A stretch of 61,014 nt of DNA, from positions 1 through 61,014 of the forward strand of contig JACPNJ010000006.1 of the NCBI GenBank assembly GCA_016185545.1, given 5' to 3'. This document shows, piece after piece, positions 1-61,014 of the stretch. Origin of the DNA: Candidatus Yanofskybacteria bacterium (GTDB lineage: Bacteria > Patescibacteriota > Minisyncoccia > 2-02-FULL-40-12 > IGHO2-01-FULL-4-A). Under the pieces are notes generated by a model. That model made no database searches. It had not been told where the DNA came from and worked only from the letters and a program-made list of their open reading frames with translations. Position 1 is the first letter of the stretch; each line of letters opens with the position of its first letter. Made by a program: the position numbers and the translations under genes.

Positions 1-286
1 TAGATACCCTTGTATTCCACGCCCTAAACGATGCAGATTAGCTATCGGGAGCATCGACCCTCCCGGTGGCGCAGCTAACGCGTTAAATCTGCCGCCTGGG
101 AAGTACGAGCGCAAGCTTAAAACTCAAAGGAATAGGCGGGGACTCGCACAAGCGGTGGATCATGTGGTTCAATTCGACACAGAGCGAAAAACCTCACCAG
201 GGCTTGAAATGCTAGTGAAAATCCCGGGAAACCGGGACTCCCGCAAGGCACTAGCACAGGTGCTGCACGGCTGTCGTCAGCTCGTC

Positions 287-1115
287 AGGTGATATGTAAA
301 ATCGCCTAGTTGTATGCTAATGTTAAGATACAGCTAAAATCAGCTCATATCGGGGAAAGTTTAAAAAACCAATCCCGAGGGAAGTTGGAATTATGTGCCA
401 CATATTAGATGTATTTTAGGAGACGGATATATTTATCCAAAAGGCGCCATACAAATCGAGCAGGGAATCAGACAAAAAGATTATCTGCTTTGGAAGTTTA
501 GACAATTGAAAAACCTCGTATCTGTAAAACCGAGATTAATTACTAGAAAACGACGAGATGGAAGCGTCGGTCAATCATGTAGATTTGTGTTAAAACAATA
601 TTTCAGACCGTGGCGTAAGATATTTTACCCAAATGGCAAGAAAGTAATAAATGATAGGGTGTTGGACCTTATCACGCCTCTTTCTTTGGCCGTTTGGTAC
701 ATGGATGATGGTTGCAAGAAAAATAACTACACATTGATTATCTCTACTGATTCTTTCAGTAAAAATAGCATCGGCAAAATTAGAAAATTGCTAAAAAATA
801 AATGGAATATTAAAACAAGAATAAAAATTAAAAAATATGGAAAGAAAAAGTACGAGAGATTAACAATCGGCAGTTATGATTTAGTAACATTTATGGATTT
901 AATCCGTCCGTATATTATACCTAGTATGTTGTACAAAATTTCTGACCCCTTAACGACTTACTCGATTAAACGCCAACACAGGCTTTAATCGGGAGATAGT
1001 AAGTGATGAAGCTTCGGCTGATGGCTTACTATAAAACGCTGGTCCAGTTTCTTTATATAAAAGAACTGGAAAGGTATAGTCTAACTTTTCTTTTAATAAA
1101 AAGAGAGAGGACTGG
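287..1115 (+). mobile_element. Insertion 1 in 16S rRNA (intron-like intervening sequence) carrying a homing-endonuclease ORF
   Basis: 16S colinearity breaks after GTCGTCAGCTCGT (about 286) and resumes at ..TTAAGTGGGGAAACGAGCGCAACCC (about 1116). The intervening sequence is AT-rich and encodes ORF 395-988. Boundaries are accurate to about 10 nt. Confidence 0.7.
395..988 (+). CDS. LAGLIDADG-family homing endonuclease (two-motif type)
   Basis: Motifs ILGDGYIY near the N-terminus and LAVWYMDDGC in the middle. The ORF lies inside the rRNA insertion. Confidence 0.8.
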   Translation: MPHIRCILGDGYIYPKGAIQIEQGIRQKDYLLWKFRQLKNLVSVKPRLITRKRRDGSVGQSCRFVLKQYFRPWRKIFYPNGKKVINDRVLDLITPLSLAVWYMDDGCKKNNYTLIISTDSFSKNSIGKIRKLLKNKWNIKTRIKIKKYGKKKYERLTIGSYDLVTFMDLIRPYIIPSMLYKISDPLTTYSIKRQHRL

Positions 1116-1392
1116 TTCCCTTAAGTGGGGAAACGAGCGCAACCCCTATTGCCTGTTATACGTGTCAGGCGAGACTGCTAGGGTTGACCTAGAGGAAGGC
1201 GGGGACGACGTCAAGTCAGCGTGGCCCTTTGATGCCCTGGGCTACACACATGATACAATGGGGAGTAACAATGGGTTGCCAAGCCGCGAGGCGGAGCTAA
1301 TCCCATCAAACCTCCCCCCAGTTCGGATTGGAGGCTGCAACTTGCCTGCAGATCAGCACGCTGCGGTGAATACGTTCTCGATCTTTGCACTC

Positions 1393-2354
1393 AGAATTAA
1401 TTGCGCATGGCAGTTTGTAAAACTAAATAGTTAAAATCTATTCCTCCGGGACCCGCCCGGAAGCGTAGTTGAAAGGTAGTCCCGAATTCGCGAGAATCGG
1501 GGCGAAGGACCTGGAAACAAACCGCAGCCAAATCTATCCGCCGTTGGCGGAGACTTGCATTGACCTCTATACAGGCGGTGAGGTAGAGGGAAAATGTCGC
1601 AAAAAGGTCGTTTGGATGTGAGGAATAGTTTTGCAAATAACCCATGGAGATCTCGTGTGGTTACGGAACTTTGACACCACACGAGAAGTCAGCTCTGTCA
1701 TAGTATTGTTGATAACTAAAAAACATGAAAATGTTATACTTGGTGTATGTATACACCGAAACAACAAGAAGGACAGAACCTATTGGACCCAAATTATATT
1801 GTTGGATTTGTCGATGGAGAAGGATGTTTTTCTGTGGGGTGCAGTCGAAGACCCGATATAAAGTCGGGATATGATATTCGGGCTGCATTCGAAATAGAAA
1901 TGGTAATAGATGACAAGTCAATCCTAGAAAAAATTCATGAAACTCTGGAAAAGCCTGGTCATATTTACACTTATGAATTTAAACGTTACCCTCGCTGGAA
2001 ACCACACTGTAAATTAAAGGTCTCTAGCATGAAGGGGCTAACAGAAATAATCATCCCTTTCTTCAAAAAATACCGATTGCAATCAAAAAAGAGAAAAAGT
2101 TTTGAAATTTTCTGCAAAATTGTCAAAATGATTTCTGAAAAGAAACATCTTAAAATATCCTATGCAAAAAAGATTGTTGCAATGAGGAATAAAATGAATC
2201 CAACAGGAAAAGGAAATAGAAAATATCATCTTGTCCAATGGGGCTCGCGTAGTGCGGGAAATCCGCTCGCTACGCCCAATCGTAAAAAGATTGGCCCCGA
2301 TCGCTATGTTTAGTGGTCGCGGATGGGGAATCTAAAGTATGTTCCTACTGAAGA
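1393..2354 (+). mobile_element. Insertion 2 in 16S rRNA (intron-like intervening sequence) carrying a homing-endonuclease ORF
   Basis: 16S colinearity breaks after GCGGTGAATACGTTCTCGATCTTTGCACTC (about 1392) and resumes at AATTCCGCCCGTCATTGC (about 2355). This splits the universal GTACACACCGCCCGT region. Boundaries are accurate to about 10 nt. Confidence 0.7.
1747..2313 (+). CDS. LAGLIDADG-family homing endonuclease
   Basis: Classic N-terminal motif YIVGFVDGEGCF. The ORF lies inside the second rRNA insertion. Confidence 0.8.
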   Translation: MYTPKQQEGQNLLDPNYIVGFVDGEGCFSVGCSRRPDIKSGYDIRAAFEIEMVIDDKSILEKIHETLEKPGHIYTYEFKRYPRWKPHCKLKVSSMKGLTEIIIPFFKKYRLQSKKRKSFEIFCKIVKMISEKKHLKISYAKKIVAMRNKMNPTGKGNRKYHLVQWGSRSAGNPLATPNRKKIGPDRYV

Positions 2355-2822
2355 ATTCCGCCCGTCATTGCAGGGGAGCCGGGAATACCCGAAGACCCGT
2401 ATTATTATATGGGGCCACGGTAGGCTCGGTGACAAAGCAAAAGTCGTAACAAGGCACGGGTAGGAGAACCTGCTCGTGGATCACCTCCTTTCTAAATCTT
2501 CTAAAAGGGATTTAGAGCAATGAAGTCGATGTAAGTTATAAATGTTCGCTCGCTTGCCCTTACGAAGCCCACAAGGGCGAAGGAGGGTCGATGGGGTGAA
2601 TGCGCGGTATTAGGGGCCGGTTAATGCGCCCTTGATACTGCGTAAAATTTACAACTTATGGTCATCCGCTTTGACCTATTCAAGCGGCGTTTGAAGCTAA
2701 GCGTATCGATAAACGCTTGCCTGGTTGACGATAAGAAATCATGCAACTCAAATCTGGCCTGCCCAGCCCTTTTGAGTAAAGCGAAAAAGAGCTGGGTTAA
2801 CGATAAGAACTCGTGTAAAATC

Positions 2823-2860
2823 AAAAACCGCCCTAAGTTTATCTAATGGACGGTTTTTGA
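2823..2860. terminator. Hairpin AAAAACCG..CGGTTTTT downstream of convergent features
   Basis: The inverted repeat aaaaaccgcc / gacggttttt has A/T runs on both sides. It lies just 3' of the minus-strand ORF 2864-3112. Confidence 0.5.
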
Positions 2861-2863
2861 TTT

Positions 2864-3112
2864 CTATATTTTAGCCATAATTTTACTCTCTTCTTTTTCT
2901 CTTTCAGTTTCTGCCTCTTTTATTAATTTTTCCATTCCAGCAACTCCTTCTTTGTTGCCTGCTACTTTGTGTTCCTCTAGTTTTGTCTGGTGTTCAGCAA
3001 TTATACCATTCCAATATTCAATTTGTTTTCTAGCTTCCGCCACAAATTTTTCCTGGGCTTGTTCAGCTTCTTCGTGTGAAATTTTACCAGTTGGCATTGA
3101 TTCAAATCCCAT
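2864..3112 (-). CDS. Hypothetical small charged (E/K-rich) helical protein
   Basis: Open frame of 82 aa with GGAGG-like AAGGAGG upstream on the minus strand (plus-strand cctcctt at 3119-3125). No recognisable family. Confidence 0.5.
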   Translation of the reverse strand: MGFESMPTGKISHEEAEQAQEKFVAEARKQIEYWNGIIAEHQTKLEEHKVAGNKEGVAGMEKLIKEAETEREKEESKIMAKI

Positions 3113-3219
3113 AAAAACCTCCTTTCGCGAAATTTGTCTGCAAGCAAAGCGAGCAGTAACAAATTTCAGCGTCCGCCAAAGCTTTATGCGTAGGCGGACA
3201 AACCATTTAATTAATTAGC

Positions 3220-3705
3220 TTACGCCCTTGATTCAAGAACAGTAACGCGATGTTCAAGCTTGTTAATTTTTCTTGTAGCCCCGGGCAAAAGTTCTTCCTT
3301 TACTTCTTTCATATCTGTCTTTAGCACGGTCATATCCTCTTTCATTACAGTCATATCCTCTTTCATTACAGTCATATCCTCTTTCATTACGGTCATATCT
3401 TCTTTCATCACAGTCATATCCTCTTTCAACTCCGCAACCGTTTCCATAAGCACTTCTGTTTTAATTTCTAGTTTGTCTAGGCGTTGATCTACATGCCCCA
3501 GATGTTTATTTATGTTTACGAGATTGCGGTTTGTATCAATATACTGCTCGGCCACCACCTTAACTTCGTTATCAAATTTCTCATATAAAACTCCCATGAA
3601 AGTTTTCATCTCATCCTTAAAACCTCGGATATTTTTACCGATTTTGGTTTCTAATTTATTTAAATCACCCTTGGTTGCAAACTGGTTTTCTGATTTATTG
3701 GTCAT
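3220..3705 (-). CDS. Hypothetical coiled-coil protein with 5-6 tandem MKEDMTV heptads
   Basis: 161-aa ORF with heptad-rich sequence. It contains the 21-bp tandem DNA repeat. Confidence 0.65.
   Translation of the reverse strand: MTNKSENQFATKGDLNKLETKIGKNIRGFKDEMKTFMGVLYEKFDNEVKVVAEQYIDTNRNLVNINKHLGHVDQRLDKLEIKTEVLMETVAELKEDMTVMKEDMTVMKEDMTVMKEDMTVMKEDMTVLKTDMKEVKEELLPGATRKINKLEHRVTVLESRA
3310..3435. repeat. 21-bp tandem repeat (about 6 copies, unit catatcctctttcattacagt)
   Basis: Near-identical 21-nt units are read directly at 3331, 3352, 3373, 3394 and 3415, with a degenerate unit at 3310. They are in frame in ORF 3220-3705. Confidence 0.9.
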
Positions 3706-3761
3706 GATGTTGTCAGTCTATCATTAGCATGTTTGGTGTCAATTATTGACAAAACCGGAAG

Positions 3762-4544
3762 CTATTTTATTTGATACGTTAATGTAACATTCACCGTAAT
3801 CTCATCTTCTCCGGGCGGCAGTGATGGGCCGGATACGTCTCCGCCGCCCATATCCTCGGCTTTTGCATAATAAATTCCCGGATAACCGCCAAAACCTTCT
3901 GAAAAATTAACTATCTTACCCAGACGAATTCCGATTTGGCTTTTCAACTCATCGGCCTTTTTCTTGGCATCGGCAATTGCTTTAGCACGAGCTTCGGATT
4001 TTAATTTTTCCAGATCCTCCACTGAAAATCCGAGATTATTGACATTATTCACGCCCACCGAAACCAAACCGTCTACAATTCCGCTTAGTTTATCAAAATT
4101 CCTGACCTTAACTTGGAAACTCTGCGTTACTTGATAACCGACTATCTTGGGCTGGCCGTCTCTTTCAGGCGGAAGAATAGACGGTTCTGATTGGTTATAG
4201 ATAACCGGACGGGGATAAGAATACTTTGGATAAATACTGTAAGAGGTTGTTTTGATGTCTTTGTCTTCAATGCCCTGCTTTTTTAGAAAGTCAGTAACTT
4301 TTTGTGATTTTTTAGAATTATCATCCTGCGCCGCCTTGGAAGTTGTCGCCTCGGTAATTATACTGAACTCAACCATGGCAATATCCGGCTTTGCCATTAC
4401 TTTTCCCTCGCCGCTAAATGACACTGTATTTGTGGTAGCGGCAGTATTCAGCTTCTGATTTATACTAACCAATAAAAAGACCGCAAAGATAATGACTAGC
4501 GCCGCAGACGACCAATATACTATTGTTTTTTGAAATTTAGTCAT
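3762..4544 (-). CDS. SIMPL / DUF541-family secreted protein (BP26/OMP28-like) with N-terminal membrane anchor
   Basis: N-terminal transmembrane segment. The family-typical layout is present: ..VSGEGKV..KPDIA.v.fsv..., GYQVTQSFQVKVRNFDKLSGIVD, and a C-terminal A/K-rich helix ARAKAIADAKKKADEL. Confidence 0.75.
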   Translation of the reverse strand: MTKFQKTIVYWSSAALVIIFAVFLLVSINQKLNTAATTNTVSFSGEGKVMAKPDIAMVEFSIITEATTSKAAQDDNSKKSQKVTDFLKKQGIEDKDIKTTSYSIYPKYSYPRPVIYNQSEPSILPPERDGQPKIVGYQVTQSFQVKVRNFDKLSGIVDGLVSVGVNNVNNLGFSVEDLEKLKSEARAKAIADAKKKADELKSQIGIRLGKIVNFSEGFGGYPGIYYAKAEDMGGGDVSGPSLPPGEDEITVNVTLTYQIK

Positions 4545-5098
4545 CTTAAAAATTCCTTCCCTTTTTGAAAATTAAACGGATAAAATTTTTCAAACAATAA
4601 AGCCATTTTTTTATTTTTAGATTTTAGGGTCAATAATAACAGGTTACGGCTTTTTGTAATGTCACTGAATACAATTTCATTTAAATTCTTCAACGCGTTT
4701 TTTAACTTTTCCAAAATTTCACTGTCGGCCTCCTCAAGAGCTTTTGACACTAAATAATCAGGGAATTTCAACGGAATTTCAAATTTATTTTGATTCTCAA
4801 ATTTCACATCCGGGTCAATATGCAAAGGCTGATCACCAATAATACCCATAGTGCCCATTGAATAATATTTTTCCCATTTCCAGAATTCTTTTAAAAATGC
4901 CTGCCATTTTTCGACTTCTGTGTCTAATTCTTTTTTATCTGCTTCACCTTGAATTTTTATACCTTCTAAACCCTCCGGGGATTTCATTTGATCTTCTAGC
5001 CGCTGGAAAAAGGGGTCATCGACCTTTCCTAATTTTTCTAATTCTTCTAAATCTTCTCTGGTGGGTTCTTTGGGTTCTGGTATTGTTTTTTGTTCCAT
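4541..5098 (-). CDS. Hypothetical acidic protein
   Basis: 185-aa ORF with a 4-nt ATGA overlap to the downstream gene, suggesting an operon. No recognisable family. Confidence 0.55.
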   Translation of the reverse strand: MEQKTIPEPKEPTREDLEELEKLGKVDDPFFQRLEDQMKSPEGLEGIKIQGEADKKELDTEVEKWQAFLKEFWKWEKYYSMGTMGIIGDQPLHIDPDVKFENQNKFEIPLKFPDYLVSKALEEADSEILEKLKNALKNLNEIVFSDITKSRNLLLLTLKSKNKKMALLFEKFYPFNFQKGKEFLR

Positions 5099-5124
5099 CG
5101 TTTCATGATACTATATTCCCCATA

Positions 5125-5598
5125 ATGTTAACAGGACGAATTTTTCTTATACTACACAACATCCGCAGTGCCTACAACGTCGGCTCTATTTTTCGTACGG
5201 CTGACGGGGTGGGGGTGGCTAAAATTTATATCTGCGGAATTTCGCCGACACCGGATGATGCTAAGGTAGCAAAAACTTCGCTGGGAGCAGAAAAGATGGT
5301 GCCGTGGGAATACCGTAAGCAAACATGGAGATGTTTGCTTGAAATCAAAAACCAAAACTCAAATCTCAAAATTATTGCATTAGAGCAAATGAAAAAAAGC
5401 GTAAATATTTTCAAATTCAAGCCGAAATTTCCATTGGCTCTTATTGTCGGCAATGAGGTGCGAGGCCTGAATAAAAAAATCCTGTCTTATGCTGACAAGA
5501 TTATTGAGATACCGATGTATGGCAAAAAAGAATCGCTTAATGTTGCAGTAGCAACTGGGGTGGCATTGTATACAATTTTAAATCCAAAATCTAAATGA
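5125..5598 (+). CDS. SpoU/TrmH-family RNA 2'-O-methyltransferase
   Basis: Motifs NVGSIFRTA, LIVGNEVRGL and IPMYGKKESLNVAVATGVALY. The start is set at the ATG at 5125, because the upstream part of the track ORF is antisense overlap with gene 4541-5098. Confidence 0.8.
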   Translation: MLTGRIFLILHNIRSAYNVGSIFRTADGVGVAKIYICGISPTPDDAKVAKTSLGAEKMVPWEYRKQTWRCLLEIKNQNSNLKIIALEQMKKSVNIFKFKPKFPLALIVGNEVRGLNKKILSYADKIIEIPMYGKKESLNVAVATGVALYTILNPKSK

Positions 5599-5670
5599 CA
5601 AATGCCAAATGGTTTTGGGTTTTAGATTTTGAGTTTGATTTGTAATTTGGATTTTGACATTTGGATTTTT
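5581..5670. repeat. AT-rich heptamer-periodic inverted array (CAAATGN-type units, then the inverse)
   Basis: Left arm: aatccaaaatctaaatgacaaatgccaaatgg. Right arm: ttttgggttttagattttgagtttgatttgtaatttggattttgacatttggattttt. It spans the SpoU stop (5596) to 2 nt before the rnhB ATG (5673). Confidence 0.8.
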
Positions 5671-5672
5671 AA

Positions 5673-6377
5673 ATGAGGCTTCCACACAAAACTCTTGAAA
5701 AAAAATTATTTGCGGACGGTTATCGCCATGTTATTGGCATAGATGAAGTTGGAATGGCTTGTCTGGCCGGACCTGTTTATGTTTGCGCGGTTTTGTTTAC
5801 TAAAGAATTTTTCGAAAAACCACATAAAAACCTGATCGGCTTGCGCGACTCCAAACAACTCTTACCGCATCAACGCGAAAAATTTTATGCCGAACTTATA
5901 AAAGAAGAGGGGATTAAGTACCAATTGGCTTCCTGCAATCCGAAAACAATAGACAAAATTAATATATATCAGGCGGCAAGGTTGACAATGAGAAGAGCCG
6001 TGAACAAACTAGGCGTCAGGTGCCAGGTGTCAGGTGTCAGAAAATCAAAACAAAAAAATTTTTACCTGAAACCTGTAACCTGCAACCTGAAACCTGCCGT
6101 TGTATTGGTTGATGGCAAGACTCCCATTAACGGTCTAAATCTGCCTCAAATGGCAATCGTGAAAGGCGACCGCAAGATTTTTGCTATTGCCTGCGCCTCT
6201 ATTATAGCCAAGGTTACCAGAGACCGCGTTATGTCACACCTTGCCAAGCGCTACCCCCAATACGGTCTTGAAAAACATAAGGGCTACCCAACCAAACTGC
6301 ACAAAGCCATGCTCATCCAACACGGTATTTGCGAAATACACAGAAAGTCTTTTGCACCAATAACTAAACTGCTATAA
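5673..6377 (+). CDS. rnhB: Ribonuclease HII, with a 29-codon in-frame heptamer-array insertion
   Basis: GIDEVGMACLAGPV (catalytic DE), VLVDGK, and IACASIIAKVTRD..YGLEKHKGYPT..H. Confidence 0.9.
   Translation: MRLPHKTLEKKLFADGYRHVIGIDEVGMACLAGPVYVCAVLFTKEFFEKPHKNLIGLRDSKQLLPHQREKFYAELIKEEGIKYQLASCNPKTIDKINIYQAARLTMRRAVNKLGVRCQVSGVRKSKQKNFYLKPVTCNLKPAVVLVDGKTPINGLNLPQMAIVKGDRKIFAIACASIIAKVTRDRVMSHLAKRYPQYGLEKHKGYPTKLHKAMLIQHGICEIHRKSFAPITKLL
6011..6097. repeat. Heptamer-periodic inverted array inside rnhB
   Basis: Sequence is aggcgtc aggtgcc aggtgtc aggtgtc ag, then an A-rich loop, then acctgaa acctgta acctgca acctgaa acctg. It is 87 nt (29 codons) with no stop. Confidence 0.9.
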
Positions 6378-6384
6378 TTCAGAG

Positions 6385-6747
6385 GTGCGGAAGCGAAATA
6401 TTATTTTGATTGTGTTGCTAATACTGGTGGCTCTATTTTTATTTGCACCTTCCTTGATTAAGCTAATATTTGCACCCAACGCTAATTTACCAATTTTTAA
6501 TCTAATAGATGCAGCGGCATGCGAAAGAAAGGGTGGAGTATACGAAAGGGCTGGATTGGCTGGTTACTATAGATGTATTGCAGCTTTCCCTGACGCTGGT
6601 AAAGAATGTACTAGTTCAAAAGAGTGCTCTTCGGGACGGTGCCAGATTACGGAGAGTGGTCAAAAAATAGGCAGGTGTAAAAAAGATGATAATCCATTCG
6701 GATGTTTCGGTAAAATTGAGGACGGGTATATACTTTGTGTAGATTAA
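6385..6747 (+). CDS. Hypothetical small secreted cysteine-rich protein (GTG start)
   Basis: N-terminal hydrophobic signal or anchor, then 8 Cys in about 80 aa. Confidence 0.5.
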   Translation: MRKRNIILIVLLILVALFLFAPSLIKLIFAPNANLPIFNLIDAAACERKGGVYERAGLAGYYRCIAAFPDAGKECTSSKECSSGRCQITESGQKIGRCKKDDNPFGCFGKIEDGYILCVD

Positions 6748-6760
6748 AACTTACAAAAAC

Positions 6761-7765
6761 ATGAATAAAATCGCAATCAATGGCTTTGGTCGTATAGGAC
6801 GGATATTTTTCAGGCAGGCATTCGGCCGTGCCGATTTGGATGTTGTCGCGATTAATGATTTGGGTACACCGGAAAATTTGGCTTACCTTTTGAAATACGA
6901 CACTGTGTACGGCCGATACGAAAAAGAGGTCGGCTATAAGGACTCCACGCTGGTAATTGAAGGCAAAGAGATTAGAGTGCTCAATGAAAAAGAGCCGGCT
7001 AAACTGCCATGGAAAGAACTTGGTGTAGATATTGTCATTGAATCAACCGGGGTTTTTGATTCGCGGGAACTTGCCGCGGCCCATCTTGACGCCGGCGCTA
7101 AGCGGGTAATAATTACCGCTCCCGCTAAAGACGAAATTACTCCTACGGCTACTCCGGGCCTTCTTGAAAACACCAAGCTGGATAAAATCACCTCCAATGC
7201 TTCCTGCACCACCAATGCCGTTAATCCTGTCATGGCGATAATGATGGCAAATCCCGGGGTACAAAAGGCGATACTTACAACTGTGCATGGTTACACGGCT
7301 ACGCAAGGTCTCGTAGATGGACCGGACAAAAAAGGCGATTTCCGCCGCGCCCGCGCGGCGGCGCAAAACATTGTGCCCTCCACAACCGGCGCGGCGGCGG
7401 CTACAGCCAGGGTTCTGCCGGGCCTCGCCGGTAAATTTGATGGCTTGGCAATCCGCGTACCGGTTCTATCCGGCTCGCTTATTGATATTACATTCCTGTC
7501 CGCCCGCCCGACTACAGCAGAAGAAATAAACGGCATATTTAAAGAAGCGGCCGTCCGACCGGAATGGCAGGGGATTTTGACTGTTACCGAAGACCCACTT
7601 GTATCATCTGATATTTTGCGTAATCACCACGGTTCAATCGTTGATTTGGCTTTAACACGCGTAGTTGATGGAGATTTGGTAAAAATTTTTTCCTGGTATG
7701 ATAACGAGTGGGGTTACGGAGCGATGCTTTTAAAGCATGTGCTCACGGTAGCTAGCATAATTTAA
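6761..7765 (+). CDS. gap: Glyceraldehyde-3-phosphate dehydrogenase, type I
   Basis: NGFGRIGR Rossmann start, active-site SNASCTTN, and WYDNEWGY near the C-terminus. Confidence 0.95.
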   Translation: MNKIAINGFGRIGRIFFRQAFGRADLDVVAINDLGTPENLAYLLKYDTVYGRYEKEVGYKDSTLVIEGKEIRVLNEKEPAKLPWKELGVDIVIESTGVFDSRELAAAHLDAGAKRVIITAPAKDEITPTATPGLLENTKLDKITSNASCTTNAVNPVMAIMMANPGVQKAILTTVHGYTATQGLVDGPDKKGDFRRARAAAQNIVPSTTGAAAATARVLPGLAGKFDGLAIRVPVLSGSLIDITFLSARPTTAEEINGIFKEAAVRPEWQGILTVTEDPLVSSDILRNHHGSIVDLALTRVVDGDLVKIFSWYDNEWGYGAMLLKHVLTVASII

Positions 7766-7862
7766 AATGCAAAATGCAAAAGTCAAAATTACAGTGCAAA
7801 ATTCAAAATTTTAAATTTTAAATTGTCATTTTTTATTTTGAGATTTACATTTTAAACTTTTG
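7764..7862. repeat. AT-rich heptamer-periodic inverted array
   Basis: Units aaaatgc aaaatgc aaaagtc aaaatta .. aaaattc aaaattt are followed by taaattt taaattg tcatttt ttatttt gagattt acatttt. It begins at the gap stop codon. Confidence 0.8.
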
Positions 7863-7940
7863 TGGCTCACATCCATGACGAAAAAATTAAAGAACTTGAA
7901 GACCCTCCTTCGCTAAAGCTTCGGATGGGCAAGAAAAGCT

Positions 7941-8804
7941 ATGTCTAACCACTTGCACGAAGAAAAATTAAAAAAACTTGAGGAACTTGCAAACAAAGCT
8001 CGCCAGCTTTTGATTGAAGAACTGGTTGAAGCCGGTTCGGGCCATACTGCCGGGCCGCTGGGAATGGCTGATGTCTTTACGGCTTTTTATTTTCATATAC
8101 TCAACCACGACCCTAAAGATCCCGAATGGGAAGAACGCGATCGTCTCATATTATCCAATGGCCACATATGTCCGATTAGATATGTTCTTATGGCTATGTC
8201 AGGATATTTTCCGGTTGAAGAATTAAAAACATTGCGCAAATTTGGTTCGCGTTTGCAAGGCCATCCTGAGCGAGAAAAACTCCCTGGCGTGGAAACAACT
8301 TCCGGACCGCTTGGCTCCGGTTTAGGACAAGCCTGCGGCGTCGCCTACGGCGCGCGCATGGATGGCAAAAAGTTCAGAACATATTGCTTCATGTCGGACG
8401 GCGAACATAACGCCGGTAATACTTGGGAATCAGCGCTTTTTGCCGGTAAAAATAAACTTTCTAATCTCACCGGCCTGATTGACCGCAACAATATACAGAT
8501 AGACGGCATGACGGAAAATATTATGCCGCTTGAACCGCTCAAAGAAAAATATGAAGCATTCGGCTGGCACGTGCTTGAAATCAATGGCCACAATTTTGAA
8601 GAGATCGTGGATGCGGCCGAACAAGCTAAATCCATATACGAAAAACCGACAGTTATAATTTCGCACAATATACCCGGCAAGGGCATATCCGAGATTGAGT
8701 TTGATTATCTCTGGCACGGCAAACCGCCCAAACCGGAAGAAGGCAAGAAATTTTTGGAAGAATTAAGAACGCTGGGTGGGAAAATACAGAGTGAACATCA
8801 ATAG
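7941..8804 (+). CDS. Transketolase, N-terminal (TPP-binding) subunit
   Basis: GSGHTAGPLGMADV, LSNGH, GPLGSGL, and SDGEHNAGNTWE..IDRNN. Confidence 0.9.
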   Translation: MSNHLHEEKLKKLEELANKARQLLIEELVEAGSGHTAGPLGMADVFTAFYFHILNHDPKDPEWEERDRLILSNGHICPIRYVLMAMSGYFPVEELKTLRKFGSRLQGHPEREKLPGVETTSGPLGSGLGQACGVAYGARMDGKKFRTYCFMSDGEHNAGNTWESALFAGKNKLSNLTGLIDRNNIQIDGMTENIMPLEPLKEKYEAFGWHVLEINGHNFEEIVDAAEQAKSIYEKPTVIISHNIPGKGISEIEFDYLWHGKPPKPEEGKKFLEELRTLGGKIQSEHQ

Positions 8805-8837
8805 GGCTAGACCAAATTTTTAAAACGTTTTGAACAA

Positions 8838-9869
8838 ATGATAAATCCCGAAGCTAAGCTAGTAGACAATTTATTTGATAAGAGCAAGCTCGCATTTATA
8901 CCCACCAGAGACGGTTACGGTCTGGGTTTGATTGAAGCCGGGGAAAAGGATGAGCGGGTGGTGGTTTTGTGCGCTGATTTGACCGAATCAACTCGCTCGC
9001 TTGGTTTTGCCGAAAAGTTTCCGGAAAGATTTATTGAACTGGGCGTGGCCGAACAAAATATGGCAACCGTCGCGGCCGGTTTGGCAAATTACGGCAAAAT
9101 TCCTTTTATTTCCTCCTATGCTGTTTTTTCACCGGGCCGCAATAACGAGCAAATCCGAACCACTATCTCGCTTAATAACTTGCCCGTTAAAATCGGCGGT
9201 ATGCACGCCGGTATTTCAGTCGGTCCCGATGGAGCCACGCATCAGGCGCTTGAAGATATAGCTTTGATGCGTGTTCAACCTAATATGGTAGTACTTGTAC
9301 CTTGCGACGCAATAGAGGCCCAAAAAGTAACTCTTGCCGCAGCATTCAATAACAAACCGACTTACATAAGATTTGGCAGAGAAAAATCAGCGGTTTTCAC
9401 CACCAAAGATACACCGTTTGAAATAGGCAAAGCAATAATTTTACGAGATATAAAAGATGCTCGCCCTTCCAAAGCTCCGGAGGAGCGAAGGAGGGTTGCG
9501 ATTATCGGCTGCGGAATGCTGCTCTACAATGCCCTTGTCGCCGCAGAAGAACTATCCAAAGAAGGAATAGAGTGCACGGTTATCAACTCACACACGGTCA
9601 AACCGCTTGATGAGCCGGCTATAATTGAAGCCGCCAAAAAATGCGGCGCGGTGGTTAGCGTGGAAGAACACCAAATTGCCGGTGGTCTCGGCTCGGCGAT
9701 TGCCGAATGTCTGGTCCGCAATTATCCCGTACCGCAAGAATTTATCGGCGTTCACGACCATTTCGGCGAATCCGGGAACCCGGACGAACTGATTGAAGCA
9801 TTCGGGATGGGAATCAGCTCAATTAAAGAAGCGGTTAAAAAAGCTATATCTAGAAAAACATCCGGCTAA
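8838..9869 (+). CDS. Transketolase, C-terminal (pyrimidine-binding) subunit
   Basis: FIELGVAEQNM, GPDGATHQALEDIALMR, and EEHQIAGGLGSAI. Confidence 0.9.
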   Translation: MINPEAKLVDNLFDKSKLAFIPTRDGYGLGLIEAGEKDERVVVLCADLTESTRSLGFAEKFPERFIELGVAEQNMATVAAGLANYGKIPFISSYAVFSPGRNNEQIRTTISLNNLPVKIGGMHAGISVGPDGATHQALEDIALMRVQPNMVVLVPCDAIEAQKVTLAAAFNNKPTYIRFGREKSAVFTTKDTPFEIGKAIILRDIKDARPSKAPEERRRVAIIGCGMLLYNALVAAEELSKEGIECTVINSHTVKPLDEPAIIEAAKKCGAVVSVEEHQIAGGLGSAIAECLVRNYPVPQEFIGVHDHFGESGNPDELIEAFGMGISSIKEAVKKAISRKTSG

Positions 9870-9885
9870 CCGGATGTTTTTCTAG
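9850..9885. terminator. Perfect 16-bp hairpin between convergent genes (bidirectional terminator candidate)
   Basis: Sequence is ctagaaaaacatccgg ctaa ccggatgtttttctag. The stop codon of the transketolase C-terminal-subunit gene sits in the loop, and the stop of the uracil-DNA glycosylase gene lies in the 3' arm. Confidence 0.7.
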
Positions 9886-10424
9886 ATAAGTTCTTTAATT
9901 TTAGCAAGATCCTCGCAGAATTGAGGTTCCCAGTTGGGATTGCGGAGTATCGCAGCTGGATGGTAAGTGACTATAATTTTTCTCCCGTTTCTTTCTATGA
10001 CCTGACCTCGGTTAGCGCCCATACTTCCTTCAATGCCAAGACCAGACATGGCAACTTTTCCCAAAATAACAATAAGTTTAGGATTGATAGCTTCTATCTC
10101 TTTTTCAAGCGCAAGCCGGAATTTTTCTATTTCTTCCGGCGTGGGCGTGCGGTTGCCACCAAATTCATCGGAAGGCCGGTATTTAACTACATTCGTCACA
10201 TAAAAATCGGAGCGCTTCCAACCGAGAGTTTCAAGAGTTGAGTTGAGTAATTTGCCGCCGCGCCCCACAAACGGCTTACCTTGTATCTCTTCATCCTTGC
10301 CCGGCGCTTCGCCTATTATCATTACCGGCATATCCGGTGACCCATCGTTAAAAACAAGCTTTCGATTAGGATAAGCCTTTTTTATCGCGCCGAAAATATA
10401 TTGTAGTTTTTGCTCTTTGGTCAT
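9882..10424 (-). CDS. Uracil-DNA glycosylase, family 4
   Basis: GEAPGKDE..GKPFVGRGG and the C-terminal YHPAAILRNP motif. Confidence 0.85.
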   Translation of the reverse strand: MTKEQKLQYIFGAIKKAYPNRKLVFNDGSPDMPVMIIGEAPGKDEEIQGKPFVGRGGKLLNSTLETLGWKRSDFYVTNVVKYRPSDEFGGNRTPTPEEIEKFRLALEKEIEAINPKLIVILGKVAMSGLGIEGSMGANRGQVIERNGRKIIVTYHPAAILRNPNWEPQFCEDLAKIKELI

Positions 10425-10822
10425 ATTAAGTTACTAACTTTTTTCGCCAAGGGGATATCGGCTTCAGCCAAATCAAATTTAACTAGTTCATCTGCGACAA
10501 CCCATTTAATCTCATCGTGGTCATTCAAGTTAAACTCACCGGAAATATATTTTGCTTTATACCCAAGCAATCTGATTTTTACATTACCATAATCAAAAAT
10601 ACTTTCGGCAACAAAATTTCTGGCTTTAACTAAAATTCCGAATTCTTCTTTCAGTTCACGCTCAAGACATTTTTCGGGTGTTTCATGCACCTCTATTTTA
10701 CCTCCCGGAAATTCCCATTTTTCTTCCAAATGTTTTCCTTTTTTTCTTTTAGCAATAAGAAACTCCCCATCTTTTTCAATGATTGCCGCCACAACATCAA
10801 CTATTTTTTGATTTTTTGCCAC
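10421..10822 (-). CDS. NUDIX hydrolase (MutT-like)
   Basis: Nudix box GGKIEVHETPEKCLERELKEEFGI. The start is set at the in-frame GTG at 10822, because the upstream track ORF (..EVVGSNPIRST) is a translation of the tRNA. Confidence 0.8.
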   Translation of the reverse strand: MAKNQKIVDVVAAIIEKDGEFLIAKRKKGKHLEEKWEFPGGKIEVHETPEKCLERELKEEFGILVKARNFVAESIFDYGNVKIRLLGYKAKYISGEFNLNDHDEIKWVVADELVKFDLAEADIPLAKKVSNLI

Positions 10823-10824
10823 GG

Positions 10825-10896
10825 TGGACCGGATGGGATTTGAACCCACAACCTCTCGGATGCAAACCGAGTGCTCTGCCATTGAGCTACCGGCCC
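10825..10896 (-). tRNA. tRNA-Ala (anticodon UGC)
   Basis: Minus strand reads gggccggtagctcaatggcagagcactcggtttgcatccgagaggttgtgggttcaaatcccatccggtcca. Features include the G3:U70 pair, anticodon loop ttTGCat and T-arm GGTTCAAATCC. No CCA is encoded. Confidence 0.9.
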
Positions 10897-10906
10897 ATAA
10901 AAGTTG

Positions 10907-10979
10907 TGGGTGCGGGAAGAATCGAACTTCCGACCTCTGTCTTATCAGGACAGCGTTCTAACCACTGAACTACGCACCC
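10907..10979 (-). tRNA. tRNA-Ile (anticodon GAU)
   Basis: Minus strand reads gggtgcgtagttcagtggttagaacgctgtcctgataagacagaggtcggaagttcgattcttcccgcaccca, with anticodon loop ctGATaa. Confidence 0.9.
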
Positions 10980-11035
10980 TTTATTTAACTAAATTCTATG
11001 ATAGAATAACAGAAAACTGAATAAAAATCAAAAAA

Positions 11036-14000
11036 ATGAATTTTATGGAAAATATTGAAAATAGCAAAATTTTTGCCGATTTAAACGATAAACAAATTGA
11101 AGCGGTGCGGGCCATAGAAGGCCCTGTTTTAATATTGGCCGGCGCCGGAAGCGGGAAATGTGTTTCTGGAGATACTTTGATATTTACAGGGGCGGGCATA
11201 ATACCTATTGAAGAAATCCCTCTTCACTTTGGTGTTAGTTCACAAAATGATTGCTCCGCGCCAATACTTTCGCATCACTTAAACGGAAGTTTCTCTATCA
11301 AGAATACCTCCCATTGGTTCAGGTTCCCAAAAACTAAAGTCATAAAAATTAGCACCAAAAGCGGTTATCAAATTACGGGCACATACGAGCATCCCTTACT
11401 TGTGTTAAATAGAGAAGGCGAATTGGAGTTTAAAAAGCTACGGGACTTAAAGAACGGCGAAGTGGTTGCTATTTCCAAAAATAATAATATCTGGGGAAAT
11501 TACAATCTCCATCCTGAAATTGCTTATCTGATGGGATTACTGGTGGGCGATGGTTACCTGGGTTTCAAAAGCGGTATTGGTTTTGCCCAGGTCAGTGAAA
11601 ATTTGATCAAGGCATTTAAAAATATTTTAAAAAAATTCTTCCAAATCCAAGTGGCTAAAATTAAATCGCGAGAGAGATACCCGGCTGGCAATAAAAGGCG
11701 CTCCACAACTCATTACGTATATAATATGGCCCTAAAAAGAGAGTTGGAAGGTCTTGGTCTAAAAATGGTAGGTTCGCATCATAAATCAATCCCACAAAGC
11801 GTTCTTACAGCCCCCAAGGATTCGGCCAAAGCATTCCTGCAAGGACTTTTTGACACCGATGGAAGCGTAAGCGGAGCTACCGTAGAATTGACTACCGCCT
11901 CCGAAACTCTGGCCAAACAAGTGCATGTCTGCCTACTAAACTTTGGTATTCGCGCTTCGTTAAGGCCGAAATTTGTAAAAAGTTATCGTAACAATACCTA
12001 CTGGCGCATAGCAATAATGGGAACTTCACTAAGGACTTTTGCCGCTGAAGTTGGATTTAGGTACCAGGATCACAAAATAGAAAAACTCCAAGCCATAGCA
12101 AACAAGGTTAGCAATAGCAATGTTGAGGTAATTCCATTCCAAAACCTAAACATAAAACACTTTAAAGATAGATACCTGCTTGGCACTGAAATTTATGATG
12201 GCAAGTATTATTACATATTTCCAGAAACACATAATAAAATCTACATAAGGGATTACCTGCGCCGGAGAAGAAATCCCTCCCCTTGGCAATTAGAAAGAAT
12301 ACTAAAAACAGCGGGTAACGGAGCAAGAGATCCGCGAGTAGAGTATATGTTTAACCTCACTCGAAATTTCTTTTTCGACCCCGTTGTTGAGGTGGCGAGA
12401 GAAAAAGAGAAAATAATTGTTTATGATTTTACCGTACCTAAAAATCATACTTTTGTCGGCAATGGTTTTATAAATCACAATACCCGCGCGCTGACACACC
12501 GCATCGCTTATATGATTGCCAATAACATTCCGCCACAAAATATTTTGGCTGTTACCTTCACGAACAAGGCTGCCGGCGAGATTAAAGAAAGAGTTGTAAA
12601 ATTACTGTCCGAAACTCAACCTAAAACCTATGACCTGAAACCTATAACCTCCCCCTCGCCGTGGCTGGGTACCTTCCACTCAATTTGCCTGCGAATTTTG
12701 CGCCATGATATTAAAACCCTCCCGCCTTATACCGAGAACTTTGTTGTCTACGATGAGGACGACCAGCTGGGTCTGATTAAAAACGTAATGCGTGAACTGG
12801 AGCTTGATATTAAGAAATTCAATCCCAAGAATGTGCTCGGCCGAATCTCCGCCCTCAAAAGCGAGCTTATTGGCTACGAAGAGTTTACAGAAAAAGCCCG
12901 AGAATACTTTGAAAAAATAGTCGCTCCTGTTTATACCGGCTATCAGATTACACTCCAACAAAATAATGCTCTGGATTTTGATGATTTAATTATGCTTTGT
13001 GTCCGGCTTTTTCAGAAGCATCCCGAAATACTGGAAAAATATCAAAATCTCTTCCGCTATATACTAATAGACGAATATCAAGACACGAATCATAGCCAGT
13101 ACGTCTGGGTTAATTTGCTGGCGCAAAAACATAGAAATCTTTTCGTAATAGGAGACGACTATCAAAGCATCTATTCATTCCGCCTAGCAAATATCCGCAA
13201 CATCTTGGACTTTGAGAAAGATTATCCCGAAGCAAAAATTATACTGCTTGAACAAAATTACCGTTCCACGGGCAACATCCTTGCCGCCGCCAACAATATA
13301 ATCATTAAAAACAAGAACCAAAAACATAAAAAGTTATGGACGGAGAACTCGGCAGGCGACGAAATAATATTAAAAGAAGCCGCCAATGAGCGGCGAGAGG
13401 GGGATTACGTGATTGAAACGGTACGAAACAACCTTAAACAAGGCCGCGGCCTGCAAGATTTCACAATTCTTTATCGCACCCACGCCCAATCAAGAGCTAT
13501 TGAGGAAGCAATGATTAAGCATGGCCTGCCGTACCGTATACTTGGCGGAGTTAAGTTTTACCAACGGCGAGAAATTAAAGACATTCTGGCCTACCTGCGA
13601 CTGGCCGTAAATCCTAACGATCTTATTAGCTGGAGCAGGATTTACAACGTACCCGGCCGCGGTATAGGTCAAACAACCTGGCAAAAAATAAAAGAAGCGA
13701 GAAAATTAAACATCGCTGAAACAATAAAAAACATCACCCTGGAATCAAGCATCGGCCAAAAACAAACCATCGCCCTTAAGTTGCTGGCTAAGTTTATCGA
13801 GGAATTATCACAAAAATCAGCAGAACTCTCGCCATCTCAACTAATTAAATATATTCTGCAAAAAACTAACTACGAGTTATACATCAATGACAAAACCACG
13901 GATGGCGAAGAACGCTGGGAAAATGTCAAAGAAATTTTGACCGCCACCCGCAAGTATGACAGCGAAACAGCACCGAATGGCCTGCAAAAATTCCTTGAAG

Positions 14001-14380
14001 AGGTCGCCTTAATTCAAGAAACGGATAAGATTGACAAAAGCGGCGGCGCAATCAATCTTATGACAATACATTCGGCCAAGGGCTTAGAGTTTCCGATTGT
14101 ATTTATCATTGGTATGGAAGATGGCATCTTCCCGCACTCGCGCGCCTTATTTGAGCCTGCGGAACTTGAGGAGGAAAGGAGACTTTGTTATGTCGGTATC
14201 ACTCGCGCCAAAGAACAGCTTCATCTGACCTATTGCCGAGAACGTATGTTTTATGGTTCTACTCAACTCAACCCGCCATCCAGATTTTTATTTGAAATCC
14301 CGGAACATTTGTTAAATTACTCGCCGCTTAGCCAAAATAAATATACGGAGGATTGGGACGATAAAATTGAGTACTATTAA
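11036..14380 (+). CDS. pcrA: ATP-dependent DNA helicase PcrA/UvrD, interrupted by an intein in the Walker A motif
   Basis: The exteins read AGAGSGK|T RALTHRIAYM, TFTNKAA, IDEYQDTN, DDYQSIYSFR, NYRS, IHSAKGLEF and YVGITRA. Confidence 0.9.
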   Translation: MNFMENIENSKIFADLNDKQIEAVRAIEGPVLILAGAGSGKCVSGDTLIFTGAGIIPIEEIPLHFGVSSQNDCSAPILSHHLNGSFSIKNTSHWFRFPKTKVIKISTKSGYQITGTYEHPLLVLNREGELEFKKLRDLKNGEVVAISKNNNIWGNYNLHPEIAYLMGLLVGDGYLGFKSGIGFAQVSENLIKAFKNILKKFFQIQVAKIKSRERYPAGNKRRSTTHYVYNMALKRELEGLGLKMVGSHHKSIPQSVLTAPKDSAKAFLQGLFDTDGSVSGATVELTTASETLAKQVHVCLLNFGIRASLRPKFVKSYRNNTYWRIAIMGTSLRTFAAEVGFRYQDHKIEKLQAIANKVSNSNVEVIPFQNLNIKHFKDRYLLGTEIYDGKYYYIFPETHNKIYIRDYLRRRRNPSPWQLERILKTAGNGARDPRVEYMFNLTRNFFFDPVVEVAREKEKIIVYDFTVPKNHTFVGNGFINHNTRALTHRIAYMIANNIPPQNILAVTFTNKAAGEIKERVVKLLSETQPKTYDLKPITSPSPWLGTFHSICLRILRHDIKTLPPYTENFVVYDEDDQLGLIKNVMRELELDIKKFNPKNVLGRISALKSELIGYEEFTEKAREYFEKIVAPVYTGYQITLQQNNALDFDDLIMLCVRLFQKHPEILEKYQNLFRYILIDEYQDTNHSQYVWVNLLAQKHRNLFVIGDDYQSIYSFRLANIRNILDFEKDYPEAKIILLEQNYRSTGNILAAANNIIIKNKNQKHKKLWTENSAGDEIILKEAANERREGDYVIETVRNNLKQGRGLQDFTILYRTHAQSRAIEEAMIKHGLPYRILGGVKFYQRREIKDILAYLRLAVNPNDLISWSRIYNVPGRGIGQTTWQKIKEARKLNIAETIKNITLESSIGQKQTIALKLLAKFIEELSQKSAELSPSQLIKYILQKTNYELYINDKTTDGEERWENVKEILTATRKYDSETAPNGLQKFLEEVALIQETDKIDKSGGAINLMTIHSAKGLEFPIVFIIGMEDGIFPHSRALFEPAELEEERRLCYVGITRAKEQLHLTYCRERMFYGSTQLNPPSRFLFEIPEHLLNYSPLSQNKYTEDWDDKIEYY
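11159..12481 (+). mobile_element. Intein (441 aa) with LAGLIDADG homing-endonuclease domain, inserted between K and T of GSGKT
   Basis: It starts CVSGDTLIF, has block B TGTYEHPLL, endonuclease motifs LMGLLVGDGYL and FLQGLFDTDGSV, and ends VGNGFINHN followed by +1 Thr. Confidence 0.85.
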
Positions 14381-15211
14381 ATGAGCTTAGCCACTCAAAT
14401 AAAAAATGAGTTAAATCAGCTTGGTATCAAACCCAAAAAATCGCTTGGGCAGAATTTTCTTATAAATGAGGGGATCTACAAAAAAATATTGGATATTGCG
14501 CAGATTAGACCGAGCGAAACAATTTTGGAAATAGGGGCTGGCCTGGGCACACTCACTGAATATTTAGCTCGCGCCGGAGGGAAAATTTTAGCCGTTGAAA
14601 AAGATAGGAATCTTGTGGCTTATCTTAAAGATCGTTTTCGGGATTATAATAATATTAGCACTGTAGAAGCTGATATTCTTAAAATCAAGCCTTCGGAATT
14701 AGGGCTGGAAGAAAAAAATTACAAGCTAGTCGGAAATATACCGTATTATCTGACATCGCATTTGATAAGAACGGTTTTTGAAAATTGGCCGTGGCCAAAA
14801 GATATTATCTTGATGGTACAAAAAGAGGTCGCGCAACGGATTGTTACTGAACCGCCGAATATGAATTTACTCGCGGTATCGATTCAATATTATGCCCGAA
14901 CGGAGATTGCTGGCATGGTTTCAAAGGGAAATTTTTGGCCTCAACCTAAAGTTGATTCTGCTATAATAAAGATAACTCCAAAAACCGAAATACCAGAGGC
15001 CGTAGAAACAGAAAGGTTTTTTAGAGTATTGAAGGCAGGATTTTCCGGCACAAGAAAACAACTTATAAATACTTTGTCGGGCGGATTAAAATTATCTAGG
15101 AAAACAGTAAGCTCAAAGCTCCTTTCGCTAGGTATCGCCACACAAAGACGCGCTGGAACATTGACTTTAGACGAATGGCAAAATATCGCTACTACGCTCT
15201 TGCCGCGTTAA
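14381..15211 (+). CDS. rsmA: 16S rRNA (adenine1518/1519-N6)-dimethyltransferase
   Basis: LGQNFL, EIGAGLGTLT, and GNIPYY. Confidence 0.9.
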   Translation: MSLATQIKNELNQLGIKPKKSLGQNFLINEGIYKKILDIAQIRPSETILEIGAGLGTLTEYLARAGGKILAVEKDRNLVAYLKDRFRDYNNISTVEADILKIKPSELGLEEKNYKLVGNIPYYLTSHLIRTVFENWPWPKDIILMVQKEVAQRIVTEPPNMNLLAVSIQYYARTEIAGMVSKGNFWPQPKVDSAIIKITPKTEIPEAVETERFFRVLKAGFSGTRKQLINTLSGGLKLSRKTVSSKLLSLGIATQRRAGTLTLDEWQNIATTLLPR

Positions 15212-16899
15212 GCGGCTTGCTCTTGTCCCTTGCCTATTCGGGTTGGAGTTTTGATTTGGGCTGGCTGGTCTGGATTGGATTTGTTCCACTTTTTTGGTCG
15301 TTGGCCCAAATCGTTTCCGAATACGAACATACTCGGAAACGATTTGGATTTTTGATAGGGTTCATCGCAGGACTTGTTTATTTTTTGATAATTTTCCGCT
15401 GGTTTTGGTCTATCTATCCGCTGGATACACTTGGCATTGAAAACCGTTCTATCTCCTTCGTCGCTGTTCTGCTTGTTTATCTGATTAGCTCTGCCGGAAT
15501 GGCAGTGTTTTGGGGACTTTTTGGAGCAGGTTTCAGGTTTCAGGTTTCAGGTTTCAGGTTTCAAAATGGATCAAGCACCTGGCACCTGGCACCTGGCACC
15601 TGGCACCCTTTGTTAATACTTTCCGCCCTATTCGTCCTGTTTGAATATCTCCGCTCCTGGGGTTTCGGGTTTTTGTGGGCCGGTTCCAATTCGCTTTTTG
15701 GCCCGCATTGGACATTGGGCAATCTGGCTTATGCTTTGGCCGATAATCCATTGGCGCTCAAACTCGCTTCGTTTGTTGGCGTCTATGGGGTTACTTTTGC
15801 GATTATTTTTATAAATTGCCTAATTTTTATAATTTTAAAAAAAAGGACTTATCTTGTAACCACAAGAATAGTCCTTGTGGTTTTGATACTTTTATTGGCT
15901 ACCTTTGGAACCAGGTTAATTAAATTTACGGCCACGCAGCAAGAAAAAAGTAAACAAGTTAACTTCGCCATTATACAAACCGCCCGGCCAACCAAAGTTT
16001 TGCCAAGTCCTCAAGAAACCTTGGCCGATCTCAAAGAACAGCTTGAATTACTTGACCGTGTCGCCAAAGAACATCCCGAAAGCCAGCTTATCGTTTTCCC
16101 CGAAACAAGCGACCTATTTAAAAATATCGCCCTGTTTTTAACCCCAGTGCAAGCCCAGGAATATTTTAGCAATCTTTTTGAAGATCCGAAATTAATAATT
16201 GCCGGCGGTAGAGTTATTGATTCCAATAGCAGTGCCTACTCACGTGTTTTCGATCTTAATACACAAAACGGCATTATCAACTATTATGATAAGCGTCTTC
16301 TAACTCCAGGCGGTGAATTTTTGCCTTACCCGGTAAAATTAATCGCTTGGATATTTTCAAAAACCACGGCCAATCAATTTGACAGCTTGCGCGAATTAAA
16401 TGTTGGCGTTAAAGATGTCTCAACTGTAAACTTCCGCGACCAATTTAAGGTAGCACCGATGATTTGTTCTGAATTGCTATCACCGAGTTTAGTCAAACAA
16501 ACTTCCCAAAGTTCAGATGTAATCGTCAGTATGGCAAGTTATGGAATTTTTCACGGAAATCCTGTTATAGCAAAGCAGATGCTTGCCACTACACGCTTCA
16601 GAGCAATAGAGAACACCAAACCAGCCGTTACCGCCGCTAATTTGGGACGCTCTTATGCAATAGACAGTCGAGGAAAAGTTGCTTATTTAGCCGCAAACTC
16701 CGATCCGCAGATATTAACAGGTTCTATTGTGCTAGGTTCCGGTAAATCGTGGTATAATAGAGTAGGCGATTTGCCAATAATTTTGGTATCTTTGCTATTG
16801 ATGGTCCTAGGGTTCAGGTTACAGGTGTCAGGTTACAGGGGAAGAATAAAATCTTGGTTATGGAGGAACCAAGAAATTAAAAATGGTAAATTCCTATAA
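15175..16899 (+). CDS. lnt: Apolipoprotein N-acyltransferase with heptamer-array segments
   Basis: Polytopic N-terminal half, then a CN-hydrolase domain (AIIQT.., VFPETS, APMICSEL). Confidence 0.8.
   Translation: MAKYRYYALAALSGLLLSLAYSGWSFDLGWLVWIGFVPLFWSLAQIVSEYEHTRKRFGFLIGFIAGLVYFLIIFRWFWSIYPLDTLGIENRSISFVAVLLVYLISSAGMAVFWGLFGAGFRFQVSGFRFQNGSSTWHLAPGTWHPLLILSALFVLFEYLRSWGFGFLWAGSNSLFGPHWTLGNLAYALADNPLALKLASFVGVYGVTFAIIFINCLIFIILKKRTYLVTTRIVLVVLILLLATFGTRLIKFTATQQEKSKQVNFAIIQTARPTKVLPSPQETLADLKEQLELLDRVAKEHPESQLIVFPETSDLFKNIALFLTPVQAQEYFSNLFEDPKLIIAGGRVIDSNSSAYSRVFDLNTQNGIINYYDKRLLTPGGEFLPYPVKLIAWIFSKTTANQFDSLRELNVGVKDVSTVNFRDQFKVAPMICSELLSPSLVKQTSQSSDVIVSMASYGIFHGNPVIAKQMLATTRFRAIENTKPAVTAANLGRSYAIDSRGKVAYLAANSDPQILTGSIVLGSGKSWYNRVGDLPIILVSLLLMVLGFRLQVSGYRGRIKSWLWRNQEIKNGKFL
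15528..15607. repeat. Heptamer-periodic inverted array inside lnt
   Basis: (aggtttc)x4-5, loop aaaatggatcaag, then (cacctgg)x3-4. It is translated as FRFQVSGFRFQ..STWHLAPGTWHP. Confidence 0.9.
16809..16840. repeat. Heptamer array, left arm of the cassette enclosing four-helix-bundle gene 1
   Basis: Sequence agggttc aggttac aggtgtc aggttac aggg, located in the last codons of lnt. Confidence 0.85.
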
Positions 16900-17239
16900 G
16901 GATTTGACTGTTTGGCAAAGGTCTCTCGAGTTAGTCAAAGAAATTTATAAAACAACTAGATTTCTACCAAAAGATGAAATTTATGGTTTAACGAATCAGA
17001 TGAGAAGGGCAGCAATATCGATACCTTCTAACATAGCCGAGGGACATCAAAGAAAAAATCTAAAAGAATATCTGCAATTCTTGAGAATATCTTATGGCTC
17101 GGCTGCAGAGCTAGAAACACAGCTTATTATTTCCAAAGAAATATATCCACGCATAGATTTTTTGACAGCGGAGTCGCTTCTTAAGGAAGTTCATAAAATG
17201 TTAAATACTCTGATCCAGAAACTTGAATTAAAATTTTAA
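16883..17239 (+). CDS. Four-helix-bundle protein (23S rRNA intervening-sequence protein family)
   Basis: Family signature Y.DL.VWQ....L...IY......P..E.YGL..Q.RRAA.SI..NIAEG.....K.....F..I..GS..E..T. Confidence 0.85.
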   Translation: MVNSYKDLTVWQRSLELVKEIYKTTRFLPKDEIYGLTNQMRRAAISIPSNIAEGHQRKNLKEYLQFLRISYGSAAELETQLIISKEIYPRIDFLTAESLLKEVHKMLNTLIQKLELKF

Positions 17240-17270
17240 CCTGAAACCTGATCCCTGAAACCTGTAACCT
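17239..17270. repeat. Heptamer array, right arm (inverse units) of cassette 1
   Basis: Sequence acctgaa acctgat ccctgaa acctgta acct, starting in the stop codon of the four-helix-bundle gene. Confidence 0.85.
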
Positions 17271-17302
17271 TCTGCTAGCGGGAGGCTAGCGGCATACAAA
17301 AC

Positions 17303-18289
17303 ATGAACATGAAATTAAAAATAATCCTGGGAGCATTGCTACTTATCGCCGGCTTTCTTGTTGTCCGGCTGGGTTTGTTTTTTAAACATAGCGTCCAAAC
17401 GGCGACAACGGCAAACATTGGGAATCAAATCGCCGGGGTGAATGAAACAAACTGGTCTGCCGTGGATACCGACAGTGACGGCATCCCGGATGCAAACGAA
17501 GCCTACTACCGGACCGACCCCTTTAATTCCGATACGGACAGCGACGGCTATCTGGATGGCGAAGAAATAATTTCCGGTTTTAATCCCACAAGAAAAGAAA
17601 ACCCAACCGAACGCAATAAACAAACCGGAAATTTAACCAATTCCTTGGTCCAACACATAGCAACTGGCATTTATACCGGTGATTTAAGCCCAAAAATTGG
17701 TGAAAGCCAATACGAAAAAAACCTAAATCTTCTGACGCTGGGCACAATTAATGAAGCGATAGATTTGTTAAACCCACCGCTTATTTCTGATGCCAGTTTG
17801 GTTATAGTTGGCAAATCAAAACAATCACAAGAAGAATATCTGACCAATACCGCCTCATTACTGGAAGGCCCGTTTTTGAATTCGTTCATGCAGCAGGGGC
17901 AAGTTTTAAGCCAAGCGGCTAATTTTATGGTCGGATTTAAATACACCGAGGCCACTGAAATTTTCAAAAACTATTATTTAACCTTCACGAATGCCCACAA
18001 CCAGCTACTGACCGTTTCGGTGCCGGAAAATTGGGTTAATTTTCATAGACACCTGCTAGCGATTTTCCAAAAAATGGCTCTGAATTACCGTTCACTCACC
18101 CAGATAGCCAATGACCCGCTTTTGGCTATAACGGCCTTGCAAAATATCCCAAACAATCTGCTAGAAATTGATTCATCTTTAATTCAAGAACTCAGAATTT
18201 TAATCCAAAAAGAAAATTTAGAAATACCCAATTCATCTCTTTTTGATGTTTTGGATCTGTTAAATACCAATAAAACCCGTGATAACTAA
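17303..18289 (+). CDS. Membrane-anchored secreted protein with thrombospondin-type-3-like Ca-binding repeats
   Basis: N-terminal transmembrane segment, plus DTDSDGIPDANE and DSDTDSDGYLDGEE motifs. Confidence 0.6.
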   Translation: MNMKLKIILGALLLIAGFLVVRLGLFFKHSVQTATTANIGNQIAGVNETNWSAVDTDSDGIPDANEAYYRTDPFNSDTDSDGYLDGEEIISGFNPTRKENPTERNKQTGNLTNSLVQHIATGIYTGDLSPKIGESQYEKNLNLLTLGTINEAIDLLNPPLISDASLVIVGKSKQSQEEYLTNTASLLEGPFLNSFMQQGQVLSQAANFMVGFKYTEATEIFKNYYLTFTNAHNQLLTVSVPENWVNFHRHLLAIFQKMALNYRSLTQIANDPLLAITALQNIPNNLLEIDSSLIQELRILIQKENLEIPNSSLFDVLDLLNTNKTRDN

Positions 18290-19388
18290 TAACTGGACAA
18301 AAGCAATCTTAAGTCTCGTCGTTATTGGCTTTTTGGTCTTGTATCCCGTTCATTCCGCCCGTTCGGTCGGGGCTATTATGTATGTCCTCAAAGAATTCGG
18401 CCTGGACCTCATAGCCAGAGTAATTGGCAGAACTTTTTTGACTAAGATGATCAATAGCACTACGGATTTTTTAAGCAAGAACGGCAGAGACGGCCTACCC
18501 AATTTCGTGCAGGATTGGCGGAGTTTTCTTCAGGAAGCACAATACAGAGGCGAAGACATAACAAGAGCGACAATCGGTGAGGCTATAAACAATAATGCGA
18601 TATGCGATTACCTTAAAAGCCCGCTTGCCAATGCTTTCGGCGCTTTCGCACAATCAGGTTTCAGCGCCACCAAACATAGGGTTGACTCACTTCAGTATTA
18701 CGCACTTCGTAACAGATGTACTCTGCCTGTAGGTTTCAATGTAAATACATTTAGAAACGACTTTTCCGTAGGCGGTGGTTGGGCAGCTTGGGATAAACTA
18801 ATCCAGCCACAGAATAATTTTTTCGGAGTTTACGCCGACTCCCTGGACGAACTGGAAAAACAAAGAAGTTTTGAAGAGAGAAGGGACCGCAGTGAAGCTG
18901 AAGCTGGTAGCGGTTTTACTTCAAAGACGGGCGGGAAAGAGGGCGGCTGTGAGATTAGATCGCCGGGAAATGTAGCCTGTTTGGTTCTCGGTCAAATACA
19001 AACACCATCCAAGATACTAGGAGAGATCGGGAGCGATTTAAACACTGGTGAATTTGACTGGCTGACTAGTTGCGATGAATTAAGCGAATGTTTGATCTCT
19101 GCCACCACTTTCGTACTTAACAGGTTGGGTAACTTTACGGGCGCAGGTTCACGTGTTAGCGAACCTCCGCCAGCGGATACATCTTTTGGTGATGCGGCAA
19201 AAGATGAAGTGTTTAATGATTGCGTCAAATCCAAAGAGGCGGGGTGCGTAGAGAAAGCCAAGAGGTTAGAGTGTACTACCTTCACCTCTCCGGATGGTAC
19301 GACAACAGAAGATTGTGTAGAGATAATAGATCAGGGAATTTTTAACGTTTGCATGGATGAAGCAAGAAGAATTTGCACGGTTCAATGA
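18279..19388 (+). CDS. Hypothetical secreted cysteine-rich protein
   Basis: N-terminal transmembrane segment or signal and many Cys in the C-terminal half. It overlaps both neighbours, suggesting an operon. Confidence 0.55.
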   Translation: MITNNWTKAILSLVVIGFLVLYPVHSARSVGAIMYVLKEFGLDLIARVIGRTFLTKMINSTTDFLSKNGRDGLPNFVQDWRSFLQEAQYRGEDITRATIGEAINNNAICDYLKSPLANAFGAFAQSGFSATKHRVDSLQYYALRNRCTLPVGFNVNTFRNDFSVGGGWAAWDKLIQPQNNFFGVYADSLDELEKQRSFEERRDRSEAEAGSGFTSKTGGKEGGCEIRSPGNVACLVLGQIQTPSKILGEIGSDLNTGEFDWLTSCDELSECLISATTFVLNRLGNFTGAGSRVSEPPPADTSFGDAAKDEVFNDCVKSKEAGCVEKAKRLECTTFTSPDGTTTEDCVEIIDQGIFNVCMDEARRICTVQ

Positions 19389-21661
19389 GCAAAAAAGGTA
19401 ATAAATTTGGTGTGCTATTAGCCGTAATTATTTTACTGGCCGTTTTTGTTCCGCAATATCAGGCAAGAGCTGATTTGTTTGATATAGGTAGTATTGCCAG
19501 TGGGGCAGTGGCGAAAGTGGTGGGTTATATAAATACCCTTTTACTTGGCTTTCTAGGAGAAGTTATATCATATTTTGCACAGCTTATTGAAGAGTTTATC
19601 ACGCTTCAAACCAACGGCGGCATTTATAATGTTGCCATAGTCGATGGGAGTTGGACCATTATTAGGAACTTCGTAAACTTATTTTTTATTTTAGCTCTAA
19701 TAGTAATGGCATTCGGCACAATATTTAATATTCAAAGATATACTTGGAAAAATATGCTGGCCCCTTTTTTAATAGCCGCTCTTCTCATAAATTTCAGTCT
19801 GACCATAGGGCAATACATCATTACGGTCGCCAACGGTTTGGCTACTGTTTTTTTAAGAGAAATGCAAGACCCGCAGGTGGGAGGTATAGCAGCAAATTTT
19901 CAGAATGGATTTAGTAGCGCAAAAATAATAACAAGCGGTACAACAAGTATTAGCGCTTTACAAGCAATGGGCGATGCCGCCGCGGGTATCGGCAGTGTTG
20001 TTCTTACCCTGATTTTTTCTGTTATATTTTTAGCGGCTATAGCATTGGCATTTATCGCAACGGCTATTTTTTCAATCGTGAGATTATTTATGCTTTGGTT
20101 TCTTTTAATCATTTCCCCGATTGCCTGGTTTGGTTATACGATGCCTAATTTGAGAAGTGGGACATGGAGCGCCTGGTGGAAGCAATTCTTATGCTGGTGT
20201 TTTTTCTTGCCATATTTTCTATTTTTTATGATGTTCGCGGTTAGTTTCATTAAAAACAAAGGTTTAATATCCCTACCCTCGACTCTCGGACGCATATCGG
20301 TGGCTGGTATGACTGGAAATGATTTTGTATTTTATTTATTGAGTTTAATATTCCTCTTCGGCGGAATGGCGATTGCACATAAACTTGCTTGCGCGAGCGG
20401 CACGGGGGTAAAAGCGGTATTCGGCAAGATTGAAACCGGGGTGCGCAAATACGCCCCCGGAGCGGCTTATGTCAGGGCCACATATACTGGCGCGAAAGAA
20501 GGATTGGCGGCTAAAGGCGCGGAAATAAAGGAAAGGGGGATGCCAATCGGTTTTGGCCGCCGGGTTGGCGGAGAACAGGCTGAACGTTTACGAACCGCCC
20601 GGGTAGCTGAAGCATTCGGTATGGGCGCGAAAGTCGGAGAAGCCGGGAGAGTGCAGATGGCCGAAATTGAAAAAGAGGCCAAGAGAGTTCGTGAACAGTT
20701 ACTAAGAACGCCAGCTGATCAGCAAAAATCCTTTTTGGAATCATCGCGTTCCCAAAAAGGAGTAATCGGTCAAGCAGCAGCCCTTGAGTACGTTAAGCAA
20801 GGATATTCAACACTAGCTGATTATCAGGAAGCTGTTAAAAAATTTGGCGACGAAAACAGCGCCTTCATGCGCCAATACTTGGAAAACCTCAAACAAGCCA
20901 AGCTTAGTGATCTGTTTAAGAGTCCGGACGCGGAATTGCGTATCGCCAGAGGCGAGGCAGAAGAAACTGTGGGTTTGGTCAATCTTCGCCGCGAACTTTA
21001 TAAAGACCTCGCTAAGAGAAATCGAATTAATAATACGGCCGATTATAATCAAGCAAAGGAGATTTTGTCGCCAATCCCAGCCGAGTTAAGGTCTTTCTTG
21101 GATTCAGTCAAAGCAGAAGCGATATTTACTACAAGAGAACAAAGACAGGATGCGCTTTTGGATTCCACTAATAAGATCGGGGATGCCGATTTGGAAAAGA
21201 AATTGGTTGAATTTATGAAAGAAAAGAAGGAAATAACCGACTTCAGGAAAAAGGACACCAAAGAGCTCGTAGCGGCTGGCTGGCAATTACGCGAAAAGGC
21301 GTTGGAAATTTTGGGCGGCAAGGAAACATTTGACGGCAAAGGCTTAATTAAAGAAATAAATAATTATAATCCGATTATTAACATTGAGGCCGAGATGAGA
21401 ACGGCGCCAGGAGCTAAGCCATTCCTGGACAATGAAGAACTAATAAGCAAGCTACAGGAAGAACTCAAGGGCAAGTCTTACGCCGACATAAGAAAGATGT
21501 CCGGTAAATTCTTTGAGGACCCGGCGGCCCAAGAGGCAATAAAGAGAATGTACGACCCGAAAGAAATAGCGGACTTAATTAAGAATTCATCGCAAGAAAT
21601 GAGAAGAGCGCTAAAAGATTTTGCCATATCGGAAGAAAAAACTAAAAGAAGTCGCACGTAA
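19373..21661 (+). CDS. Polytopic membrane protein, VirB6/TrbL-like, with long charged C-terminal domain
   Basis: Signal-like N-terminus and about 7-8 hydrophobic segments over the first 350 aa or so. It sits upstream of the PrgI-like and VirB4-like genes. The family call is inferred from topology and context, not motifs. Confidence 0.5.
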   Translation: MHGSMSKKGNKFGVLLAVIILLAVFVPQYQARADLFDIGSIASGAVAKVVGYINTLLLGFLGEVISYFAQLIEEFITLQTNGGIYNVAIVDGSWTIIRNFVNLFFILALIVMAFGTIFNIQRYTWKNMLAPFLIAALLINFSLTIGQYIITVANGLATVFLREMQDPQVGGIAANFQNGFSSAKIITSGTTSISALQAMGDAAAGIGSVVLTLIFSVIFLAAIALAFIATAIFSIVRLFMLWFLLIISPIAWFGYTMPNLRSGTWSAWWKQFLCWCFFLPYFLFFMMFAVSFIKNKGLISLPSTLGRISVAGMTGNDFVFYLLSLIFLFGGMAIAHKLACASGTGVKAVFGKIETGVRKYAPGAAYVRATYTGAKEGLAAKGAEIKERGMPIGFGRRVGGEQAERLRTARVAEAFGMGAKVGEAGRVQMAEIEKEAKRVREQLLRTPADQQKSFLESSRSQKGVIGQAAALEYVKQGYSTLADYQEAVKKFGDENSAFMRQYLENLKQAKLSDLFKSPDAELRIARGEAEETVGLVNLRRELYKDLAKRNRINNTADYNQAKEILSPIPAELRSFLDSVKAEAIFTTREQRQDALLDSTNKIGDADLEKKLVEFMKEKKEITDFRKKDTKELVAAGWQLREKALEILGGKETFDGKGLIKEINNYNPIINIEAEMRTAPGAKPFLDNEELISKLQEELKGKSYADIRKMSGKFFEDPAAQEAIKRMYDPKEIADLIKNSSQEMRRALKDFAISEEKTKRSRT

Positions 21662-21677
21662 TTAGCATAACTACCAC

Positions 21678-22256
21678 ATGCCGCTAACTCATCAAAAATA
21701 TCTTCAATATAGCCCATTTTTTGTAGACGCTACGGAGATGTCTGATTTGGATTGGGAAAGATTAAATACGAAAATAGACAAAATACCACAAACTTTAGCT
21801 GACTTTTTGGTTGATATTAAGGTTTCCGAGTTCATAGACGCCTTAGCCCAAAAATATATCCAACTCTCGGTGCAGGGACCGGATATGGCTAGGTTGATTA
21901 GGGATGTGGTGATCAGGGATATTTTTATCGGCGACATACCAAAGGAAATTTCAGATCGGCTGGGAGTTGACCAAACCCTCGCCCGCGAGATTGCAAATTT
22001 AATCATCTCCCAGCTTTTTACGCCGATTATTGAAGATATAAAGAAAGTACAGAACGAAAGGTATCCGGGTAGATTGCCCGCCCAATCACAGGTTTCAGGT
22101 GTCAGGGTTCAGGGTTCGGGGCAAAGCGGGCAAGATCCCAAACCAGTAGCGCCACCCTCCTACGCCAAGGCTTCGGAGGGCACAGCAAAGCATTATCAGG
22201 GCGAAGAGTTACCAGAATCAGGCGGTAATATTATTGACTTGCGAAGCAAGTCATAG
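21678..22256 (+). CDS. Hypothetical protein with heptamer-array and GC-hairpin segments near its C-terminus
   Basis: 192-aa ORF. Its C-terminal third is low complexity (QVSGVRVQGSG.., PPSYAKASEG) and is encoded by repeats. Confidence 0.5.
   Translation: MPLTHQKYLQYSPFFVDATEMSDLDWERLNTKIDKIPQTLADFLVDIKVSEFIDALAQKYIQLSVQGPDMARLIRDVVIRDIFIGDIPKEISDRLGVDQTLAREIANLIISQLFTPIIEDIKKVQNERYPGRLPAQSQVSGVRVQGSGQSGQDPKPVAPPSYAKASEGTAKHYQGEELPESGGNIIDLRSKS
22090..22121. repeat. Heptamer array (single arm) inside ORF 21678-22256
   Basis: Sequence aggtttc aggtgtc agggttc agggttc gggg. Confidence 0.8.
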
Positions 22257-22292
22257 GTTATAGGTTATAGCTGATAGCTGATAGGTGATAGC
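22255..22292. repeat. Heptamer array, left arm of the cassette enclosing four-helix-bundle gene 2 (AGGTTAT/AGCTGAT flavour)
   Basis: Sequence aggttat aggttat agctgat agctgat aggtgat agc. It begins within the TAG stop of the upstream ORF. Confidence 0.85.
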
Positions 22293-22339
22293 TTTAAAAA
22301 TGAGTTCTAGAAATAAGGAGGCTAGGACGCAAATAAAAA

Positions 22340-22705
22340 GTGGATAAAATTCATTCGTACAGAGATTTAGTGGTATGGCAAAGGTCCATTGAGCTAGTTA
22401 TAGAAATATACACGCTAACTGATAGGTTTCCGAAAGAAGAAATTTACGGACTAATTTCGCAATTAAGGAGAGCTGCCGTTTCAATCCCTTCTAATATCGC
22501 CGAAGGCAGGTATCGTGGGACAAGAAAAGATTTTAGGCAATTTCTTCTTAATGCTTACGGCTCTGGCGCTGAAGTTGAAACACAATTGGTTATTGCAAAT
22601 AAATTGCCGAAAACAAAAAATTTAAATTATGTCAGAGCAAATAAAATTCTAGATGAAGTAATGCTAATGTTAAATTCACTAATCAAAAAATTGGAAACTT
22701 CTTAA
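22340..22705 (+). CDS. Four-helix-bundle protein (23S rRNA intervening-sequence protein family), second copy (GTG start)
   Basis: YRDLVVWQRSIEL..IY..FPKEEIYGLISQLRRAAVSIPSNIAEG..FL..AYGSGAEVETQL. By eye it is roughly half identical to copy 1. Confidence 0.85.
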   Translation: MDKIHSYRDLVVWQRSIELVIEIYTLTDRFPKEEIYGLISQLRRAAVSIPSNIAEGRYRGTRKDFRQFLLNAYGSGAEVETQLVIANKLPKTKNLNYVRANKILDEVMLMLNSLIKKLETS

Positions 22706-22736
22706 CTATAACCTATGACCTATAAGCTATCACCTG
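22706..22736. repeat. Heptamer array, right arm of cassette 2
   Basis: Sequence ctataac ctatgac ctataag ctatcac ctg. It starts 1 nt after the stop and ends 4 nt before the next ATG. Confidence 0.85.
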
Positions 22737-22740
22737 CACC

Positions 22741-23046
22741 ATGAGATTCCAAGTCCCCCAATTCATAGAAACGGAAACCAAAATCGTCGGGCCATTCACG
22801 TTCAAGCAATTTTTGTTTCTGGCCGTTGGGGCGGTAATAATTTTTATCCTGCAATATGTAATCACCAGTTTTACTTTTTTAATAATTGTGGCTCTGCCGA
22901 TTGCTGCCTTATCCATTGCGCTTGCGTTTTACCGGATAGATGGCATACCCTTGCCGCAATACTTATTGATGGCATTATCATATGCGACGGGGGCGAAAAG
23001 ATACCAATTCACTAAAGAAAATAAGCAAAATTATTTGCAAAAATAG
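22741..23046 (+). CDS. PrgI-family (VirB3-like) small membrane protein
   Basis: N-terminus MRFQVPQFIETETKIVGPFTFKQFLFL followed by two transmembrane segments. It lies just upstream of VirB4-like genes. Confidence 0.7.
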   Translation: MRFQVPQFIETETKIVGPFTFKQFLFLAVGAVIIFILQYVITSFTFLIIVALPIAALSIALAFYRIDGIPLPQYLLMALSYATGAKRYQFTKENKQNYLQK

Positions 23047-23114
23047 GTTTCAGGTTACAGGTTTCAGGTTACAGAAAATTAAACCTGACACCTGACACCT
23101 GACACCTGACACCT
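23045..23114. repeat. Heptamer-periodic inverted array (stop-to-start)
   Basis: Sequence aggtttc aggttac aggtttc aggttac ag, loop aaaattaa, then (acctgac)x4 acct. It overlaps the TAG stop at 23044-23046 and ends at the TTG start at 23114. Confidence 0.9.
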
Positions 23115-23755
23115 TGCCCACACCGCCCAAAAACCAGTCCACCAAAGATTTCGTAGAAATCGCGGACATCCGCGAGAGTGTTGCGGTCTTAAAAGATGGG
23201 TCTTTGCGTTCTGTTATTGAAGTTGGTTCAATGAATTTTGAGCTTAAGTCAGCCGATGAACAAATGGCAATAATAAGCGCTTTCCAGAATTTCCTGAATT
23301 CCATTGATTTTCCGCTTCAAATCGCCGTTAATTCGCGTAAATTAGAAATCGGACCATATATGAAGTCGCTTAATGAACTGACCCAGAGCATTTCCAATGA
23401 ACTTATGAAAATCCAGGCCATTGAATACACGCGTTTCATCAAAGGACTAACGGAACTTGCCAATATAATGTCAAAAAAGTTTTATATTGTCGTTCCGCTG
23501 TATATTGTGGAAACGATCGGCAAGGGAGAACAGGGAACTGGAATTTTAGGCGCTTTCAGAAGCGTGGTTAGCCCTTCCAAATTCACTAAAACCCTCACTG
23601 ATCAAGAATTTGAAAATTATAAAACACAACTTAGTCAAAAAAACCAGTTTGTCATGGACAGCATCAGCGGATTAGGCATTGAAACGCGGATATTGGGAAA
23701 AGAGGAGCTAATGAATCTTTATTATTCTTATTACAATCCGGGACATCAATTATAA
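23114..23755 (+). CDS. VirB4/TraE-like protein, N-terminal domain fragment (TTG start)
   Basis: DFVEIADIRESVAVLKDGSLRSVIEVGSMNFELKSADEQMAIISAFQNFLNS resembles the N-terminal region of Gram-positive VirB4-type ATPases. It is in the same reading frame as 23894-25618. Confidence 0.6.
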   Translation: MPTPPKNQSTKDFVEIADIRESVAVLKDGSLRSVIEVGSMNFELKSADEQMAIISAFQNFLNSIDFPLQIAVNSRKLEIGPYMKSLNELTQSISNELMKIQAIEYTRFIKGLTELANIMSKKFYIVVPLYIVETIGKGEQGTGILGAFRSVVSPSKFTKTLTDQEFENYKTQLSQKNQFVMDSISGLGIETRILGKEELMNLYYSYYNPGHQL

Positions 23756-23760
23756 AAAGA

Positions 23761-23830
23761 AGGTGTCAGGTGCCAGGTTTCAGGTTACAGAAAATCACAC
23801 CTGACACCTGACACCTGACACCTGACACCT
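23761..23830. repeat. Heptamer-periodic inverted array between the two VirB4 parts
   Basis: Sequence aggtgtc aggtgcc aggtttc aggttac ag, loop aaaatcac, then (acctgac)x4 acct. Confidence 0.9.
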
Positions 23831-23893
23831 AAAATTTCATTATTCGCTAAAAAACCACAACCAATCGCTTCGCCCACAGAACCGCCTGTAAAA

Positions 23894-25618
23894 ATGTTGG
23901 ACGATATCTTGGCTCCTTCGGCGATTGATATTTCTTCCAACTATCTGCAAATAGGCGATACTTACGCCCGCACTTTTTTCTTAGCAACTTATCCGAGATA
24001 TCTAAATACCAACTGGTTTTCTCCGATTGTTAATATGGATCGGCCTTTTGACGTGTCTATTTTTGCGCATCCGGAAAATACTGCCCAAATGCTCAAGCAG
24101 CTACGCGATCGGCTTGGCCGGCTTCAGGCTCAGGAAATGGAGGAACAAGCGGCCGGTAAAGTAAGAGATCCGGTGTTGGAAACGGCTATCGGCGACATTG
24201 AGGCGCTTAGGGATAAACTACAGCAAGGAACAGAAAGATTTTTTAGATTGGGAGTTTATATAACGATATACGGCGGTTCGCTAAAAGAACTTGATGATAC
24301 GGAAAATAAAATCAAGTCAATTCTTGACGGTCAGCTGGTTTATTCAAAACTAGCAACTTTCAGAATGAAAGAAGGATTTTTCTCAACCCTGCCGCTTGCC
24401 GACGACCAGCTTCAGGTCCATAATTCATTGAATACCGAACCGATTTCCTCGCTTTTTCCTTTCGTGTCTTATGACCTGACCACAGAGAAGGGAATACTTT
24501 ACGGAATAAATACTCACAATAATTCTCTGGTTTTATTTGACAGGTTTAGTATGGAAAATGCGAATATGGTGATTTTCGGAAAGAGCGGCGGCGGTAAATC
24601 ATATGCCGTTAAATTGGAAATTCTCAGAAGTTTGATGTTTGGCACGCAGGTTTTTGTGATTGACCCTGAAAACGAATATAAATTCCTATCTGACACTGTA
24701 GGCGGCACTTCCATTAAAATATCCATCACCTCACCGCACCATATCAATCCGTTTGATCTGCCCAAGCCGTTACCCGATGAAAGTCCGGCTGACGTTTTAC
24801 GTTCTCATATTATTAATCTAATGGGTCTTTTTAAGCTCATGCTGGGAACGCTTACGGCGGAAGAAGAGGCGATTTTGGACGAAACCATAAATCAAACCTA
24901 TGCCATTAAGGACATAACGCCCCAAACGGCCGATTTGAAAAACGCCGTGCCACCGTTGATGTCGGATTTTCAAAATGTTTTAGAGGGCATGGCCGGCACG
25001 GAATCTTTGGTCATCAGGATTAAAAAGTATACTGAAGGTACATTTGCCGGTTTTTTGAATAATCCGACCAACGTTGAGTTAAATAATCAGCTGATAGTTT
25101 TCGGCATTCGCGACATGGAAGAAGAACTGCGCCCGATTGCCATGTATTTGGTGCTCAATTTTATTTGGACGCAAGTCAGAACAGAGTTGAAAAAACGTAT
25201 TTTAGCCGTGGATGAGGCGTGGGTATTGATGAAATACGAATCCGGAGCGGCATTTTTGTTCAATATAGCCAAGCGTGCACGCAAATACTATTTGGGTTTA
25301 ACAACAATTTCCCAAGATATTCCGGATTTCATGGCTTCGCCGTACGGCAAACCGATTGTTACCAATTCATCCCTGCAGTTGCTATTAAAACAATCGCCGG
25401 CATCAATCGACTTGGTTAAACAAACATTCAACCTGACAGATGCGGAAAAATTTTATCTTCTGGAATCGCGTGTGGGTCACGGTTTGTTTTTCGCCGGCAT
25501 CAATCATGTGGCCTTGCGGGTGATAGCATCATACGCTGAAGATCAGATTATTACCTCTGACCCAAGACAGATATTGGAAATAGAGGAAGCTAAAAAAGAA
25601 CTAGCAAAGCAAAGTTAG
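23894..25618 (+). CDS. VirB4-like type IV secretion ATPase, C-terminal (NTPase) part
   Basis: Walker A FGKSGGGKSY and Walker B ILAVDEAW, followed by TTISQD. The upstream region (NTNWFSPI.., FDVSIF) is typical of VirB4 middle domains. Confidence 0.8.
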   Translation: MLDDILAPSAIDISSNYLQIGDTYARTFFLATYPRYLNTNWFSPIVNMDRPFDVSIFAHPENTAQMLKQLRDRLGRLQAQEMEEQAAGKVRDPVLETAIGDIEALRDKLQQGTERFFRLGVYITIYGGSLKELDDTENKIKSILDGQLVYSKLATFRMKEGFFSTLPLADDQLQVHNSLNTEPISSLFPFVSYDLTTEKGILYGINTHNNSLVLFDRFSMENANMVIFGKSGGGKSYAVKLEILRSLMFGTQVFVIDPENEYKFLSDTVGGTSIKISITSPHHINPFDLPKPLPDESPADVLRSHIINLMGLFKLMLGTLTAEEEAILDETINQTYAIKDITPQTADLKNAVPPLMSDFQNVLEGMAGTESLVIRIKKYTEGTFAGFLNNPTNVELNNQLIVFGIRDMEEELRPIAMYLVLNFIWTQVRTELKKRILAVDEAWVLMKYESGAAFLFNIAKRARKYYLGLTTISQDIPDFMASPYGKPIVTNSSLQLLLKQSPASIDLVKQTFNLTDAEKFYLLESRVGHGLFFAGINHVALRVIASYAEDQIITSDPRQILEIEEAKKELAKQS

Positions 25619-25695
25619 GTTTCGGGTGTCAGGTTTCAGGGACCAGGTTAAAGAAAAATTTTCCCTGTAACCTGTAACCTGTAACCTGTAACCTG
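25617..25695. repeat. Heptamer-periodic inverted array (stop-to-start)
   Basis: Sequence aggtttc gggtgtc aggtttc agggacc aggttaa, loop agaaaaattttc, then (cctgtaa)x4 cctg. It overlaps the TAG at 25616-25618 and abuts the ATG at 25696. Confidence 0.9.
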
Positions 25696-26361
25696 ATGCC
25701 GGATGATCAATACTACTACGACCTTGCTTATGCCCGAGGACAGCAACAAGAACAGAGAGAAATCCAAGATACTGCCAATCGTGTTATAAAACCGCCATCG
25801 GGTACGTTATATTTTTTTCTTTACTGTCTTGCTGGAATTGGCGATATATTGGATTGGCTCACTCTCACCGGAATTGGAGCTATTGTTTCCTTTATAGTTG
25901 ACCTTTTTATCGGCATAATACTATTTTTCGCCGGACGCGCGGCAAGAGACAGGATAAAAACCATGAATGAATTCCAGGATGGCCTTCATGGACATATACA
26001 AAATATCGAAAGGAAAATTGTTGCTTACAGAAATGCTTATGCTAAAATTTTAAGAGTGTCCCGAAAAGTTAAGATCCTAAGAAAACCAGTCAGGAAACTT
26101 GCATTAAGATTCGCAAGATTGCGAAAAAGTGTTGCCAGAAGTCCCTTGGGAAGAACGATTGCCGCAATTATCGCTGATTTAATCCCTTTTTTAGATCTTA
26201 TGCCTTGGCGAACTATTAATATCTATATGATGAAAAAACAAGAAATGCAGGCTTTCCAAGACGCTCAAAATATGTTACCTGAATATATGGAGGCCAAAGC
26301 AGATGAAATAGAAGCGGCAAACGATTTGCAAGAAGCAGAGATGACAGAACAAGCCGCATAA
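25696..26361 (+). CDS. Hypothetical membrane protein (two transmembrane segments, basic or amphipathic tail)
   Basis: 221-aa ORF in the cluster. No recognisable family. Confidence 0.55.
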   Translation: MPDDQYYYDLAYARGQQQEQREIQDTANRVIKPPSGTLYFFLYCLAGIGDILDWLTLTGIGAIVSFIVDLFIGIILFFAGRAARDRIKTMNEFQDGLHGHIQNIERKIVAYRNAYAKILRVSRKVKILRKPVRKLALRFARLRKSVARSPLGRTIAAIIADLIPFLDLMPWRTINIYMMKKQEMQAFQDAQNMLPEYMEAKADEIEAANDLQEAEMTEQAA

Positions 26362-26370
26362 CTATAAACT

Positions 26371-27444
26371 ATGCCACATAAATTTCTAAAATTCTTCGTA
26401 TTTACTCTGGTTTGTTCAGCTGTTTTTTTGGCCGGGTATTTATTTACCCAAAATCGCAATCCTTTGGACCAGCAAGCCCTTATTAATAATTCGCTGGTTT
26501 CGCGTTTTAATGAACCGGAAGAAAAATACACGGAACCAACCGGATTATTCGAGCTTACATCCGGCGAGGCAAATTTTCCGATTCTTTCCGGCAATGGCAC
26601 GGAGGTCTGGTATTATGTTCCCCGAAGCGGCGAAATACGTTCGGCCACAGTTAAGAACCCTCTGGCTGGGTCCACTCTCGTAGCCAAAATACAACCAAAT
26701 GCTTCTAATATCAGCTGGGGAGCAAATAAGATGTTACTAGCTAATTATTCAACGGGCGCGGTTTATTATGACCTCGGCTCAAACTTTTCAAAAAAATATG
26801 AGACTAAAATAAAAAATCCCGTTCTAGACAAAACGGGTGTAAAAATTGCTTATACTCATTTTAACGAAATGACAGGAAGTGGCAATGTAAGCATTGCCGA
26901 TTCTAAATTTGAGGTATCTAAAAATATAATTCCGACCCGTTTTGCCGGTTGGCAGATTAGTTGGTTAAATGAAAAAATGCTCGCGCTTATCAAACCGCCG
27001 ACTTTGGAAAATACGCATATTTCTCTTTTTATTCTGGATACCGAGAAAAAGGAATTGCAGAATATTCTTGATTTTAAAAATAATCTTAAGGTCGTTTGGT
27101 CACCGGATGGACAAAAAATAGTTTACTCGTACATTGACCCCTACTCTGGACAAAACGGGCTTTACTTTATGGACTTGGTCGTCAAAAAAGAAACCTCTTT
27201 AAATTTATTGCATAACGCTTCCGGATGTACATGGAGTATTGATAATAAAACAGTTTACTGCGCCGGCAAAGATTCTTTTGTCTCTTTTGACGCAACGGCC
27301 ACGACTATTGAAACTCAAGTAGTCGCTAATTCCCAAAATGCCGATGCCGCTTATGCCGCCAATATGTTTCTCACCGGTACCGAAGATTACCTAATCTTCA
27401 AAAACACCAAAAATGGCAAATTATACGGGTTACGTCTCAATTAG
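26371..27444 (+). CDS. Secreted beta-propeller-like protein (TolB/PD40-like repeats)
   Basis: Signal or anchor, then repeats such as WSPDGQKIVYSY and VKIAYTHF. Confidence 0.55.
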   Translation: MPHKFLKFFVFTLVCSAVFLAGYLFTQNRNPLDQQALINNSLVSRFNEPEEKYTEPTGLFELTSGEANFPILSGNGTEVWYYVPRSGEIRSATVKNPLAGSTLVAKIQPNASNISWGANKMLLANYSTGAVYYDLGSNFSKKYETKIKNPVLDKTGVKIAYTHFNEMTGSGNVSIADSKFEVSKNIIPTRFAGWQISWLNEKMLALIKPPTLENTHISLFILDTEKKELQNILDFKNNLKVVWSPDGQKIVYSYIDPYSGQNGLYFMDLVVKKETSLNLLHNASGCTWSIDNKTVYCAGKDSFVSFDATATTIETQVVANSQNADAAYAANMFLTGTEDYLIFKNTKNGKLYGLRLN

Positions 27445-27510
27445 CATTAAGAGGAATTTTTACTTATCCATAAATAGTATCTTGCTTTTGTCATACAGTT
27501 GTAATTCACT

Positions 27511-27744
27511 ATGGCTGTGAGAACAATTGTCAATTTATCAATGCCGCCCAAAATGGCCCAAATATTAAAAAGACGCGCTCTGCGCCGGGGTTTTGCCACG
27601 ACCAGTGAATACGTTAGATTCCTAATCAACTTGGATACTGAATTAATAACTGCCAAGGAACTACTGGAATTATCGGCCAGAGCAGACAAAGAGTATGCCA
27701 CCGGCAAACTTAAGACTGGCCCATTGTCACGATTTGTTAGTTGA
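27511..27744 (+). CDS. Ribbon-helix-helix (CopG-like) putative antitoxin
   Basis: N-terminal VNLSMPPKMAQILKRRALRRGFATTSEYVRFLI fits an RHH strand-helix-helix pattern. Confidence 0.5.
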   Translation: MAVRTIVNLSMPPKMAQILKRRALRRGFATTSEYVRFLINLDTELITAKELLELSARADKEYATGKLKTGPLSRFVS

Positions 27745-27768
27745 AATGGTTGATAGCATTTCCAAAGC

Positions 27769-27930
27769 ATGATTATAAAAGAAATTCTTTACAGTTCTGA
27801 TTTTATTAATCGATTTTGTAAATTACCCGGATTTGTTCAGAAATTAGCCTTGCTTCAACCACAGCGATGGATACCAACTATTGCCCCCCTCAAGTGCTAT
27901 AGTTTAGGCATGGGCATAAACCATGATTAA
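27769..27930 (+). pseudogene. Possible truncated toxin remnant (53 codons) downstream of the RHH gene
   Basis: Hand translation gives MIIKEILYSSDFINRFCKLPGFVQKLALLQ... The N-terminus resembles RelE/ParE-type toxins, but the ORF is too short and runs into the next gene. Confidence 0.25.
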
Positions 27931-29935
27931 CCAACAACTGCTTGATTATATCAAGCAACAACTCGCGGCCGGATATGATAAACAAGGTGTTAAACAGGCC
28001 CTGCTTGATGCCGGCTGGGCCGAGCAGGACATAAACGAGGTTTTTGATTTCTTTTCCACGTCCGGCCATTCGGCTCAACAACCCATAGCGCCAAATCAAA
28101 TTCCCACAGCAGAACAGAACATTGATTCTGTATTTTTGGGTCCCACTAAATTACTAAGCAATGCCTGGGCTTTATATAAACAAAGGTTTTGGACGCTAAT
28201 TGCGATTGCGCTGATACCAACACTGGCTATTATTCCGGCAGTCATTGGGAGTACTTTGATTTACGCTTTTATTTTTTCAAAAATCATCGCCGGCGGCTCT
28301 TTGTTATTGATACTAATAATGTTCGCATTGGCAGCACTGGTTATGTTTCTAGTTCAATTTTGGGGACAAGCCGCTCTTATGTTCGCGATTGTTAACAACA
28401 AAGAAGAAATCGGTTTCATAGAATCTTATAGAAAGGGCTGGCACAAAATACTTTCTTTGTGGTGGGTTACCATATTAATGGCTTTCGTAACTTTAGGCGG
28501 TTACTTACTGGCAATTATTCCAGGTATTATTTTCACGGTTTGGTTTAGCTTGTCCGCTTTGGTCTTGATCGCTGAAAACTCCAGAGGAATGGATGCTCTT
28601 TTGAAAAGCCGCGAATATGTTAGGGGCAGGTGGTGGACCGTATTGGGACGCAATATTTTTATTGGCCTATTTTACTTTGTTGTTTTCCTAATCTCAACAC
28701 TGCTTTTCTTGTTCGTATTTAAAGTTCCTCTGGTTTCTCAAGTTGTAAATTTTATCATTATAATAACTTTGGCTCCCTTGGCTTTGATTTATATGTTTCT
28801 GATGTATCAAAACCTAAGGAGCTTAAGAGGAGAGGTTGATCTTGCGCCTACCAAAAAATCCAGGACCACCTTTATTATTATTGCCGTCTTGGGAATCGTT
28901 GCTATATTCGCCCTGCTATTCTGGGTGGTGTTTCCCACGTTTTCTACATTGCGCCAGCTCAGCAAAACACTTACTAATGTCGGCGATTATAACCCGACTG
29001 TCTCGCCAGGCACTACCGAAATGGCCGATTGGCAAACCTACCGCAATGAGGAATACGGATTTAAGGTAAAGTATCCATCTGGCTGGATAACTGATGATTT
29101 AACTCCCGGTAAATACTATACTTTACTGCTTTTGGACAATAAAAATGAGGTCGGTTTAATTATTAACCCTGATTTTAAAGCTGTAAAAGTTGTAGACCTA
29201 ATTGCGCTTAAGAATGGTTTTGAGGAGGCTAAATCTACTATAGATAAAGGTTTTAGAGATTCTGAGGGTAAAATATTATTCGAGGTAGGTGAAATTAAAC
29301 AAATAGTATTTGCGGGGGAAAGTGCGTTAGAAGTTATGGAGATTAACCCTAGTGGTTTTGGTGAAAGTAAGGGGATTTACTTTATTAGCAAAGACAGACT
29401 TTTTCGCATTTCTCGAGTTCTCAATCCGACAAAAAATCAAGAGTTAAACCAAATCCTCTCCACGTTTAAATTTATTTCACCAGAAGACGAAACAGTAACC
29501 TGGGCGGTGTATAGTAATACAAAATACAATTACTCTTTCCGTTACCCGAAAAATTTTACGATTTATACTGCAACTGACCAAACAAAGGAAGAGGTTATTC
29601 TTCCGACCGCCACAAGTGATAAAGTTAAACTCACCGACAGGAAAGAGTTTCTGTTTTGTTGCGAATCACTTGTTACATCCGTTTCTGTAATTAATGGTTC
29701 AATTGATACCCAAAATTGGCGTCAGTATGCTGAAATTCCTGATTATCGCATCAAGTCCCAGGGTGAAATTGTTTTTGCGAGTCATAAAGCGTTTGAAGTG
29801 CGGGGTTCAACTGGCATAGATTCCGCTGGTGCTCGTCTGATTTTAATTCCCGGAAGCCAATTCTCGTTTGTACTTATTCAAGGTGATGAGGGCGAACCGT
29901 GGGAATCCATAACGAACTCCTTCAGTTTTAAGTAA
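27923..29935 (+). CDS. Hypothetical polytopic membrane protein with C-terminal extracellular domains
   Basis: 670-aa ORF. It has a soluble N-terminal motif (LLDYIKQQLAAGYDKQGVKQALLDAGW), about 7 transmembrane segments, and a soluble C-terminal half. Confidence 0.6.
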   Translation: MINQQLLDYIKQQLAAGYDKQGVKQALLDAGWAEQDINEVFDFFSTSGHSAQQPIAPNQIPTAEQNIDSVFLGPTKLLSNAWALYKQRFWTLIAIALIPTLAIIPAVIGSTLIYAFIFSKIIAGGSLLLILIMFALAALVMFLVQFWGQAALMFAIVNNKEEIGFIESYRKGWHKILSLWWVTILMAFVTLGGYLLAIIPGIIFTVWFSLSALVLIAENSRGMDALLKSREYVRGRWWTVLGRNIFIGLFYFVVFLISTLLFLFVFKVPLVSQVVNFIIIITLAPLALIYMFLMYQNLRSLRGEVDLAPTKKSRTTFIIIAVLGIVAIFALLFWVVFPTFSTLRQLSKTLTNVGDYNPTVSPGTTEMADWQTYRNEEYGFKVKYPSGWITDDLTPGKYYTLLLLDNKNEVGLIINPDFKAVKVVDLIALKNGFEEAKSTIDKGFRDSEGKILFEVGEIKQIVFAGESALEVMEINPSGFGESKGIYFISKDRLFRISRVLNPTKNQELNQILSTFKFISPEDETVTWAVYSNTKYNYSFRYPKNFTIYTATDQTKEEVILPTATSDKVKLTDRKEFLFCCESLVTSVSVINGSIDTQNWRQYAEIPDYRIKSQGEIVFASHKAFEVRGSTGIDSAGARLILIPGSQFSFVLIQGDEGEPWESITNSFSFK

Positions 29936-29984
29936 TTATTATCTTGGATTTAACGCCGCCAAAGAAAAACTTGAAAAAATAATA

Positions 29985-31481
29985 TTAACTCTCAATCTCC
30001 TCGGACAAGCCCGGGGATTTTTTGAGGGAGAGGATTTCGCGAAGGTCAGCTCTTGTGAAAACCCCCAGGGCTAACAAAAGGGGGAAATATAAAAACGAAA
30101 CCATGGATGCCTTAACAAAATTATTCGTGAGCGGATACATTAGTGCAACAATAATGGCCCCGACCAAAATAGTTTTGGCAAATAAGGTTTTGCTGACCGC
30201 AATTTTAATACTTCGTCGGATTAGCCAAAACATGGTAATGGTTATAAAAATCTCGGTTATTACCGTCGTTGAAGCGGCGGCAAAGTAGGTGTACTTGGGA
30301 ATCAGCAAAAAGTTCAGTCCCACATTAATTACCGCTCCGGTAAGGTAAATCCACATGGCTTTTTTCTGCAGGTTTAAGGCGATAATCGCGTTGCCGCCGA
30401 GGTTGCCAAAAAATATCAAGAATATGGCAAAACTCAAAATTTTCAGCACCGGGCTGGCTTCAAGAAAGGCACCACCGCCAATGGCTTTAACAATCCAATC
30501 GGACATCAGAAAAATATAGACGGAAAAATAAAGCGCGAAAATTGTGATTACATTGAAGGCGCGTCTGAAGGTTTTAGCAAATTCCACCCTGCTTTTAACC
30601 GCGAAGCGGGAAAGAAAAGGCATAACCAAACCGATATAAATCGCCGGCAGAAATATCACTGCTTCCAAAACTTTATAGGCCGCTGAATAAATACCGACAT
30701 CTCGGGCGGGTTTCATCACTGAAAGCATTACCGTGTCCAGTTTAAAATAGATAAGAACCAACACCAAGGAAACCGCGATTGGTAAAGCGGCCTTGAGAGC
30801 GTGGTGGAAATAAGCAAAGTCAATCATCGGCTTTACTTTAACCATACGCCTGGAGAATCCATAAATAAGGCCAAAATGAACCGCCTCCGAAAAAACCACG
30901 ACAGCCACAAACCACAAAAGACCTGTTTCAAATTTAATTAGTATCACCAACGAACCTAACTGAACCAGCCGAGCCAAAATATCGGAGAATGAAACAAGAT
31001 AAATACGCAGATACTTTTGAAATATCCCTGTCAGAACTTGAACTAAAGACGCGCCGATGGAAAAAAGGGAAGCAATCAAAACACCAAGTTTAACTTTGAG
31101 CGGGTAGGGAAATGCGAAAATTAGCAGGTCGGCCAGAATGATTATTGAAACCACCGCCAGAAGGCGCAGGGTGAAGATTTTGCTTGCAATTTTTCTTTCT
31201 TCGGTGGGTTCACTGGTACGCGAGATTTCACGCACCATAAAAGTATAAAGCCCTAAATCGGCAGTAGCCGTAAAAATAAAAAGATAGGCAAAAATCGCGC
31301 TGTACTGGCCGAATCCCTCCGGCCCCAAAAAGCGCGTCAAAATCCCAACGACAACCAAACTCAACCCGCCTATTATTCCGCGCGATAGCGTCGCTATCCC
31401 CAAATTGTATGAAATTTTTTGCAGCATGCCTTGTTTAAAATACTCCCATTTCATCTCATCTTTTAACTCTATCACAATCAC
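29985..31481 (-). CDS. Polysaccharide/oligosaccharide flippase (Wzx / MOP superfamily-like)
   Basis: 498 aa with about 12-14 transmembrane segments in the layout typical of the family. Assigned from topology and composition only. Confidence 0.6.
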   Translation of the reverse strand: MIVIELKDEMKWEYFKQGMLQKISYNLGIATLSRGIIGGLSLVVVGILTRFLGPEGFGQYSAIFAYLFIFTATADLGLYTFMVREISRTSEPTEERKIASKIFTLRLLAVVSIIILADLLIFAFPYPLKVKLGVLIASLFSIGASLVQVLTGIFQKYLRIYLVSFSDILARLVQLGSLVILIKFETGLLWFVAVVVFSEAVHFGLIYGFSRRMVKVKPMIDFAYFHHALKAALPIAVSLVLVLIYFKLDTVMLSVMKPARDVGIYSAAYKVLEAVIFLPAIYIGLVMPFLSRFAVKSRVEFAKTFRRAFNVITIFALYFSVYIFLMSDWIVKAIGGGAFLEASPVLKILSFAIFLIFFGNLGGNAIIALNLQKKAMWIYLTGAVINVGLNFLLIPKYTYFAAASTTVITEIFITITMFWLIRRSIKIAVSKTLFAKTILVGAIIVALMYPLTNNFVKASMVSFLYFPLLLALGVFTRADLREILSLKKSPGLSEEIES

Positions 31482-31610
31482 ACTTCCACAACTAACACTC
31501 TCACATTCTCAAGAATATGAGAGTATTGTGATTCAGCAGGGTTTAAACCCAATAAAAATAGGGTTGATAACTTAATTTGTTTTTAGTGAGGTTGGGGGTA
31601 TGATGAAATT

Positions 31611-34439
31611 ATGAAAAAAAATAAATTTTTGTTTATGTGTCTGGTCGTTTTGGGTTCGTTTTTGTATTTCGCTGATACAAGTAACGCCGCCACTTGTTCG
31701 CTAAGTTTTTCCAGTCCGCATGGAAGCTATATCGCGGTGGGTGACAGAGTAACCTGGACGCTTACCAGCAGTTTCTCCAACGGCAAATCTTACTGGTTTG
31801 GAACTAAAAATGGGGTAACAGATGTCAGCACAATGGATACCACTTTTGGCAACCCCTTTAGCTGGACCACCGATCCTTACCCTTCAGATACAATCGGCAA
31901 TTACACTCGCTGGGTGCAAGTAAAAGATATCAACGGCAATTTCCTTTGTCAGACCGCTACGGTTTTTGTTTCAGTAACTGCCGCTCCTACACCAATCCCA
32001 ACCCCCACTCCAACTCCCACACCCGCCATGCTTCCCACCGCCTCTCTTTCGGTCACGCCTTCAACTGTTACTGCCGGTCAGAATCTCACATACAGTTGGT
32101 CTTCAACAAATGCTACCGCTTGGTCTTGGGGATTGGCTATTTATAAAAACGGAGTTTGGCAAACTTCTGACGCTTGCGTTAATCAATCTTCAAGTAATTG
32201 GTCTGGACCACAAGGCGGAAATTCTGCACAAGGTTTCTGGACCGGAGTAACTGTTTCCTGCCAAGCCGGATATACTTACCATATTACTTACAAAGCCACA
32301 AATAGCAGTGGGGCCGCGATATCACAACCCGTAATTGTAACTGTAACGGCGGCAACGCCTATGCCGACTCCAGTTCCGACACCAACTCCTTCATCAACAT
32401 CGACGCCGACCAGTACTACCACTGCTTCTCTTAACTTCACGGCAACCGAAAGTACCAACCCTGTTTTTCGCGTCGGCAACAGTTTTATTCTCAATTTAAC
32501 CTCTAACCAATACTCACAGCCCTTTTATCTTTGCTCCACATTGACCGGCAATCCGAGCGGCTACAACCACACAAACCGGTGCACATCGACCACTCTGACA
32601 ACAAATTCCAGCGGAAGATATGCATGGAATGGAACATGGGACAGCACTAATATCGGTACCTGGACGGAATGGGTAAGATTTCCCAATACGCCCGGAGGTT
32701 ATAACTCACCGACAATAACATTTACAATTGCCCAATCTACGATTGTCCAAGAGGAACTACGTCTTGTTGCTCCCGGAGTTTTTTCCTTAACAGTCGACTA
32801 CAATAATGATGTTATAAGAAGCGGCTATTTTTACATCGAGGCCGCATTTGAAAGCCTTTTTAGCAAGTATAAAGACGATATGGATGCTATTGTTCTTGTC
32901 CCTACAGCGTCGTTGATTAATTCAGTTGAAGGAAGGGGAATTTGTACTTGTGCTTGGGGTGTTAGAAAGCTAGTGGAAGGCATTGGTTATCCCTATGGGG
33001 GCATAACGGGCGACTCTAGATTTTTCAGCTTAAGTTTAATTCCAATATATGCAGGAGCACAGGATAGCGATCAAGCAATAAAAGCAGCGTTTATGCCAAA
33101 TTTGCTTCATGAAATAGGTCATGGCTGGTCAACTTTTATTGCAAGAGGTAGAGATTACAAAAACCCCCTAAAAATATTAGAGGAACAGCAATTTTCTCAT
33201 TGGGGATATATTTCAGATAATTTTGATTCTGTTATGGCCTATGGCCCGGCAAGAATGATTGATAATAAAGACGGCACTTTCACTCCCGTCTGGAAATTTA
33301 GAGAAGAATTGGATTTCAACGATTTTGACTTATATACGATGGGTTTATTGCCGCCAGAAAAAGTAAAACCTACTTTCTCTATTTTTAACGCAGCAAGTGT
33401 AAAAAATATCAATGATATCAGGGGCAACAGAAGGGACGTTACCATCAACGATATTATAAATTTGGAAGGAACAAGAAACCCTACTTTCGGATTAACCCGA
33501 AATAATCAATCAAACAACATAAGAGTCACCTTTTTAATTGCCCACAATTTAGATGGTTCTGCCAGTGATCTGGAAAAAGCCATGACCATTACCAAGCAAA
33601 TGGCAGATTTACTGCCTAGCCATTGGAACAAAGCCGCTAAAGGCACGTCAACTGCGTCTGTTTTTACTCCACCTTTAAAAGTAGCTTCAAATAAAAAAAC
33701 GTTGGCCGTACTCCAATCAAAAACAAACGAAGAATTGCGAAAAGAGGTAATAGATATATTAAATCAAACCCATGACGATGGGCCTGCCTCAAGAAGATCT
33801 ATTCAGGAACAGCAACAAGATTTTCAGAAGGCATTAGAAAAAAAATCTATATCTAAACAGAGTTTACCTTCATCTCCAACAATTGACGACACTCTGCTAC
33901 CGACTCCATCTCTTACACCCCTGCCTACCCCTACTCCGCCAATAAACCAAGCAAGGTTATATTCCCTATCAGAGATTTATGACGGCGACTTAATTCGGGG
34001 TCAGGGCGACATAGCGGTTTGGATAATAAAAATTGTCGGAGAAAAAAGATATAAGCGCTGGCTGTTTGGCCCTCAGATATTTAACGCATATGGACATCTC
34101 AGTTTTGATAAAGTTAAAAATGTCAGCAAGGTAACTTTGAACAATTTTGATACTTCTAATCTGATTAGAAAATTTGACGATGAGAAAGTTTATGAGCTAA
34201 CTGATTTTGTGCCCGGCAAAAGCGCCACGAGGCGCTGGATACAAACTCTGGAAATATTTCTCCAAAGAGGATTTGATTTTGACGCGGTATATATCGTCAA
34301 TCAAAGAGAGTTTGATTTGTACACCGAAGGTTCACCTCTGCCGGTAACTATGCGGGAAAAAGAGGCCAAAAATAATCTTCCACTGACTGCCAATATTTCC
34401 GATGCTATGCTAAGATTTTTGGGATTAACGGCAAGATAG
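31611..34439 (+). CDS. Large secreted protein with Pro/Thr linkers and a zincin-like HExxH motif
   Basis: Signal peptide, TPIPTPTPTPTP and PMPTPVPTPTPSSTSTPTS linkers, and LLHEIGHGW. Confidence 0.6.
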   Translation: MKKNKFLFMCLVVLGSFLYFADTSNAATCSLSFSSPHGSYIAVGDRVTWTLTSSFSNGKSYWFGTKNGVTDVSTMDTTFGNPFSWTTDPYPSDTIGNYTRWVQVKDINGNFLCQTATVFVSVTAAPTPIPTPTPTPTPAMLPTASLSVTPSTVTAGQNLTYSWSSTNATAWSWGLAIYKNGVWQTSDACVNQSSSNWSGPQGGNSAQGFWTGVTVSCQAGYTYHITYKATNSSGAAISQPVIVTVTAATPMPTPVPTPTPSSTSTPTSTTTASLNFTATESTNPVFRVGNSFILNLTSNQYSQPFYLCSTLTGNPSGYNHTNRCTSTTLTTNSSGRYAWNGTWDSTNIGTWTEWVRFPNTPGGYNSPTITFTIAQSTIVQEELRLVAPGVFSLTVDYNNDVIRSGYFYIEAAFESLFSKYKDDMDAIVLVPTASLINSVEGRGICTCAWGVRKLVEGIGYPYGGITGDSRFFSLSLIPIYAGAQDSDQAIKAAFMPNLLHEIGHGWSTFIARGRDYKNPLKILEEQQFSHWGYISDNFDSVMAYGPARMIDNKDGTFTPVWKFREELDFNDFDLYTMGLLPPEKVKPTFSIFNAASVKNINDIRGNRRDVTINDIINLEGTRNPTFGLTRNNQSNNIRVTFLIAHNLDGSASDLEKAMTITKQMADLLPSHWNKAAKGTSTASVFTPPLKVASNKKTLAVLQSKTNEELRKEVIDILNQTHDDGPASRRSIQEQQQDFQKALEKKSISKQSLPSSPTIDDTLLPTPSLTPLPTPTPPINQARLYSLSEIYDGDLIRGQGDIAVWIIKIVGEKRYKRWLFGPQIFNAYGHLSFDKVKNVSKVTLNNFDTSNLIRKFDDEKVYELTDFVPGKSATRRWIQTLEIFLQRGFDFDAVYIVNQREFDLYTEGSPLPVTMREKEAKNNLPLTANISDAMLRFLGLTAR

Positions 34440-34523
34440 CGTGCACGTGACAATTGCAATAAAACCAAAACCTGCAGAAATGCAGATTTTGATTTTTGAA
34501 GTCAAAAAAAGCCCGGATGGGCT

Positions 34524-35165
34524 TCATAAAAAATATGGTCTGAGGCGGGCGACTGTTTCCGCGCATAGCCGTTTGTCTAACTCGGGATCCATGTTGCGCC
34601 AATTGCCGCGTTCAGGACGGCCGAGAAGTTCGGCGGCAACGGTGCGCAAATATTGCGGCGGCGCCGACGGATTCCAGCAAACCATGAATTTTCCCTTTGG
34701 GGTTGTCCAAAGAAGATATGGTTCCCGACGCATTTGGTAAAGTTCATGAAGATGCGCGGCGTATTGATGAAGCTCCTCAAATTCAGCTATCGGGAAGTCA
34801 GTACGAATTCTGGGTGTAAAATCAACCGCCACCGACATAAAAGGCATAAAATGAGTGTGAGCATGTTGGATGGTCTGCCCCACGATGCCGTGTTCAAAAA
34901 TAATTACAGGATAAGACACCGACTGAACATTTTGACAATATTCTAATGAAAGTGCCCGATAAATTTTTCTTCGTAAATCAAACGTAGTAATTGTGCACAC
35001 AGGAGAAAGCGCACCCATGCACGACACATGTTCTTTAGGAATCAACAGCACATAGCCGCCGTCTGTTATCTGGCCAAGGGTAGCAACAACATAAAAATCT
35101 TCGTTCTCATGAATAAGCCGTTCTTCCAATTTGCTTCGGTCACAAAAAACACAATCTTTTTGCAT
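34524..35165 (-). CDS. HIT-superfamily nucleotide hydrolase/transferase-like protein
   Basis: Histidine-triad motif HAHTHFMP and an N-terminal CVFCD. Confidence 0.65.
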   Translation of the reverse strand: MQKDCVFCDRSKLEERLIHENEDFYVVATLGQITDGGYVLLIPKEHVSCMGALSPVCTITTFDLRRKIYRALSLEYCQNVQSVSYPVIIFEHGIVGQTIQHAHTHFMPFMSVAVDFTPRIRTDFPIAEFEELHQYAAHLHELYQMRREPYLLWTTPKGKFMVCWNPSAPPQYLRTVAAELLGRPERGNWRNMDPELDKRLCAETVARLRPYFL

Positions 35166-35261
35166 CGCTCTTCCTAATTTTCAAAGACCATCTATCTTCT
35201 AAAACTACTTTATTAATAACTCGGCGTCAATTAAACCCTAGAAACATCTGGAGTAAATTCC

Positions 35262-35463
35262 CTGATTTTCCTTGCATCAGGCGGAGGCCATAGAGGTTTG
35301 CGGGGATTCTGAAATTGTGTGATTGCATGGCCGGCGAGCAGTATAATGTCTTGTGCGGTAGCACACTGCGAGCCGAATCCACAATTTCAAAATAGTGGAG
35401 CGAGTCGCTGGACGAGCGGAACGTCCCCGCAGACCTCTATGGCGGAGCCGCAAGGAAAATCAG
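35262..35463. repeat. 202-bp palindromic element (MITE-like, or a structured RNA) downstream of jag
   Basis: The outer arms ctgattttccttgc / gcaaggaaaatcag pair, then ccatagaggtttgcgggga / tccccgcagacctctatgg, then gaaattgtgtgatt / gaatccacaatttc. The right end is repeated at 48042-48086. Confidence 0.6.
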
Positions 35464-35981
35464 AGAGGAAGTGATGGTTTAATGACAACCCGGCGCCTTG
35501 GTTCCTGGCCAATGCTTTCAGTTTGAAGTTCCTTAAATGACGCCAACTCGGTATGCACCAATCGCCGCTCATAAGAACTCATGGGCAATAGCGCCTCCGC
35601 TTTTTGAGTCTGGATTACCCGCTTGGCGGTATTGCGAGCTACATCAACCAAATAATTAGTTTTTGATTTGCGATAATCATTAATATCAACCATAAAATTA
35701 ATTGGAAATTCAACATTATAATTGTTAAGCTTCTTATTAACAAGTAAATGAGCAATATGATCAAAAGCACTAAGATTTTGCCCATTTTTACCAATTAGTA
35801 TACTTAAATCATCATCAGAATCAATGGAAACGATAAAGAAACTTCTTTTTTCTTCACGGGTTAGATCATTATTCGCCGGCACTGGCGTATTATCACTTAA
35901 TTTAACTACACCACCAAAACCAACTTTGTTTAAAAGGTCTAGAACTGTTTCCTCAATTTTATTTTTTATATCATCGGGCAT
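35460..35981 (-). CDS. jag: Jag/KhpB-like RNA-binding protein (KH + R3H)
   Basis: C-terminal R3H region LPMSSYERRLVHTEL. It holds the conserved position after yidC. Confidence 0.8.
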   Translation of the reverse strand: MPDDIKNKIEETVLDLLNKVGFGGVVKLSDNTPVPANNDLTREEKRSFFIVSIDSDDDLSILIGKNGQNLSAFDHIAHLLVNKKLNNYNVEFPINFMVDINDYRKSKTNYLVDVARNTAKRVIQTQKAEALLPMSSYERRLVHTELASFKELQTESIGQEPRRRVVIKPSLPL

Positions 35982-35986
35982 AATTT

Positions 35987-36691
35987 TTACCGGTATTTCC
36001 GGTTTATATAAAGCTGTTCAAATATGGAAAAAGCCGTAGCGGTTACCCAATAAATGGTCAACCCGGCAGGTAAATTCCAAGCGATAATTATAACCATAAT
36101 CGGGAAAAAATACAACATCTGCTTACTCATTTGGAAAGTGGGAGAAGGAATCTCGTTTTTGGAAGCCGGGGCTTGAAAAGAAGCTGCTTTTTTTGATTGA
36201 AACCATTGTAAAATTCCGGCTAAAACGGCTAAAATGGCATTCTTTTGGGTAAGGTTAATGAACCCAAATGCAATTTGTTTTATAGCCACTGGATGACTTA
36301 CAAACGAATATAAAGCCGTAAGACTTTCGGGTTTTAATCCAGAATTTAATGCGCTATAAAGCGCAATTAGAACCGGAAGTTGTATAAGGAGCGGCAAACA
36401 GCCGCCAAACGGATTTACATTATGCTCCTTATAAAGGGCCATGGTTGCCTGACCCAGTGCTTGCTTGTCGTTTTTGTGTTTTTCCTGAAGCTCTTTGATT
36501 TTTGGCTGAAGCTTGCTTAATTCTTTTTGCGATACCAGCGCTTTAATTGATAAGGGTGTAAATACTAATCTAACTACGATTGTCAGTAAAATAATCGCTA
36601 CGCCAAAATCATTTCCAGGAACAATGTTGTAAATAAAAACCAAGAGGTTGAATAGGGGACGGAAGAGAAGTTCGTTGTATAAAAAACCCAA
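35987..36691 (-). CDS. yidC: YidC/Oxa1-family membrane insertase (TTG start)
   Basis: PL..KA..SQ.E...LQPKIKELQEK.K.D, NPFGGCLP.LIQ.P, and the conserved operon position. Confidence 0.85.
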   Translation of the reverse strand: MGFLYNELLFRPLFNLLVFIYNIVPGNDFGVAIILLTIVVRLVFTPLSIKALVSQKELSKLQPKIKELQEKHKNDKQALGQATMALYKEHNVNPFGGCLPLLIQLPVLIALYSALNSGLKPESLTALYSFVSHPVAIKQIAFGFINLTQKNAILAVLAGILQWFQSKKAASFQAPASKNEIPSPTFQMSKQMLYFFPIMVIIIAWNLPAGLTIYWVTATAFSIFEQLYINRKYR

Positions 36692-36693
36692 AC

Positions 36694-36766
36694 TAGGTTA
36701 TAGGTTATAGGTTATAGGTTATAGGTTTAAAATTTCTAACACCTATAACCTATCAGCTATCACCTG
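36694..36766. repeat. Heptamer-periodic inverted array (yidD stop to yidC start)
   Basis: (taggtta)x4-5, loop taaaatttctaa, then cacctat aacctat cagctat cacctg. The plus-strand right arm contains the yidD TGA, and the other end lies 2 nt from the yidC start. Confidence 0.9.
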
Positions 36767-36990
36767 ATTTCATATATTCCGCCTCTAGACAGCGGATTAC
36801 ATCTTAAAATCCTTGCCAGTCCTTTTAACACGCCCTTTACTACTCCCCATCTCTCAATCGCTTCATATGTATATTGCGAACAACTTGGATAAAAACGACA
36901 GCGCATACTGCCTCCGGCAAAAATGAACCCGTGGTCAGGCGAAATTGTTGCTTGATAAAATCTAATTATTTTTAAAAATATTTTTGTCAT
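36760..36990 (-). CDS. yidD: Membrane protein insertion efficiency factor YidD
   Basis: [13 protein letters not shown]...G..KG..L...RI.RCNP. Confidence 0.9.
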
Positions 36991-37322
36991 TGACTGATAA
37001 TTTTATTTAATGTTTGCTGAATTTCTCTATTGATTTCTTTTGACTGCTTCCCTACGATATCCACAGTAGCAATAATTGCGATATCGTACGATTTTTCCAA
37101 AAAATGTCCAGAGCGAATCGCTTCCGTAAAAATTCTTTTGATGCGATTTCTTGCGGTTGCCTTTTTTGCGACCTTAACGGGAATAATTATTGCTATCCGC
37201 AAAAAATCAATATTATTTTTTAAAAACTTAATAAAGAAAAAACTGTTTCGGACAGTTTTTCCATGTTTGAATAGGCGGTTAATATCTTTCCTGGGTAAAC
37301 GGTATTTTTTGGCTAAAGCCAA
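36987..37322 (-). CDS. rnpA: Ribonuclease P protein component (TTG start)
   Basis: Basic protein with ..ATARNRIKR.. (RNR motif), positioned directly after rpmH. Confidence 0.85.
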
Positions 37323-37328
37323 GCATTC

Positions 37329-37388
37329 AGGTTATAGGTTACAGGTTATAGGTTACAGGTTTTTTCTGACACCTGACGCCTGACACCT
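37329..37388. repeat. Heptamer-periodic inverted array (rpmH stop to rnpA start)
   Basis: Sequence aggttat aggttac aggttat aggttac aggt, loop tttttct, then gacacct gacgcct gacacct. Confidence 0.9.
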
Positions 37389-37524
37389 AAACAGTAAGCT
37401 GTTGTCTTCCTTTCCGGCGACGGCGAGCTAAAACTTTTCTGCCATTTTTGGACCTAGCCCGTTTTAAAAATCCATGAGTCTTGGCTCTTTTCTTCTTTTT
37501 TGGACGATATAATGTAATTTTCAT
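37387..37524 (-). CDS. rpmH: 50S ribosomal protein L34 (45 aa; below the ORF-track length cut-off)
   Basis: Hand translation gives [45 protein letters not shown]. Confidence 0.9.
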
Positions 37525-37579
37525 CCTGTACGAGGTAGCAACAGCAACCACATAAGTTAAGTTACGTACCCGCGATTAT
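37522..37579. repeat. 58-bp inverted repeat, left copy (forms the rpmH leader and start codon)
   Basis: Its reverse complement, ataatcgcgggtaCgtaacttaacttatgtggttGctgttGctacctcGtacAggATG, matches 39500-39557 with 5 mismatches. Confidence 0.9.
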
Positions 37580-37795
37580 TCATATTAGCTTATCGTAGCA
37601 AAAAACGATTTATTTTGCAATTACAAGAAGATGGTTTCAAAACCATCTTCAAAGTTGTTAACTTCTAATCAACACATTGTCAACGAAGTTCATGTTTTAT
37701 AATATTTTCTCTCAATTATAATTAAGTTATGCTTCGCAGTAAAAATTCGAGATACTGCGAAACGGTTATTATTAATACTCGAACTACTATATGAT

Positions 37796-39163
37796 ATGAC
37801 CAACGAAGAACTCTGGAAAGCAGTGCTAACAGAAATGGAATTATCCCTTTCAAGGGCTAATTTTACCACCTGGTTCAAGGGTACTTCATTACTGGCAAAT
37901 AATAGCAACTCGGTTTTAGTCAGCGTGCCTAATGGTTTTGTTAAAGAGTGGCTGGAAAACAAATTCGGCAGACAAATTCTTCAAACCATAAGAAGTCTCC
38001 GGCCGGAAATACGGGAGGTTAAGTATACAATTGGCGGCATCCGTGTTGGTTTGGCAATGCAAAAGAAAGATTTTGCTCAGTTTGTGCCGGAAAAAACCAA
38101 TGAAGACAAGTCTGATGCCGACATTGATAAACTGACTAATCTCAATAAACGCTACACTTTTGGTTCTTTTGTTGTGGGAAGCAATAATGAATTGGCTTAT
38201 GCCGCTAGTTTGGCGATTACTAAAAATTTAGGTAAGGTTTATAATCCGCTTTTTATTTATGGCGGGGTCGGTTTAGGTAAAACCCACCTGCTTCAGGCTG
38301 TTGGTAACCAAGCGATTTCAACTGATCAAAATAAAAAAGTTTGCTATATTTCTTCTGAAAGATTAACTGCCGATATAGTAGAGTCGTTAAAAAATAAAAC
38401 CATAGAAGAGATGAAGCAACGTTACGCTAAGCTTGATCTTTTAATTATTGACGATATTCAATTTATTGCCGGAAAAGAAAGAACACAAGATATATTTTTT
38501 GCGACTTTTAACGAGCTTTACGGCAAAAACCGGCAGATAGTTCTATCATCTGATCGTCCGCCAAGCGCCATACCGGCGCTGGAAGAGCGGCTCCGCTCTA
38601 GATTCGAAGGAGGAATGATCGCCGACATAGGAATACCTGATTATGAGACTCGACTAGCGATACTAAATATGAAATGTAAGGAGAAAAATTTTGAAGTTGA
38701 TCAAAATTCCCTTGCTTATATCGCCTCAAATATTCAGAAAAATATTCGCGAACTTGAGGGCGCTCTAAATCGTATAATAGCTTTTAGCCAAATATATACT
38801 AAGACCCCTGATTTTAAAGAAGTTAAAAAGCTTTTAGCAGCTTATCTTAATACTCCATACCGCAAAACTACTCATCAATCTATTATGAGATCTGTGGCTG
38901 ATTTTTATGGCGTTCCTCCCAACGATTTAATCAAAAGAAGTCGTAAAAAAGAAATAGTCAGACCTAGGCAAATCGCAATGTTTCTATTAAGGGAGGAAAC
39001 TAAGTCTTCTTTTCCAGAAATTGGCTCTAAATTAGGCGGCAGAGACCACTCGACGGTTATACACGCTTATGAGAAAATAAAAAAAGAAGAAGAAAACGAC
39101 GAAACAACAAAACAAGAATTAACTTTAATTAAAGAAAGGATATATCAGACATTTGAAAATTAA
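37796..39163 (+). CDS. dnaA: Chromosomal replication initiator protein DnaA
   Basis: Walker A GGVGLGKTHLL, box VII/sensor region LIIDDIQF, and C-terminal DNA-binding RPRQIAMFLLRE..GGRDHSTVIHA. Confidence 0.95.
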   Translation: MTNEELWKAVLTEMELSLSRANFTTWFKGTSLLANNSNSVLVSVPNGFVKEWLENKFGRQILQTIRSLRPEIREVKYTIGGIRVGLAMQKKDFAQFVPEKTNEDKSDADIDKLTNLNKRYTFGSFVVGSNNELAYAASLAITKNLGKVYNPLFIYGGVGLGKTHLLQAVGNQAISTDQNKKVCYISSERLTADIVESLKNKTIEEMKQRYAKLDLLIIDDIQFIAGKERTQDIFFATFNELYGKNRQIVLSSDRPPSAIPALEERLRSRFEGGMIADIGIPDYETRLAILNMKCKEKNFEVDQNSLAYIASNIQKNIRELEGALNRIIAFSQIYTKTPDFKEVKKLLAAYLNTPYRKTTHQSIMRSVADFYGVPPNDLIKRSRKKEIVRPRQIAMFLLREETKSSFPEIGSKLGGRDHSTVIHAYEKIKKEEENDETTKQELTLIKERIYQTFEN

Positions 39164-39440
39164 ACATACTTAGCATGTTGAAAATATGATGATAAATTTA
39201 TTGATATCTTTGTTTATTATTTATGGTTAATTACTTGATAAAATAAAAATTTAATAAAAATATTTTTTATTTAACAATTTATACATAAATTTTAAGACTA
39301 GTTATCATTAAATTATTAACAGAAAATTATTTAAAATTATACTTATATATCTTACTAAATTTAAAATAATCATAACTTATACACAACTCTTATAATTAGT
39401 AATTAATTTAATAAACTAATAATAAGAACAATAATGGGAT
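39164..39440. other. Probable oriC / DNA-unwinding region (very AT-rich dnaA-dnaN spacer)
   Basis: About 280 nt that is almost entirely A/T. It holds DnaA-box-like 9-mers TTATACACA (39377-39385) and TTATACATA (39279-39287), and sits in the conserved rpmH/dnaA/dnaN context. Confidence 0.6.
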
Positions 39441-39499
39441 GGATCCCGAACGAGGTAGCCCTCACGGGTTCATGGTCCAAGACTATCCAAAGTTTAAAC

Positions 39500-39557
39500 A
39501 TAATCGCGGGTATGTAACTTAACTTATGTGGTTACTGTTACTACCTCTTACGGGATG
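39500..39557. repeat. 58-bp inverted repeat, right copy (forms the dnaN leader and start codon)
   Basis: Sequence ataatcgcgggtaTgtaacttaacttatgtggttActgttActacctcTtacGggATG. See 37522-37579. Confidence 0.9.
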
Positions 39558-40643
39558 GATATTATAGTAAATCAAAAAAAACTTATATCAGCAGTCAGAA
39601 TCGTCGAGAAAGCAGTTTCTAAAAATGTTTCACTGCCGATATTAAATACAATTCTTCTTAAAACTGATAATAATCGTTTAAAACTATCGGCGACTAATCT
39701 TGAAATTGGTATAAATTATTGGCTTGGCGTTAAAATTAATGAAAATGGAGAAATTGCGGTACCAGCTAGGATTTTTTCTGATTTTATTAGTAACATAACC
39801 GATGAGAAATTATCATTAGCTGTTAAAAAAAATGTCATAGCTATCAACTCAGAGCACTATAAAACACAGATTCTGGGTATGGATACTAAAGATTTTCCTA
39901 TAATTCCGCAAATTAAAAAAGAAATTTCGTTTAAAATAAATAGTCAAACACTGAAAACGGCTTTAATAAGTGTATTAGATTCTGTTTCATTGTCTGAAAC
40001 CAGGCCGGAGCTTAGCGGGGTGTATGTTAATATTTCAACCAATCGAGTTGAATTAGCGGCAACTGATAGTTTTCGCCTTTCTGAAAAAATAATAGGTTTA
40101 AGCGACGGTAAAAATAAAACATGTATATTACCACGTAATACAGTTATTGAAATAATAAGAATATCTGAAAATATTGAAGGAGATTTATCGCTTGCTATTT
40201 CAGATAACCAAGTTATTGTTTTTGGAGAAGATTTTGAAATAATCTCGCGCCTTATTGACGGTCATTATCCGGAATATAAGCGGGTAATTCCGGAAAAATT
40301 TATAGCGCTTGCTAAGGTTAATAAAACCGAATTTGAAAAATCAATCCGTATGGCAAGTATTTTTTCATCTTCAATTTCGGATATTAAACTTAAAGCCAGT
40401 AAAGAGTTAATGGAAATATCAGCCAAAAACAGCGACCGTGGTGAAATAACCGCCGACCTTGCCTGTGAAATTAAAAATAGACCGTTTGAGATTTCGGTCA
40501 ATTACCATTATTTATTGGACGGCTTAAAAGTTCTACCAACAGAGCACGTTATCCTAGAATTTACCGGCGACGGCAGTCCGCTGGTTATAAAAGGTGATGG
40601 GCAGAAAGACCAAACTTACGTGATTATGCCATTGAGGAGTTAA
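39555..40643 (+). CDS. dnaN: DNA polymerase III beta sliding clamp
   Basis: Three-domain length, LPIL..IL.., ATD..RL, and the position after dnaA. The start is set at ATG 39555 (MDIIVNQKKL); the upstream 9 codons belong to the repeat. Confidence 0.9.
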   Translation: MDIIVNQKKLISAVRIVEKAVSKNVSLPILNTILLKTDNNRLKLSATNLEIGINYWLGVKINENGEIAVPARIFSDFISNITDEKLSLAVKKNVIAINSEHYKTQILGMDTKDFPIIPQIKKEISFKINSQTLKTALISVLDSVSLSETRPELSGVYVNISTNRVELAATDSFRLSEKIIGLSDGKNKTCILPRNTVIEIIRISENIEGDLSLAISDNQVIVFGEDFEIISRLIDGHYPEYKRVIPEKFIALAKVNKTEFEKSIRMASIFSSSISDIKLKASKELMEISAKNSDRGEITADLACEIKNRPFEISVNYHYLLDGLKVLPTEHVILEFTGDGSPLVIKGDGQKDQTYVIMPLRS

Positions 40644-40663
40644 TGGCTTAATGTTGGTGTTGG

Positions 40664-42865
40664 TTATGGTAATGGAGATGGAGATGGAGAAGATGCAGGC
40701 GCAGACGACACTAGCCAGCGCTGGACGGAAGCTTCCCAGTTGGAGAATTGGGAATCGTCGGAGGGATTGGAAGGGTATGATCCGGCGGGATCATTTTTGT
40801 TTACGTAAAAAAGAATCGTGTGAATACCGCTGGGACCGTTATAATCACCGTTGAGCATAATTTTATCCGTGATAATGGGATCGGGTTTAATAAATTGTTC
40901 TACCGGCGTATCAGCCAGCGCACGAGCCATAAATTCGTGCCACATCGGGGCGGCGGCGGAGAGACCGGCGCCTTCTTTAGTCATGGAGTCATTATTGTTA
41001 TTTCCGGTCCAAATGCCGGTTACTAGTGATGGAGTGTAACCAATCAGCCAACCGTCTCGATTCTCCTGCGTTGTGCCAGTTTTAGCGGCAACAGGACGTT
41101 CCGGGAAGTAAAGAGGGCTATTGTACCCAAATACAGGTCCGCGGGCGTTATTGTCAGATAAAACATCAGTGATAAGCCGCGCAATCTGCGGATCAAGCAC
41201 GCGCTCCTCTTCTTTTTTATACTCCTCAAGAATTGTACCGTCAGCGGCGATGACTTTGAGCAGAAAAGCCGGTAATACCCTGACACCATCATTGGCAAAA
41301 ACACTGTAGGCATTCACCATATCAACTAATTTTACCTCGCCTCCGCCCAGCACAAGTGAAAGGCCAAATCGGGAACGGTCATTCAAAGTAGTAATGCCCA
41401 TCTGATGGGCCAGATCAATTGTGTCGTCAATACCGGCGAGGTAAAGCGTTTTAACCGAGGGAAGGTTAAGAGATTGACCTAGGGCCTGACGCATTGTTGT
41501 TGGGCCGCGAAAGCGGCCGTTGTAATTTTGGGGATGATAACAATCCTGTCCATTTTCATCTTTTTCCTGTAAAGCGAATGATTCGCAGTCGGGATTAAAT
41601 TCTGTTGGTAGGTCAAAAAGTATAGTTGAATCGGTAAAGCCTTTATTGAAAGCCACAGAATAAGCAAATGGTTTGAACGAAGAACCCGGCTGCCTGAAAG
41701 CTAAAGCCGTATTGAAATTGCCTTCAAACTTGCAATCTTTGCCGGGCGTGCAACCTTCCGGTTCCGGTTTGCCGAAATAATCTTTAGAGCCGACCATAGC
41801 AAGAATTTGTCCGGTTTTGGGGTCGGCGCTAACAAGAGCGGCGTTGTTTGCTTTATATTTTTCGGTATTTATTTTTGCGTATTTTTCCACAACTCCCTCC
41901 GTTTCCACCCCTCCTTCCGCTATTTTTTGTAATTTGGCGTCTAAAGTGGTTGTCACATGTAAGCCGCCATTTTGCACCATATCCTCGCCGTATTTTTTAA
42001 TAAGATAGTCACGAACCATAATTACAAAATGCGGTGCGGTGATACTTTCCTGAGAAGGCTTAATGTCAGGAGTCTCCTGGATGGCCGTTTCATATTCTGT
42101 TTGCGTCATTATGCCGGCATTTTTCATCCGTTCTAAAAGATTGTCTCTCTTGGCAATAAGTTCGGGAAAATGATTACCATACGGAGAATAATAACTGGGC
42201 GCTTTGGGTAGAGATGCAAGTAGTGCCGCTTCCGACCAATTAAGATCTTTTGCCGGTTTATCAAAGAATGTTTGGCTGGCCGCTTCAATACCGTAGGCAT
42301 TAGAGCCGTAAGGGATTTGGTTCAGATACATCCAAAATATTTTATCTTTGCTGTAGTTGCGTTCAATTTGGATTGATAGGACTGCTTCTTTGATTTTGCG
42401 CGGCATTGTCTTTTCTTTGCCAAGCAGGGAGTTTTTTATTAGCTGTTGGGTAATAGTGGAGCCACCTTGTGAAGCGCTAAGATTGGTTACGTCCTTATAA
42501 AATGCGCGTAAAATACCGCGGAAATCTATACCTTTATGAGAATAGAAATCAGCGTCCTCGGAGATAAGTGTCGCTTTTTTAACGGTCTCGGGTATTTGGT
42601 CCCAGGGAATAATGGTGCGTTTTTCTTCGCCGTGGATGTCGTAAAGGAGAGTTTCACCGGTTCGATCATAAATCTTGGTGGATTCGCTGATGCGGCGGGC
42701 GGAGATGGCGGAAGGATCAGGTGTCTGGCCGGCGTAATATAGAAATATGACCACAGAAAAAACCAAGCCGAGCATGGCCAGGGTCAGTAAAGTCAAAAAA
42801 AAGCTTTTTAGCGCGCTTGATTTACGTTTGCGATGAATTGGGGTCATTAAGCCACATTTTGCCAT
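40664..42865 (-). CDS. Penicillin-binding protein 1A-type bifunctional transglycosylase/transpeptidase
   Basis: Glycosyltransferase motifs EDADFYSHKGID, GGSTITQQL and RKIKE. Transpeptidase motifs SSFKP, SLN and KTGT. N-terminal transmembrane anchor. Confidence 0.9.
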   Translation of the reverse strand: MAKCGLMTPIHRKRKSSALKSFFLTLLTLAMLGLVFSVVIFLYYAGQTPDPSAISARRISESTKIYDRTGETLLYDIHGEEKRTIIPWDQIPETVKKATLISEDADFYSHKGIDFRGILRAFYKDVTNLSASQGGSTITQQLIKNSLLGKEKTMPRKIKEAVLSIQIERNYSKDKIFWMYLNQIPYGSNAYGIEAASQTFFDKPAKDLNWSEAALLASLPKAPSYYSPYGNHFPELIAKRDNLLERMKNAGIMTQTEYETAIQETPDIKPSQESITAPHFVIMVRDYLIKKYGEDMVQNGGLHVTTTLDAKLQKIAEGGVETEGVVEKYAKINTEKYKANNAALVSADPKTGQILAMVGSKDYFGKPEPEGCTPGKDCKFEGNFNTALAFRQPGSSFKPFAYSVAFNKGFTDSTILFDLPTEFNPDCESFALQEKDENGQDCYHPQNYNGRFRGPTTMRQALGQSLNLPSVKTLYLAGIDDTIDLAHQMGITTLNDRSRFGLSLVLGGGEVKLVDMVNAYSVFANDGVRVLPAFLLKVIAADGTILEEYKKEEERVLDPQIARLITDVLSDNNARGPVFGYNSPLYFPERPVAAKTGTTQENRDGWLIGYTPSLVTGIWTGNNNNDSMTKEGAGLSAAAPMWHEFMARALADTPVEQFIKPDPIITDKIMLNGDYNGPSGIHTILFYVNKNDPAGSYPSNPSDDSQFSNWEASVQRWLVSSAPASSPSPSPLP

Positions 42866-42915
42866 AATTTGGCTTAATTTACAAGATTCAAACGGGGGTA
42901 TATAATTTTATTATT

Positions 42916-44097
42916 GTGACTGATATGAATAAAATAAAAGAGTTTTTAAGTTCAAGATATATTGAAGCGGTTTTTCCGTCGAAGGAGAGGGTGGCAGAAA
43001 TGATGATAGCAGGAAAGCGATTGGTTTTTTATTGGGGGATAGACCCGACCGGGCCGAATGTGCATTTAGGACATACAACCAATGTTTTCGTGATGAAAAA
43101 ATTGGCCGAGTTGGGGCACAAAATAATTTTACTTATAGGAGATTTTACGGCTACCATCGGTGATCCCACCGATAAGGAGGCAGTGCGCAAACCGTTGACT
43201 GAAAAAGAGGTCAAAGAAAATATGAAAACCTATTTAGAACAGATACATAAAATTTTATCCAAAGGATCATTTGAAGTCAGATATAACTCGAAATGGTATA
43301 GTAAAATGTTTTATAAAGATTGGTTGAAAGTGGCAATGAAGTTTACTCAACAACAAATGATTGCAAGAGACATGTTTCAAGAACGGCTTAAAAAAGACAA
43401 GCCAATCGGGATGCACGAGTTTGATTATCCAATGATGCAGGGCTATGACTCGGTAGTGATGAACGTGGATGGTGAGGTAGGTGGGAATGACCAGACATTT
43501 AATATGTTAGTAGGACGAGATTTGGTAAAAGATTTTTTGGGCAAAGAAAAGATTGTAATAGCGACGCGGTTATTGGAGGATCCCGTAACAAGAAAGAAAA
43601 TTATGAATAAAAGCGAGGGGCAGTATGTTTCTTTGAATGATTCGGCGGAAGAAATGTTTGGTAGGGTTATGGCAATGCCTGATTCAGCAATATTGCCCTT
43701 ATTCAGTTATGCTACCGAAGTCTCTGACAGCAAAATCAGCGAAATAAAAAAGCGTCTTGAAGGAGGAGAAAACCCCATGACTGTTAAAAAAGAACTAGCT
43801 TTCGAATTGGTAAAAATGTATCATGACGGAAAAACTGCGGAAAAGACTAAAGAAAATTTTGAAAAAGTTTTTTCGGAAGGGCGGCTACCGGAGAAGATGG
43901 AAGAATTTAAATTTTCCGGTAAAATTGTTGAATTGCTGTACGCATCAGGATTAGCCGGTTCAATGAGTGAGGCTAAACGGCTGATTGACCAAAAGGCGGT
44001 ATATATAAATGGTCATATTGTGACTGACTGGGAACATGATGTAAAATCTGGCGATATAGTAAAAGTTGGTCCGAGAAGGTTTCTTAGAATAAAATAA
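42916..44097 (+). CDS. tyrS: Tyrosine--tRNA ligase
   Basis: HLGH (HIGH motif), GDFTATIGDPTDK, a KMSKS-like KIMNKSEG, and a C-terminal S4-like domain (AKRLIDQKAVYING). Confidence 0.8.
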   Translation: MTDMNKIKEFLSSRYIEAVFPSKERVAEMMIAGKRLVFYWGIDPTGPNVHLGHTTNVFVMKKLAELGHKIILLIGDFTATIGDPTDKEAVRKPLTEKEVKENMKTYLEQIHKILSKGSFEVRYNSKWYSKMFYKDWLKVAMKFTQQQMIARDMFQERLKKDKPIGMHEFDYPMMQGYDSVVMNVDGEVGGNDQTFNMLVGRDLVKDFLGKEKIVIATRLLEDPVTRKKIMNKSEGQYVSLNDSAEEMFGRVMAMPDSAILPLFSYATEVSDSKISEIKKRLEGGENPMTVKKELAFELVKMYHDGKTAEKTKENFEKVFSEGRLPEKMEEFKFSGKIVELLYASGLAGSMSEAKRLIDQKAVYINGHIVTDWEHDVKSGDIVKVGPRRFLRIK

Positions 44098-44130
44098 AAC
44101 CACCCCGTCTAGACGGGGTGGTTTTATTTT
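44096..44130. terminator. Rho-independent terminator (palindrome plus T-run)
   Basis: Sequence aaaaccaccccgtctagacggggtggttttatttt, immediately after the tyrS stop. Confidence 0.85.
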
Positions 44131-44402
44131 TACAACGTTACCTCTTCTTCTTTTTCCTCTTCTTCTGTTTCACTCTCGGCGGTTACGCCGGTAGTCTCAT
44201 CTTTCTCTTCGCCTAATTCATCGGCGTCGATAAGGCGGTATCCATAGTCATTTGTCGACATAATGACCTTATTCAGTCTTGCTTACATTTTCCGGTTTAC
44301 CCATTGGGTTACCCGCAAGATACAAGCAAAACGAAGTTAATCTAGACAATATACATGTATCTATAAATAATTCAAGCGAAACACCTTCATGTTATTTGTA
44401 AA

Positions 44403-44876
44403 TTAATACCTTACCGTATTAGCGCAACAAATTGCAATAGCTAGAGCGTCAGCAACATCATCTGGCCTGGGAATGGTCTCTAGATCCAGAATCAGTTTTA
44501 CCATATTTTGCACCTGTGTTTTTTCTGCTCGTCCATAGCTGGTAACCGCTTGTTTAACTTGGAGTGGGGTGAATTCGGATATCTCTATGCCATTTTTTGC
44601 TGCCGTGTACATTAGTATACCCCTAATTTCACTGACCTTGATTACTGTTTTGGCGTTTTTGAAGAAAAACAGAGTCTCAAGAGCAAGTTTATCCGGTCTA
44701 TATTTTTTTATTAGTTTATCAAAAAAATTATAGACAGTCGCAACGCGGTCGGCGTTTTTAATATTTACGCCGGTTTTCAAATCGCCAAAATTAACGGCCT
44801 TGTAATTTTTGCCGTCAACATCAATTATACCGTAGCCGATTAACGAAGTGCCGGGGTCGATACCTAAAATTCGCAT
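44403..44876 (-). CDS. ruvC: Crossover junction endodeoxyribonuclease RuvC
   Basis: MRILGIDPG.., E in ..LALETLFF.., and C-terminal DDVADALAIA. Confidence 0.9.
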   Translation of the reverse strand: MRILGIDPGTSLIGYGIIDVDGKNYKAVNFGDLKTGVNIKNADRVATVYNFFDKLIKKYRPDKLALETLFFFKNAKTVIKVSEIRGILMYTAAKNGIEISEFTPLQVKQAVTSYGRAEKTQVQNMVKLILDLETIPRPDDVADALAIAICCANTVRY

Positions 44877-44887
44877 AGCGAATTTTA

Positions 44888-44962
44888 AGGTTTCAGTTTT
44901 CAGGGATCAGGTTTCAGGTACTAGAGAAGAACCTGTAACCTGTAACCTGTAACCTGTAACCT
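44888..44962. repeat. Heptamer-periodic inverted array (yebC stop to ruvC start)
   Basis: Sequence aggtttc agttttc agggatc aggtttc aggtac, loop tagagaaga, then (acctgta)x4 acct. Confidence 0.9.
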
Positions 44963-45482
44963 ACTTCAAATTGGTGTACACATTCTCCACATCCTCATTA
45001 TTATCCAATTCTTCAAGAAGTTTATCTAATTTTTGTTGGATTTCCGGAGTAACTTCAATGGGCGTGTTTGGTTCCCAGTTTTTATTAAACATCCAGTTAA
45101 GAGAATTCTCTGGAACCATTTTTGCTTCATGTTCGGCAAGGATATGTTTAATTTCATTGACGATACGATTTTTGTTGTCAGTAATTCCCTCTATTATGAC
45201 GGCGACACTGCCTGGTCCTATAGCTTGAATAATTACTTCGTCTAACGAAGTAGTATCTTTTTCCGATGCTCTTTTGATTGCTCTCTCAATGTTTTCTTTG
45301 GGCATGTTAAAAGTTCTGGCCTCTTCAATGATTGATTGCAATTTATAGTTAGCCGAAGGATCAGTGCCCTCGCGTGCCGCAATTGATATTTTCTTTGCCA
45401 GCTTGCTAAAAAGCTGACCCTTTTTCTGGTCACTGATACCCTTTTTATGTTTTATTTGAGACCACTTCGAATGCCCGCTCAT
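44961..45482 (-). CDS. yebC: YebC/PmpR-family DNA-binding regulator (short form)
   Basis: MSGHSKWSQIKHKKG..D.KKG..FSKL.K.I..AAREG..DP..N..L...IE.A...NMPK..IERAI. Confidence 0.85.
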   Translation of the reverse strand: MSGHSKWSQIKHKKGISDQKKGQLFSKLAKKISIAAREGTDPSANYKLQSIIEEARTFNMPKENIERAIKRASEKDTTSLDEVIIQAIGPGSVAVIIEGITDNKNRIVNEIKHILAEHEAKMVPENSLNWMFNKNWEPNTPIEVTPEIQQKLDKLLEELDNNEDVENVYTNLK

Positions 45483-45491
45483 AGTACCAAG

Positions 45492-46211
45492 TTACCGCTC
45501 TATAATAACCATTTGTAGTGATTTTGAGAAGCTTTGTTCGTTTTTGGAACAATTTATATCTATATTTGCCGTTCCCGGTGTTGTGTTCCAGTTTATTTTC
45601 CATGACCAAGATATAACCCCGGAATTATCAGCTGTTTTATCCTCAAGCCCCTTGGCGGTGGACTGACTGCCGCTTGGCAGTGTAACTTTTAGGGCGCACT
45701 GGGTTTCTTGCGCAGTTTTTATATCAAGTTTGACAGTGTCATTTTGCTTAACAGGAGAAGGAATTAGAGAAACTACGATTATTTCGTCGTTTTGTTGTGT
45801 GGGTTGAGGTGTTGGTGTTGCCTGCCCGCCTGAATTTTCTTCAGAAAAATTTGGCGTGAGGGTGATCGTTGGCGTGGGGGATGATGTTTGCCCCGTTAGA
45901 GGCGGGCTACTGTTAGTAGCCGTTGGCTCTAATGGGGTGGGCGTTGGCAGAGGAGTTGATAAAACCGGCAACAGAGTGGCAACAGGTATCGTTGTAAAAG
46001 ATGGAGCCGGTGACGGAGTAAGCGTTTTGTTCGGAGGCTTATTAGATTTATTTGCGGGTTTCAGAGCCGGGGTTTTAGTCGAGCCTTGGTTTTGTAAATT
46101 TTGAACAATTTGAGCATAATTTTCTTCCTTCGGCGGAGTTTTATAATTTTCAAACAAAAAAAGTCCGCCAATCGTTATCCCAAAAGTTATAGCTGCAACC
46201 AATAATCGCAT
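45492..46211 (-). CDS. Hypothetical membrane-anchored Pro/Thr-rich protein
   Basis: N-terminal transmembrane segment, a long P/T/S linker, and a roughly 100-aa C-terminal domain. Confidence 0.55.
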   Translation of the reverse strand: MRLLVAAITFGITIGGLFLFENYKTPPKEENYAQIVQNLQNQGSTKTPALKPANKSNKPPNKTLTPSPAPSFTTIPVATLLPVLSTPLPTPTPLEPTATNSSPPLTGQTSSPTPTITLTPNFSEENSGGQATPTPQPTQQNDEIIVVSLIPSPVKQNDTVKLDIKTAQETQCALKVTLPSGSQSTAKGLEDKTADNSGVISWSWKINWNTTPGTANIDINCSKNEQSFSKSLQMVIIER

Positions 46212-46253
46212 AGTTGCTAATATAGCAACTATTCAAAACAGCGCAAGTTCCCT

Positions 46254-46292
46254 ACTTAGAGGCTCAACCTCCACGAGGTTGAGCCTCTAAGT
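46254..46292. repeat. REP-like perfect hairpin (17-bp stem), 3' flank of the HUH transposase gene
   Basis: Sequence acttagaggctcaacct CCACG aggttgagcctctaagt. It contains the gene's stop codon. Confidence 0.9.
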
Positions 46293-46952
46293 AAGAAGTA
46301 AAAGCTCTAGAGATTTTACCATTTCTTTTCGTTCTTTTGAGATGGCCAATGCTTTTTTGGCAAAATCTTTATATTCCGTAATGTTGGAAAACTGTGAAAG
46401 TATTATTTTTTTGTTGCAGAAACTGTTACCTGGCAACTCTTTTCCTAAATATTCTTCCCAGCTTGTTTTAGATAACAACTTAGAGGATGAGCCTCTAATT
46501 TGATGGGCTTCCGGATTTAGATTTATGTAGGCGTTTAAGTGTAGTAAGTATTCGTTAGAATCAACATGGATAGCTTTATATCTGCCTTGAAAAAGCGCTC
46601 CGCTAAAGTTATGTTTGTCATTTAGATATCGCGTGTAGCCAGTGCCTAAACGATGAATAAATTTTTGTACACCATCTTGTTCAAGTTGTTGCACTAAAAA
46701 GTGGTAATGATTGGGATTTAAGCAGTAGCACACAAAGTCAACCAATCTCTTTGATTTTGGTGTTGGATTTTCCGCCAATCCTTTTTCTAAAGATAGTGAG
46801 TAAAGACTGCCAATGGGCTCTTTTGTATTAAACTCTCGCATGCTTAGCAAAAAACGATTCAAATCAAAGCGGTCAATGAAAATTGGCCTTTTGTTGTTAC
46901 CCCTATTAAAGACATGATAAAACTCACCATTTTCAAATCGAATTTTTCTCAT
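46287..46952 (-). CDS. IS200-like / REP-associated tyrosine transposase (RAYT-type, HUH Y1 family)
   Basis: YHVFNRGN, the HUH motif NPNHYHFLV, and LFQGRYKAIHVDSNEYLLHLNAYINLNP. Confidence 0.75.
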   Translation of the reverse strand: MRKIRFENGEFYHVFNRGNNKRPIFIDRFDLNRFLLSMREFNTKEPIGSLYSLSLEKGLAENPTPKSKRLVDFVCYCLNPNHYHFLVQQLEQDGVQKFIHRLGTGYTRYLNDKHNFSGALFQGRYKAIHVDSNEYLLHLNAYINLNPEAHQIRGSSSKLLSKTSWEEYLGKELPGNSFCNKKIILSQFSNITEYKDFAKKALAISKERKEMVKSLELLLLT

Positions 46953-46973
46953 TCTATTCTTATACCATATCCA

Positions 46974-47012
46974 ACTTAGAGGCTCAACCTCGTGGAGGTT
47001 GAGCCTCTAAGT
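46974..47012. repeat. REP-like perfect hairpin, 5' flank of the HUH transposase gene (loop inverted relative to 46254)
   Basis: Sequence acttagaggctcaacct CGTGG aggttgagcctctaagt. Confidence 0.9.
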
Positions 47013-47046
47013 GAGAGGATGGGTGAAAAAAATCCCGTTAGTGGGA

Positions 47047-47940
47047 TTAATGAACTAGAGTTTTCGGGTCAATGCCGATTTCTTTAAGGGCTTTGTCGTG
47101 TAACGCGGCCAAGCCGGCTAAAAGCGTCAGTTGTTGCATGGGAGAATCGGTGTTGTGGCAAGAGAATTCATAGCCCCGGCCATCTCTCATGGTTGAGTTA
47201 GAAGAAGGGTTCAGTCCGCAAGCATTGCCCGGGCAAGTTACATTTAGCCAACCGTTATCATAATCAACCGAGGCCCTAAAGTCATATCCACCAAGAGAGT
47301 CAAGTCCAAACATATAGTCGTATGCTTCCGTCATGGCTGTAACCATTTCGGCAACATTTCCCCTTATAGCGCTTAACCATTTGACCAGAGGGACGCTGTA
47401 TATTCCGTGAAGCGACCCTCCGTGCATACCCCTTTCAGTTATGGTTTCAACCGTCAACAATTGCGGTGTTTTTGCTGAAGTTTCAATTTCGATATAATAA
47501 CTTATTTGAAAAAACACGGTTAAACTGACTGAAACCGCAAAGGCATCATGCCAATCAATTACGTTTTCTTTTCCGCTCCCGCCGCATGAAAAACAATTAT
47601 CACCAGTAAAATCTTTACCGCTTCCGCTACAAAGAGAACAAATTTTTGTTTCCTGTTTTTTAACTAACGGAAGTTCAATACAAAAAACGGAAAAGTTATT
47701 ACAATCATCTTGTTTTTTAAAGGCGCTCTCAAACCCGAAGTTGCCCTTAAAATCTCCGCAAAAAGTTTTTAACTCAAATTCTTTTTTGAAATATTCAATA
47801 ATAGGCGCTGTTTCCGGTATTATTTCTTGTTTGGCAATGAAATCTTTATGAACCCTAAGAATAATGGCCGACGGTTTTGCTTTGCCTTGCCAAGATAACT
47901 CATACCAGCATGGCATATAATCTCTTGTAAGTATTTTCAT
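47047..47940 (-). CDS. Hypothetical protein with DnaJ-type CxxCxGxG zinc-finger pair
   Basis: CSLCSGSGKDFTGDNCFSCGGSGKE. No other recognisable domain. Confidence 0.5.
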   Translation of the reverse strand: MKILTRDYMPCWYELSWQGKAKPSAIILRVHKDFIAKQEIIPETAPIIEYFKKEFELKTFCGDFKGNFGFESAFKKQDDCNNFSVFCIELPLVKKQETKICSLCSGSGKDFTGDNCFSCGGSGKENVIDWHDAFAVSVSLTVFFQISYYIEIETSAKTPQLLTVETITERGMHGGSLHGIYSVPLVKWLSAIRGNVAEMVTAMTEAYDYMFGLDSLGGYDFRASVDYDNGWLNVTCPGNACGLNPSSNSTMRDGRGYEFSCHNTDSPMQQLTLLAGLAALHDKALKEIGIDPKTLVH

Positions 47941-48041
47941 AATCTCTCCGAAACTAAGTTGTTAAGAATCTTCTATCCCGAGCTAATCATATTTGTGAGT
48001 AAAAGGCAATAAAATAGATAGAAAAGCCGAACCGATCCTAC

Positions 48042-48086
48042 AGGCCTCTATGGCGGAGCCCAAGGGAAATCAGAGGGCAAGTGTGG
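48042..48086. repeat. Solo copy of the right end of the 35262-35463 element, overlapping the ruvB stop
   Basis: The sequence aggcctctatggcggagcccaagggaaatcagagggcaagtgtgg corresponds to agacctctatggcggagccgcaaggaaaatcagagaggaagtgatgg at 35431-35477. Confidence 0.8.
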
Positions 48087-49092
48087 CTTTCTGTTTTCCC
48101 AACCCCAAGTGTTTAGTGGCGAGGTCGGTAAGTATGCGGCCGCGGGAAGTACGGGCAAGGAAGCCAATTTGCATGAGGTAGGGCTCATAGACGTCCTCAA
48201 TTGTATCTTCTTCTTCGGCAATGGCCGCGGCGACAGATTTAAGCCCGACTGGGCCTCCGTTGAAGTTTTTAGATATGAGCGTGAGTATCTTGCGGTCGGT
48301 GGCATCAAGGCCGATATCATCAATACCGAGCAGGTCAAGCGCCTTAGTTGCAAACACGCCGGTAAGAACAGCGGAATTTTGGACTTGGGTATAATCGCGG
48401 ACGCGTTTGAGCAGGCGATTGGCAATACGCGGAGTAAATCGCGATGCGGCGGCAATCTTGCCTATCGCATCTTTGTCAGCCTCAATTTTGAGCAATTTTG
48501 CCGAACGCCGGAGTATCTTTTCTATTTCTTCTTTATTATAAAAATCCAGCTTGTAATGTGCTCCGAAACGCGAACGAAACGGATTAGAAAGCAAAGATAT
48601 GCGCGTAGTGGCGGCAATCAGCGTGAAGCGGGGAAGTTTGACTTGTAAAGTTTTAGCCGATGTTCCTTTGCCGATTATTATGTCCAGACAGTAATTTTCC
48701 ATTGCCGGATAAAGTGTTTCCTCTACGGTTTTATTTAACCGATGGACTTCGTCGATAAATAAAAAATCGCCATCAGACAAGCCGGTCAGGATTGAGCCGA
48801 TATCGCCAGCTTTCTCCAGCGCCGCTCCGGAAGTGATCCGTATGCCGGCGCCGAATTCTTTGGCGATTAAATAGGCAAGCGTGGTTTTACCCAATCCAGA
48901 TGGGCCATGTATTAATATATGTTCTAATGATTCTTTGCGTTTTTTAGCCGCGCCTATCAATATAGCCAGATTTTCTTTGACATTTTCCTGCCCGACATAT
49001 TCGTCAAATCGCGACGGCCTTAAAGCCAGATCTAAAACCTGGTCATCTTGTTCCAGCGGGGCGGTTAGTTTGGATTTTTGGCCGCTTGACAT
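48070..49092 (-). CDS. ruvB: Holliday junction branch-migration helicase RuvB
   Basis: LRP..F.EY.GQ, Walker A GPSGLGKTTLA, FIDEVHRL, and the C-terminal winged-helix region. Confidence 0.95.
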   Translation of the reverse strand: MSSGQKSKLTAPLEQDDQVLDLALRPSRFDEYVGQENVKENLAILIGAAKKRKESLEHILIHGPSGLGKTTLAYLIAKEFGAGIRITSGAALEKAGDIGSILTGLSDGDFLFIDEVHRLNKTVEETLYPAMENYCLDIIIGKGTSAKTLQVKLPRFTLIAATTRISLLSNPFRSRFGAHYKLDFYNKEEIEKILRRSAKLLKIEADKDAIGKIAAASRFTPRIANRLLKRVRDYTQVQNSAVLTGVFATKALDLLGIDDIGLDATDRKILTLISKNFNGGPVGLKSVAAAIAEEEDTIEDVYEPYLMQIGFLARTSRGRILTDLATKHLGLGKQKATLAL

Positions 49093-49357
49093 TATATGAT
49101 TTAATGTATAAAATACCTATAGGATCCCATTAGGGGATATTTTCATAGTAGCCTTCTTTTCCTAACTTCTAACTCATTCCATGTTTCCATGGTTTAAATT
49201 ACTGTAACCTGTAGGCAATTGAGCTGTTTGGGTAACCTTCTGGCTCAATCGGAGCATTTTCGCAGATGGTTAATTTGGTTCCGACTGGGTTATACCTCGG
49301 TATTGCTCTACCCCGGGTTTCCTTAAGTCTGGGTTATTGCCTACAGATTATAGAAAT

Positions 49358-51025
49358 TTACTCGCCTACGATTCTCATCACTTCTTCAATTGAAGTCGTT
49401 CCGTCTAAAACTTTGAGCAACCCATCTTGTAAAAGCGTAACCATGCCCTTTTTCACGGTCAGTTCTTGCACATCGGAGATTGCCGGCGATTTTAGTATTA
49501 ATTTTTCCATTTCCGAATCTATCCCAAATAGCTCGTAAATGCCTATCCGTCCCTTATAGCCGGTATTATTGCACTCACGGCATTGCTGGGGGTAATAAAT
49601 CTCAAACGATTCGTTCAGTTTCGGCATTTCAATACTCTTAGATAAGGTGGCAAGATACTTTTTAAGTAATTCCAAATCCTTGCTATTAATTTTTTGCTTT
49701 TTCCGGCATTTTGGACACAGCCGCCGGACTAATCTTTGAGCCATTGCCGCATTCAGTGCCGGGGCGATAGTTACCGGTCTTACGCCCAGGTCTATAAGGC
49801 GTGGGATGGTGCCGGCGGCGTTGTTGGTGTGCAGTGTTGAAAAAACCAAATGTCCCGTAAGCGCTGCCTGCATGGCGATTTCGGCCGTCTCTACATCTCT
49901 AATCTCACCTACCAGGATTACATCCGGATCTTGCCTGACGATTGACCTTAACCCACCGGCAAAAGTATAGCCGGCTTTCGGTTCTACCTGTGTTTGCGAG
50001 ATGTCCTCTATATGATATTCAATCGGGTCTTCGATGGTGATTATTTTTACATTTGGATTGTTAACATGTTTTATGAAAGCGTAAAGAGTGGTTGTTTTGC
50101 CGGAACCGGTCGGACCGGTTGTCAGTATTGCTCCAGTGGTTTTATCCAAAAGTTTTTTAATTTGTTCCAGCAAGTCCTCTCTCATACCTAGGTCTTCAAG
50201 TTTTTGCTTAATAGTTGAGGGATCCAGTATGCGCATGACGATATTTTCGCCATAATTGCCCGGTAAAATTGAAACCCTAATCTCTATATCCTGTTCTCCT
50301 CTCCTTATGGTGAAACGTCCGTCTTGCGGTGAATCGTGGATATTTATTTTCAAACCCGAAAGCAATTTAATGCGCGAAAGTATGTTGGAATAGCCGATTG
50401 GGGAGAAATTGACTACGTCATTTAACACGCCATCCAGCCGGTAACGCAAGCGGATCACTTTTTCTTCCGGTTCAAAATGTATATCCGAAGCCCCGATTTT
50501 GAGGGCGCCGGCTACTAATATATCTAGGACCTTAGTTATCGGTAGCGACGTAAGCCGTTCTTTTAAATCGGCTATGTCTTTGATTTGTTTTTCTATGTCT
50601 GATAACTCTCCTTCTTTAAGGGTAACCACTCCGCGTATTTCTTCCGTGCGCGTTTTTTTCTCGCGATATCTTTGCCAGGCGGTTTCAAGACTCAATGACG
50701 AAGTTACAACTAGGCCAAATGTGTAGCCCTGCTTTTTAAAGTTGTTTAAGACCAATTGTGTTTGTGAATTCTGGGGATCAACAACGGCGATTTTTAAGTT
50801 TTGACCGGTTTTTGATATAACCGCAAGCTGGCCGTCTCGAGCGCTTTTTTCATCCACGATTAAAACCGCGTTGGTATCAACAGGAAATGTTTTGAGATTA
50901 ACATATGGTAGACCTGCTTTTTGAGCCGCGGCTTTAGTCTCTTCCTCTGTTTTTTGAACTTTAATTCCGGAAAGTTTCTCTTCCAGTTCTTTTTCCAGAT
51001 CTTGTTTTGGCGATACTTGTGCCAT
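49358..51025 (-). CDS. pilB: Type IV pilus / type II secretion assembly ATPase (PilB/GspE family)
   Basis: Walker A GPTGSGKTTT, Asp box, Walker B ILVGEIRD, His box, and a tetracysteine CPKC..CREC. Confidence 0.9.
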   Translation of the reverse strand: MAQVSPKQDLEKELEEKLSGIKVQKTEEETKAAAQKAGLPYVNLKTFPVDTNAVLIVDEKSARDGQLAVISKTGQNLKIAVVDPQNSQTQLVLNNFKKQGYTFGLVVTSSLSLETAWQRYREKKTRTEEIRGVVTLKEGELSDIEKQIKDIADLKERLTSLPITKVLDILVAGALKIGASDIHFEPEEKVIRLRYRLDGVLNDVVNFSPIGYSNILSRIKLLSGLKINIHDSPQDGRFTIRRGEQDIEIRVSILPGNYGENIVMRILDPSTIKQKLEDLGMREDLLEQIKKLLDKTTGAILTTGPTGSGKTTTLYAFIKHVNNPNVKIITIEDPIEYHIEDISQTQVEPKAGYTFAGGLRSIVRQDPDVILVGEIRDVETAEIAMQAALTGHLVFSTLHTNNAAGTIPRLIDLGVRPVTIAPALNAAMAQRLVRRLCPKCRKKQKINSKDLELLKKYLATLSKSIEMPKLNESFEIYYPQQCRECNNTGYKGRIGIYELFGIDSEMEKLILKSPAISDVQELTVKKGMVTLLQDGLLKVLDGTTSIEEVMRIVGE

Positions 51026-51222
51026 GAAATAATTTTAACATCTTTGGGATTTTTTGTTTTCAACATGCCCAACTCTTTGATTTAGCAACATAAATTAATG
51101 CACGCAATAGATAAAAATGGGGATAACATGTTGATAGTAGGGGGACGCTAAATTTGCGATTCTATTTGCTTTTGTCAGTTTAAAAACATAGAATGAGCAG
51201 AAGAGTTTTTTAAAAAACAGAA

Positions 51223-52407
51223 ATGGCTATTTTTATGGAACTTTTTAATAAAAACGAGCCGGAAGCCGGAGTAAAAAAAATAAAGCTTGAAATAAATCCT
51301 CCTGTTGCCGTAGAAAAAAATATTCACGAAAACATTATTGGTCAAGAGCAAGCCATTAAAGAGCTCGCGAAACTTTACGTAAAGATACGTTCTGGCATAA
51401 GAACGGTGAGGCTTGGTGTTATTGATAGCGTATTTTTGGCCGGACCTTCCGGAGTTGGTAAAACCGAATCAGTCCTAACTCTAGCTAAGATGCTAATGAA
51501 TACTATGCCATTGGAGAACGTTTCTAATAGCGCTGAAGAAGAAAGCGGGAAAGAAACGAAAAAGCAGCCCATAAAACAGCCCATTTTTACTGAGGAAGAT
51601 GCGCTAAAAAAAGTTATAAAAATAGATGGCGGTAATTTTCAACATGGACATGAAGTGGCTAAAGTCTTGGGCTCACCCCCGGGTTATTTAGGCCATGGAG
51701 AAACTTTAGGTCTGCTTCATCCGATGGTTTTGTCGAAACATCAAATAAACTTCAAAGATTTAAGGGGAAATGCCAGAAAGGTAATATTTATTTTATTAGA
51801 CGAAGCCGAGAAAGCACACGAATTTTTACACCATGCCTTTTTGACTATTCTAGATAAGGGAATATTAACTTTAGGCGATAACTCGGTGGCAGACCTTAGA
51901 GACGCGGTAATATTTCTTACTTCTAACATCGGAAACGCAAAAGCTGAACTTTTACGCGAAAAAGATTTAGGGTTCAAACCAATAAAATCAACTGAAAAAA
52001 CATTGGAGGCATCTTTTAATAAAGAATATAAAAAATTATTTAGACCGGAATATAGGGGTAGAATAAACAAGACGATTGTGTTCGAGCACTTAAGGACAGA
52101 ACATCTCAACAAGATTATTGATTTACAATTAGAAAGAATAGAAGAACAATTCAGAGTTTCTGGTATAAATCTTGATTTACAAATTTCCAAAGAAGCCAAG
52201 GATATTTTTATTAAAAGGGGGTATGATTTATCAGAAGGGGCAAGGAGACTCAAGAAAGTATTGGAAAGATATGTTTTGGACCAGCTTATTTTAGTGAATC
52301 AGAATGACCTTAATGGGAAAACTGTAGTTGTTGATATTGATGAAGAAAAACAGGATGGCGACATCGTATTTTATTTGATTGACAGGCAGAATCGTCAGAA
52401 AAAATAG
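51223..52407 (+). CDS. Stand-alone AAA+ ATPase resembling the D2 module of ClpA/B/C chaperones
   Basis: GQEQAIKEL...R.G, Walker A GPSGVGKTE, GSPPGYLGHGE, LLDEAEKAH, LTSNIG, and a sensor-2 region RPEYRGRIN. Confidence 0.75.
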   Translation: MAIFMELFNKNEPEAGVKKIKLEINPPVAVEKNIHENIIGQEQAIKELAKLYVKIRSGIRTVRLGVIDSVFLAGPSGVGKTESVLTLAKMLMNTMPLENVSNSAEEESGKETKKQPIKQPIFTEEDALKKVIKIDGGNFQHGHEVAKVLGSPPGYLGHGETLGLLHPMVLSKHQINFKDLRGNARKVIFILLDEAEKAHEFLHHAFLTILDKGILTLGDNSVADLRDAVIFLTSNIGNAKAELLREKDLGFKPIKSTEKTLEASFNKEYKKLFRPEYRGRINKTIVFEHLRTEHLNKIIDLQLERIEEQFRVSGINLDLQISKEAKDIFIKRGYDLSEGARRLKKVLERYVLDQLILVNQNDLNGKTVVVDIDEEKQDGDIVFYLIDRQNRQKK

Positions 52408-52423
52408 ACGTGGTATTAGACAC

Positions 52424-52452
52424 TTGACCTGACGATTCTTTATTGCTATACT
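52424..52452 (+). promoter_or_regulatory. Sigma70-type promoter candidate upstream of nusA
   Basis: TTGACC (52424-52429), a 17-nt spacer, then TATACT (52447-52452). Confidence 0.55.
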
Positions 52453-52528
52453 TTAATTTAAGGTTGATTTTGACTATTGATGTCCGCAAGAAAGGCGGGC
52501 ATTTTCATTAGTCATTACCATTTTTCAG

Positions 52529-53962
52529 ATGCTGGACACCAAACAATTCATCTCGGCAATCAAACAGATTGCCGAGGAAAAGGGGATACCCGAAGATAAA
52601 GTTGTAGAGACCATTGAAGCGGCAATTGCCGCGGCTTATAAAAGGGACTATGGCGAGAAGGGTCAGATCATCAAAGCCAAATTAAACCAGGAAACTGGTG
52701 ATGTTAAGATTACACAGACAAAGTATGTGGTTGAAGGAGTGGATGAAGAGGGGAACGTAATTGGTGATGTCCCGGACCGACCGCTGGAGGGGATTGTGGG
52801 GTTGCAAAAACCAGTGGAAATTAGAGAAGTCGGAGAAGAAAAAAAGACAGCTAAATTTAAAAAAGAAGAAGGTGAAGCCGTTGAGACTGGGAACGAAGAA
52901 GACGGCAAGGTTAAATTTAATTCCGAAAAATACCTGACACTTGAAGAAGCAAAAAAAATCAATAAAAAAATCAAAGTTGGCGAAGAGGTAGTTATTGAAC
53001 GTGAATCCAAGACTGAATTTGGAAGAATCGCGGCACAAACTGCCAAACAAGTCATAATCCAGCGTTTGCGCGAAGTTGAACGGGAAGCGATTTTTGCTGA
53101 ATTCAAGAAGAAAGAAAACGAGGTAATTTCCGGTGTTGTCCAGCGGGTGGAGGGTAATATGATTTACATTGATTTGGGGCGGACCACTGGCTTGCTCATT
53201 CCCGCCGAGCAACTTTATCAGGAACATTATCGCATAGGCCAGCGTTTGAGATTTTTAATATTAAGAGTAGAGGAAACACACCGGGGACCGGTAATATTGC
53301 TTTCACGTTCCCATCCTAAATTGGTGTTGAAACTGTTTGAATTTGAAGTTCCTGAAATTGACGCCGGCAGTGTTGAAATTAAGGCAATTGCCCGCGAAGC
53401 CGGTTCACGTTCCAAAATTGCCGTGATATCAACTGAAGAGGGTGTGGATCCTATCGGTTCACTAGTGGGCCAAAAGGGAGTGCGCGTCCAAACGGTAATC
53501 AACGAACTTGGCGGAGAGAAAATTGACATAATAGAGTGGAATGAAAACCCAACTAAATTTATTTCAAATGCCTTATCGCCGGCTAAAATTATTGACGTAA
53601 AAATATTGGATGAAGCAAGGCATCACGCTCTGGCGGAGGTAGCAGATGACCAATTTTCTTTGGCTATAGGCAAAAAGGGGCAAAATGTCCGTCTGGCAGC
53701 CAAGCTTACCGGCTGGAAAATAGATGTTCGCGCGCCGCAAGCTAAAATGACAGCCGAAGAGATATTTACCGAGGAAACGCAAAGCGGAAAAGAGGCACAA
53801 AAAGTTGAAGTTTTAAATCTTGAAGAAAAAGGGACAACCGAAGAAGGTAAAGAAGCAAAGACAGCAGAGAACAAGGAAGAGCCCGGAAAAGAAGAAAAAC
53901 CTAAAAAGAAAACAAAAAATAAAAAAGCTGAAGCAATTAAAGAGGTTGAACCTCTTACTTAG
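52529..53962 (+). CDS. nusA: Transcription termination/antitermination factor NusA (with an acidic insertion and K/E-rich tail)
   Basis: N-terminal I..IAEEKGI....V...IE.A...AY, an S1 domain (G.V.R.E....YIDLG), and KH domains (GSRSKIAV.., GQKG.RVQ.., IGKKGQNVRLAAKLTGWKIDV). Confidence 0.9.
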   Translation: MLDTKQFISAIKQIAEEKGIPEDKVVETIEAAIAAAYKRDYGEKGQIIKAKLNQETGDVKITQTKYVVEGVDEEGNVIGDVPDRPLEGIVGLQKPVEIREVGEEKKTAKFKKEEGEAVETGNEEDGKVKFNSEKYLTLEEAKKINKKIKVGEEVVIERESKTEFGRIAAQTAKQVIIQRLREVEREAIFAEFKKKENEVISGVVQRVEGNMIYIDLGRTTGLLIPAEQLYQEHYRIGQRLRFLILRVEETHRGPVILLSRSHPKLVLKLFEFEVPEIDAGSVEIKAIAREAGSRSKIAVISTEEGVDPIGSLVGQKGVRVQTVINELGGEKIDIIEWNENPTKFISNALSPAKIIDVKILDEARHHALAEVADDQFSLAIGKKGQNVRLAAKLTGWKIDVRAPQAKMTAEEIFTEETQSGKEAQKVEVLNLEEKGTTEEGKEAKTAENKEEPGKEEKPKKKTKNKKAEAIKEVEPLT

Positions 53963-53975
53963 AGGTTCAACCTCT
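53941..53975. repeat. REP-like hairpin (variant), contains the nusA stop codon
   Basis: Sequence agaggttgaacctct tactt agaggttcaacctct. It differs by one position from the REP stem at 46254 and 46974. Confidence 0.85.
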
Positions 53976-54016
53976 AAGTAACTTATTCGCGTGCGCTATT
54001 TGTAAGCGTATCTAAC

Positions 54017-55324
54017 GTGACTTTTTCTACTAAAAATCTCAAGAATTCTCAAGTTGAATTAATCATAGATCTTAATAAAGATGATCTGCTTTTGTACGCA
54101 GTGGAAACAGAGAAAAGATTAGCCAGAGAGATAAAAGTTGAAGGATTCCGGCCGGGTAAAGCGCCTAAGGAGATGGTGCGTAAAAAGATTGGGGAGCAGG
54201 CGATACGCGAAGAAGCATTGAATCTGGCGGTTAAGTCAAGTTTGGCTAAGATATTATCAGAAGAAAAACTGGACGTAATGGAGCAATCGGATTTTAAGAT
54301 AAAAGAAAATTCAGCCGACAAATTAATATACCAGATAATATTAACTGTTTTTCCGGAAATTAAGCTGGGCGGATATAAGGATTTAGCCGTGAAAAGAAAT
54401 CCGGTTTCGGTAAATGAAGCTGAGGTCAAAAATGTGTTACAGGAAATCGTTGTTTCACGGACAATCCTAAAAGAAGTAAAGCGCCCGGCCCAATTGGGTG
54501 ATCGGGTTGTGGTTGATTTTACCGTCAAAGACCAGGGCGTACTGATTGAGGGCGGGAAAAGCGAAAACCATCCCGTTACACTCGGTGAAAATAATTTTAT
54601 TCCTGGTTTTGAATCGCAAATTATCGGCTTAGAGGCGGGAGAGAAAAAGAATTTTTCGCTTAGAGTTCCAATGGATTATTACCAAAAATCAATTGTCGGC
54701 AAGGAATTGGATTTTGAAGTAGCGCTCAAACGGGTAGAGGAAAAAACGGTGCCTAAATTAGACGATGACTTTGTTAAAAGTTTAGGACATTTCGGGTCGC
54801 TTAAAGAACTTGAAGTAAATGTAAAACAGGGGTTGACACTGGAAAAGGAAACAAAAGAGAAAGACCGCGTCCGTTTGGCAATTTTGAAACAAATTGTCGA
54901 CAAAACCAGAGTTGAAATGCCGATGTCACTGATTGAAAAACGCCTTGATTCCATGATACAGGGACTTGATAATGAACTACATGAAAAAGGCATGGAACTC
55001 GGGTTGTATTTAGCGCATATTAAAAAAACACAGGATGATCTGCGTTATGAATGGCGCGGCAAGGCGGAGGAACAAGCAAAGATGAGCTTGGTAGCCAGAG
55101 CTATTGCTAAGGAAGAAAAAATCAAAGTAAGCGAAGAGGAAATTAACGGGGAGTTAGAACTCGTATTGCAGCAATATGTGACAAGGGGGAGACCAGACGG
55201 TGGACCAAGCGGGCCGGAGATTATGCAAAATCTTGACCCGGAGCAAACCAAAAACAAAATCCGCGACGTCCTGCTCAACGAGAAGGTATTTGAGTTTTTG
55301 GAGAAGCAAACTAAATTTGTATAA
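54017..55324 (+). CDS. tig: Trigger factor (GTG start)
   Basis: GFRPGKAPK..V, an FKBP-type middle domain (GDRVVVDF....G, FIPGFE..IIG), and C-terminal helical arms. Confidence 0.9.
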   Translation: MTFSTKNLKNSQVELIIDLNKDDLLLYAVETEKRLAREIKVEGFRPGKAPKEMVRKKIGEQAIREEALNLAVKSSLAKILSEEKLDVMEQSDFKIKENSADKLIYQIILTVFPEIKLGGYKDLAVKRNPVSVNEAEVKNVLQEIVVSRTILKEVKRPAQLGDRVVVDFTVKDQGVLIEGGKSENHPVTLGENNFIPGFESQIIGLEAGEKKNFSLRVPMDYYQKSIVGKELDFEVALKRVEEKTVPKLDDDFVKSLGHFGSLKELEVNVKQGLTLEKETKEKDRVRLAILKQIVDKTRVEMPMSLIEKRLDSMIQGLDNELHEKGMELGLYLAHIKKTQDDLRYEWRGKAEEQAKMSLVARAIAKEEKIKVSEEEINGELELVLQQYVTRGRPDGGPSGPEIMQNLDPEQTKNKIRDVLLNEKVFEFLEKQTKFV

Positions 55325-55361
55325 AACTAAAACCCCGTCATTAAGCGGGGTTTTAGTTTTT
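55323..55361 (+). terminator. Rho-independent terminator after tig
   Basis: Sequence aaaactaaaaccccg tcattaag cggggttttagttttt. Confidence 0.85.
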
Positions 55362-55799
55362 ACTTTACCCAACTCTTTCATAGAAAGGGCCGGGTAGCTT
55401 CATGATTACCAGAAAAACGGTTAGCCCCGCCCTTCAAAAGCACTACTATCTTTAAGTTCAACTTGTTCACCTTGAGTATGTACGTTAAGGGGATTACAAT
55501 TAACTTTTCGGCTATGCCTTAGATAATTTGTGCTTTTGAAGGGCGGGGTTTTCCCTTGCAGTAGAGATAAGACCGCATTATTATAATAAATAAGTCTTAT
55601 GAGCCCGCCTAGGTTTTTGCACAAGCATTTTCAGCGCAATTGCGAAGCCAGTGCAAAAATCTAGGCGAGTATTGGTTACCGCAAGGTCACGTTTTCCCAG
55701 TAGCCATTATTATCATTATACACTTATTTTAATATTTTGTCAATCCCGTCAAATCCCGTTAGACGGGAGCTAATGTGTAGCTATTTGACAGGATCAAGT

Positions 55800-56177
55800 A
55801 TGTTCACTTCTTCCCGCTATTCTTATTTAGCTCTTCGCCTTGGTCTTGCCACCGTTTTTTTGTGGTTCGGGATAGACAAAATGTTTCACCCAGCCTATTG
55901 GTTGAATGCTTGGATACCGAAACAGATTATTGAAATTTTATCGAGTTTGAATATATCTGGTATCCAGTTTATTTATCTAAACGGTATTTTTGAAATTCTG
56001 ATTGGTTTAAGTTTAGTAACTGGTGTTTTCATGAAATTTTTCTCGGTGCTGGCTATACTTTTTCTCATGGGAGTTTTGGTTTTTGTCGGTATAAACGAAG
56101 TTACCGTCCGTGATTTCGGGTTAATCGGAGGATTTATGGCGGTGCTTTTGTGGCCAAATGGGAACCGCAGATTTTAA
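55800..56177 (+). CDS. DoxX-family membrane protein
   Basis: Four transmembrane segments and LRLGLATVFLWFGIDK. The ATG at 55800 is preferred; the track start at 55737 is a possible alternative. Confidence 0.65.
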   Translation: MFTSSRYSYLALRLGLATVFLWFGIDKMFHPAYWLNAWIPKQIIEILSSLNISGIQFIYLNGIFEILIGLSLVTGVFMKFFSVLAILFLMGVLVFVGINEVTVRDFGLIGGFMAVLLWPNGNRRF

Positions 56178-56264
56178 CTTTGGGACATCAATGTCCATTA
56201 GACATTCGATGTCAGTAATTAAGATTTGACCCCCGTTTCAGTTTATTGTTAGTATTAACTCAAT

Positions 56265-57035
56265 ATGGATTCAGAAATAAAACCAGAGATTACAGATGAT
56301 TCTCGCGAGGCGGTTGCCGAGATTACAGCCGCGGATGTGCCAAAGCTAAACGAAACCAAACCAGTCTATGCCCAATTTATTTTACCCGGGGCGATTTTGC
56401 TCGCGGCGCTGATTGTTTCCGGCACACTGCTTTATACTCGCGGCGGCGATGTAACGGCGCAAATAAGCGGCTCGGTCGTGAAGTCGGAAAAAACGGAAAT
56501 AAAAATTAGCTCTAGTGACCATATACTGGGCAATCAAAAGGCCAAGATAACCATTGTAGAGTTTAGCGATTTTCAGTGTCCGTTTTGCAGAAGTTTTTGG
56601 AATGGCGCATTTCAGGAAATAAAAACGAATTACATTGATACCGGCAAGGCCAAATTTGTTTATAAGCATTTTCCGTTGAGTTTCCACTCTGCTGCACAGC
56701 CAGCAGCCGAAGCGTCCGAATGCGCTAACGATCAGAGTAAATTCTGGGAATTTCACGACAAAATTTTTGAAGAGCAAGCCAAGCTTGGGCAAGGAACAAT
56801 ACAATTCGGCAAACCGGAAATTATTAAATGGGCGGCGGCAATCAAGCTTAATATGCCCCAGTTCAATGAATGTTTTAATTCTGGCAAATACGCCCAGCGC
56901 GTGAGCGACGACATGGCCCAGGGTAGCAAGGCAGGCGTTGGCGGTACGCCGACCACATTTATCAACGGCCAAAAGATCGTCGGTGCTTTATCCTTTGCCA
57001 GTTTTAAAGCGGTTATTGATGGCTTATTGAAATAG
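56265..57035 (+). CDS. DsbA-family thiol:disulfide oxidoreductase with N-terminal anchor
   Basis: Thioredoxin-fold active site FSDFQCPFC and GTPTFFING-like GGTPTTFINGQ. Confidence 0.85.
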   Translation: MDSEIKPEITDDSREAVAEITAADVPKLNETKPVYAQFILPGAILLAALIVSGTLLYTRGGDVTAQISGSVVKSEKTEIKISSSDHILGNQKAKITIVEFSDFQCPFCRSFWNGAFQEIKTNYIDTGKAKFVYKHFPLSFHSAAQPAAEASECANDQSKFWEFHDKIFEEQAKLGQGTIQFGKPEIIKWAAAIKLNMPQFNECFNSGKYAQRVSDDMAQGSKAGVGGTPTTFINGQKIVGALSFASFKAVIDGLLK

Positions 57036-57086
57036 TGTTTCTTGATCGAAGATCTTGATTTCAGGTATAATTTGGAGTTAAATTTT

Positions 57087-57110
57087 AAAATCAGCGAACT
57101 GCTGATTTTT
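57087..57110 (+). terminator. Hairpin plus T-run after the DsbA-family oxidoreductase gene (56265-57035)
   Basis: Sequence aaaatcagc gaact gctgattttt. Confidence 0.6.
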
Positions 57111-57113
57111 ATT

Positions 57114-58316
57114 ATGTCTAAGAAACAAATTTATCTGGATTATGCCGGGACGACACCAATGGATCCGCGGGTAGAACGGGTGGTTTTGAAGCACCTGCGG
57201 GAGAGCTGGGGCAATGCGTCGTCAGTGCATGAAATTGGAAGGCAGGCAAGAAAAGTAATTGAGGATTCTCGCAAAACCGTAGCAAAAGTTTTGGGAGTAA
57301 AATCGGAGGAGATAATTTTTACCGGCTCTGGCACCGAATCGGCAAATCTGGCGATATTTGGAGTGGCGAGGGCATATAAAAAATACGGCAAACATATTAT
57401 AACTTCAAAATTTGAGCATCCTGCCGTTTTGCGCGCTTGCCAGTATCTGGAGCAAAATGAGGGGTTTAAAGTTAGCCATTTGGATGTCAGTAAAAACGGA
57501 ATTATTAATCCAGAATCCGTACGCAGAGCATTGAGACCGGACACAATTTTAGTTTCAATTATGTATGCCAATAACGAGATTGGCACGATACAGCCAATTG
57601 CGGCTATCTCTAAAATCTTAAAAGATTTTAGAGATAGCCGCAGGTTACAGGTTACAGGTTACAGGTTACAGATGTATGAAAAAGCTCTGCTTTTTCATAC
57701 TGACGCTTGCCAAGCGGCAGGAGCTTTGAATTTAAATATTAATCAACTTGGCGTTGATTTAATGACGCTTAACGGCTCCAAAATTTACGGTCCTAAGGGA
57801 ACTGGCTGCCTTTATGTCAGACGAAATATTGAGCTTGCGCCTCAAATAGTTGGCGGGTCTCAAGAAAGGGGATTACGCGCCGGCACGGAAAACCCCGCTT
57901 TAATTGCCGGATTTACTGAGGCGCTAAAAATCGTCGATAAAAACCGTGCCAAAGAAAACGCGCGATTAACTGAACTGCGCGATTATATGATTGGGCAAAT
58001 TTTAAAAACAATTCCCGGCGGTTGTCTTAATGGTGACGCAATTAAACGTTTGCCTAACAATATCAATATCTCCTTCAAAGATACAGACGGCGAAATGCTG
58101 ATGTTGGCATTTGATCAAAAAGGTATTCAAGTTTCAACCGGTTCCGCTTGCACCTCCACTTCAACTGAACCATCGCATGTGCTCAAAGCCATTGGTTTAT
58201 CCGATGAACTTGCAAAAGGAAATATCCGTATAACTCTTGGCCGGCAGACAAAGAAAAAAGACATAGACTATGTCCTAAAGACGCTCGTATCTCTTGTGAA
58301 AAAATTACGCAAATAG
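57114..58316 (+). CDS. Cysteine desulfurase (NifS/IscS class), with an in-frame heptamer-array insertion
   Basis: YLDYAGTTP, HTDACQA, the PLP lysine in LNGSKIYGPKG, and the catalytic Cys in STGSACTS. The start is set at ATG 57114, downstream of the terminator hairpin. Confidence 0.9.
   Translation: MSKKQIYLDYAGTTPMDPRVERVVLKHLRESWGNASSVHEIGRQARKVIEDSRKTVAKVLGVKSEEIIFTGSGTESANLAIFGVARAYKKYGKHIITSKFEHPAVLRACQYLEQNEGFKVSHLDVSKNGIINPESVRRALRPDTILVSIMYANNEIGTIQPIAAISKILKDFRDSRRLQVTGYRLQMYEKALLFHTDACQAAGALNLNINQLGVDLMTLNGSKIYGPKGTGCLYVRRNIELAPQIVGGSQERGLRAGTENPALIAGFTEALKIVDKNRAKENARLTELRDYMIGQILKTIPGGCLNGDAIKRLPNNINISFKDTDGEMLMLAFDQKGIQVSTGSACTSTSTEPSHVLKAIGLSDELAKGNIRITLGRQTKKKDIDYVLKTLVSLVKKLRK
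57642..57671. repeat. Heptamer array (single arm, AGGTTAC x4) inside the cysteine desulfurase gene
   Basis: Sequence aggttac aggttac aggttac aggttac ag, translated as RLQVTGYRLQ. A perfect 11-bp hairpin follows at 57674-57700. Confidence 0.9.
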
Positions 58317-58493
58317 ATCTGCCCATTTGTAATCACAAGTTCGGCAATGAAGTTTTGGCAAATTGTCATTGCCGATATTCCAAGCGGAATATTTTTCAAC
58401 TGCCAGCGACGGATAATTTCTAATCTCAAAAATATCTCCTGATCTGCATCTCGGACACCTTTGCCGCTTCGGATATTGTATTCCTGGTTTCAC
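58305..58493 (-). CDS. Hypothetical small zinc-ribbon protein
   Basis: CPRC...17 aa...and CRTC pairs in 62 aa. The evidence is weak. Confidence 0.35.
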   Translation of the reverse strand: MKPGIQYPKRQRCPRCRSGDIFEIRNYPSLAVEKYSAWNIGNDNLPKLHCRTCDYKWADLFA

Positions 58494-58531
58494 TCTTCAT
58501 TTTAACAAGGTTCGATTAGAAAGCTCTGTGG

Positions 58532-58566
58532 AAAACTAAAACAAGCCATTGGCTTGTTTTAGTTTT
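58532..58566. terminator. Hairpin plus T-run
   Basis: Sequence aaaactaaaacaagcc attg gcttgttttagtttt. Confidence 0.6.
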
Positions 58567-58855
58567 TGTCCGGTATTCTTGAAATAGTCCGAACCGTTTT
58601 CGCCGCCTGCGGCGGCGAGGAAAGCCCCCCGCGAAAAATCCGAAAGGCGGCGCTTGCCCGCCAAAGCCTCGGCGCAGGCGGGGAGCCGCACCGATGACAA
58701 TTTCAAGTTTTTGAATGATTTAAGAATAAATCATTTCAGTAAATTTTTCAAGGAAAATGGATTGAAAAATTTACTGCTTTGGCGGCAATCTAATTATGAA
58801 TTTTAATATAAAAATTGAGGAAAATCAAAAAGAAAAAACTCCAGCAGCGATCAGG

Positions 58856-59491
58856 CTACTGGAGTGGGTGTCGGCGAATTTTTTCCGCCGCGGAAAGAAC
58901 TTCGTTGGGAATTTCTACTTTTACGATATCGCCTTTCTTGGCGTATTCATCGAGTCTTTCAAGTTCACCGAGAAGTCGACTGATTCGATGGGAAGTGAAC
59001 CACTCTTGGGGCATTGGAAACGCACTACCATAGACAGTAATTTCAGGAAACTGCTTCCGGAAAGTGGCACACGACCTTCTCAACAGAGGGGGCATGGCAC
59101 ACAAGATTACCGACTTTGGATTTACTCCGGCATTGCGACACGCAGACATCCCCAAAAGAACATTTTCGAGAGAGTTTGTGGATTCTTTCTCAAGTATCAT
59201 GGCTTTTTTAGGAACGCCATCGGATTCAATCAACGAAGCGTAGAAGTCTGCTTCCGTTGCAAATCCATCGGGAATGGTATCTCTACCCCTACCGGAGATG
59301 ATAATTCGCGGCGCTTTACCTTTTTCCCAAAGCTCTGCGGTATGGTGCGCTACTCGTGGTTCGTAATGACCAAAAACAAAAATAGCGTCAACTTGCGGCA
59401 AATCTTCAGTTGGGACGCTTTCCGTCAGAAACTTGGTTACTGTGTCAATGAACGGTTGGATAATTTTCAAGTCAGCCTCCTTCGTTTCCAT
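58856..59491 (-). CDS. DUF218 (YdcF/SanA/ElyC-like) domain protein
   Basis: DAIFVFGH....A..A..L...G.AP.II.SG and TNSLENV, which are typical of the family. Confidence 0.65.
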   Translation of the reverse strand: METKEADLKIIQPFIDTVTKFLTESVPTEDLPQVDAIFVFGHYEPRVAHHTAELWEKGKAPRIIISGRGRDTIPDGFATEADFYASLIESDGVPKKAMILEKESTNSLENVLLGMSACRNAGVNPKSVILCAMPPLLRRSCATFRKQFPEITVYGSAFPMPQEWFTSHRISRLLGELERLDEYAKKGDIVKVEIPNEVLSAAEKIRRHPLQ

Positions 59492-59597
59492 AGGATTAAA
59501 AATTTTGGGATGAATGACTAAATTTGGTTGATACCAAGCAAGGGAAAGCGGCTCTTTTCCAAGCTAATTTGGTCGTTTTCTGCGATGATTCGCGTGT

Positions 59598-60637
59598 ATG
59601 AAAACACAACACGCGAAATCTCCCTGTTGCCGAGGGAGCATAAATCGTTTCGGCAAGCGTCGCAGGCAATGTTCGATATGCAAACACACATGGCGCATTC
59701 GGCAAAAAAGCCGCGGTAGGAAACGGAAACGCGTTGATCGCCGGCTGGTTCATCGGATACTTGTCGAGCGCCGGACTTTTCAGCATCATTGCCGCAAAGG
59801 AGCGATCTCGCAAAGCGGTTTCAGCAAACGATTTTCAAAAGCCATTCGTTCCGATCCCAAACTCAAAACGCGCTTGCAGTTTCCGTCTGGCCCCTACGCG
59901 CTTCTTGGCGACGGTCTGTACTTCAAGTTCCAACGAATGGACTGGGTTATGTATATCATGGCGGTGAAGCCGGTTAAATCTCATCGAGCCTTCTTTCTTA
60001 ATCCCGTCTTGCTTCAAGGGAAAGAATGCTATGAGCGTTGGCGCGTGGCTTTGGGCACAATACCGCCAGAGAGACCAGGAAACACGTTAAAGCATTTGTT
60101 TCCGACGGTTTTCGAGGATCCAAGCTCATTGCCAGGGAACAGGGCTGGATTCACCAACGTTGTCATTTCCATCTCTTAATGGCGCTGATCAGGAGACACG
60201 GCAGGCGATCGTATCGCACCAAGGGCGCGGGTATTCGCGAAAGATTGTTGGGGGTTGTTCGGATATTACTTATCACCCCGGACAGTACCACTTTGAAAAG
60301 GCAGACGATTAAAGCCCGGCGATTAATCTCACATCCGCTCTGTCCACCCTGGATTCGCATCCAGACCGTTGAGTTTCTTCGCACCCTCAATGACTTCCGC
60401 GCCTATCTCATACATCCCGAGTTGAATCTGCCGACAACCAACAACTCAATTCCAGCGGAAAGATTATCAGGAAAGCAACAAGCATGGCGCGGACATCACA
60501 ATCGGTTTTACTTCGCGCGACGGCGTTTCTGCGACTCAAGAAATCTGTTGCCTGCAACGGCAAATTTTCAACCAAATTATGTCAATGAACCCAAAAGTTT
60601 CTTTGCCCAAAATACAGAATCGCCAACTGATTTTTAA
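59598..60637 (+). pseudogene. DDE-type transposase with N-terminal zinc ribbon, split by a frameshift
   Basis: Two overlapping ORFs in different frames (59598-60179 and 60038-60637). Motifs are CC..x..C..C, LLGDGLY, FVSDGFRG and HQRCHFH. The IS family was not determined. Confidence 0.5.
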
Positions 60638-60932
60638 GCCCAAAATTCAATACAAACTGGCCGCCGAGCGAAGCGAGGCGGCCTCCTCTGGCTTGCGCTT
60701 TTCTAAAGTGTCCCCCGTGTCGGGACATACCTCGAACTTGGGCCAGATTGATCCAGAAATTGCTGGATTGGCTGAAAAGAGATCTGGTGGGACCTGAAAA
60801 GCCTTTCCTCGATTCTCCCACTCATTATAGCCGACCGGAGGCTAGAAACAAGAGAGGGAAGCTTGCCGCGTAAGGCAAGGATTTGCTTGGCATCCACCAC
60901 TTATTGCCCCCCCAAAAAAACCCAAAACAGTT

Positions 60933-60962
60933 TTGACAACGGATGTGATTCTCGCTGATAAT
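60933..60962 (+). promoter_or_regulatory. Sigma70-type promoter candidate, followed by an RBS and ATG at the window edge
   Basis: TTGACA (60933-60938), an 18-nt spacer, then GATAAT (60957-60962). AAGGAG lies at 60992-60997 and ATG at 61005. Confidence 0.45.
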
Positions 60963-61014
60963 ATTCGTGAAACAATGGTGGCAAATTAACCAAGGAGAAA
61001 AGACATGGGATGGG

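Follow-up and report, generated by a model that had tools for sequence, protein, structure and literature searches.

A chromosomal, non-conjugative type IV secretion gene cluster in Candidatus Yanofskybacteria and its relatives

Genes and features of the cluster

The window analysed in this study is a whole 61-kb contig (61,014 nucleotides) of Candidatus Yanofskybacteria, and all statements on missing relaxase, coupling protein (T4CP) or similar parts cover that contig. Between positions 17303 and 27444 we found ten plus-strand ORFs of at least 100 aa, with adjacent ORFs either overlapping or separated by 10-140 nt. By their identities, the ten are nine genes associated with a type IV secretion system (T4SS) and one unrelated inserted gene. 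An earlier sequence-only reading of this DNA had described nine co-oriented, tightly packed genes; this is correct for the nine system genes, which share one strand, but the tenth ORF (22340-22705) is a selfish insertion and not a T4SS component. The order of the system genes is TSP3, Cys-rich, VirB6-like, p192, PrgI/VirB3, TrsD, VirB4, short membrane protein and TolB-like propeller, and the features are:

17303..18289, + strand: N-terminally anchored extracytoplasmic TSP3 protein, 328 aa (Pfam TSP3_bac, 4.7e-6)
18279..19388, + strand: secreted or anchored Cys-rich protein, 369 aa (signal/anchor, Cys-rich; orthologue in 62/80 related loci)
19373..21661, + strand: VirB6-like extended polytopic membrane protein, 762 aa (hydropathy scan, structural model, profile comparison)
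21678..22256, + strand: p192, a soluble cytoplasmic 192-aa protein (orthologue in 37/80 related loci; conserved C-terminal NxIDLR motif)
22253..22733, + strand: inserted element with a 23S-rRNA-IVS four-helix-bundle gene at 22340-22705 (Pfam 23S_rRNA_IVP, 1.3e-34)
22741..23046, + strand: PrgI/VirB3-family small membrane protein, 101 aa (Pfam PrgI, 2.9e-12, above cut-off)
23045..23113, + strand: heptamer-repeat hairpin element in the PrgI-TrsD gap (RNA fold -32.7 kcal/mol, z -6.2)
23114..23755, + strand: TrsD-like protein, the VirB4 N-terminal domain as a gene of its own, 213 aa (NCBIfam TrsD, 5e-5; VirB4_plasma, 2e-9)
23761..23830, + strand: heptamer-repeat hairpin element in the TrsD-VirB4 gap (RNA fold -43.1 kcal/mol, z -8.4)
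23894..25618, + strand: VirB4 ATPase body, 574 aa (NCBIfam conju_CD1110, 9.8e-105; Pfam P-loop_TraG, 8.8e-26)
25617..25695, + strand: heptamer-repeat hairpin element in the gap between VirB4 and the membrane protein (RNA fold -39.9 kcal/mol, z -6.7)
25696..26361, + strand: short membrane protein, 221 aa (alignment; hydropathy scan)
26371..27444, + strand: N-terminally anchored TolB-like beta-propeller, 357 aa (profile against PDB TolB, 8.3e-15)

An Rfam search gave no match in the cluster or in the gap at 27445-27922, and a promoter and terminator scan of the sequence gave counts near chance. For comparison, 80 related loci were collected with the VirB6-like family as query, so that the VirB6-like gene is present in 80/80 by construction; all 80 are from Patescibacteria genomes.

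The membrane and motor core

In this cluster the VirB4 motor is encoded as two pieces, an N-domain (TrsD) and an ATPase body, beside the membrane anchor PrgI/VirB3, and a large VirB6-like polytopic protein is encoded in the same cluster. The small protein that adjoins the VirB4 genes belongs to the VirB3/PrgI family, as had been proposed from the sequence, and its gene is located directly 5' of TrsD in 71/80 loci. The ATPase body is a VirB4-family ATPase with both nucleotide-binding motifs: the match to conju_CD1110, its best family and one of MPF-FATA type, reached 351 bits (curated cut-off 325) over model positions 189-732 of 752, and the translation contains the Walker motifs in intact form (A, GKSGGGKS; B, VDEAW). 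The TrsD-like protein aligned to positions 100-233 of the VirB4_plasma model and 14-118 of CD1110, and the TrsD-family profile matched pGO1 TrsD in hhalign (E 2.3e-5, 174 columns); against PDB sequences this profile had no match at E<=1. A TrsD protein that accompanies VirB4, as is characteristic of the Patescibacteria-type T4SS, is present.

The claim that VirB4 is split has held up. TrsD is an ORF apart from VirB4 in 64/66 loci, with a junction that in most cases measures -4 to +10 nt and a reading frame that frequently differs, and we therefore rejected a frameshift, an intron or a sequencing artefact as the origin of the split. The 138-nt gap between TrsD and VirB4 in the window is a hairpin-element insertion. 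Of the 66 loci with a VirB4 gene, 65 show 56-96% identity and one, the outlier L077, shows 33%; for TrsD, the mean column identity of the alignment is 48%. Judging from these values and the intact Walker motifs, the split VirB4 is under strong purifying selection. In addition, homing inteins were found in the P-loop region of two VirB4 orthologues (L010 and L018). Inteins typically sit at conserved sites of indispensable proteins.

The assignment of the 762-aa protein is supported by several concordant but weak lines of evidence. A hydropathy scan revealed six hydrophobic segments (a signal/anchor and five further ones), followed by a 425-aa basic helical-repeat C-terminal domain. For the structural model (pLDDT 81), the best membrane-protein matches in Foldseek were three R388 TrwI/VirB6 chains, with probabilities of 0.96-1.0 and TM-scores of 0.43-0.44 (over the target) but E-values of 0.09-0.5, a modest match. 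Among 33 reference T4SS proteins compared by hhalign, in which a 1768-column alignment was used as trimmed halves, the top hit was pGO1 TrsL of the TrbL family, a weak one (E 0.0097, probability only 4%). A Pfam TrbL match was obtained for one of 42 family members (1.6e-4) and not for the query protein itself, and about 12 of the 59 relatives listed had a precomputed tag for PF19590, which we take to be a TrbL-like family. Taken together, the profile and model comparisons lean towards a VirB6/TrbL-type channel protein, so that the original call stands as a tentative one.

Accessory proteins

Five conserved, lineage-specific genes accompany the core, and the roles proposed for them come from location, topology and co-conservation. 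The TSP3 protein, whose orthologue is present in 50/80 loci, has an N-terminal anchor, two Ca-binding TSP3 repeats, which confirm the repeats noticed initially, and a helical C-terminal domain without assigned fold; in the PDB, the match of its profile was confined to the Ca-repeat part of a surface protein from biofilms. The second secreted or anchored protein is Cys-rich as had been noted, with four conserved Cys and invariant W, G and N in its alignment. It had no Pfam or NCBIfam match, and its confident AlphaFold model (pLDDT 80) had no PDB match (best E 0.7, TM<0.3). This protein is a lineage-specific T4SS accessory. Because the TSP3 and Cys-rich proteins occur as one naturally fused ORF in two loci (L010 and L040), the sequences suggest that the two act together.

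The p192 orthologues are lineage-specific and always located between the VirB6-like gene and PrgI; no match for p192 was found among Pfam and NCBIfam families, PDB sequences or reference T4SS parts. The short membrane protein had been described as a two-transmembrane-segment protein. A short membrane protein fits the sequence, and it may have one or two segments: the crude hydropathy scan gave one hydrophobic segment, whereas according to the alignment there are probably two hydrophobic helices side by side around residues 38-80. Beyond them lie a basic region of coiled-coil type and a hydrophobic stretch that is conserved. This fast-evolving protein was detected 3' of VirB4 in 22 loci and had only generic coiled-coil matches, none to the 33 reference T4SS proteins. 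The last gene, found 3' of VirB4 in 43/80 loci, encodes the propeller that had been recognised as PD40-like; in addition to the PDB TolB profile, it matched NCBIfam TolB (3.7e-5) and Pfam PD40.

Assignment of the accessory proteins as VirB8, VirB1, VirB2, VirB5 or Prg/Trs parts was rejected, as nothing significant appeared in the profile searches against the PDB or in hhalign, where their profiles had no match to PrgL, PrgD, PrgK, TrsG, TrsH or TrwG. Neither a hydrolase nor a VirB8 domain was detected in the cluster ORFs by Pfam and NCBIfam, and the structure search covered the Cys-rich model among the accessories. VirB8-, VirB1- and VirB2-like parts were likewise not recognised in the cluster by profile searches against the PDB, hhalign or the Cys-rich fold search.

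Conserved synteny and absence of conjugation components

The sequence-only reading had proposed a synteny analysis across Patescibacteria. The order uvrD-ksgA-(lnt)-TSP3-Cys-VirB6L-p192-PrgI-TrsD-VirB4-TM-propeller is conserved in at least 66 of the 80 genomes (66-71/80), whose labels include Yanofsky-, Wolfe-, Azam-, Portnoy- and Doudnabacteria, and jag-yidC-dnaA-dnaN follow downstream in 35-44 of the related genomes. This recurrence of gene order is far beyond chance. In the window, the cluster is flanked by ksgA (14381-15211) on one side and by rnpA, rpmH, yidD, yidC and jag (35460-37551), dnaA (37796-39163) and dnaN (39528-40643) on the other, a chromosomal position near dnaA, dnaN, ksgA, rnpA and rpmH. 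Because the same order and the same housekeeping flanks recur in at least 66/80 genomes, comparative sequence evidence indicates a vertically inherited chromosomal machine at a fixed site, and not a mobile element.

When all ORFs of the contig were scanned, no relaxase family match was found, and VirD4/TcpA-type coupling ATPases, VirB11 and VirB2/TrbC pilins were also missing among the contig ORFs, exactly as had been stated for the window. No integrase was present in the contig, and the flanks consist of the same housekeeping genes in dozens of genomes. With no relaxase, T4CP or integrase, and with synteny from uvrD-ksgA to jag-yidC-dnaA conserved across the whole class, the view that this is not a classical conjugation module is supported. 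The only T2SSE-family ATPase in the window (49358-51025, minus strand) was considered as VirB11 and rejected, since it is of PilB/GspE type (1e-150 versus 7e-13 for VirB11). The description of the cluster as lacking a coupling protein is valid for the 61-kb contig but does not extend beyond it: in a 2025 survey, most Patescibacteria genomes had VirD4-like genes at a large distance from virB4 (PMC12102498), and a coupling protein may be present elsewhere in this genome.

Comparison with known systems

Patescibacteria were once estimated to represent about a quarter of bacterial diversity. The system found here is the origin-proximal, non-conjugative T4SS cluster carried by nearly all ultrasmall members of this group (CPR). 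Wang et al. (2023) reported a T4SS without relaxase and coupling protein that is essential in a Saccharibacterium (PMC10633639); the homologous locus of Southlakia epibionticum, which has no recognisable coupling protein or relaxase, is essential for epibiotic growth, a requirement that does not depend on ComEC (PMC10633639, PMC12857230). Quinonero-Coronel et al. (2025) described TrsD with VirB4, PrgI and VirB6, without relaxase and near dnaA/ksgA, on the basis of 3,035 genomes (PMC12102498). The remark in the sequence-only reading that the apparatus had not been functionally defined was thus too broad, as essentiality (PMC10633639) and phylum-wide architecture (PMC12102498) have been published, but it holds for substrate and transport direction.

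The cluster shares with the T4SS of Candidatus Southlakia epibionticum ML1 (SEML1_0006-0019) and the 'Patescibacteria clade' T4SS a chromosomal location near ksgA/dnaA/dnaN/rnpA/rpmH, PrgI/VirB3 and TrsD before VirB4, the absence of relaxase and T4CP beside virB4, and MPF-FATA ancestry; where these systems have VirB6 nearby, the cluster has its tentatively assigned VirB6-like gene. Unlike these, the window contains neither a VirB2-like pilin array nor peptidase/lysozyme genes 3' of virB4, and the Parcubacteria-group form has TSP3, Cys-rich, p192, short membrane protein and TolB-like propeller genes instead.

Among plasmid systems, pGO1, pSK41 and pIP501 (trs/tra, MPF-FATA, Gram-positive cocci) have the same TrsC(VirB3)-TrsD-TrsE(VirB4) order, a separate TrsD and a TrbL-family VirB6. 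On the other hand, pGO1 is a plasmid, whereas the window locus is fixed in the chromosome, and it carries a relaxase, VirD4-like TrsK, the CHAP hydrolase TrsG, TrsH, topoisomerase III, SSB and the CagC-type pilin-like TrsB, none of which has a counterpart in the cluster. The Prg/Pcf system of pCF10 (Enterococcus faecalis) is similar in its VirB6 (PrgH)-VirB3 (PrgI)-VirB4 (PrgJ) order and in a VirB4 that also belongs to NCBIfam CD1110, but PrgJ is an unsplit single protein of 796 aa and PrgH has 266 aa versus 762 aa here; for PrgK (hydrolase), PrgL/PrgD (VirB8-like), PcfC (T4CP), the relaxase and the LPXTG adhesins, no counterpart was detected by hhalign. The VirB/D4-type Trw system of R388, the structure of which has been solved, resembles the cluster in the adjacency of VirB3 and VirB4 and in TrwI/VirB6, to which, of all membrane proteins matched, the membrane part of the 762-aa model was structurally most similar. 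It differs in that the window locus is monoderm and that VirB7, VirB9, VirB10, VirB11, VirB2, VirB5 and VirB8 were not detected by hhalign.

Proposed function and alternative explanations

We consider it likely that this locus is the T4SS form of Ca. Yanofskybacteria and other Parcubacteria-group lineages, with monoderm (MPF-FATA) conjugation ancestry and a lost conjugation role. TrsD and VirB4 would come together on the cytoplasmic side, docked to PrgI and to the VirB6-like channel, whose extended basic C-terminal domain is predicted to be cytoplasmic. The TSP3, Cys-rich and TolB-like propeller proteins, as anchored extracytoplasmic proteins, may form the wall-spanning, host-contacting part and might take the place of plasmid-system adhesins and of VirB8, VirB1 and VirB5. 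By hydrolysing ATP, VirB4 could power the movement of macromolecules between epibiont and host, or the assembly of a contact filament, and the substrate would be other than relaxase-bound DNA. Export or assembly towards the host, of effector proteins or filament subunits, has in our opinion about an even chance.

One alternative is a nucleic-acid import machine, in which the VirB4/VirB6 core draws in host DNA/RNA as a nucleotide supply, similar to archaeal Ced or Helicobacter ComB; we regard this as conceivable although rather doubtful. The lack of nucleotide synthesis in Patescibacteria (PMC10633639), a weak similarity of VirB4 to the DNA importer CedB (2.2e-11), the location of the class ABY1 locus beside comF, recG and radA (PMC12102498) and a 2026 preprint on a cultivated member that reportedly feeds on host RNA and has tubular structures, possibly T4SS pili (10.64898/2026.06.21.733656), are in favour of it, and missing relaxase and T4CP would fit an importer. 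Ced also has a VirB4-family ATPase without relaxase or T4CP and would be a plausible functional analogue if transport were inward. However, the CedB score of 43 bits is far under both the cut-off of 700 and the 351 bits of the conjugation-type CD1110 match. No CedA-type partner, ComB-specific parts, nuclease or nucleic-acid-binding domain was found in the cluster by Pfam and NCBIfam, so that neither set of a DNA-import T4SS (CedB-type ATPase with CedA, or ComB2-4/6-10) is present there. Moreover, deletion of comEC in S. epibionticum ends competence while viability is kept, whereas the T4SS is essential (PMC12857230). It is unlikely that the five accessory genes, which are co-conserved and unannotated, constitute an unrecognised envelope/host-contact module with an architecture unlike any characterised T4SS, serving as a conduit that takes up host RNA/DNA rather than secreting.

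The apparatus might also only assemble a filament or adhesion organelle, with VirB4 extracting and polymerising attachment subunits and no passage of substrate. VirB4 is the pilus-biogenesis ATPase of diderm systems (PMC12102498), the Saccharibacterial locus has essential VirB2-like pilin arrays (PMC10633639, PMC12857230) and cryo-EM of a cultivated member showed what may be T4SS pili (10.64898/2026.06.21.733656). This explanation appears quite improbable, considering that no VirB2-like pilin was recognisable in the window or the cluster and that adhesion in the phylum is already served by type IV pili (PMC12857230), a PilB-type ATPase being encoded in the window. The remnant of a conjugative element that had integrated and is now in decay, with relaxase, coupling protein and integrase lost, would agree with the conjugative MPF-FATA type of VirB4, the absence of any DNA-processing genes and the selfish elements within the cluster. 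It is contradicted by synteny, as the same order is found at the same chromosomal site amid housekeeping genes in at least 66 genomes from several candidate phyla; all ORFs are intact and highly conserved with ATPase motifs kept, the TrsD-VirB4 junction in most relatives is typical of translationally coupled genes, and there is neither an integrase-like gene nor any apparent boundary of an integrated element. We therefore consider such a remnant extremely improbable.

The system is real and its conservation is strong, but publications of 2023 and 2025 had described it before, and hence only some details are new. The window represents no new kind of system; it exemplifies the Parcubacteria-group form cleanly. 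The additions made here are modest: the five accessory genes, the TSP3/Cys-rich fusion, the VirB4 inteins and the heptamer-repeat hairpins. The main texts of the Patescibacteria T4SS publications cited here do not discuss the five genes and contain no mention of PD40, TolB, TSP3 or propeller. Among T4SSs, the Patescibacterial one is the first that has been proved essential to its own bacterium's survival. Given a tractable Paceibacteria-class co-culture, the accessory list, the fusion and the selected split VirB4 are concrete targets for structural and genetic work.

Inserted and hairpin elements

In the inserted element, the 23S-rRNA-IVS gene is flanked by inverted heptamer-repeat arms (22253-22270 and 22706-22723) that are 94% complementary. 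The gene is missing at the position between p192 and PrgI in all relatives; it was found between PrgI and TrsD in four of them (L011, L038, L066 and L071) and 5' of the TSP3 gene in another (L018). The inverted repeat of the hairpin between TrsD and VirB4 is 87-94% complementary. Most relatives have no hairpin in this gap, and two (L001 and L003) have other heptamer hairpins there. In the window, a heptamer-repeat hairpin lies in every gap of the PrgI-TrsD-VirB4 core.

Gene content of the T4SS-like cluster

In this contig, a split VirB4 motor is encoded in one cluster with its VirB3-type anchor and a probable VirB6-type channel. The cluster has no DNA-processing genes, and strong selection maintains its components at a constant site of the chromosome. 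The region 17303-27444 contains 10 ORFs of at least 100 aa on the plus strand, overlapping or closely packed, which were identified by protein family scans.

Genes of the cluster and directly 3' of it
17303-18289, plus: TSP3 protein, with an N-terminal anchor and bacterial TSP3 Ca-binding repeats
18279-19388, plus: Cys-rich protein, secreted or anchored; no family match
19373-21661, plus: VirB6-like protein, 762 aa; without family match of its own
21678-22256, plus: p192, soluble protein of 192 aa; no family match
22340-22705, plus: 23S-rRNA-IVS four-helix-bundle protein, an insertion
22741-23046, plus: PrgI/VirB3; family match 2.9e-12
23114-23755, plus: TrsD, 213 aa; family hits to TrsD and to N-terminal positions in VirB4 models
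23894-25618, plus: VirB4, 574 aa; CD1110 family 1e-104, above the NCBI cut-off
25696-26361, plus: short membrane protein
26371-27444, plus: anchored propeller protein; family profile against TolB 8e-15
27511-27930, plus: two small ORFs (77 aa and 53 aa), directly 3' of the cluster

The sequence-only reading had called this region a T4SS-like cluster. Its features match those of a published survey of 3,035 Patescibacteria genomes (Quinonero-Coronel et al.; PMC12102498), and therefore the call is a correct reading of a system that has already been described. In that survey, the Patescibacteria VirB4 clade was monophyletic and nested in MPF-FATA, VirB4-associated TrsD was reported in 1,664 cases, PrgI-type VirB3 and VirB6 homologues were close to virB4, and virB4 lay near dnaA, dnaN, ksgA, rnpA and rpmH; T4CP genes were mostly distant from virB4, and relaxases were present in only 103 of the 3,035 genomes (PMC12102498). 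The PrgI-TrsD-VirB4 order of the window also mirrors TrsC-TrsD-TrsE of the conjugative system pGO1. In the main texts consulted we found no discussion of the accessory genes conserved in the Parcubacteria-group form, or of the TSP3/Cys-rich fusion, VirB4 inteins and heptamer repeat elements reported below.

Family scans of every ORF of the 61-kb window revealed no relaxase, VirD4/TcpA-type ATPase, VirB11, TrbC/VirB2-type pilin or integrase, in agreement with the earlier claim that a coupling ATPase, relaxase, VirB11 and recognisable pilin are all missing from the window; this absence is stated for the contig only. The sole T2SSE-family ATPase of the window (49358-51025, minus strand) was rejected as a VirB11, as it is of the PilB/GspE type (1e-150 vs 7e-13 for VirB11).

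Conservation and chromosomal position

A scan with the VirB6-like alignment, in which each species was represented by one genome, identified 80 related loci, all of them in Patescibacteria, the closest being in a Ca. Yanofskybacteria MAG. One gene order is kept: uvrD, ksgA, (lnt), TSP3, Cys-rich, VirB6-like, p192, PrgI, TrsD, VirB4, membrane protein and propeller. Based on tblastn of the window proteins against the 80 loci, the core genes were present in 71 (PrgI), 67 (TrsD) and 66 (VirB4) loci, and the accessory genes in 62 (Cys-rich), 50 (TSP3), 43 (propeller) and 37 (p192); the fast-evolving membrane protein was found in 22. Further downstream, 16-44 loci have jag, yidC, dnaA, dnaN and a gene resembling murJ; in most relatives, the propeller gene precedes the MurJ-like gene, jag and yidC. 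In the window, the cluster is separated from dnaA by approximately 10 kb of non-conserved genes. The 27511-27930 stretch comes first, followed by two genes, one for a PsbP-like membrane protein of 670 aa and one for a protein of 942 aa; relatives do not conserve the stretch or these two genes at this position. The two small ORFs of this stretch had no protein-family or RNA-family match; by eye, they look like a putative ribbon-helix-helix antitoxin (77 aa) and a putative truncated toxin (53 aa).

The conserved gene order and flanks indicate that the locus is inherited vertically and has a fixed place next to the gene block of the replication origin. An integrative conjugative element, or a remnant of one, is thereby excluded.

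The split VirB4 and the VirB6-like protein

The 574-aa VirB4 aligns to positions 189-732 of the 752 positions of the CD1110 model, with intact Walker A (GKSGGGKS) and Walker B (VDEAW) motifs. As TrsD and this protein jointly cover a full-length VirB4, the gene was rightly read as split. With one exception, VirB4 identity across the 66 loci was 56-96%. In most relatives the TrsD/VirB4 junction is only -4 to +10 nt, frequently with a frame change; thus, the split is ancient and the two genes are probably translationally coupled. In only one relative, L015 (5145-7289), TrsD and VirB4 form a single ORF of 715 aa, compared with 787 aa for the two parts summed, which may represent a secondary re-fusion with deletion or an assembly artefact. 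The VirB4 orthologues of L010 (10395-14120) and L018 (13496-17239) are 1,242-1,248 aa long and are interrupted at the P-loop region by an intein that includes a LAGLIDADG homing endonuclease. A LAGLIDADG intein is also present in UvrD of the window (11036-14380).

The VirB6-like protein combines a signal/anchor and five more hydrophobic segments with a C-terminal domain of 425 aa rich in lysine and arginine, a layout named 'extended VirB6' in a 2025 FEMS review (PMC12857230). Its AlphaFold model (42 homologues as input) had a mean pLDDT of 81, and the top membrane-protein matches in PDB were three chains of R388 TrwI/VirB6 (prob 0.96-1.0, E 0.09-0.5, TM 0.43-0.44 over target). Among 33 reference proteins of the pCF10, pGO1 and R388 conjugation systems, the top hhalign partner of its membrane half was pGO1 TrsL (TrbL family; E 0.0097, probability only 4%), and Pfam TrbL was matched by one of the 42 relatives (1.6e-4). 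On this weak but consistent evidence, the 762-aa protein likely belongs to the VirB6 family.

Accessory proteins and probable function

For the five unannotated families, profile searches covered PDB sequences and the reference T4SS proteins. Only two accessory families had partners in these searches, namely the propeller (TolB) and the TSP3 protein, the latter through its Ca-repeats; neither a VirB8-like nor a VirB1-like part could be identified. The Cys-rich protein gave a confident model (pLDDT ~95 over residues 80-210) with no structural neighbour in PDB. In the window, the TSP3 and Cys-rich proteins are encoded by separate, overlapping genes; in L010 (4506-6386) and L040 (8146-9957) they form one ORF of 603-627 aa, which suggests that they act together.

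TrsD and VirB4 probably assemble at the membrane on PrgI and the VirB6-like protein, and the three anchored extracytoplasmic proteins probably build a wall-spanning, host-facing part. Such an apparatus would either transfer proteins or nucleic acids between the epibiont and its host or build a contact filament. The homologous locus of Southlakia epibionticum, a Saccharibacterium, has no recognisable coupling protein or relaxase and is essential for growth on its host (PMC10633639), and this essentiality is independent of ComEC (PMC12857230). Because of these published results, a role in host interaction is the best reading, with import of host nucleic acid as a serious rival (10.64898/2026.06.21.733656).

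Heptamer hairpin elements and 23S-rRNA-IVS genes

Complementary tandem heptamers form hairpin elements throughout the window, each composed of three to five copies of AGGTTWC or AGGTGTC, an A-rich loop, and three to five copies of ACCTGWM.

Hairpin elements of the window
6012-6095
15526-15605
22089-22116
23045-23113
23761-23830
25617-25695
36693-36760
37328-37388
44888-44960
57640-57667

An 18-mer from these elements had 13 matches vs 0 expected, and the RNA folds reached -21 to -43 kcal/mol (z -3 to -8). Each of the three gaps within the PrgI-TrsD-VirB4-membrane-protein core is occupied by an empty hairpin (-33 to -43 kcal/mol, z -6 to -8). Besides intergenic copies, others lie in frame within the lnt, rnhB, p192 and aminotransferase ORFs, the lnt copy adding ~10 residues relative to orthologues; this behaviour recalls the Rickettsia palindromic elements. 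At least one tandem heptamer run was detected in 46 of the 80 related loci by a scan accepting any heptamer sequence, and the heptamers of L001 and L003 differ from those of the window. No description of such elements in CPR was found in the literature searched.

Both 23S-rRNA-IVS genes (PF05635/TIGR02436) of the window, at 16883-17239 and 22340-22705, are located in the loop between inverted heptamer arms (whole elements at 16816-17270 and 22253-22733). The arms are 83-94% complementary and resemble those of the empty hairpins in type. Three of the five such genes in relatives are similarly bracketed (L011 8140-8527, L018 7381-7768, L038 6655-7082). The site of the gene varies between genomes: it is the p192/PrgI gap in the window and the PrgI/TrsD gap in L011, L038, L066 and L071, whereas in L018 the gene precedes that of the TSP3 protein. 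Since inverted arms bracket these genes, the 23S-rRNA-IVS gene may be carried as cargo by a stem-loop mobile element, of which the short hairpins would be miniature derivatives. Cargo carried in a stem-loop would resemble the 23S rRNA intervening sequences that RNase III excises, from which the family takes its name.

Other elements in the window

A 221-aa IS200-like Y1 transposase is encoded at 46287-46952 (minus strand), with REP-associated tyrosine transposase as its top NCBIfam match (1.1e-6). The same near-perfect 38-nt palindrome is present on both sides of it (46254-47012; cttagaggctcaacctc...gaggttgagcctctaagt), and nusA is followed by a third, diverged copy (53942-53977). The transposase and palindromes of this CPR genome are thus arranged in a REPtron-like manner. 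At 98-2313, model positions 875-1387 of a partial 16S rRNA gene are spread across ~1.3 kb, and LAGLIDADG endonucleases are encoded within this region at 395-988 and 1747-2313; rRNA insertions of this kind are typical of CPR.

Follow-up and report, generated by a model that had tools for sequence, protein, structure and literature searches.

A PF05635 four-helix-bundle gene between inverted heptamer arrays: a putative IVS-type hairpin cassette at a stop/start junction of a T4SS-like operon on a CPR chromosome

The four-helix-bundle gene and its arms

The window is the whole stretch of DNA that was analysed, 61,014 nt from a CPR chromosome (Candidatus Yanofskybacteria bacterium). Within its T4SS-like operon a small gene lies between two inverted arrays of heptamers. 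This arrangement, designated cassette 2, consists of the following features:

22253-22293, plus strand: left arm, about 5.6 heptamers (ATAGGTT twice, ATAGCTG twice, ATAGGTG, ATAGCT)
22304-22328, plus strand: small leader hairpin GTTCTAG / CTAGGAC, predicted by MFE and centroid folds of the sequence
22340-22705, plus strand: four-helix-bundle gene, GTG start, 121 aa, TAA stop
22706-22735, plus strand: right arm, 4.3 inverse heptamers (CTATAAC, CTATGAC, CTATAAG, CTATCAC, CT)

The cassette-2 protein matches Pfam family PF05635 (23S_rRNA_IVP) with an E value of 1.3e-34 and 119 bits (cut-off 33.8). Residues 8-113 align with profile positions 1-106 of 106, and this is the sole Pfam match above cut-off. 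TIGR02436, 'four helix bundle protein', is matched as well (E 2e-34, 117.9 bits, cut-off 24). The sequence-only reading had called the gene a second, diverged copy of a four-helix-bundle gene in cassette 1 of the window; the profile matches and the 56% identity between the two proteins agree with this. The 121-aa protein carries the motif RRAAVSIPSNIAEG. GxxRxxxSxxxNxxE, a conserved motif of the family (PMC3936711), is present in both proteins, as YGLISQLRRAAVSIPSNIAEG in cassette 2 and as YGLTNQMRRAAISIPSNIAEG in cassette 1. The nearest solved structure by sequence similarity is XCC0516 (PDB 2GSC, E 2.6e-21), deposited with five chains, and members of the PF05635 family are pentamers (PMC4990558). 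Likeness to 2GSC makes the cassette-2 protein a candidate homopentamer of four-helix bundles. An exact-sequence look-up of this protein returned no record.

PF05635/TIGR02436 is a widespread family of small proteins whose functional assignment has so far been made only within diversity-generating retroelements. One reading makes the cassette gene the Avd accessory protein of such an element and the repeats part of the same element. PF05635 is homologous to bAvd, which belongs to the same fold family and is a nucleic-acid-binding, pentameric four-helix bundle (PMC10053308), and weak matches to PF22296 (bAvd-like, E 0.005) and NF033474 (DivGenRetAVD, E 1e-4) were obtained. Both scores fall under their cut-offs. 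NF033474 reaches 22 bits against a cut-off of 80, and PF22296 reaches 17.7 bits against 40 with the cassette-1 protein and has no match to the cassette-2 protein. No reverse transcriptase was found among 28 other window ORFs, a subset, scanned with Pfam and NCBIfam. The repeats of the region include no template/variable repeat (TR/VR) pair, the arms being tandem heptamers, and the neighbouring genes are T4SS-like. With scores below cut-off, no reverse transcriptase among the ORFs scanned and no TR/VR pair among the repeats of the region, the Avd identity was rejected as very improbable. An anti-phage defence system was also rejected, since PADLOC models (E <= 0.01) gave no match to either cassette protein, to the 192-aa product of ORF 21678-22256 or to p213 (23114-23755).

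The arms were examined with Tandem Repeats Finder, which called 5.6 copies at 22253-22291/93 and 4.3 copies at 22706-22735, both with period 7. These calls recover the AGGTTAT/AGCTGAT left arm and the inverse right arm that had been read from the letters. Overall the arms are 30-41 nt long and 76-83% complementary. The top inverted pair joins 22262-22291 with 22706-22735 (30 nt, 83% complementary), and a perfect 14-nt pair joins 22250-22263 with 22706-22719. In MFE and centroid RNA folds the arms are predicted to pair across about 420 nt in both cassettes (z -2.6 and -4.0). With at most one mismatch allowed, AGGTNNNAGGTNNNAGGT has 57 matches in the window where shuffles predict 0.11; in left arms it is always on the plus strand and in right arms always on the minus strand. 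Rfam found no described RNA family over the arms or leader of cassette 2, and in the whole window it found no 23S rRNA, only a 16S fragment (98-1391) and two tRNAs.

Placement of the arms is precise. The TAG stop of the upstream ORF (21678-22256, 192 aa) occupies 22254-22256 and falls within the first heptamer, as had been noted from the sequence. The first base of the right arm directly follows the TAA of the cassette gene. The next gene, PrgI-like (PF12666, E 3e-12), starts with the ATG at 22741, which is 5 nt past the right arm, or the 4 nt originally given if G22736 is counted as arm.

Hairpins in the window and the same operon in related genomes

The window contains 11 heptamer hairpins, and solo (gene-less) hairpins far outnumber cassettes. 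Cassette 1 and solo hairpins are as follows:

6011-6097, plus strand: solo hairpin in frame within rnhB (aa 113-142 of ORF 5673-6377)
15525-15609, plus strand: solo hairpin in frame within lnt (aa 117-145 of ORF 15175-16899)
16811-17270, plus strand: cassette 1 (left arm 16811-16839, gene 16883-17239, right arm 17238-17270)
23045-23114, plus strand: solo hairpin at the PrgI/p213 junction, PrgI TAG within the first heptamer
23761-23830, plus strand: solo hairpin at the p213/VirB4-like ATPase junction
25616-25695, plus strand: solo hairpin at the junction of the VirB4-like gene with the next gene
36694-36765: solo hairpin of cassette-2 flavour (five TAGGTTA / ACCTATAACCTATCAGCTATCACCT) between yidD and yidC, both on the minus strand
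37328-37388: solo hairpin between rpmH and rnpA, genes on the minus strand
44884-44962: solo hairpin between a yebC-like gene and ruvC, genes on the minus strand

Cassette 1 repeats the plan of cassette 2 in another flavour. Its left arm is built of CAGGTTA/CAGGTGT and is free of stops, the lnt ORF continuing through it to 16899, and its gene encodes a 118-aa PF05635 protein. The leader hairpin has a counterpart in CTTGGTT-ATGGAGG-AACCAAG at 16853-16873. An exact look-up of the cassette-1 protein returned nothing beyond contigs of the same strain with 100% identity and hence supplied neither a second genomic context nor a copy-number polymorphism.

The solo hairpins are fitted between genes in the same manner. 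At 25616-25695 the first heptamer includes the VirB4 TAG, and the ATG of the next gene (25696) comes immediately after the last heptamer. At 36694-36765 one arm contains the stop of yidD (36760-36990, minus strand) and the other abuts the start of yidC (35987-36691, minus strand); the flavour here, TAGGTTA / AGCTGAT, is that of cassette 2, as the sequence-only reading had stated. An AAAAT motif recurs beside the left arm in the loops of solo hairpins and at the inner ends of cassettes 1 and 2. Within a single hairpin one arm may differ from the other systematically, by 1-2 nt in every unit (CAGGTTT vs CAGGTGC, 15527/15575), which means that perfect pairing is not under selection. No consistent pattern emerged when replication direction, judged by eye from the position of dnaA, was compared with which arm is the perfect array. 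In this genome the element is commonly dispersed as solo hairpins, which occur at many operon junctions and in some cases in frame inside genes.

The same operon was compared in related genomes. In L082, whose VirB4-like ATPase is 83% identical, the junction orthologous to that of cassette 2 is empty and reads AAG TAA ATG, the stop leading directly into the start. In L081 (86% identical) this junction holds a short-loop heptamer hairpin alone, whose first heptamer contains the TAG of the upstream gene. An empty junction in one relative and a hairpin alone in another show that cassette 2, gene plus arms, is an insertion in the T4SS-like operon, as had been proposed. Junctions of this operon with hairpins number four in the window, two in L081 and none in L082 or L083. 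The PrgI/p213 hairpin has an ortholog in L081, in that genome's own flavour, and none in L082 or L083; the p213/VirB4-like hairpin is missing from all three relatives. Both hairpins of L081 are built of CAGTTTA and the orthologous window hairpins of YAGGTNN. Hairpin flavour is genome-specific.

In four other lineages (L138, L144, L126 and L151) divergent PF05635 genes, inserted independently, occupy three different junctions of the same operon. Two arrangements that the sequence-only reading had counted against a functional link between gene and arms both occur: L081 has fused arms and no gene, and L138 has a PF05635 gene before PrgI with no clear arms. The link was nevertheless kept, because gene-less hairpins are the commonest form in the genome and the family-wide statistics given below are strong.

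Hairpins at gene junctions might, instead of being selfish, be domesticated for regulation, serving as post-transcriptional punctuation that governs mRNA stability and translational coupling in the way of REP/BIME elements, with the pentamer ring as a trans-acting, TRAP-like RNA-binding regulator. Such a ring would wrap one arm with one heptamer per subunit, TRAP binding spaced (G/U)AG triplets, and the four-helix-bundle gene would lie within a hairpin for its own autoregulation. The hairpins do fit exactly into the space from stop to start codon, on either strand, and leave the downstream gene without a Shine-Dalgarno sequence. Both cassette genes have theirs in the loop of the small hairpin, which in cassette 2 is AAGGAGG (22315-22321), 5' of the GTG start. 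Window arrays have 3.3-5.6 units, to be set beside the five chains of 2GSC and the pentamers of the family (PMC4990558). Against regulation, the close relatives L082 and L083 have the same operon without hairpins, so the hairpins are dispensable, and the in-frame hairpins within rnhB and lnt look like invasion.

The layout across the PF05635 family

Flanking sequences were scored for inverted repeats in a set of 80 homologue loci, which are the best matches to the query and not a random sample of the family. In the 77 loci scored the median was 33 against 17 for controls (Mann-Whitney p 4e-39). Inverted repeats above the control 99th percentile flank 73% of these loci, from many phyla, and about one quarter of the homologues have no significant arms. 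Among the 57 significant arm pairs the period is 7 in 45, 8 in 5 and 9 in 1, with a median length of 31 nt and 87% complementarity. About 25 nt lie between the upstream arm and the start codon, and about 9 nt between the stop codon and the downstream arm. Arm polarity is fixed, TAG outnumbering CTA by 134 to 22 in upstream arms and the reverse holding in downstream arms, and the heptamer differs from lineage to lineage. The gene-in-hairpin layout is a property of the PF05635 family across phyla. The claim that two arm/gene/arm occurrences in one window are unlikely to be chance is upheld by these flanking inverted heptamers and by the excess of the repeat over shuffles. No 23S rRNA was seen next to any of the 80 homologues: a scan for four conserved 23S motifs produced two weak matches, and at neither of these did Rfam find rRNA.

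The homologue points the same way as its upstream neighbour at 65 of 75 loci and as its downstream neighbour at 61 of 73, and the gaps measure about 65 nt. All three reading frames are closed in 32 of 59 arms reading into the element against 15-19 of 59 reading out. Stops in all three frames were considered as an explanation of period 7 and found to be partly supported; the CAG-flavour arm of cassette 1 closes none.

The family-wide arms also bear on domesticated regulation. A YAG triplet occurs in most upstream-arm units across phyla, as expected of a TRAP-like ligand. On the other side, YAG is missing from some flavours (GGGAATC, TCGTATG), and arrays in other genomes reach about 11 units. 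Arm mismatches carry no RNA signature on the sense strand, 54 being G-U-compatible and 57 A-C-compatible. Without a G-U excess, complementarity is seemingly kept at the DNA level, or without strand-specific selection on RNA. Altogether we regard regulation as an unlikely explanation of the hairpins.

Co-variation of arm flavour with protein sequence had been raised as a possible sign of specific recognition. Among 59 cassettes a weak correlation was obtained (Spearman rho 0.06; 100 of 2000 Mantel permutations, p about 0.05), and two cassettes share arms only where their proteins are at least 70% identical. The co-variation is therefore weakly supported, and its pattern, which fits co-inheritance as well as recognition, does not single out the latter.

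Alternatively the hairpins may be the sole real element, arising and expanding by replication slippage at AT-rich junctions. Long hairpins would then be hot spots for capture of any small gene in the loop, with the PF05635 gene a frequent passenger. Often a perfect array faces a heterogeneous one, and the arms differ unit by unit, which fits independent slippage; heptamer copy number differs between strains of Coxiella, and solo hairpins are far more numerous than cassettes. Slippage alone, however, cannot account for inverse arrays on both sides or for a flavour shared throughout a genome. Both gene-bearing hairpins of the window hold a PF05635 gene. All five inserts at T4SS-like operon junctions in the window and related lineages are PF05635 genes as well, although these were located via a search confined to PF05635. 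Arms around most of the homologues, in unrelated phyla and each with its own heptamer, also argue against a passenger, as does the clustering of solo arrays near the gene. Near PF05635 genes there are 0.78 solo arrays per 10 kb, and at VirB4-centred CPR loci 0.17 per 10 kb (p 1.5e-8), a four- to fivefold difference that is confounded by taxonomy and gene proximity. The flavour of a solo array matches that of the cassette arms at its own locus 30% of the time, where 9.5% is expected (p 1e-5). A passenger gene is, in our estimate, even less probable than domesticated regulation.

Xanthomonas campestris provides a case outside the CPR. In its genome an XCC0516-type gene separates accB from accC, with arrays of GGGAATC and CCCATTC on its flanks. 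GGGAATC heptamers occur at 186 sites in the X. campestris genome, including 70 convergent pairs (PMC4692102), and the arms of the XCC0516-type gene are of the same flavour as this published genome-wide repeat.

Known systems and a proposed explanation

The closest known arrangement is the intervening sequence (IVS) of 23S rRNA (Leptospira, Coxiella burnetii, Brucella, Xanthomonas-type S23p), in which a PF05635 ORF also lies in the loop of a long terminal-inverted-repeat stem. In Coxiella the S23p ORF is enclosed by a 28-bp stem that is cut by RNase III, and the 5' end of the IVS has three to four tandem heptamers (GACAGAT) whose copy number varies between strains (PMC4990558). The insertion is seen as selfish and tolerated since the stem closes over it (PMC4990558). 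Cassette 2 has the closing-stem terminal inverted repeats around the ORF and differs in location, lying between protein genes of an operon and not in helix 25 or 45 of 23S rRNA. It also differs in that both arms are whole heptamer arrays and in the many gene-less copies in its genome. The layout of cassette 2 is thus that described for the 23S rRNA IVS, here outside rRNA.

Dispersal resembles that of REPIN/RAYT pairs (REPtrons) and MITE/transposon pairs, where a gene lies between inverted copies of a repeat that is dispersed as gene-less hairpins (concept: PMC3116915), and as in REPINs the repeat flavour is genome-specific. The cassette has such inverted dispersed-repeat flanks. Its protein, however, is a 120-aa four-helix bundle in place of an HUH/Y1 (IS200/IS605-like) transposase, its repeat is a tandem heptamer array and not a fixed 20-40-nt palindrome, and mobility of the heptamer hairpins is deduced from presence and absence only.

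Rickettsia palindromic elements (RPE) are short palindromic repeats that lie in frame within housekeeping genes and are translated. The rnhB and lnt hairpins share this in-frame insertion with them. They differ from RPE in their unrelated sequence, their heptamer-array unit and the association with a specific small gene.

Heptamer repeats have been catalogued in Xanthomonas (GGGAATC), Nostoc/Anabaena (GGGGA(C/T)T, STRR-type) and Beggiatoaceae (TAACTGA) and interpreted as G-quadruplex or translational signals (PMC4692102, PMC4679880). Like the hairpins described here they are intergenic and tandem, often form convergent stem-loop pairs, and occupy conserved inter-ORF sites, often by start codons (PMC4692102, PMC4679880). 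A term search of these two papers found no mention of a four-helix-bundle gene. In a literature search of limited extent, such that prior publication is possible, heptamer repeats were linked with a four-helix-bundle gene only in the description of the Coxiella IVS.

On balance we think that cassette 2 is probably an IVS-type hairpin cassette, a PF05635 gene in the loop of a heptamer-array hairpin at a stop/start junction in a T4SS-like operon, where the two adjoining genes are co-transcribed. Once paired in the transcript, the arms would close the insert of about 480 nt. The closed stem would reunite the upstream stop in the first heptamer with the downstream start past the last one, much as the IVS stem restores helix 45 of 23S rRNA. 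By analogy with the rRNA IVS, RNase III is likely to accept this imperfect 30-40-bp stem as a substrate, and the cut would free the four-helix-bundle mRNA and part the flanking cistrons. The gene may have no promoter of its own and rely on the host operon, which fits its co-orientation at most loci. The four-helix-bundle protein, putatively pentameric and nucleic-acid-binding, is the foremost candidate to recognise, maintain or spread hairpins of its own flavour, and the solo hairpins may be gene-less derivatives, as REPINs are of RAYT or MITEs of a transposon. To our knowledge a 120-aa helical bundle has no catalytic activity able to move DNA.

A broader proposal, which we put forward tentatively and which is a possibility rather than an expectation, is that PF05635 proteins and inverted heptamer hairpins form a previously unrecognised bacteria-wide system. 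The pentamer might recognise arrays of its own flavour and maintain or spread them without a recognisable transposase, or the hairpins might constitute a TRAP-like regulon at operon junctions. The data tie together PF05635 proteins, bacterial heptamer repeats and rRNA intervening sequences. The package inserts where a closing stem spares host function, be it the loop of an rRNA hairpin, the junction of a stop with a start codon or even an ORF. If the proposal is true, one mechanism covers 23S rRNA IVS, cyanobacterial STRR-type heptamers, the Xanthomonas GGGAATC repeat and the CPR hairpins at operon junctions and in coding regions. The question is testable in a tractable organism, since X. campestris has the XCC0516-type gene, its solved structure, the accB-accC site and the GGGAATC arrays. 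Heptamer hairpins also have practical effects, as they fragment short-read assemblies, lengthen or disrupt ORF calls and strip operon junctions of Shine-Dalgarno sequences.

A PF05635 gene between inverse heptamer arrays

The sequence-only reading placed a second four-helix-bundle gene between inverse heptamer arms, and profile matches together with period-7 arrays at this place bear it out. The gene product matches Pfam PF05635, '23S rRNA-intervening sequence protein' (E 1.3e-34, 119 bits, cut-off 33.8), and TIGR02436, 'four helix bundle protein', and possesses the PF05635 family motif RRAAVSIPSNIAEG. Its nearest solved structure is XCC0516 of Xanthomonas campestris (2GSC, E 2.6e-21). The family takes its name from ORFs inside 23S rRNA intervening sequences (IVS).

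Features of the two cassettes
16811-16839: cassette 1, arm
16883-17239: cassette 1, gene
17238-17270: cassette 1, arm
22253-22293: cassette 2, left arm, directly upstream of the gene; period 7, ATAGGTT twice, ATAGCTG twice, ATAGGTG, ATAGCT
22340-22705, + strand: cassette 2, PF05635 gene, GTG start, 121 aa
22706-22735: cassette 2, right arm, inverse array starting right after the TAA of the gene

The proteins of the two cassettes are 56% identical. In their best register the cassette 2 arms are 83% complementary over 30 nt, and the outer end is a perfect 14-mer. The left arm begins in the TAG of the upstream 192-aa ORF, as had been proposed, since this stop codon (22254-22256) belongs to the first heptamer. 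The right arm was said to end 4 nt before the ATG of the PrgI-like gene (PF12666); the adjacency holds, and the measured spacing from the last heptamer to the ATG at 22741 is 5 nt. In both cassettes the MFE and centroid RNA folds (z -2.6 and -4.0) pair the arms across approximately 420 nt, and a small hairpin presents the Shine-Dalgarno sequence of the inner gene in its loop. The predicted folds show that the arms of cassette 2 can close the insert.

Related operons and the junction before PrgI

Relatives of the VirB4-like ATPase were found in eighty metagenomic loci, which were then mapped with the proteins of the window. In L082 (ATPase 83% identical) the 192-aa ORF runs to '...IIDLRNK TAA', directly before the PrgI ATG, and neither arms nor a gene are present. 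In L081 (ATPase 86% identical) this junction holds a solo hairpin, an arm pair without a gene, that reads TAGTTTT CAGTTTA CAGCTTA CAGTTTA CAG, loop, (CAACTGT)n; here also the upstream TAG lies within the first heptamer. The observation is real, and the empty and solo-hairpin junctions support the earlier claim of a cassette inserted in the T4SS-like operon. Cassette 2 has been inserted where a stop and a start codon meet, and it is co-oriented with its host operon.

All junctions of the window operon are occupied, in the order 192-aa ORF, cassette 2, PrgI, hairpin, p213, hairpin, VirB4-like ATPase, hairpin, next gene. In L081 another hairpin lies between PrgI and p213, orthologous to 23045-23114 of the window, and the other two junctions have none. 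No heptamer hairpin was found at any junction of this operon in L082 or in L083, another relative. Junction occupancy is therefore 0 (L082, L083), 2 (L081) and 4 (window) in increasingly close relatives, and among these four loci only the window has a gene within the loop. The unit is CAGTTTA/CAGCTTA in the L081 hairpins and YAGGTNN in the window. Flavour, the unit sequence of an array, follows the genome and not the site.

Divergent PF05635 genes inserted in the same operon were found in other lineages by an HMM scan: before PrgI in L138 and L144, at the PrgI-p213 junction in L126 and at the p213-ATPase junction in L151. The genes of L144, L126 and L151 have heptamer arms; in L138 arms are not clear. 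Separation of gene and arms, which the sequence-only reading would have held against a functional link, was looked for in related operons and occurs in both forms, as arms without a gene in L081 and as a gene without clear arms in L138. The link holds nonetheless, given the strong family-wide statistics and the prevalence of gene-less hairpins in the genome of the window.

A further locus, L087 (4197-5000), carries at the junction before PrgI a single direct heptamer array (AATTCCT...), followed by a minus-strand insert of approximately 650 nt. The insert contains two small ORFs, hicAB toxin-antitoxin-like as judged by eye, and is flanked by a duplication of the PrgI gene's initial 75 nt.

Heptamer arms across the PF05635 family

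Homologues were sampled from species genomes at 80 loci (45-69% identity) in Patescibacteria, Clostridia, Gamma- and Deltaproteobacteria, Acidobacteriota, Bacteroidota, Planctomycetota, Chloroflexota and others. An inverted-repeat score was obtained by local alignment of 200 nt upstream with the reverse complement of 200 nt downstream, with shifted positions in the same loci as controls. The median score was 33 at PF05635 genes versus 17 in controls, and 73% of 77 loci exceeded the control 99th percentile (p 4e-39); about a quarter lack significant arms. Within the window, AGGTNNNAGGTNNNAGGT with at most one mismatch has 57 matches versus 0.11 expected, far beyond chance. Both results uphold the view that chance association is unlikely.

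The 57 significant arm pairs have a median length of 31 nt and 87% complementarity, with a period of 7 in 45, 8 in five and 9 in one. The upstream arm ends approximately 25 nt before the start codon and the downstream arm begins approximately 9 nt past the stop. The unit varies by lineage (TAGTGGT, CAGTAGC, TTAGCTG, TAGGGGA, AAGTGAC, TCGTATG and others). Arm polarity is fixed, with TAG over CTA at 134:22 upstream and the reverse downstream. The genes are co-oriented with the upstream neighbor at 65/75 loci and with the downstream neighbor at 61/73, against a background for neighboring bacterial genes of about 70%, not 50%. Gaps to neighbors are approximately 65 nt, essentially the arms alone. 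Arm mismatches show no excess of sense-strand G-U (54 vs 57). Arms reading inward have a stop codon in all three frames in 32/59 cases versus 15-19/59 outward, and the cassette 1 arm closes none of the three. The idea that period 7 serves to put stops in three frames is only partly borne out.

Gene-less arrays accompany the gene. Flavour was scored as shared when a solo array more than 300 nt from the gene had at least four 6-mers in common with the arms of a locus. Solo arrays in the homologue loci shared flavour with the arms of their own locus in 30% of cases versus 9.5% with those of other loci (p 1e-5). Their density per 10 kb was 0.78 in homologue loci and 0.70 in the CPR subset, versus 0.17 in VirB4-centred CPR loci (p 1.5e-8 and 1e-4, respectively); in the window it is 2.4. 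Second PF05635 copies in one genome (L030, L046, L069, window) each have their own flavour. The suggestion that flavour co-varies with protein sequence holds among close relatives and fails beyond them. Gene-less copies are dispersed, and their flavour is genome-specific. In L071, a Desulfobacca MAG, cassette arms of CAGTAGC adjoin solo arrays (2484-2516, 4868-4889) of CAGGTTT/TAGGTTT, the flavour of the window. Similar flavours recur in unrelated phyla, such as TTAGTGG in Thiohalocapsa (L022) and Ruminococcus (L063), by convergence or transfer.

In X. campestris (L165, 2424-2872) the XCC0516-type gene interrupts the conserved accB-accC pair. Upstream lies GGGAATC GGGAGTG GAGAATC GGGAATC GG; downstream, CCCATTC CCCATTC TCGACTC CCTATTC CC runs straight into the accC ATG. 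GGGAATC is reported at 186 sites in the X. campestris genome, 70 being convergent pairs able to form stem-loops (PMC4692102). X. campestris is an independent case of heptamer arrays accompanying a PF05635 gene.

Gene-less hairpins and a possible mechanism

The window is ordinary chromosomal DNA of a CPR/Patescibacteria-like organism, with dnaA, rpmH-rnpA-yidD-yidC, nusA, trigger factor, PBP1, ruvC, lnt and rnhB. About eleven heptamer hairpins occur along it, always with (Y)AGGTNN repeats in the left arm and NNACCT(R) repeats in the right. Two have a PF05635 gene in a loop of approximately 420 nt; the remaining loops are 4-23 nt and A/T-rich. Next to the left arm, AAAAT occurs in solo loops and also at the inner ends of the two cassettes, which fits an origin of solo hairpins from cassettes by loss of the gene.

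Hairpins and arms at junctions and inside genes
23045-23114, 25616-25695, 36694-36765, 37328-37388, and cassette 2 right arm 22706-22740: junctions with the stop inside the first heptamer and the start 0-5 nt past the last
6011-6097: in-frame hairpin, rnhB (aa 113-142)
15525-15609: in-frame hairpin, lnt (aa 117-145)
57639-57674: single arm, iscS
12618-12650: single arm, uvrD
22087-22122: single arm, 192-aa ORF

At 3/4 junctions of the T4SS-like operon the TAG of the first heptamer is the upstream stop; that of p213 is TAA, a few bases ahead of the array. Likewise the next start codon lies 0-5 nt past the last heptamer at 3/4, and at the p213-VirB4 junction the ATG is approximately 60 nt downstream of the arm. 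Sequence inspection found no Shine-Dalgarno sequence between hairpin and next start at these junctions. The minus-strand junctions rpmH-rnpA and yidD-yidC have the same placement, also without one, and the yidD-yidC hairpin (36694-36765) reuses the cassette 2 flavour, as first noticed. The usual 16S 3' end is complementary to the left-arm core AGGTG(AT) and is mimicked by the right-arm CACCT.

Because its sense frames lack stop codons, the CAG flavour is translatable. The hairpins and single arms listed above inside genes have this flavour, are in frame and would be translated, as in RNase HII (LGVRCQVSGVRKSKQKNFYLKPVTCNLKPA). Profile alignments show matching insertions of approximately 30 aa, which resemble Rickettsia palindromic elements. 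Several hairpins (15527-15607, 23045-23114, 23761-23830, 25616-25695, 44884-44962) pair a 100% perfect array with a heterogeneous one, and arms of one hairpin may differ at 1-2 positions of every unit (CAGGTTT vs CAGGTGC). Arrays therefore seem to expand independently, with perfect pairing not selected. No link of the perfect arm to gene strand or dnaA-side origin was evident in the window hairpins.

[quoted passage not shown] It has an S23p ORF and, at its 5' end, three to four tandem GACAGAT heptamers whose number is strain-variable, and is viewed as selfish (PMC4990558). Cassette 2 shares this anatomy but lies between protein-coding genes; taken alone, it is a new form of the IVS/S23p element outside rRNA. 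PF05635 genes inside operons were seen earlier, for example between cmr3 and cmr2, with no mention of repeats (PMC3936711), and heptamer-repeat papers do not mention the gene (PMC4692102, PMC4679880). The literature searched contained no paper stating a general PF05635-heptamer link, which is not proof of absence. A DGR/Avd identity was rejected, with scores under cut-offs and no reverse transcriptase among the scanned ORFs, and a PADLOC defence-system scan of both four-helix-bundle proteins and two neighbors gave no match.

We infer that the arms pair in the transcript and would loop out the inserted 480 nt, rejoining upstream stop and downstream start and so preserving tight coupling as in L082. 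By analogy with the IVS, the stem would probably be cut by RNase III, and the PF05635 gene may be expressed from the host transcript through its own Shine-Dalgarno sequence. The protein is the best candidate for a factor that recognizes its own flavour of array or propagates it. Its fold family is pentameric, and its DGR relative, Avd, works on nucleic acid together with a reverse transcriptase. REPIN/RAYT is the nearest functional analogy, although the PF05635 protein is no transposase. Of wider value are the nesting of PF05635 genes between inverse heptamer arrays across the family and the gene-less hairpins that match them and invade operon junctions and coding regions. Together they connect three poorly understood phenomena, and direct experiments are possible in Xanthomonas.

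Contigs of four other sequencing runs (L161-L164) are 100% identical to window 15534-20239; two start in or next to heptamer arrays (15534, 16802), so the repeats fragment short-read assemblies. The NusA N-terminal domain match of nusA (52529-53962) spans 180 residues for a 119-position profile, implying an insertion of approximately 60 aa, at which no heptamer array was detected. The UvrD/PcrA-type helicase (11036-14380) contains an intein with LAGLIDADG (Intein_splicing aa 89-482, LAGLIDADG_3 aa 265-340). A partial 16S rRNA gene (98-1391, model positions 875-1387) extends over 1294 nt owing to an insertion of approximately 780 nt, whose ORF 395-988 codes for a homing endonuclease of the LAGLIDADG type (PF03161, E 6e-33).

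Follow-up and report, generated by a model that had tools for sequence, protein, structure and literature searches.

How does a ribosome find the start of a gene when the gap to the preceding gene is taken up by a hairpin, the start codon is not ATG and no Shine-Dalgarno (SD) sequence precedes it? This question is raised by the rpmH-rnpA-yidD-yidC operon of a Candidatus Yanofskybacteria genome, an uncultivated, groundwater-type and Yanofskybacteria-like member of the candidate phyla radiation (CPR). A first-pass annotation of the window (the whole stretch of 61,014 nucleotides of contig JACPNJ010000006.1 analysed here) had described the whole operon as stitched together by repeat arrays, and had proposed it as a clean test case for what such arrays do to translation initiation. 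Pfam confirmed the identities of the five genes, all on the minus strand: rpmH, encoding L34 (37387-37524; PF00468, E = 7e-18), runs from an ATG at 37524-37522 to a TAG stop at 37389-37387; rnpA (36987-37322; PF00825 over residues 4-108) starts with TTG at 37322-37320; yidD (36760-36990; PF01809) ends with TGA at 36762-36760; yidC (35987-36691; PF02096) starts with TTG at 36691-36689; and a jag/KhpB-like gene with R3H and KH domains (35460-35981) starts with ATG. The stop-to-start arrays were confirmed at the rpmH/rnpA and yidD/yidC junctions, at coordinates correct to within 1 nt in the annotation, where each gap is a hairpin of 64-68 nt built from two inverted heptamer arrays. The operon is not stitched together throughout, as arrays occupy only two of its four junctions: the yidD ATG overlaps the rnpA stop (ATGA) and yidC is separated from jag by 5 nt, neither junction carrying an array. 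A 26-nt motif is common to the regions upstream of rpmH and dnaN, with no Rfam match and no significant fold.

Read in the mRNA sense, hairpin 1 begins with the 5' arm TAGGTGT CAGGCGT CAGGTGT CAG (37366-37389, minus strand; sequence, Tandem Repeats Finder and fold), the first unit of which doubles as the rpmH stop codon, and continues through the loop AAAAAA (37360-37365) into the 3' arm (CCTGTAA CCTATAA)x2 CCTG (37328-37359; Tandem Repeats Finder period 14, 100% match), followed by aatgc and the TTG of rnpA. Hairpin 2, on the same strand, has the 5' arm AGGTGAT AGCTGAT AGGTTAT AGGTGTT AG (36736-36765; also detected by Tandem Repeats Finder and as inverted repeat I2), which overlaps the last codon and the stop of yidD, the loop AAATTTTAA (36727-36735) and the 3' arm (ACCTATA)x4 ACCTA (36694-36726; Tandem Repeats Finder 100% match), ending 2 nt (gt) before the TTG of yidC. 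The yidD/yidC spacer folds with -30.9 kcal/mol (z = -4.3) and the rpmH/rnpA spacer with -27.1 kcal/mol, a weak signal at z = -2.2. The sense strand folds equally well as the antisense strand or slightly worse, so the G-U signature expected of selection at the RNA level is absent, which counts against a role in start selection. The idea that the U of UUG extends the stem, for instance by pairing with the stop codon, was rejected, as exchanging TTG and ATG in silico moved the energy up in some cases and down in others, always by under 2-3 kcal/mol, and the start codon was inconsistently paired. We also withdrew the argument that the G-rich arm always lies 5' of the gene, because a palindrome is identical when read from either strand; for such arrays, orientation can be judged only by the family's chirality and by the direction of the A-rich loop.

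Several familiar elements can be set aside. Neither spacer holds an intrinsic terminator, which would show a GC-rich stem with a T-tract behind it; the stems here are interrupted and lead into a start codon. Against Rfam 15, only rRNA and tRNA scored above the gathering threshold in the window, and the two spacers gave only sub-threshold miRNA-precursor noise. The heptamers run head to tail with no unique spacers between them, unlike CRISPR or TIGR-type guide arrays, and bypassing of the T4 gene 60 type or a stop read-through fusion is excluded for this operon, where rpmH and rnpA lie in different frames and the downstream proteins have their own complete conserved N-termini.

The TTG starts of both downstream genes, already proposed by the annotation, were borne out by homology. 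In both genes the TTG is the earliest start codon that follows an in-frame stop within the array, and it corresponds to residue 1 of the orthologues, of which those with a short spacer or without an array have ATG there; RnpA orthologues begin M-A-L-A-K at the same codon, whether it is ATG or TTG, and the YidC N-terminus can be aligned in 35 homologues. The next in-frame starts lie at least 16 codons (yidC) and at least 40 codons (rnpA) downstream, and their use would cut away conserved N-terminal residues. Judged from these alignments, the TTG starts of rnpA and yidC are real. As E. coli rnpA starts with GTG, a non-AUG start for this gene is not exotic in itself. The claim that these genes lack an SD was correct but not distinguishing: no stretch of at least 4 nt complementary to the 16S 3' end was found 4-13 nt upstream of rnpA, yidC or the gene starting at 23114, and the same is true of about 85-90% of gene calls across the window, where lack of an SD is thus the genome-wide norm, although the 16S 3' end (...GGATCACCTCCTTTCT) carries a canonical anti-SD. 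The AGGTG motifs of the two operon spacers sit at least 40 nt upstream of the start, within the paired 5' arm.

The two operon spacers are copies of a genome-wide palindromic heptanucleotide-repeat family, which occupies tiny intercistronic gaps as well as tolerant loops within coding genes. The pattern ACCTNNNACCTNNNACCT (triplets of ACCTnnn) gave 36 matches in the window and none in 100 shuffles, and Tandem Repeats Finder lists the arrays, with period 7 and at least three head-to-tail copies. In family members, (C/T)AGGTnn units make up the 5' arm and nnACCT(G/A) units the 3' arm, with an A-rich loop between them; they fold into 5-bp helices separated by 2x2 mismatches, most copies with z between -4 and -10; they have the AGGT/ACCT core and AGAAAAT-like loops in common, while arm units and copy numbers vary. 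At five genes the stop codon opens the 5' arm, whose first unit is TAGGTnn, and a start lies 0-5 nt past the 3' arm at rnpA, yidC, 23114, 23834, 25696 and 22741. On the plus strand, a hairpin at 23045-23116 (z = -7.0) leads from a TAG stop at 23044-23046 to a TTG start at 23114, which abuts the array at 23083-23114. The annotation had taken this gene for the N-terminal part of VirB4 doing the same as rnpA and yidC; it does have a TTG at an array and no SD, but is a separate conserved gene in all relatives, upstream of a VirB4-like ATPase. The latter most likely starts at an ATT (23834-23836), 3 nt beyond a second plus-strand hairpin (23761-23830, element 23761-23836; z = -10.4), as its ISLFAKK aligns with the M[AS]LFGKK of relatives. 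We therefore rejected the idea that a hairpin splits VirB4: both genes are also present in relatives, and the second one simply starts, in the window, at this ATT. Other array-led genes retain ATG, such as the one at 25696, reached from a TAG stop at 25616-25618 through a plus-strand hairpin (25616-25698). At yebC/ruvC a fold on the minus strand (44884-44963) begins with the yebC stop TAG (44963-44961), and the ruvC ATG at 44876 lies 7 nt from the Tandem Repeats Finder array end at 44884 and, with TAAAATTCGCT in between, about 13 nt from the last unambiguous ACCT unit. Within this genome, array-less genes keep ATG and four of about seven array-led genes do not.

Copies also lie inside genes. 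On the plus strand, one lies in frame and free of stops within the coding sequence of RNase HII (6011-6096), where residues 116-137 form a 22-residue insert between the two stretches matched to the solved Thermotoga RNase HII, whose positions 97-98 directly adjoin there. A second lies in frame in an Lnt-like gene (15527-15607), and a third makes an 18-residue insertion in IscS (57599-57671), where a 21-bp perfect palindrome (inverted repeat I6), the 5' half of which is native coding sequence, is followed by (CAGGTTA)x4.4; an in-frame, stop-free copy is also found inside a UvrD-like gene. Gain or loss of a single unit in such a copy would alter the reading frame. In addition, two PF05635 23S_rRNA_IVP genes, of a protein family named for reading frames inside rRNA intervening sequences excised by RNase III, lie in the loops of long-range CAGGT/ACCTG stems and are flanked by copies of the repeat element. 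The presence of copies inside RNase HII, Lnt and IscS indicates that the arrays are not dedicated translation signals. No transposase was found among the 19 of about 58 window proteins scanned against Pfam.

The same operon was compared in relatives, as the annotation had suggested. The short spacers that it had claimed for most bacteria are indeed found in ordinary relatives: many Parcubacteria loci have 0-12 nt with ATG at these junctions, and E. coli, with the same gene order, has 16 nt and 2 nt with neither arrays nor hairpin. The positions occupied here by TTG are ATG where the spacer is short. Hairpins recur at these junctions in Yanofskybacteria-like relatives, with lineage-specific units, CTAGAAC, ATTTCTA, AGCGTTT and others replacing ACCTATA at one junction. 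The hairpins thus persist while their unit sequence turns over, and in one case the change was concerted and compensatory: AACCTAT became AACCTAG in all 3' units, and in the 5' units ATAGG.. gave way to CTAG... Because the relatives' arrays are degenerate, a strict detector (at most 1 mismatch in 14) found few of them and was replaced by Tandem Repeats Finder combined with a period-7 score. Conservation differs between the two spacers: that of yidC is 88-93% identical to two relatives (L001 and L083), for which the coding sequence is 80-82% identical (third codon positions about 60%), and that of rnpA is poorly conserved, with 40-57% identity.

To relate arrays to start codons, we surveyed 247 non-redundant homology-anchored junctions from nine gene families. 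Non-ATG starts make up 13 of 23 behind arrays (10 ATG) and 9 of 183 at plain, unstructured junctions (174 ATG), which are thus about 95% ATG; structured junctions in which no array was detected have 8 non-ATG against 33 ATG starts. With a stricter definition of arrays, the association with non-ATG starts has an odds ratio of 22 (p = 3e-8, without phylogenetic correction). In the YidC tree, a long spacer and a non-ATG start co-occur at least four times independently, and yebC/ruvC follows the same pattern in relatives, with TTG in two of them (L088 and L005) and GTG in a third (L092). About half of the array-led orthologues keep ATG, so TTG behind arrays is not obligatory. Since the identity of the start codon co-varies with the presence of the array across lineages, we judge the locus a good test case, as the annotation had proposed.

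These observations suggest that the hairpins help to choose the translation start. The reading that we tentatively favour, while giving it somewhat less than an even chance, is that a spreading palindromic repeat may have become a start-site or coupling determinant in a nearly SD-free organism. Once inserted, the element would join in selecting the start site of the downstream gene: its G-poor, repeated 3' arm would serve as a landing or positioning region for the ribosome, and its 5' arm would keep the 3' arm masked until termination at the 5' foot lets a ribosome open the stem, that is, translational coupling by unmasking. With positional information supplied by the element, selection for AUG would be relaxed, and TTG, GTG and ATT would accumulate at the same codon. 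This proposal is based on the comparative statistics, uncorrected for phylogeny, and on a geometry in which the upstream stop lies within the 5' foot and the downstream start 0-5 nt beyond the 3' foot. The persistence of the hairpins through unit turnover, the compensatory change and the conservation of the yidC spacer speak for it, as does the parallel with the heptamers beside SD-less start codons in Beggiatoaceae (PMC4679880). Re-initiation by itself does not relax start-codon choice, as the short and presumably coupled junctions are 95% ATG. Several points speak against the proposal. Insertion into a gap of 0-12 nt automatically places the feet of a hairpin beside the stop and start codons; copies in coding sequences and around the 23S_rRNA_IVP genes indicate that the family spreads regardless of translation starts; and the ATG kept by half of the array-led orthologues, the modest z and the low identity of the rnpA spacer add to these.

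Some of the same points would be expected if the hairpins were selfish or neutral palindromic simple-sequence repeats, arising by slippage and fold-back (template-switch) synthesis and tolerated without any role in translation, an explanation that we consider possible but rather doubtful. It accounts well for the in-frame, stop-free copies in RNase HII, Lnt, IscS and the UvrD-like gene, of which the IscS copy, where the neighbouring 21 native nt are duplicated in inverted orientation and an array follows, bears a fold-back signature. Many arms are perfectly homogeneous, pointing to recent slippage, and the units are lineage-specific and turn over fast, to the point that two relatives (L090 and L094) with identical yidC regions have unrelated rnpA arrays. 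A hairpin shared with its loop, GGTGTTAGAAATTTT(T)AAACCTATAACC, by the yidC junction of the window and the rnpA junction of another relative (L002) suggests copying between sites, and ancestral gaps of 0-12 nt make the abutment of stop and start trivial. The excess of near-cognate starts would then be a side effect of expression compensation, of relaxed selection in array-rich lineages or of mutagenesis at the palindrome foot. Against this explanation, array-less genes of a single genome keep ATG whereas four of about seven array-led ones do not, and the association recurs in at least four independent YidC lineages and in other gene families. Given the strong selection behind a background of 95% ATG, mutation alone could produce such an excess only at an implausibly high local rate. 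Finally, the yidC spacer is conserved above synonymous sites and the complementarity of the arms is retained through concerted changes, which also speaks against it.

An unlikely alternative is that the hairpins are RNA processing or stability elements, either RNase III-type sites or REP-like barriers to 3' exonucleases, which would divide the operon transcript into segments with different half-lives and allow, for example, much more L34 than RnpA, with TTG lowering downstream translation further. Their intercistronic position would suit such a role, as would the lack of a T-tract after the hairpins, which indicates that they are not terminators, and among relatives structure is most frequent at the rpmH/rnpA junction (16 of 35). 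The weak GTG start of E. coli rnpA and the two 23S_rRNA_IVP genes in the loops of long-range stems point the same way. Efficient cleavage would, however, destroy the mRNAs of RNase HII, Lnt and IscS, which carry family copies; 2x2 mismatches interrupt many stems at 5-bp intervals, which would probably make them poor substrates for RNase III; and a step-down of expression from yidD to yidC makes little sense.

We regard as improbable that the heptamers are sites for a sequence-specific RNA- or DNA-binding protein, such as S1, Csp or a KH-domain protein, regulating the downstream genes. The strict 7-nt register and the very homogeneous 3' arms beside start codons would suit such a protein, the same operon encodes a KH/R3H protein (jag), and protein binding has been proposed for the TAACTGA repeats of Beggiatoaceae (PMC4679880); with units wholly different between close relatives at the same junction, though, a conserved protein would have to re-specify its target repeatedly. 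That the abutment is an annotation artefact and the true starts are downstream ATG codons is very improbable, for although ORF-based calls are biased to upstream TTG or GTG, as with the IscS ORF of the window, where homology sets in only at residue 25, orthologues that begin with ATG have their residue 1 at the TTG codons, the next starts would lose conserved residues and the pattern recurs in independent assemblies.

These results bear on how start codons are found without an SD in CPR bacteria, Bacteroidetes and Cyanobacteria, as in this operon a visible structure made of repeats stands in for the gap between universally conserved genes and ATG has repeatedly been exchanged for TTG, GTG or ATT exactly where that structure is present. 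The locus yields a falsifiable hypothesis together with natural variants, with or without the hairpin, with different units, and with ATG or TTG at one junction. In practice, gene callers should not reject near-cognate starts abutting such arrays. A further point is that essential genes in highly reduced genomes can harbour palindromic simple-sequence repeats that evolve fast.

Known systems resemble these hairpins in part. The E. coli operon has the same gene order and a non-AUG rnpA start but no arrays. REP/BIME elements of enterobacterial operons are likewise dispersed, imperfect palindromes between co-transcribed genes and can shape differential expression via mRNA stability; they have a conserved sequence, contain no tandem heptamers, are strictly extragenic, are linked to RAYT (Y1) transposases and do not abut start codons, whereas the present family is built from heptamers, has copies within the coding sequences of RNase HII, Lnt and IscS and abuts starts. 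In unmasking coupling, as at the MS2 coat-replicase junction and plasmid R1 tap-repA, an upstream ribosome melts the stem that hides the downstream initiation region; these are unique structures, usually with an SD, in contrast to a repeat-built hairpin spanning the whole gap with no SD and near-cognate starts. A similar layout is found in the ribosome shunt of the plant pararetroviruses CaMV and RTBV, in which a short reading frame stops right ahead of a large stem and re-initiation takes place just past its 3' foot, in RTBV at a non-AUG codon (AUU), just as here an ORF ends at the stem base and a non-AUG start lies just past the 3' foot. The shunt is a mechanism of scanning eukaryotic 40S subunits and, to our knowledge, nothing comparable has been demonstrated in bacteria. 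A bolder and, in our opinion, improbable extension of the favoured reading would make the heptad-repeat hairpins a previously unrecognised class of SD-independent start-site determinants in CPR bacteria and a bacterial counterpart of this shunt: a terminating ribosome would be handed across the stem, or would unmask it, and initiate at a near-cognate codon (UUG, GUG or AUU) 0-5 nt past the 3' foot, and the element, spreading as a mobile palindrome, would re-tune gene coupling at its sites of insertion.

Among heptamer repeats, close parallels are the TAACTGA heptamers of marine Beggiatoaceae, also present in some Cyanobacteria and Bacteroidetes (MacGregor 2015, PMC4679880). There, two to six or more 7-nt tandem units end a few nt from the start codon, over the position of the SD, and most of the genes they lead have no SD despite a canonical anti-SD; the repeats occur in ribosomal-protein operons and sometimes inside ORFs, and a translational role has been proposed but not demonstrated (PMC4679880). 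The arrays described here share with them the 7-nt tandems near SD-less starts, the canonical anti-SD, a ribosomal-protein operon and some copies in ORFs. The TAACTGA repeats are of a single unit and almost always direct, with 169 direct sets against one inverted (PMC4679880), whereas here inverted pairs form hairpins from stop to start, in a CPR bacterium, with lineage-specific units and a statistical link to non-AUG starts. In Nostoc PCC 7120, STRR-type heptamers, for example at recF and recO, are contiguous, lie less than 100 nt from starts and in some cases overlap them, and a role in translation was suspected in a discussion of non-canonical SD sequences and a rare initiation codon (bioRxiv 10.1101/2022.06.06.494920). 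Those cyanobacterial repeats are found mostly in 5'-UTR or promoter contexts, not as hairpins bridging stop and start, and that preprint describes neither an inverted-arm architecture nor a switch of start codon across lineages (bioRxiv 10.1101/2022.06.06.494920). The hairpin arrays, the units of which differ from the described TAACTGA and STRR1-3 units, thus appear akin to the heptamer repeats found by start codons in Beggiatoaceae and cyanobacteria, but form a distinct variant.

Heptamer arrays fill two junctions of the rpmH-rnpA-yidD-yidC-jag operon, which confirms the observation made in the first-pass annotation; its array coordinates (37329-37388 and 36694-36766) are right in the sequence to within one base, and its interpretation is partly supported. 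The operon lies on the minus strand, divergent from dnaA (at 37796, Pfam-confirmed), and Pfam identifies rpmH (37524..37387), rnpA (37322..36987), yidD (36990..36760), yidC (36691..35987) and a jag/KhpB-like gene (35981..35460). In mRNA sense, the rpmH-rnpA gap reads TAG-GTGTCAG-GCGTCAG-GTGTCAG-AAAAAA-(CCTGTAA-CCTATAA)x2-CCTG-aatgc-TTG and the yidD-yidC gap AGGTGAT-AGCTGAT-AGGTTAT-AGGTGTT-AG-aaattttaa-(ACCTATA)x4-ACCTA-gt-TTG, the yidD stop being the TGA within the first unit. That the whole operon is stitched together by arrays was overstated: rnpA and yidD share an ordinary ATGA overlap, and an ordinary 5-nt gap separates yidC from jag. A 26-nt motif, CGCGGGTAYGTAACTTAACTTATGTG, without Rfam match, is found at 37549-37574 (minus strand) and 39505-39530 (plus strand); it reaches about 55 nt and ends ...CTACCTC..TAC.GG directly before the ATG of rpmH and of the gene downstream of dnaA, presumably dnaN. 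Similar elements, ending ...CTACCTCTAACGGG, occupy the rnpA-yidD gap of one homologous locus in relatives (L004) and the yidC-jag gap of another (L005).

The two spacers belong to a larger family of repeats. The 61-kb window contains 36 occurrences of ACCTNNNACCTNNNACCT, against none in 100 shuffles, and Tandem Repeats Finder detects about 20 arrays of period 7 built around an AGGT/ACCT core. These arrays are inverted pairs, which as RNA fold into 5-bp CAGGU:ACCUG helices regularly interrupted by 2x2 mismatches. The yidC spacer folds at -30.9 kcal/mol (z = -4.3) and the rnpA spacer, weakly, at -27.1 kcal/mol (z = -2.2), and sister hairpins at 23.0 and 23.8 kb attain z = -7 to -10. A preference of folding for the sense strand was rejected, the antisense folding equally well, and a requirement for the U of UUG in the pairing was tested and rejected too. 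The array elements match no Rfam family, and neither the rnpA nor the yidC spacer has a terminator signature. The stop preceding an array is TAG, read as the first unit TAGGTnn, in 5/6 genes, versus 14/52 other genes. Other repeats are present in the window: a GC-rich perfect palindrome (ACTTAGAGGCTCAACCTC / GAGGTTGAGCCTCTAAGT; 46253-46293, 46974-47012 and after 53962), REP- or terminator-like, which recurs 3' of several genes and forms a second family, separate from the heptamer hairpins; a 21-nt tandem repeat (x4.8; 3309-3428, minus strand) within ORF 3220..3705; and about 120 nt of AT-rich palindromic sequence (7750-7867) with AATTCAA/AAATTTT heptamers, downstream of gene 6761..7765.

Homology upholds the TTG starts of rnpA and yidC. 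Across 35 homologues the YidC N-terminus (M-x-F-L-Y...) keeps its position, in some with L or V called as first residue, and by tblastn against 160 related loci residue 1 of both RnpA and YidC aligns to an ATG codon wherever the spacer is short. The next in-frame candidates lie at least 16 (yidC) and at least 40 (rnpA) codons downstream, and initiation there would delete invariant residues. Since rnpA of E. coli has a GTG start, 16 nt past rpmH, a non-AUG start of this gene is not new in itself. The same pattern is found at 23114, where (M)PTPPK in the window faces ATG-CC.. in relatives; first described as a VirB4 N-terminal part, it stands as a gene of its own in all relatives. In relatives, the VirB4-like ATPase itself (window 23834-25618, plus strand; TraG P-loop, AAA_10) begins a few bases past the preceding stop, its N-terminus being M-[AS]-L-F-G-K-K, and the window reads ATT-TCA-TTA-TTC-GCT-AAA-AAA (I-S-L-F-A-K-K) at 23834, 3 nt past the hairpin 23761-23830. 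Judged from this alignment, the gene most likely starts at the ATT (23834-23836), which would thus bring the near-cognate starts at hairpin feet to four; the ATG at 23894 is probably not the start.

The missing Shine-Dalgarno (SD) sequence, by contrast, is not special to array-led genes. Even a 4-nt SD match, suitably placed, precedes only about 5-8 of the roughly 58 genes called; the genome makes very little use of SD, and ordinary junctions mostly carry ATG. YidC homologues place the window among Candidatus Yanofskybacteria-like Parcubacteria/Paceibacteria. Its partial 16S rRNA gene (25-2493, plus strand) has a canonical 3' end, GGATCACCTCCTTTCT, at about 2440-2493. As is typical of such genes in CPR bacteria, it is interrupted by large insertions: the part matching Rfam model positions 875-1387 is spread over 1.3 kb, and the insertions contain ORFs at 395..988 and 1747..2313.

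Relatives carry hairpins at the same junctions (rpmH-rnpA, yidD-yidC, yebC-ruvC and upstream of the 25696 orthologue), built from lineage-specific units: ACCTATA, CTAGAAC, ATTTCTA/TTAGAAG, CTAGAAT, AACTTGA, CTTAAGC, AGCGTTT/CTATACG, TAAACGC, TAGAAAT and TACTAAT. Independent assemblies of one lineage give identical spacers, which are therefore not assembly artefacts. Between the window and locus L082, AACCTAT gives way to AACCTAG in every 3' unit and ATAGG to CTAG in the 5' units, which is a concerted compensatory change. The yidC spacer is 93% identical to that of locus L083 and 88% to that of L001 (coding sequence 80-82%, about 60% at third positions), unlike the rnpA spacer, at only 40-57%. 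Loci L090 and L094 have identical yidD-yidC regions, different rpmH stop codons and unrelated rnpA hairpins (ACCTATA type with TTG versus AGCGTTT/CTATACG type with GTG), which looks like cassette-like replacement of the rpmH-rnpA junction between close strains.

In a non-redundant set of 247 junctions, anchored by homology and drawn from nine gene families, non-ATG start codons are associated with arrays. Behind a period-7 array, 13 starts are non-ATG and 10 ATG; the counts are 8 and 33 where the upstream region is structured with no detectable array, and 9 and 174 where it is unstructured. A stricter array definition gives an odds ratio of 22 (p = 3e-8), a statistic that ignores phylogeny. 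In the YidC tree, at least four separate clades combine the long spacer with a non-ATG start, whether newly arisen or retained, and short-spacer ATG clades lie between them. The codons behind arrays (TTG 10, ATG 10, GTG 3) look like a relaxed choice of usable starts, not a TTG requirement. The few hairpins whose chirality is reversed, with pyrimidines prevailing in the 5' arm and purines in the 3' arm (e.g. TTAGAAG or ATTAGAA; loci L082, L088, L092 and L020), precede ATG or GTG, never TTG, and TTG accompanies C/A-rich 3' arms; both cover few cases, with kinship ignored.

We infer that AUG is the main start signal in this host and that UUG, GUG and AUU are tolerated only behind array elements, so that the element probably contributes start-site information. 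We favor a gated landing pad, in which the G-poor repeated 3' arm would serve as ribosome-binding and positioning region and would be masked by the 5' arm, until a ribosome terminating in the 5' foot, whose footprint extends some 12-15 nt downstream, unpairs the basal units along with the start codon. Against this model count the retention of ATG in half of the array-led orthologues, the weak and fast-evolving rnpA hairpin, and the short coupled junctions that stay ATG, which means that re-initiation alone does not explain the relaxation.

The strongest rival is that the hairpins are selfish palindromic repeats with secondary effects. The array elements form a family that spreads and are no dedicated leaders: arrays lie in-frame and stop-free in the genes for RNase HII (5673-6377), an Lnt-like protein (15175-16899) and IscS (57042-58316), as does a single arm in a UvrD-like helicase gene (11036-14380), all on the plus strand. 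Such copies imply spread regardless of translation starts, which also counts against the landing pad. The RNase HII array adds 22 aa (query residues 116-137), absent from the solved Thermotoga enzyme, where positions 97-98 are contiguous. The 18-aa IscS insertion (57599-57671, plus strand) repeats the 21 native coding bases before it, exactly inverted, which yields a perfect palindrome of 21 bp around a 2-nt loop; (CAGGTTA)x4.4 then follows. It looks like the product of fold-back or template switching. In these perfect 7-nt in-gene arrays, gain or loss of a single unit would shift the frame. Moreover, the ancestral gaps at the junctions, judged from relatives, are only 0-12 nt; insertion there automatically sets the hairpin feet at stop and start, and abutment alone is thus no evidence of function.

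The hairpins might also be processing or stability elements. Suggestive in this respect are two PF05635 23S_rRNA_IVP (23S rRNA intervening-sequence protein) genes (four-helix-bundle; 16883..17239 and 22340..22705, plus strand). Each is flanked by a CAGGT/TAGGT-type arm on one side and an ACCT-type arm on the other, with about 400 nt from arm to arm (spans 16811-17270 and 22253-22735), and sits in the loop of a stem of that span; the second has a strong SD, AAGGAGG, among the few in the window. Cleavage of the in-gene copies, however, would be self-destructive. Heptamers as sites for a heptad-binding protein are unlikely, since the unit sequence turns over quickly, and homology excludes an annotation artefact at the starts.

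The observation thus leads from the loose notion that arrays affect initiation to a specific model that can be tested and has natural controls. In the literature on Patescibacteria we found no description of such start-abutting heptamer hairpins. Closest among the described phenomena are TAACTGA heptamers repeated next to SD-less start codons in marine Beggiatoaceae and in some Cyanobacteria and Bacteroidetes (PMC4679880); in Nostoc, heptamer repeats lie at or over start codons (bioRxiv 10.1101/2022.06.06.494920), and in both cases the function is putative (PMC4679880; bioRxiv 10.1101/2022.06.06.494920). The arrays described here differ from both in forming inverted-pair hairpins that span from stop to start, in their lineage-specific units at conserved junctions, in their measurable link to near-cognate start codons, and in their CPR host.
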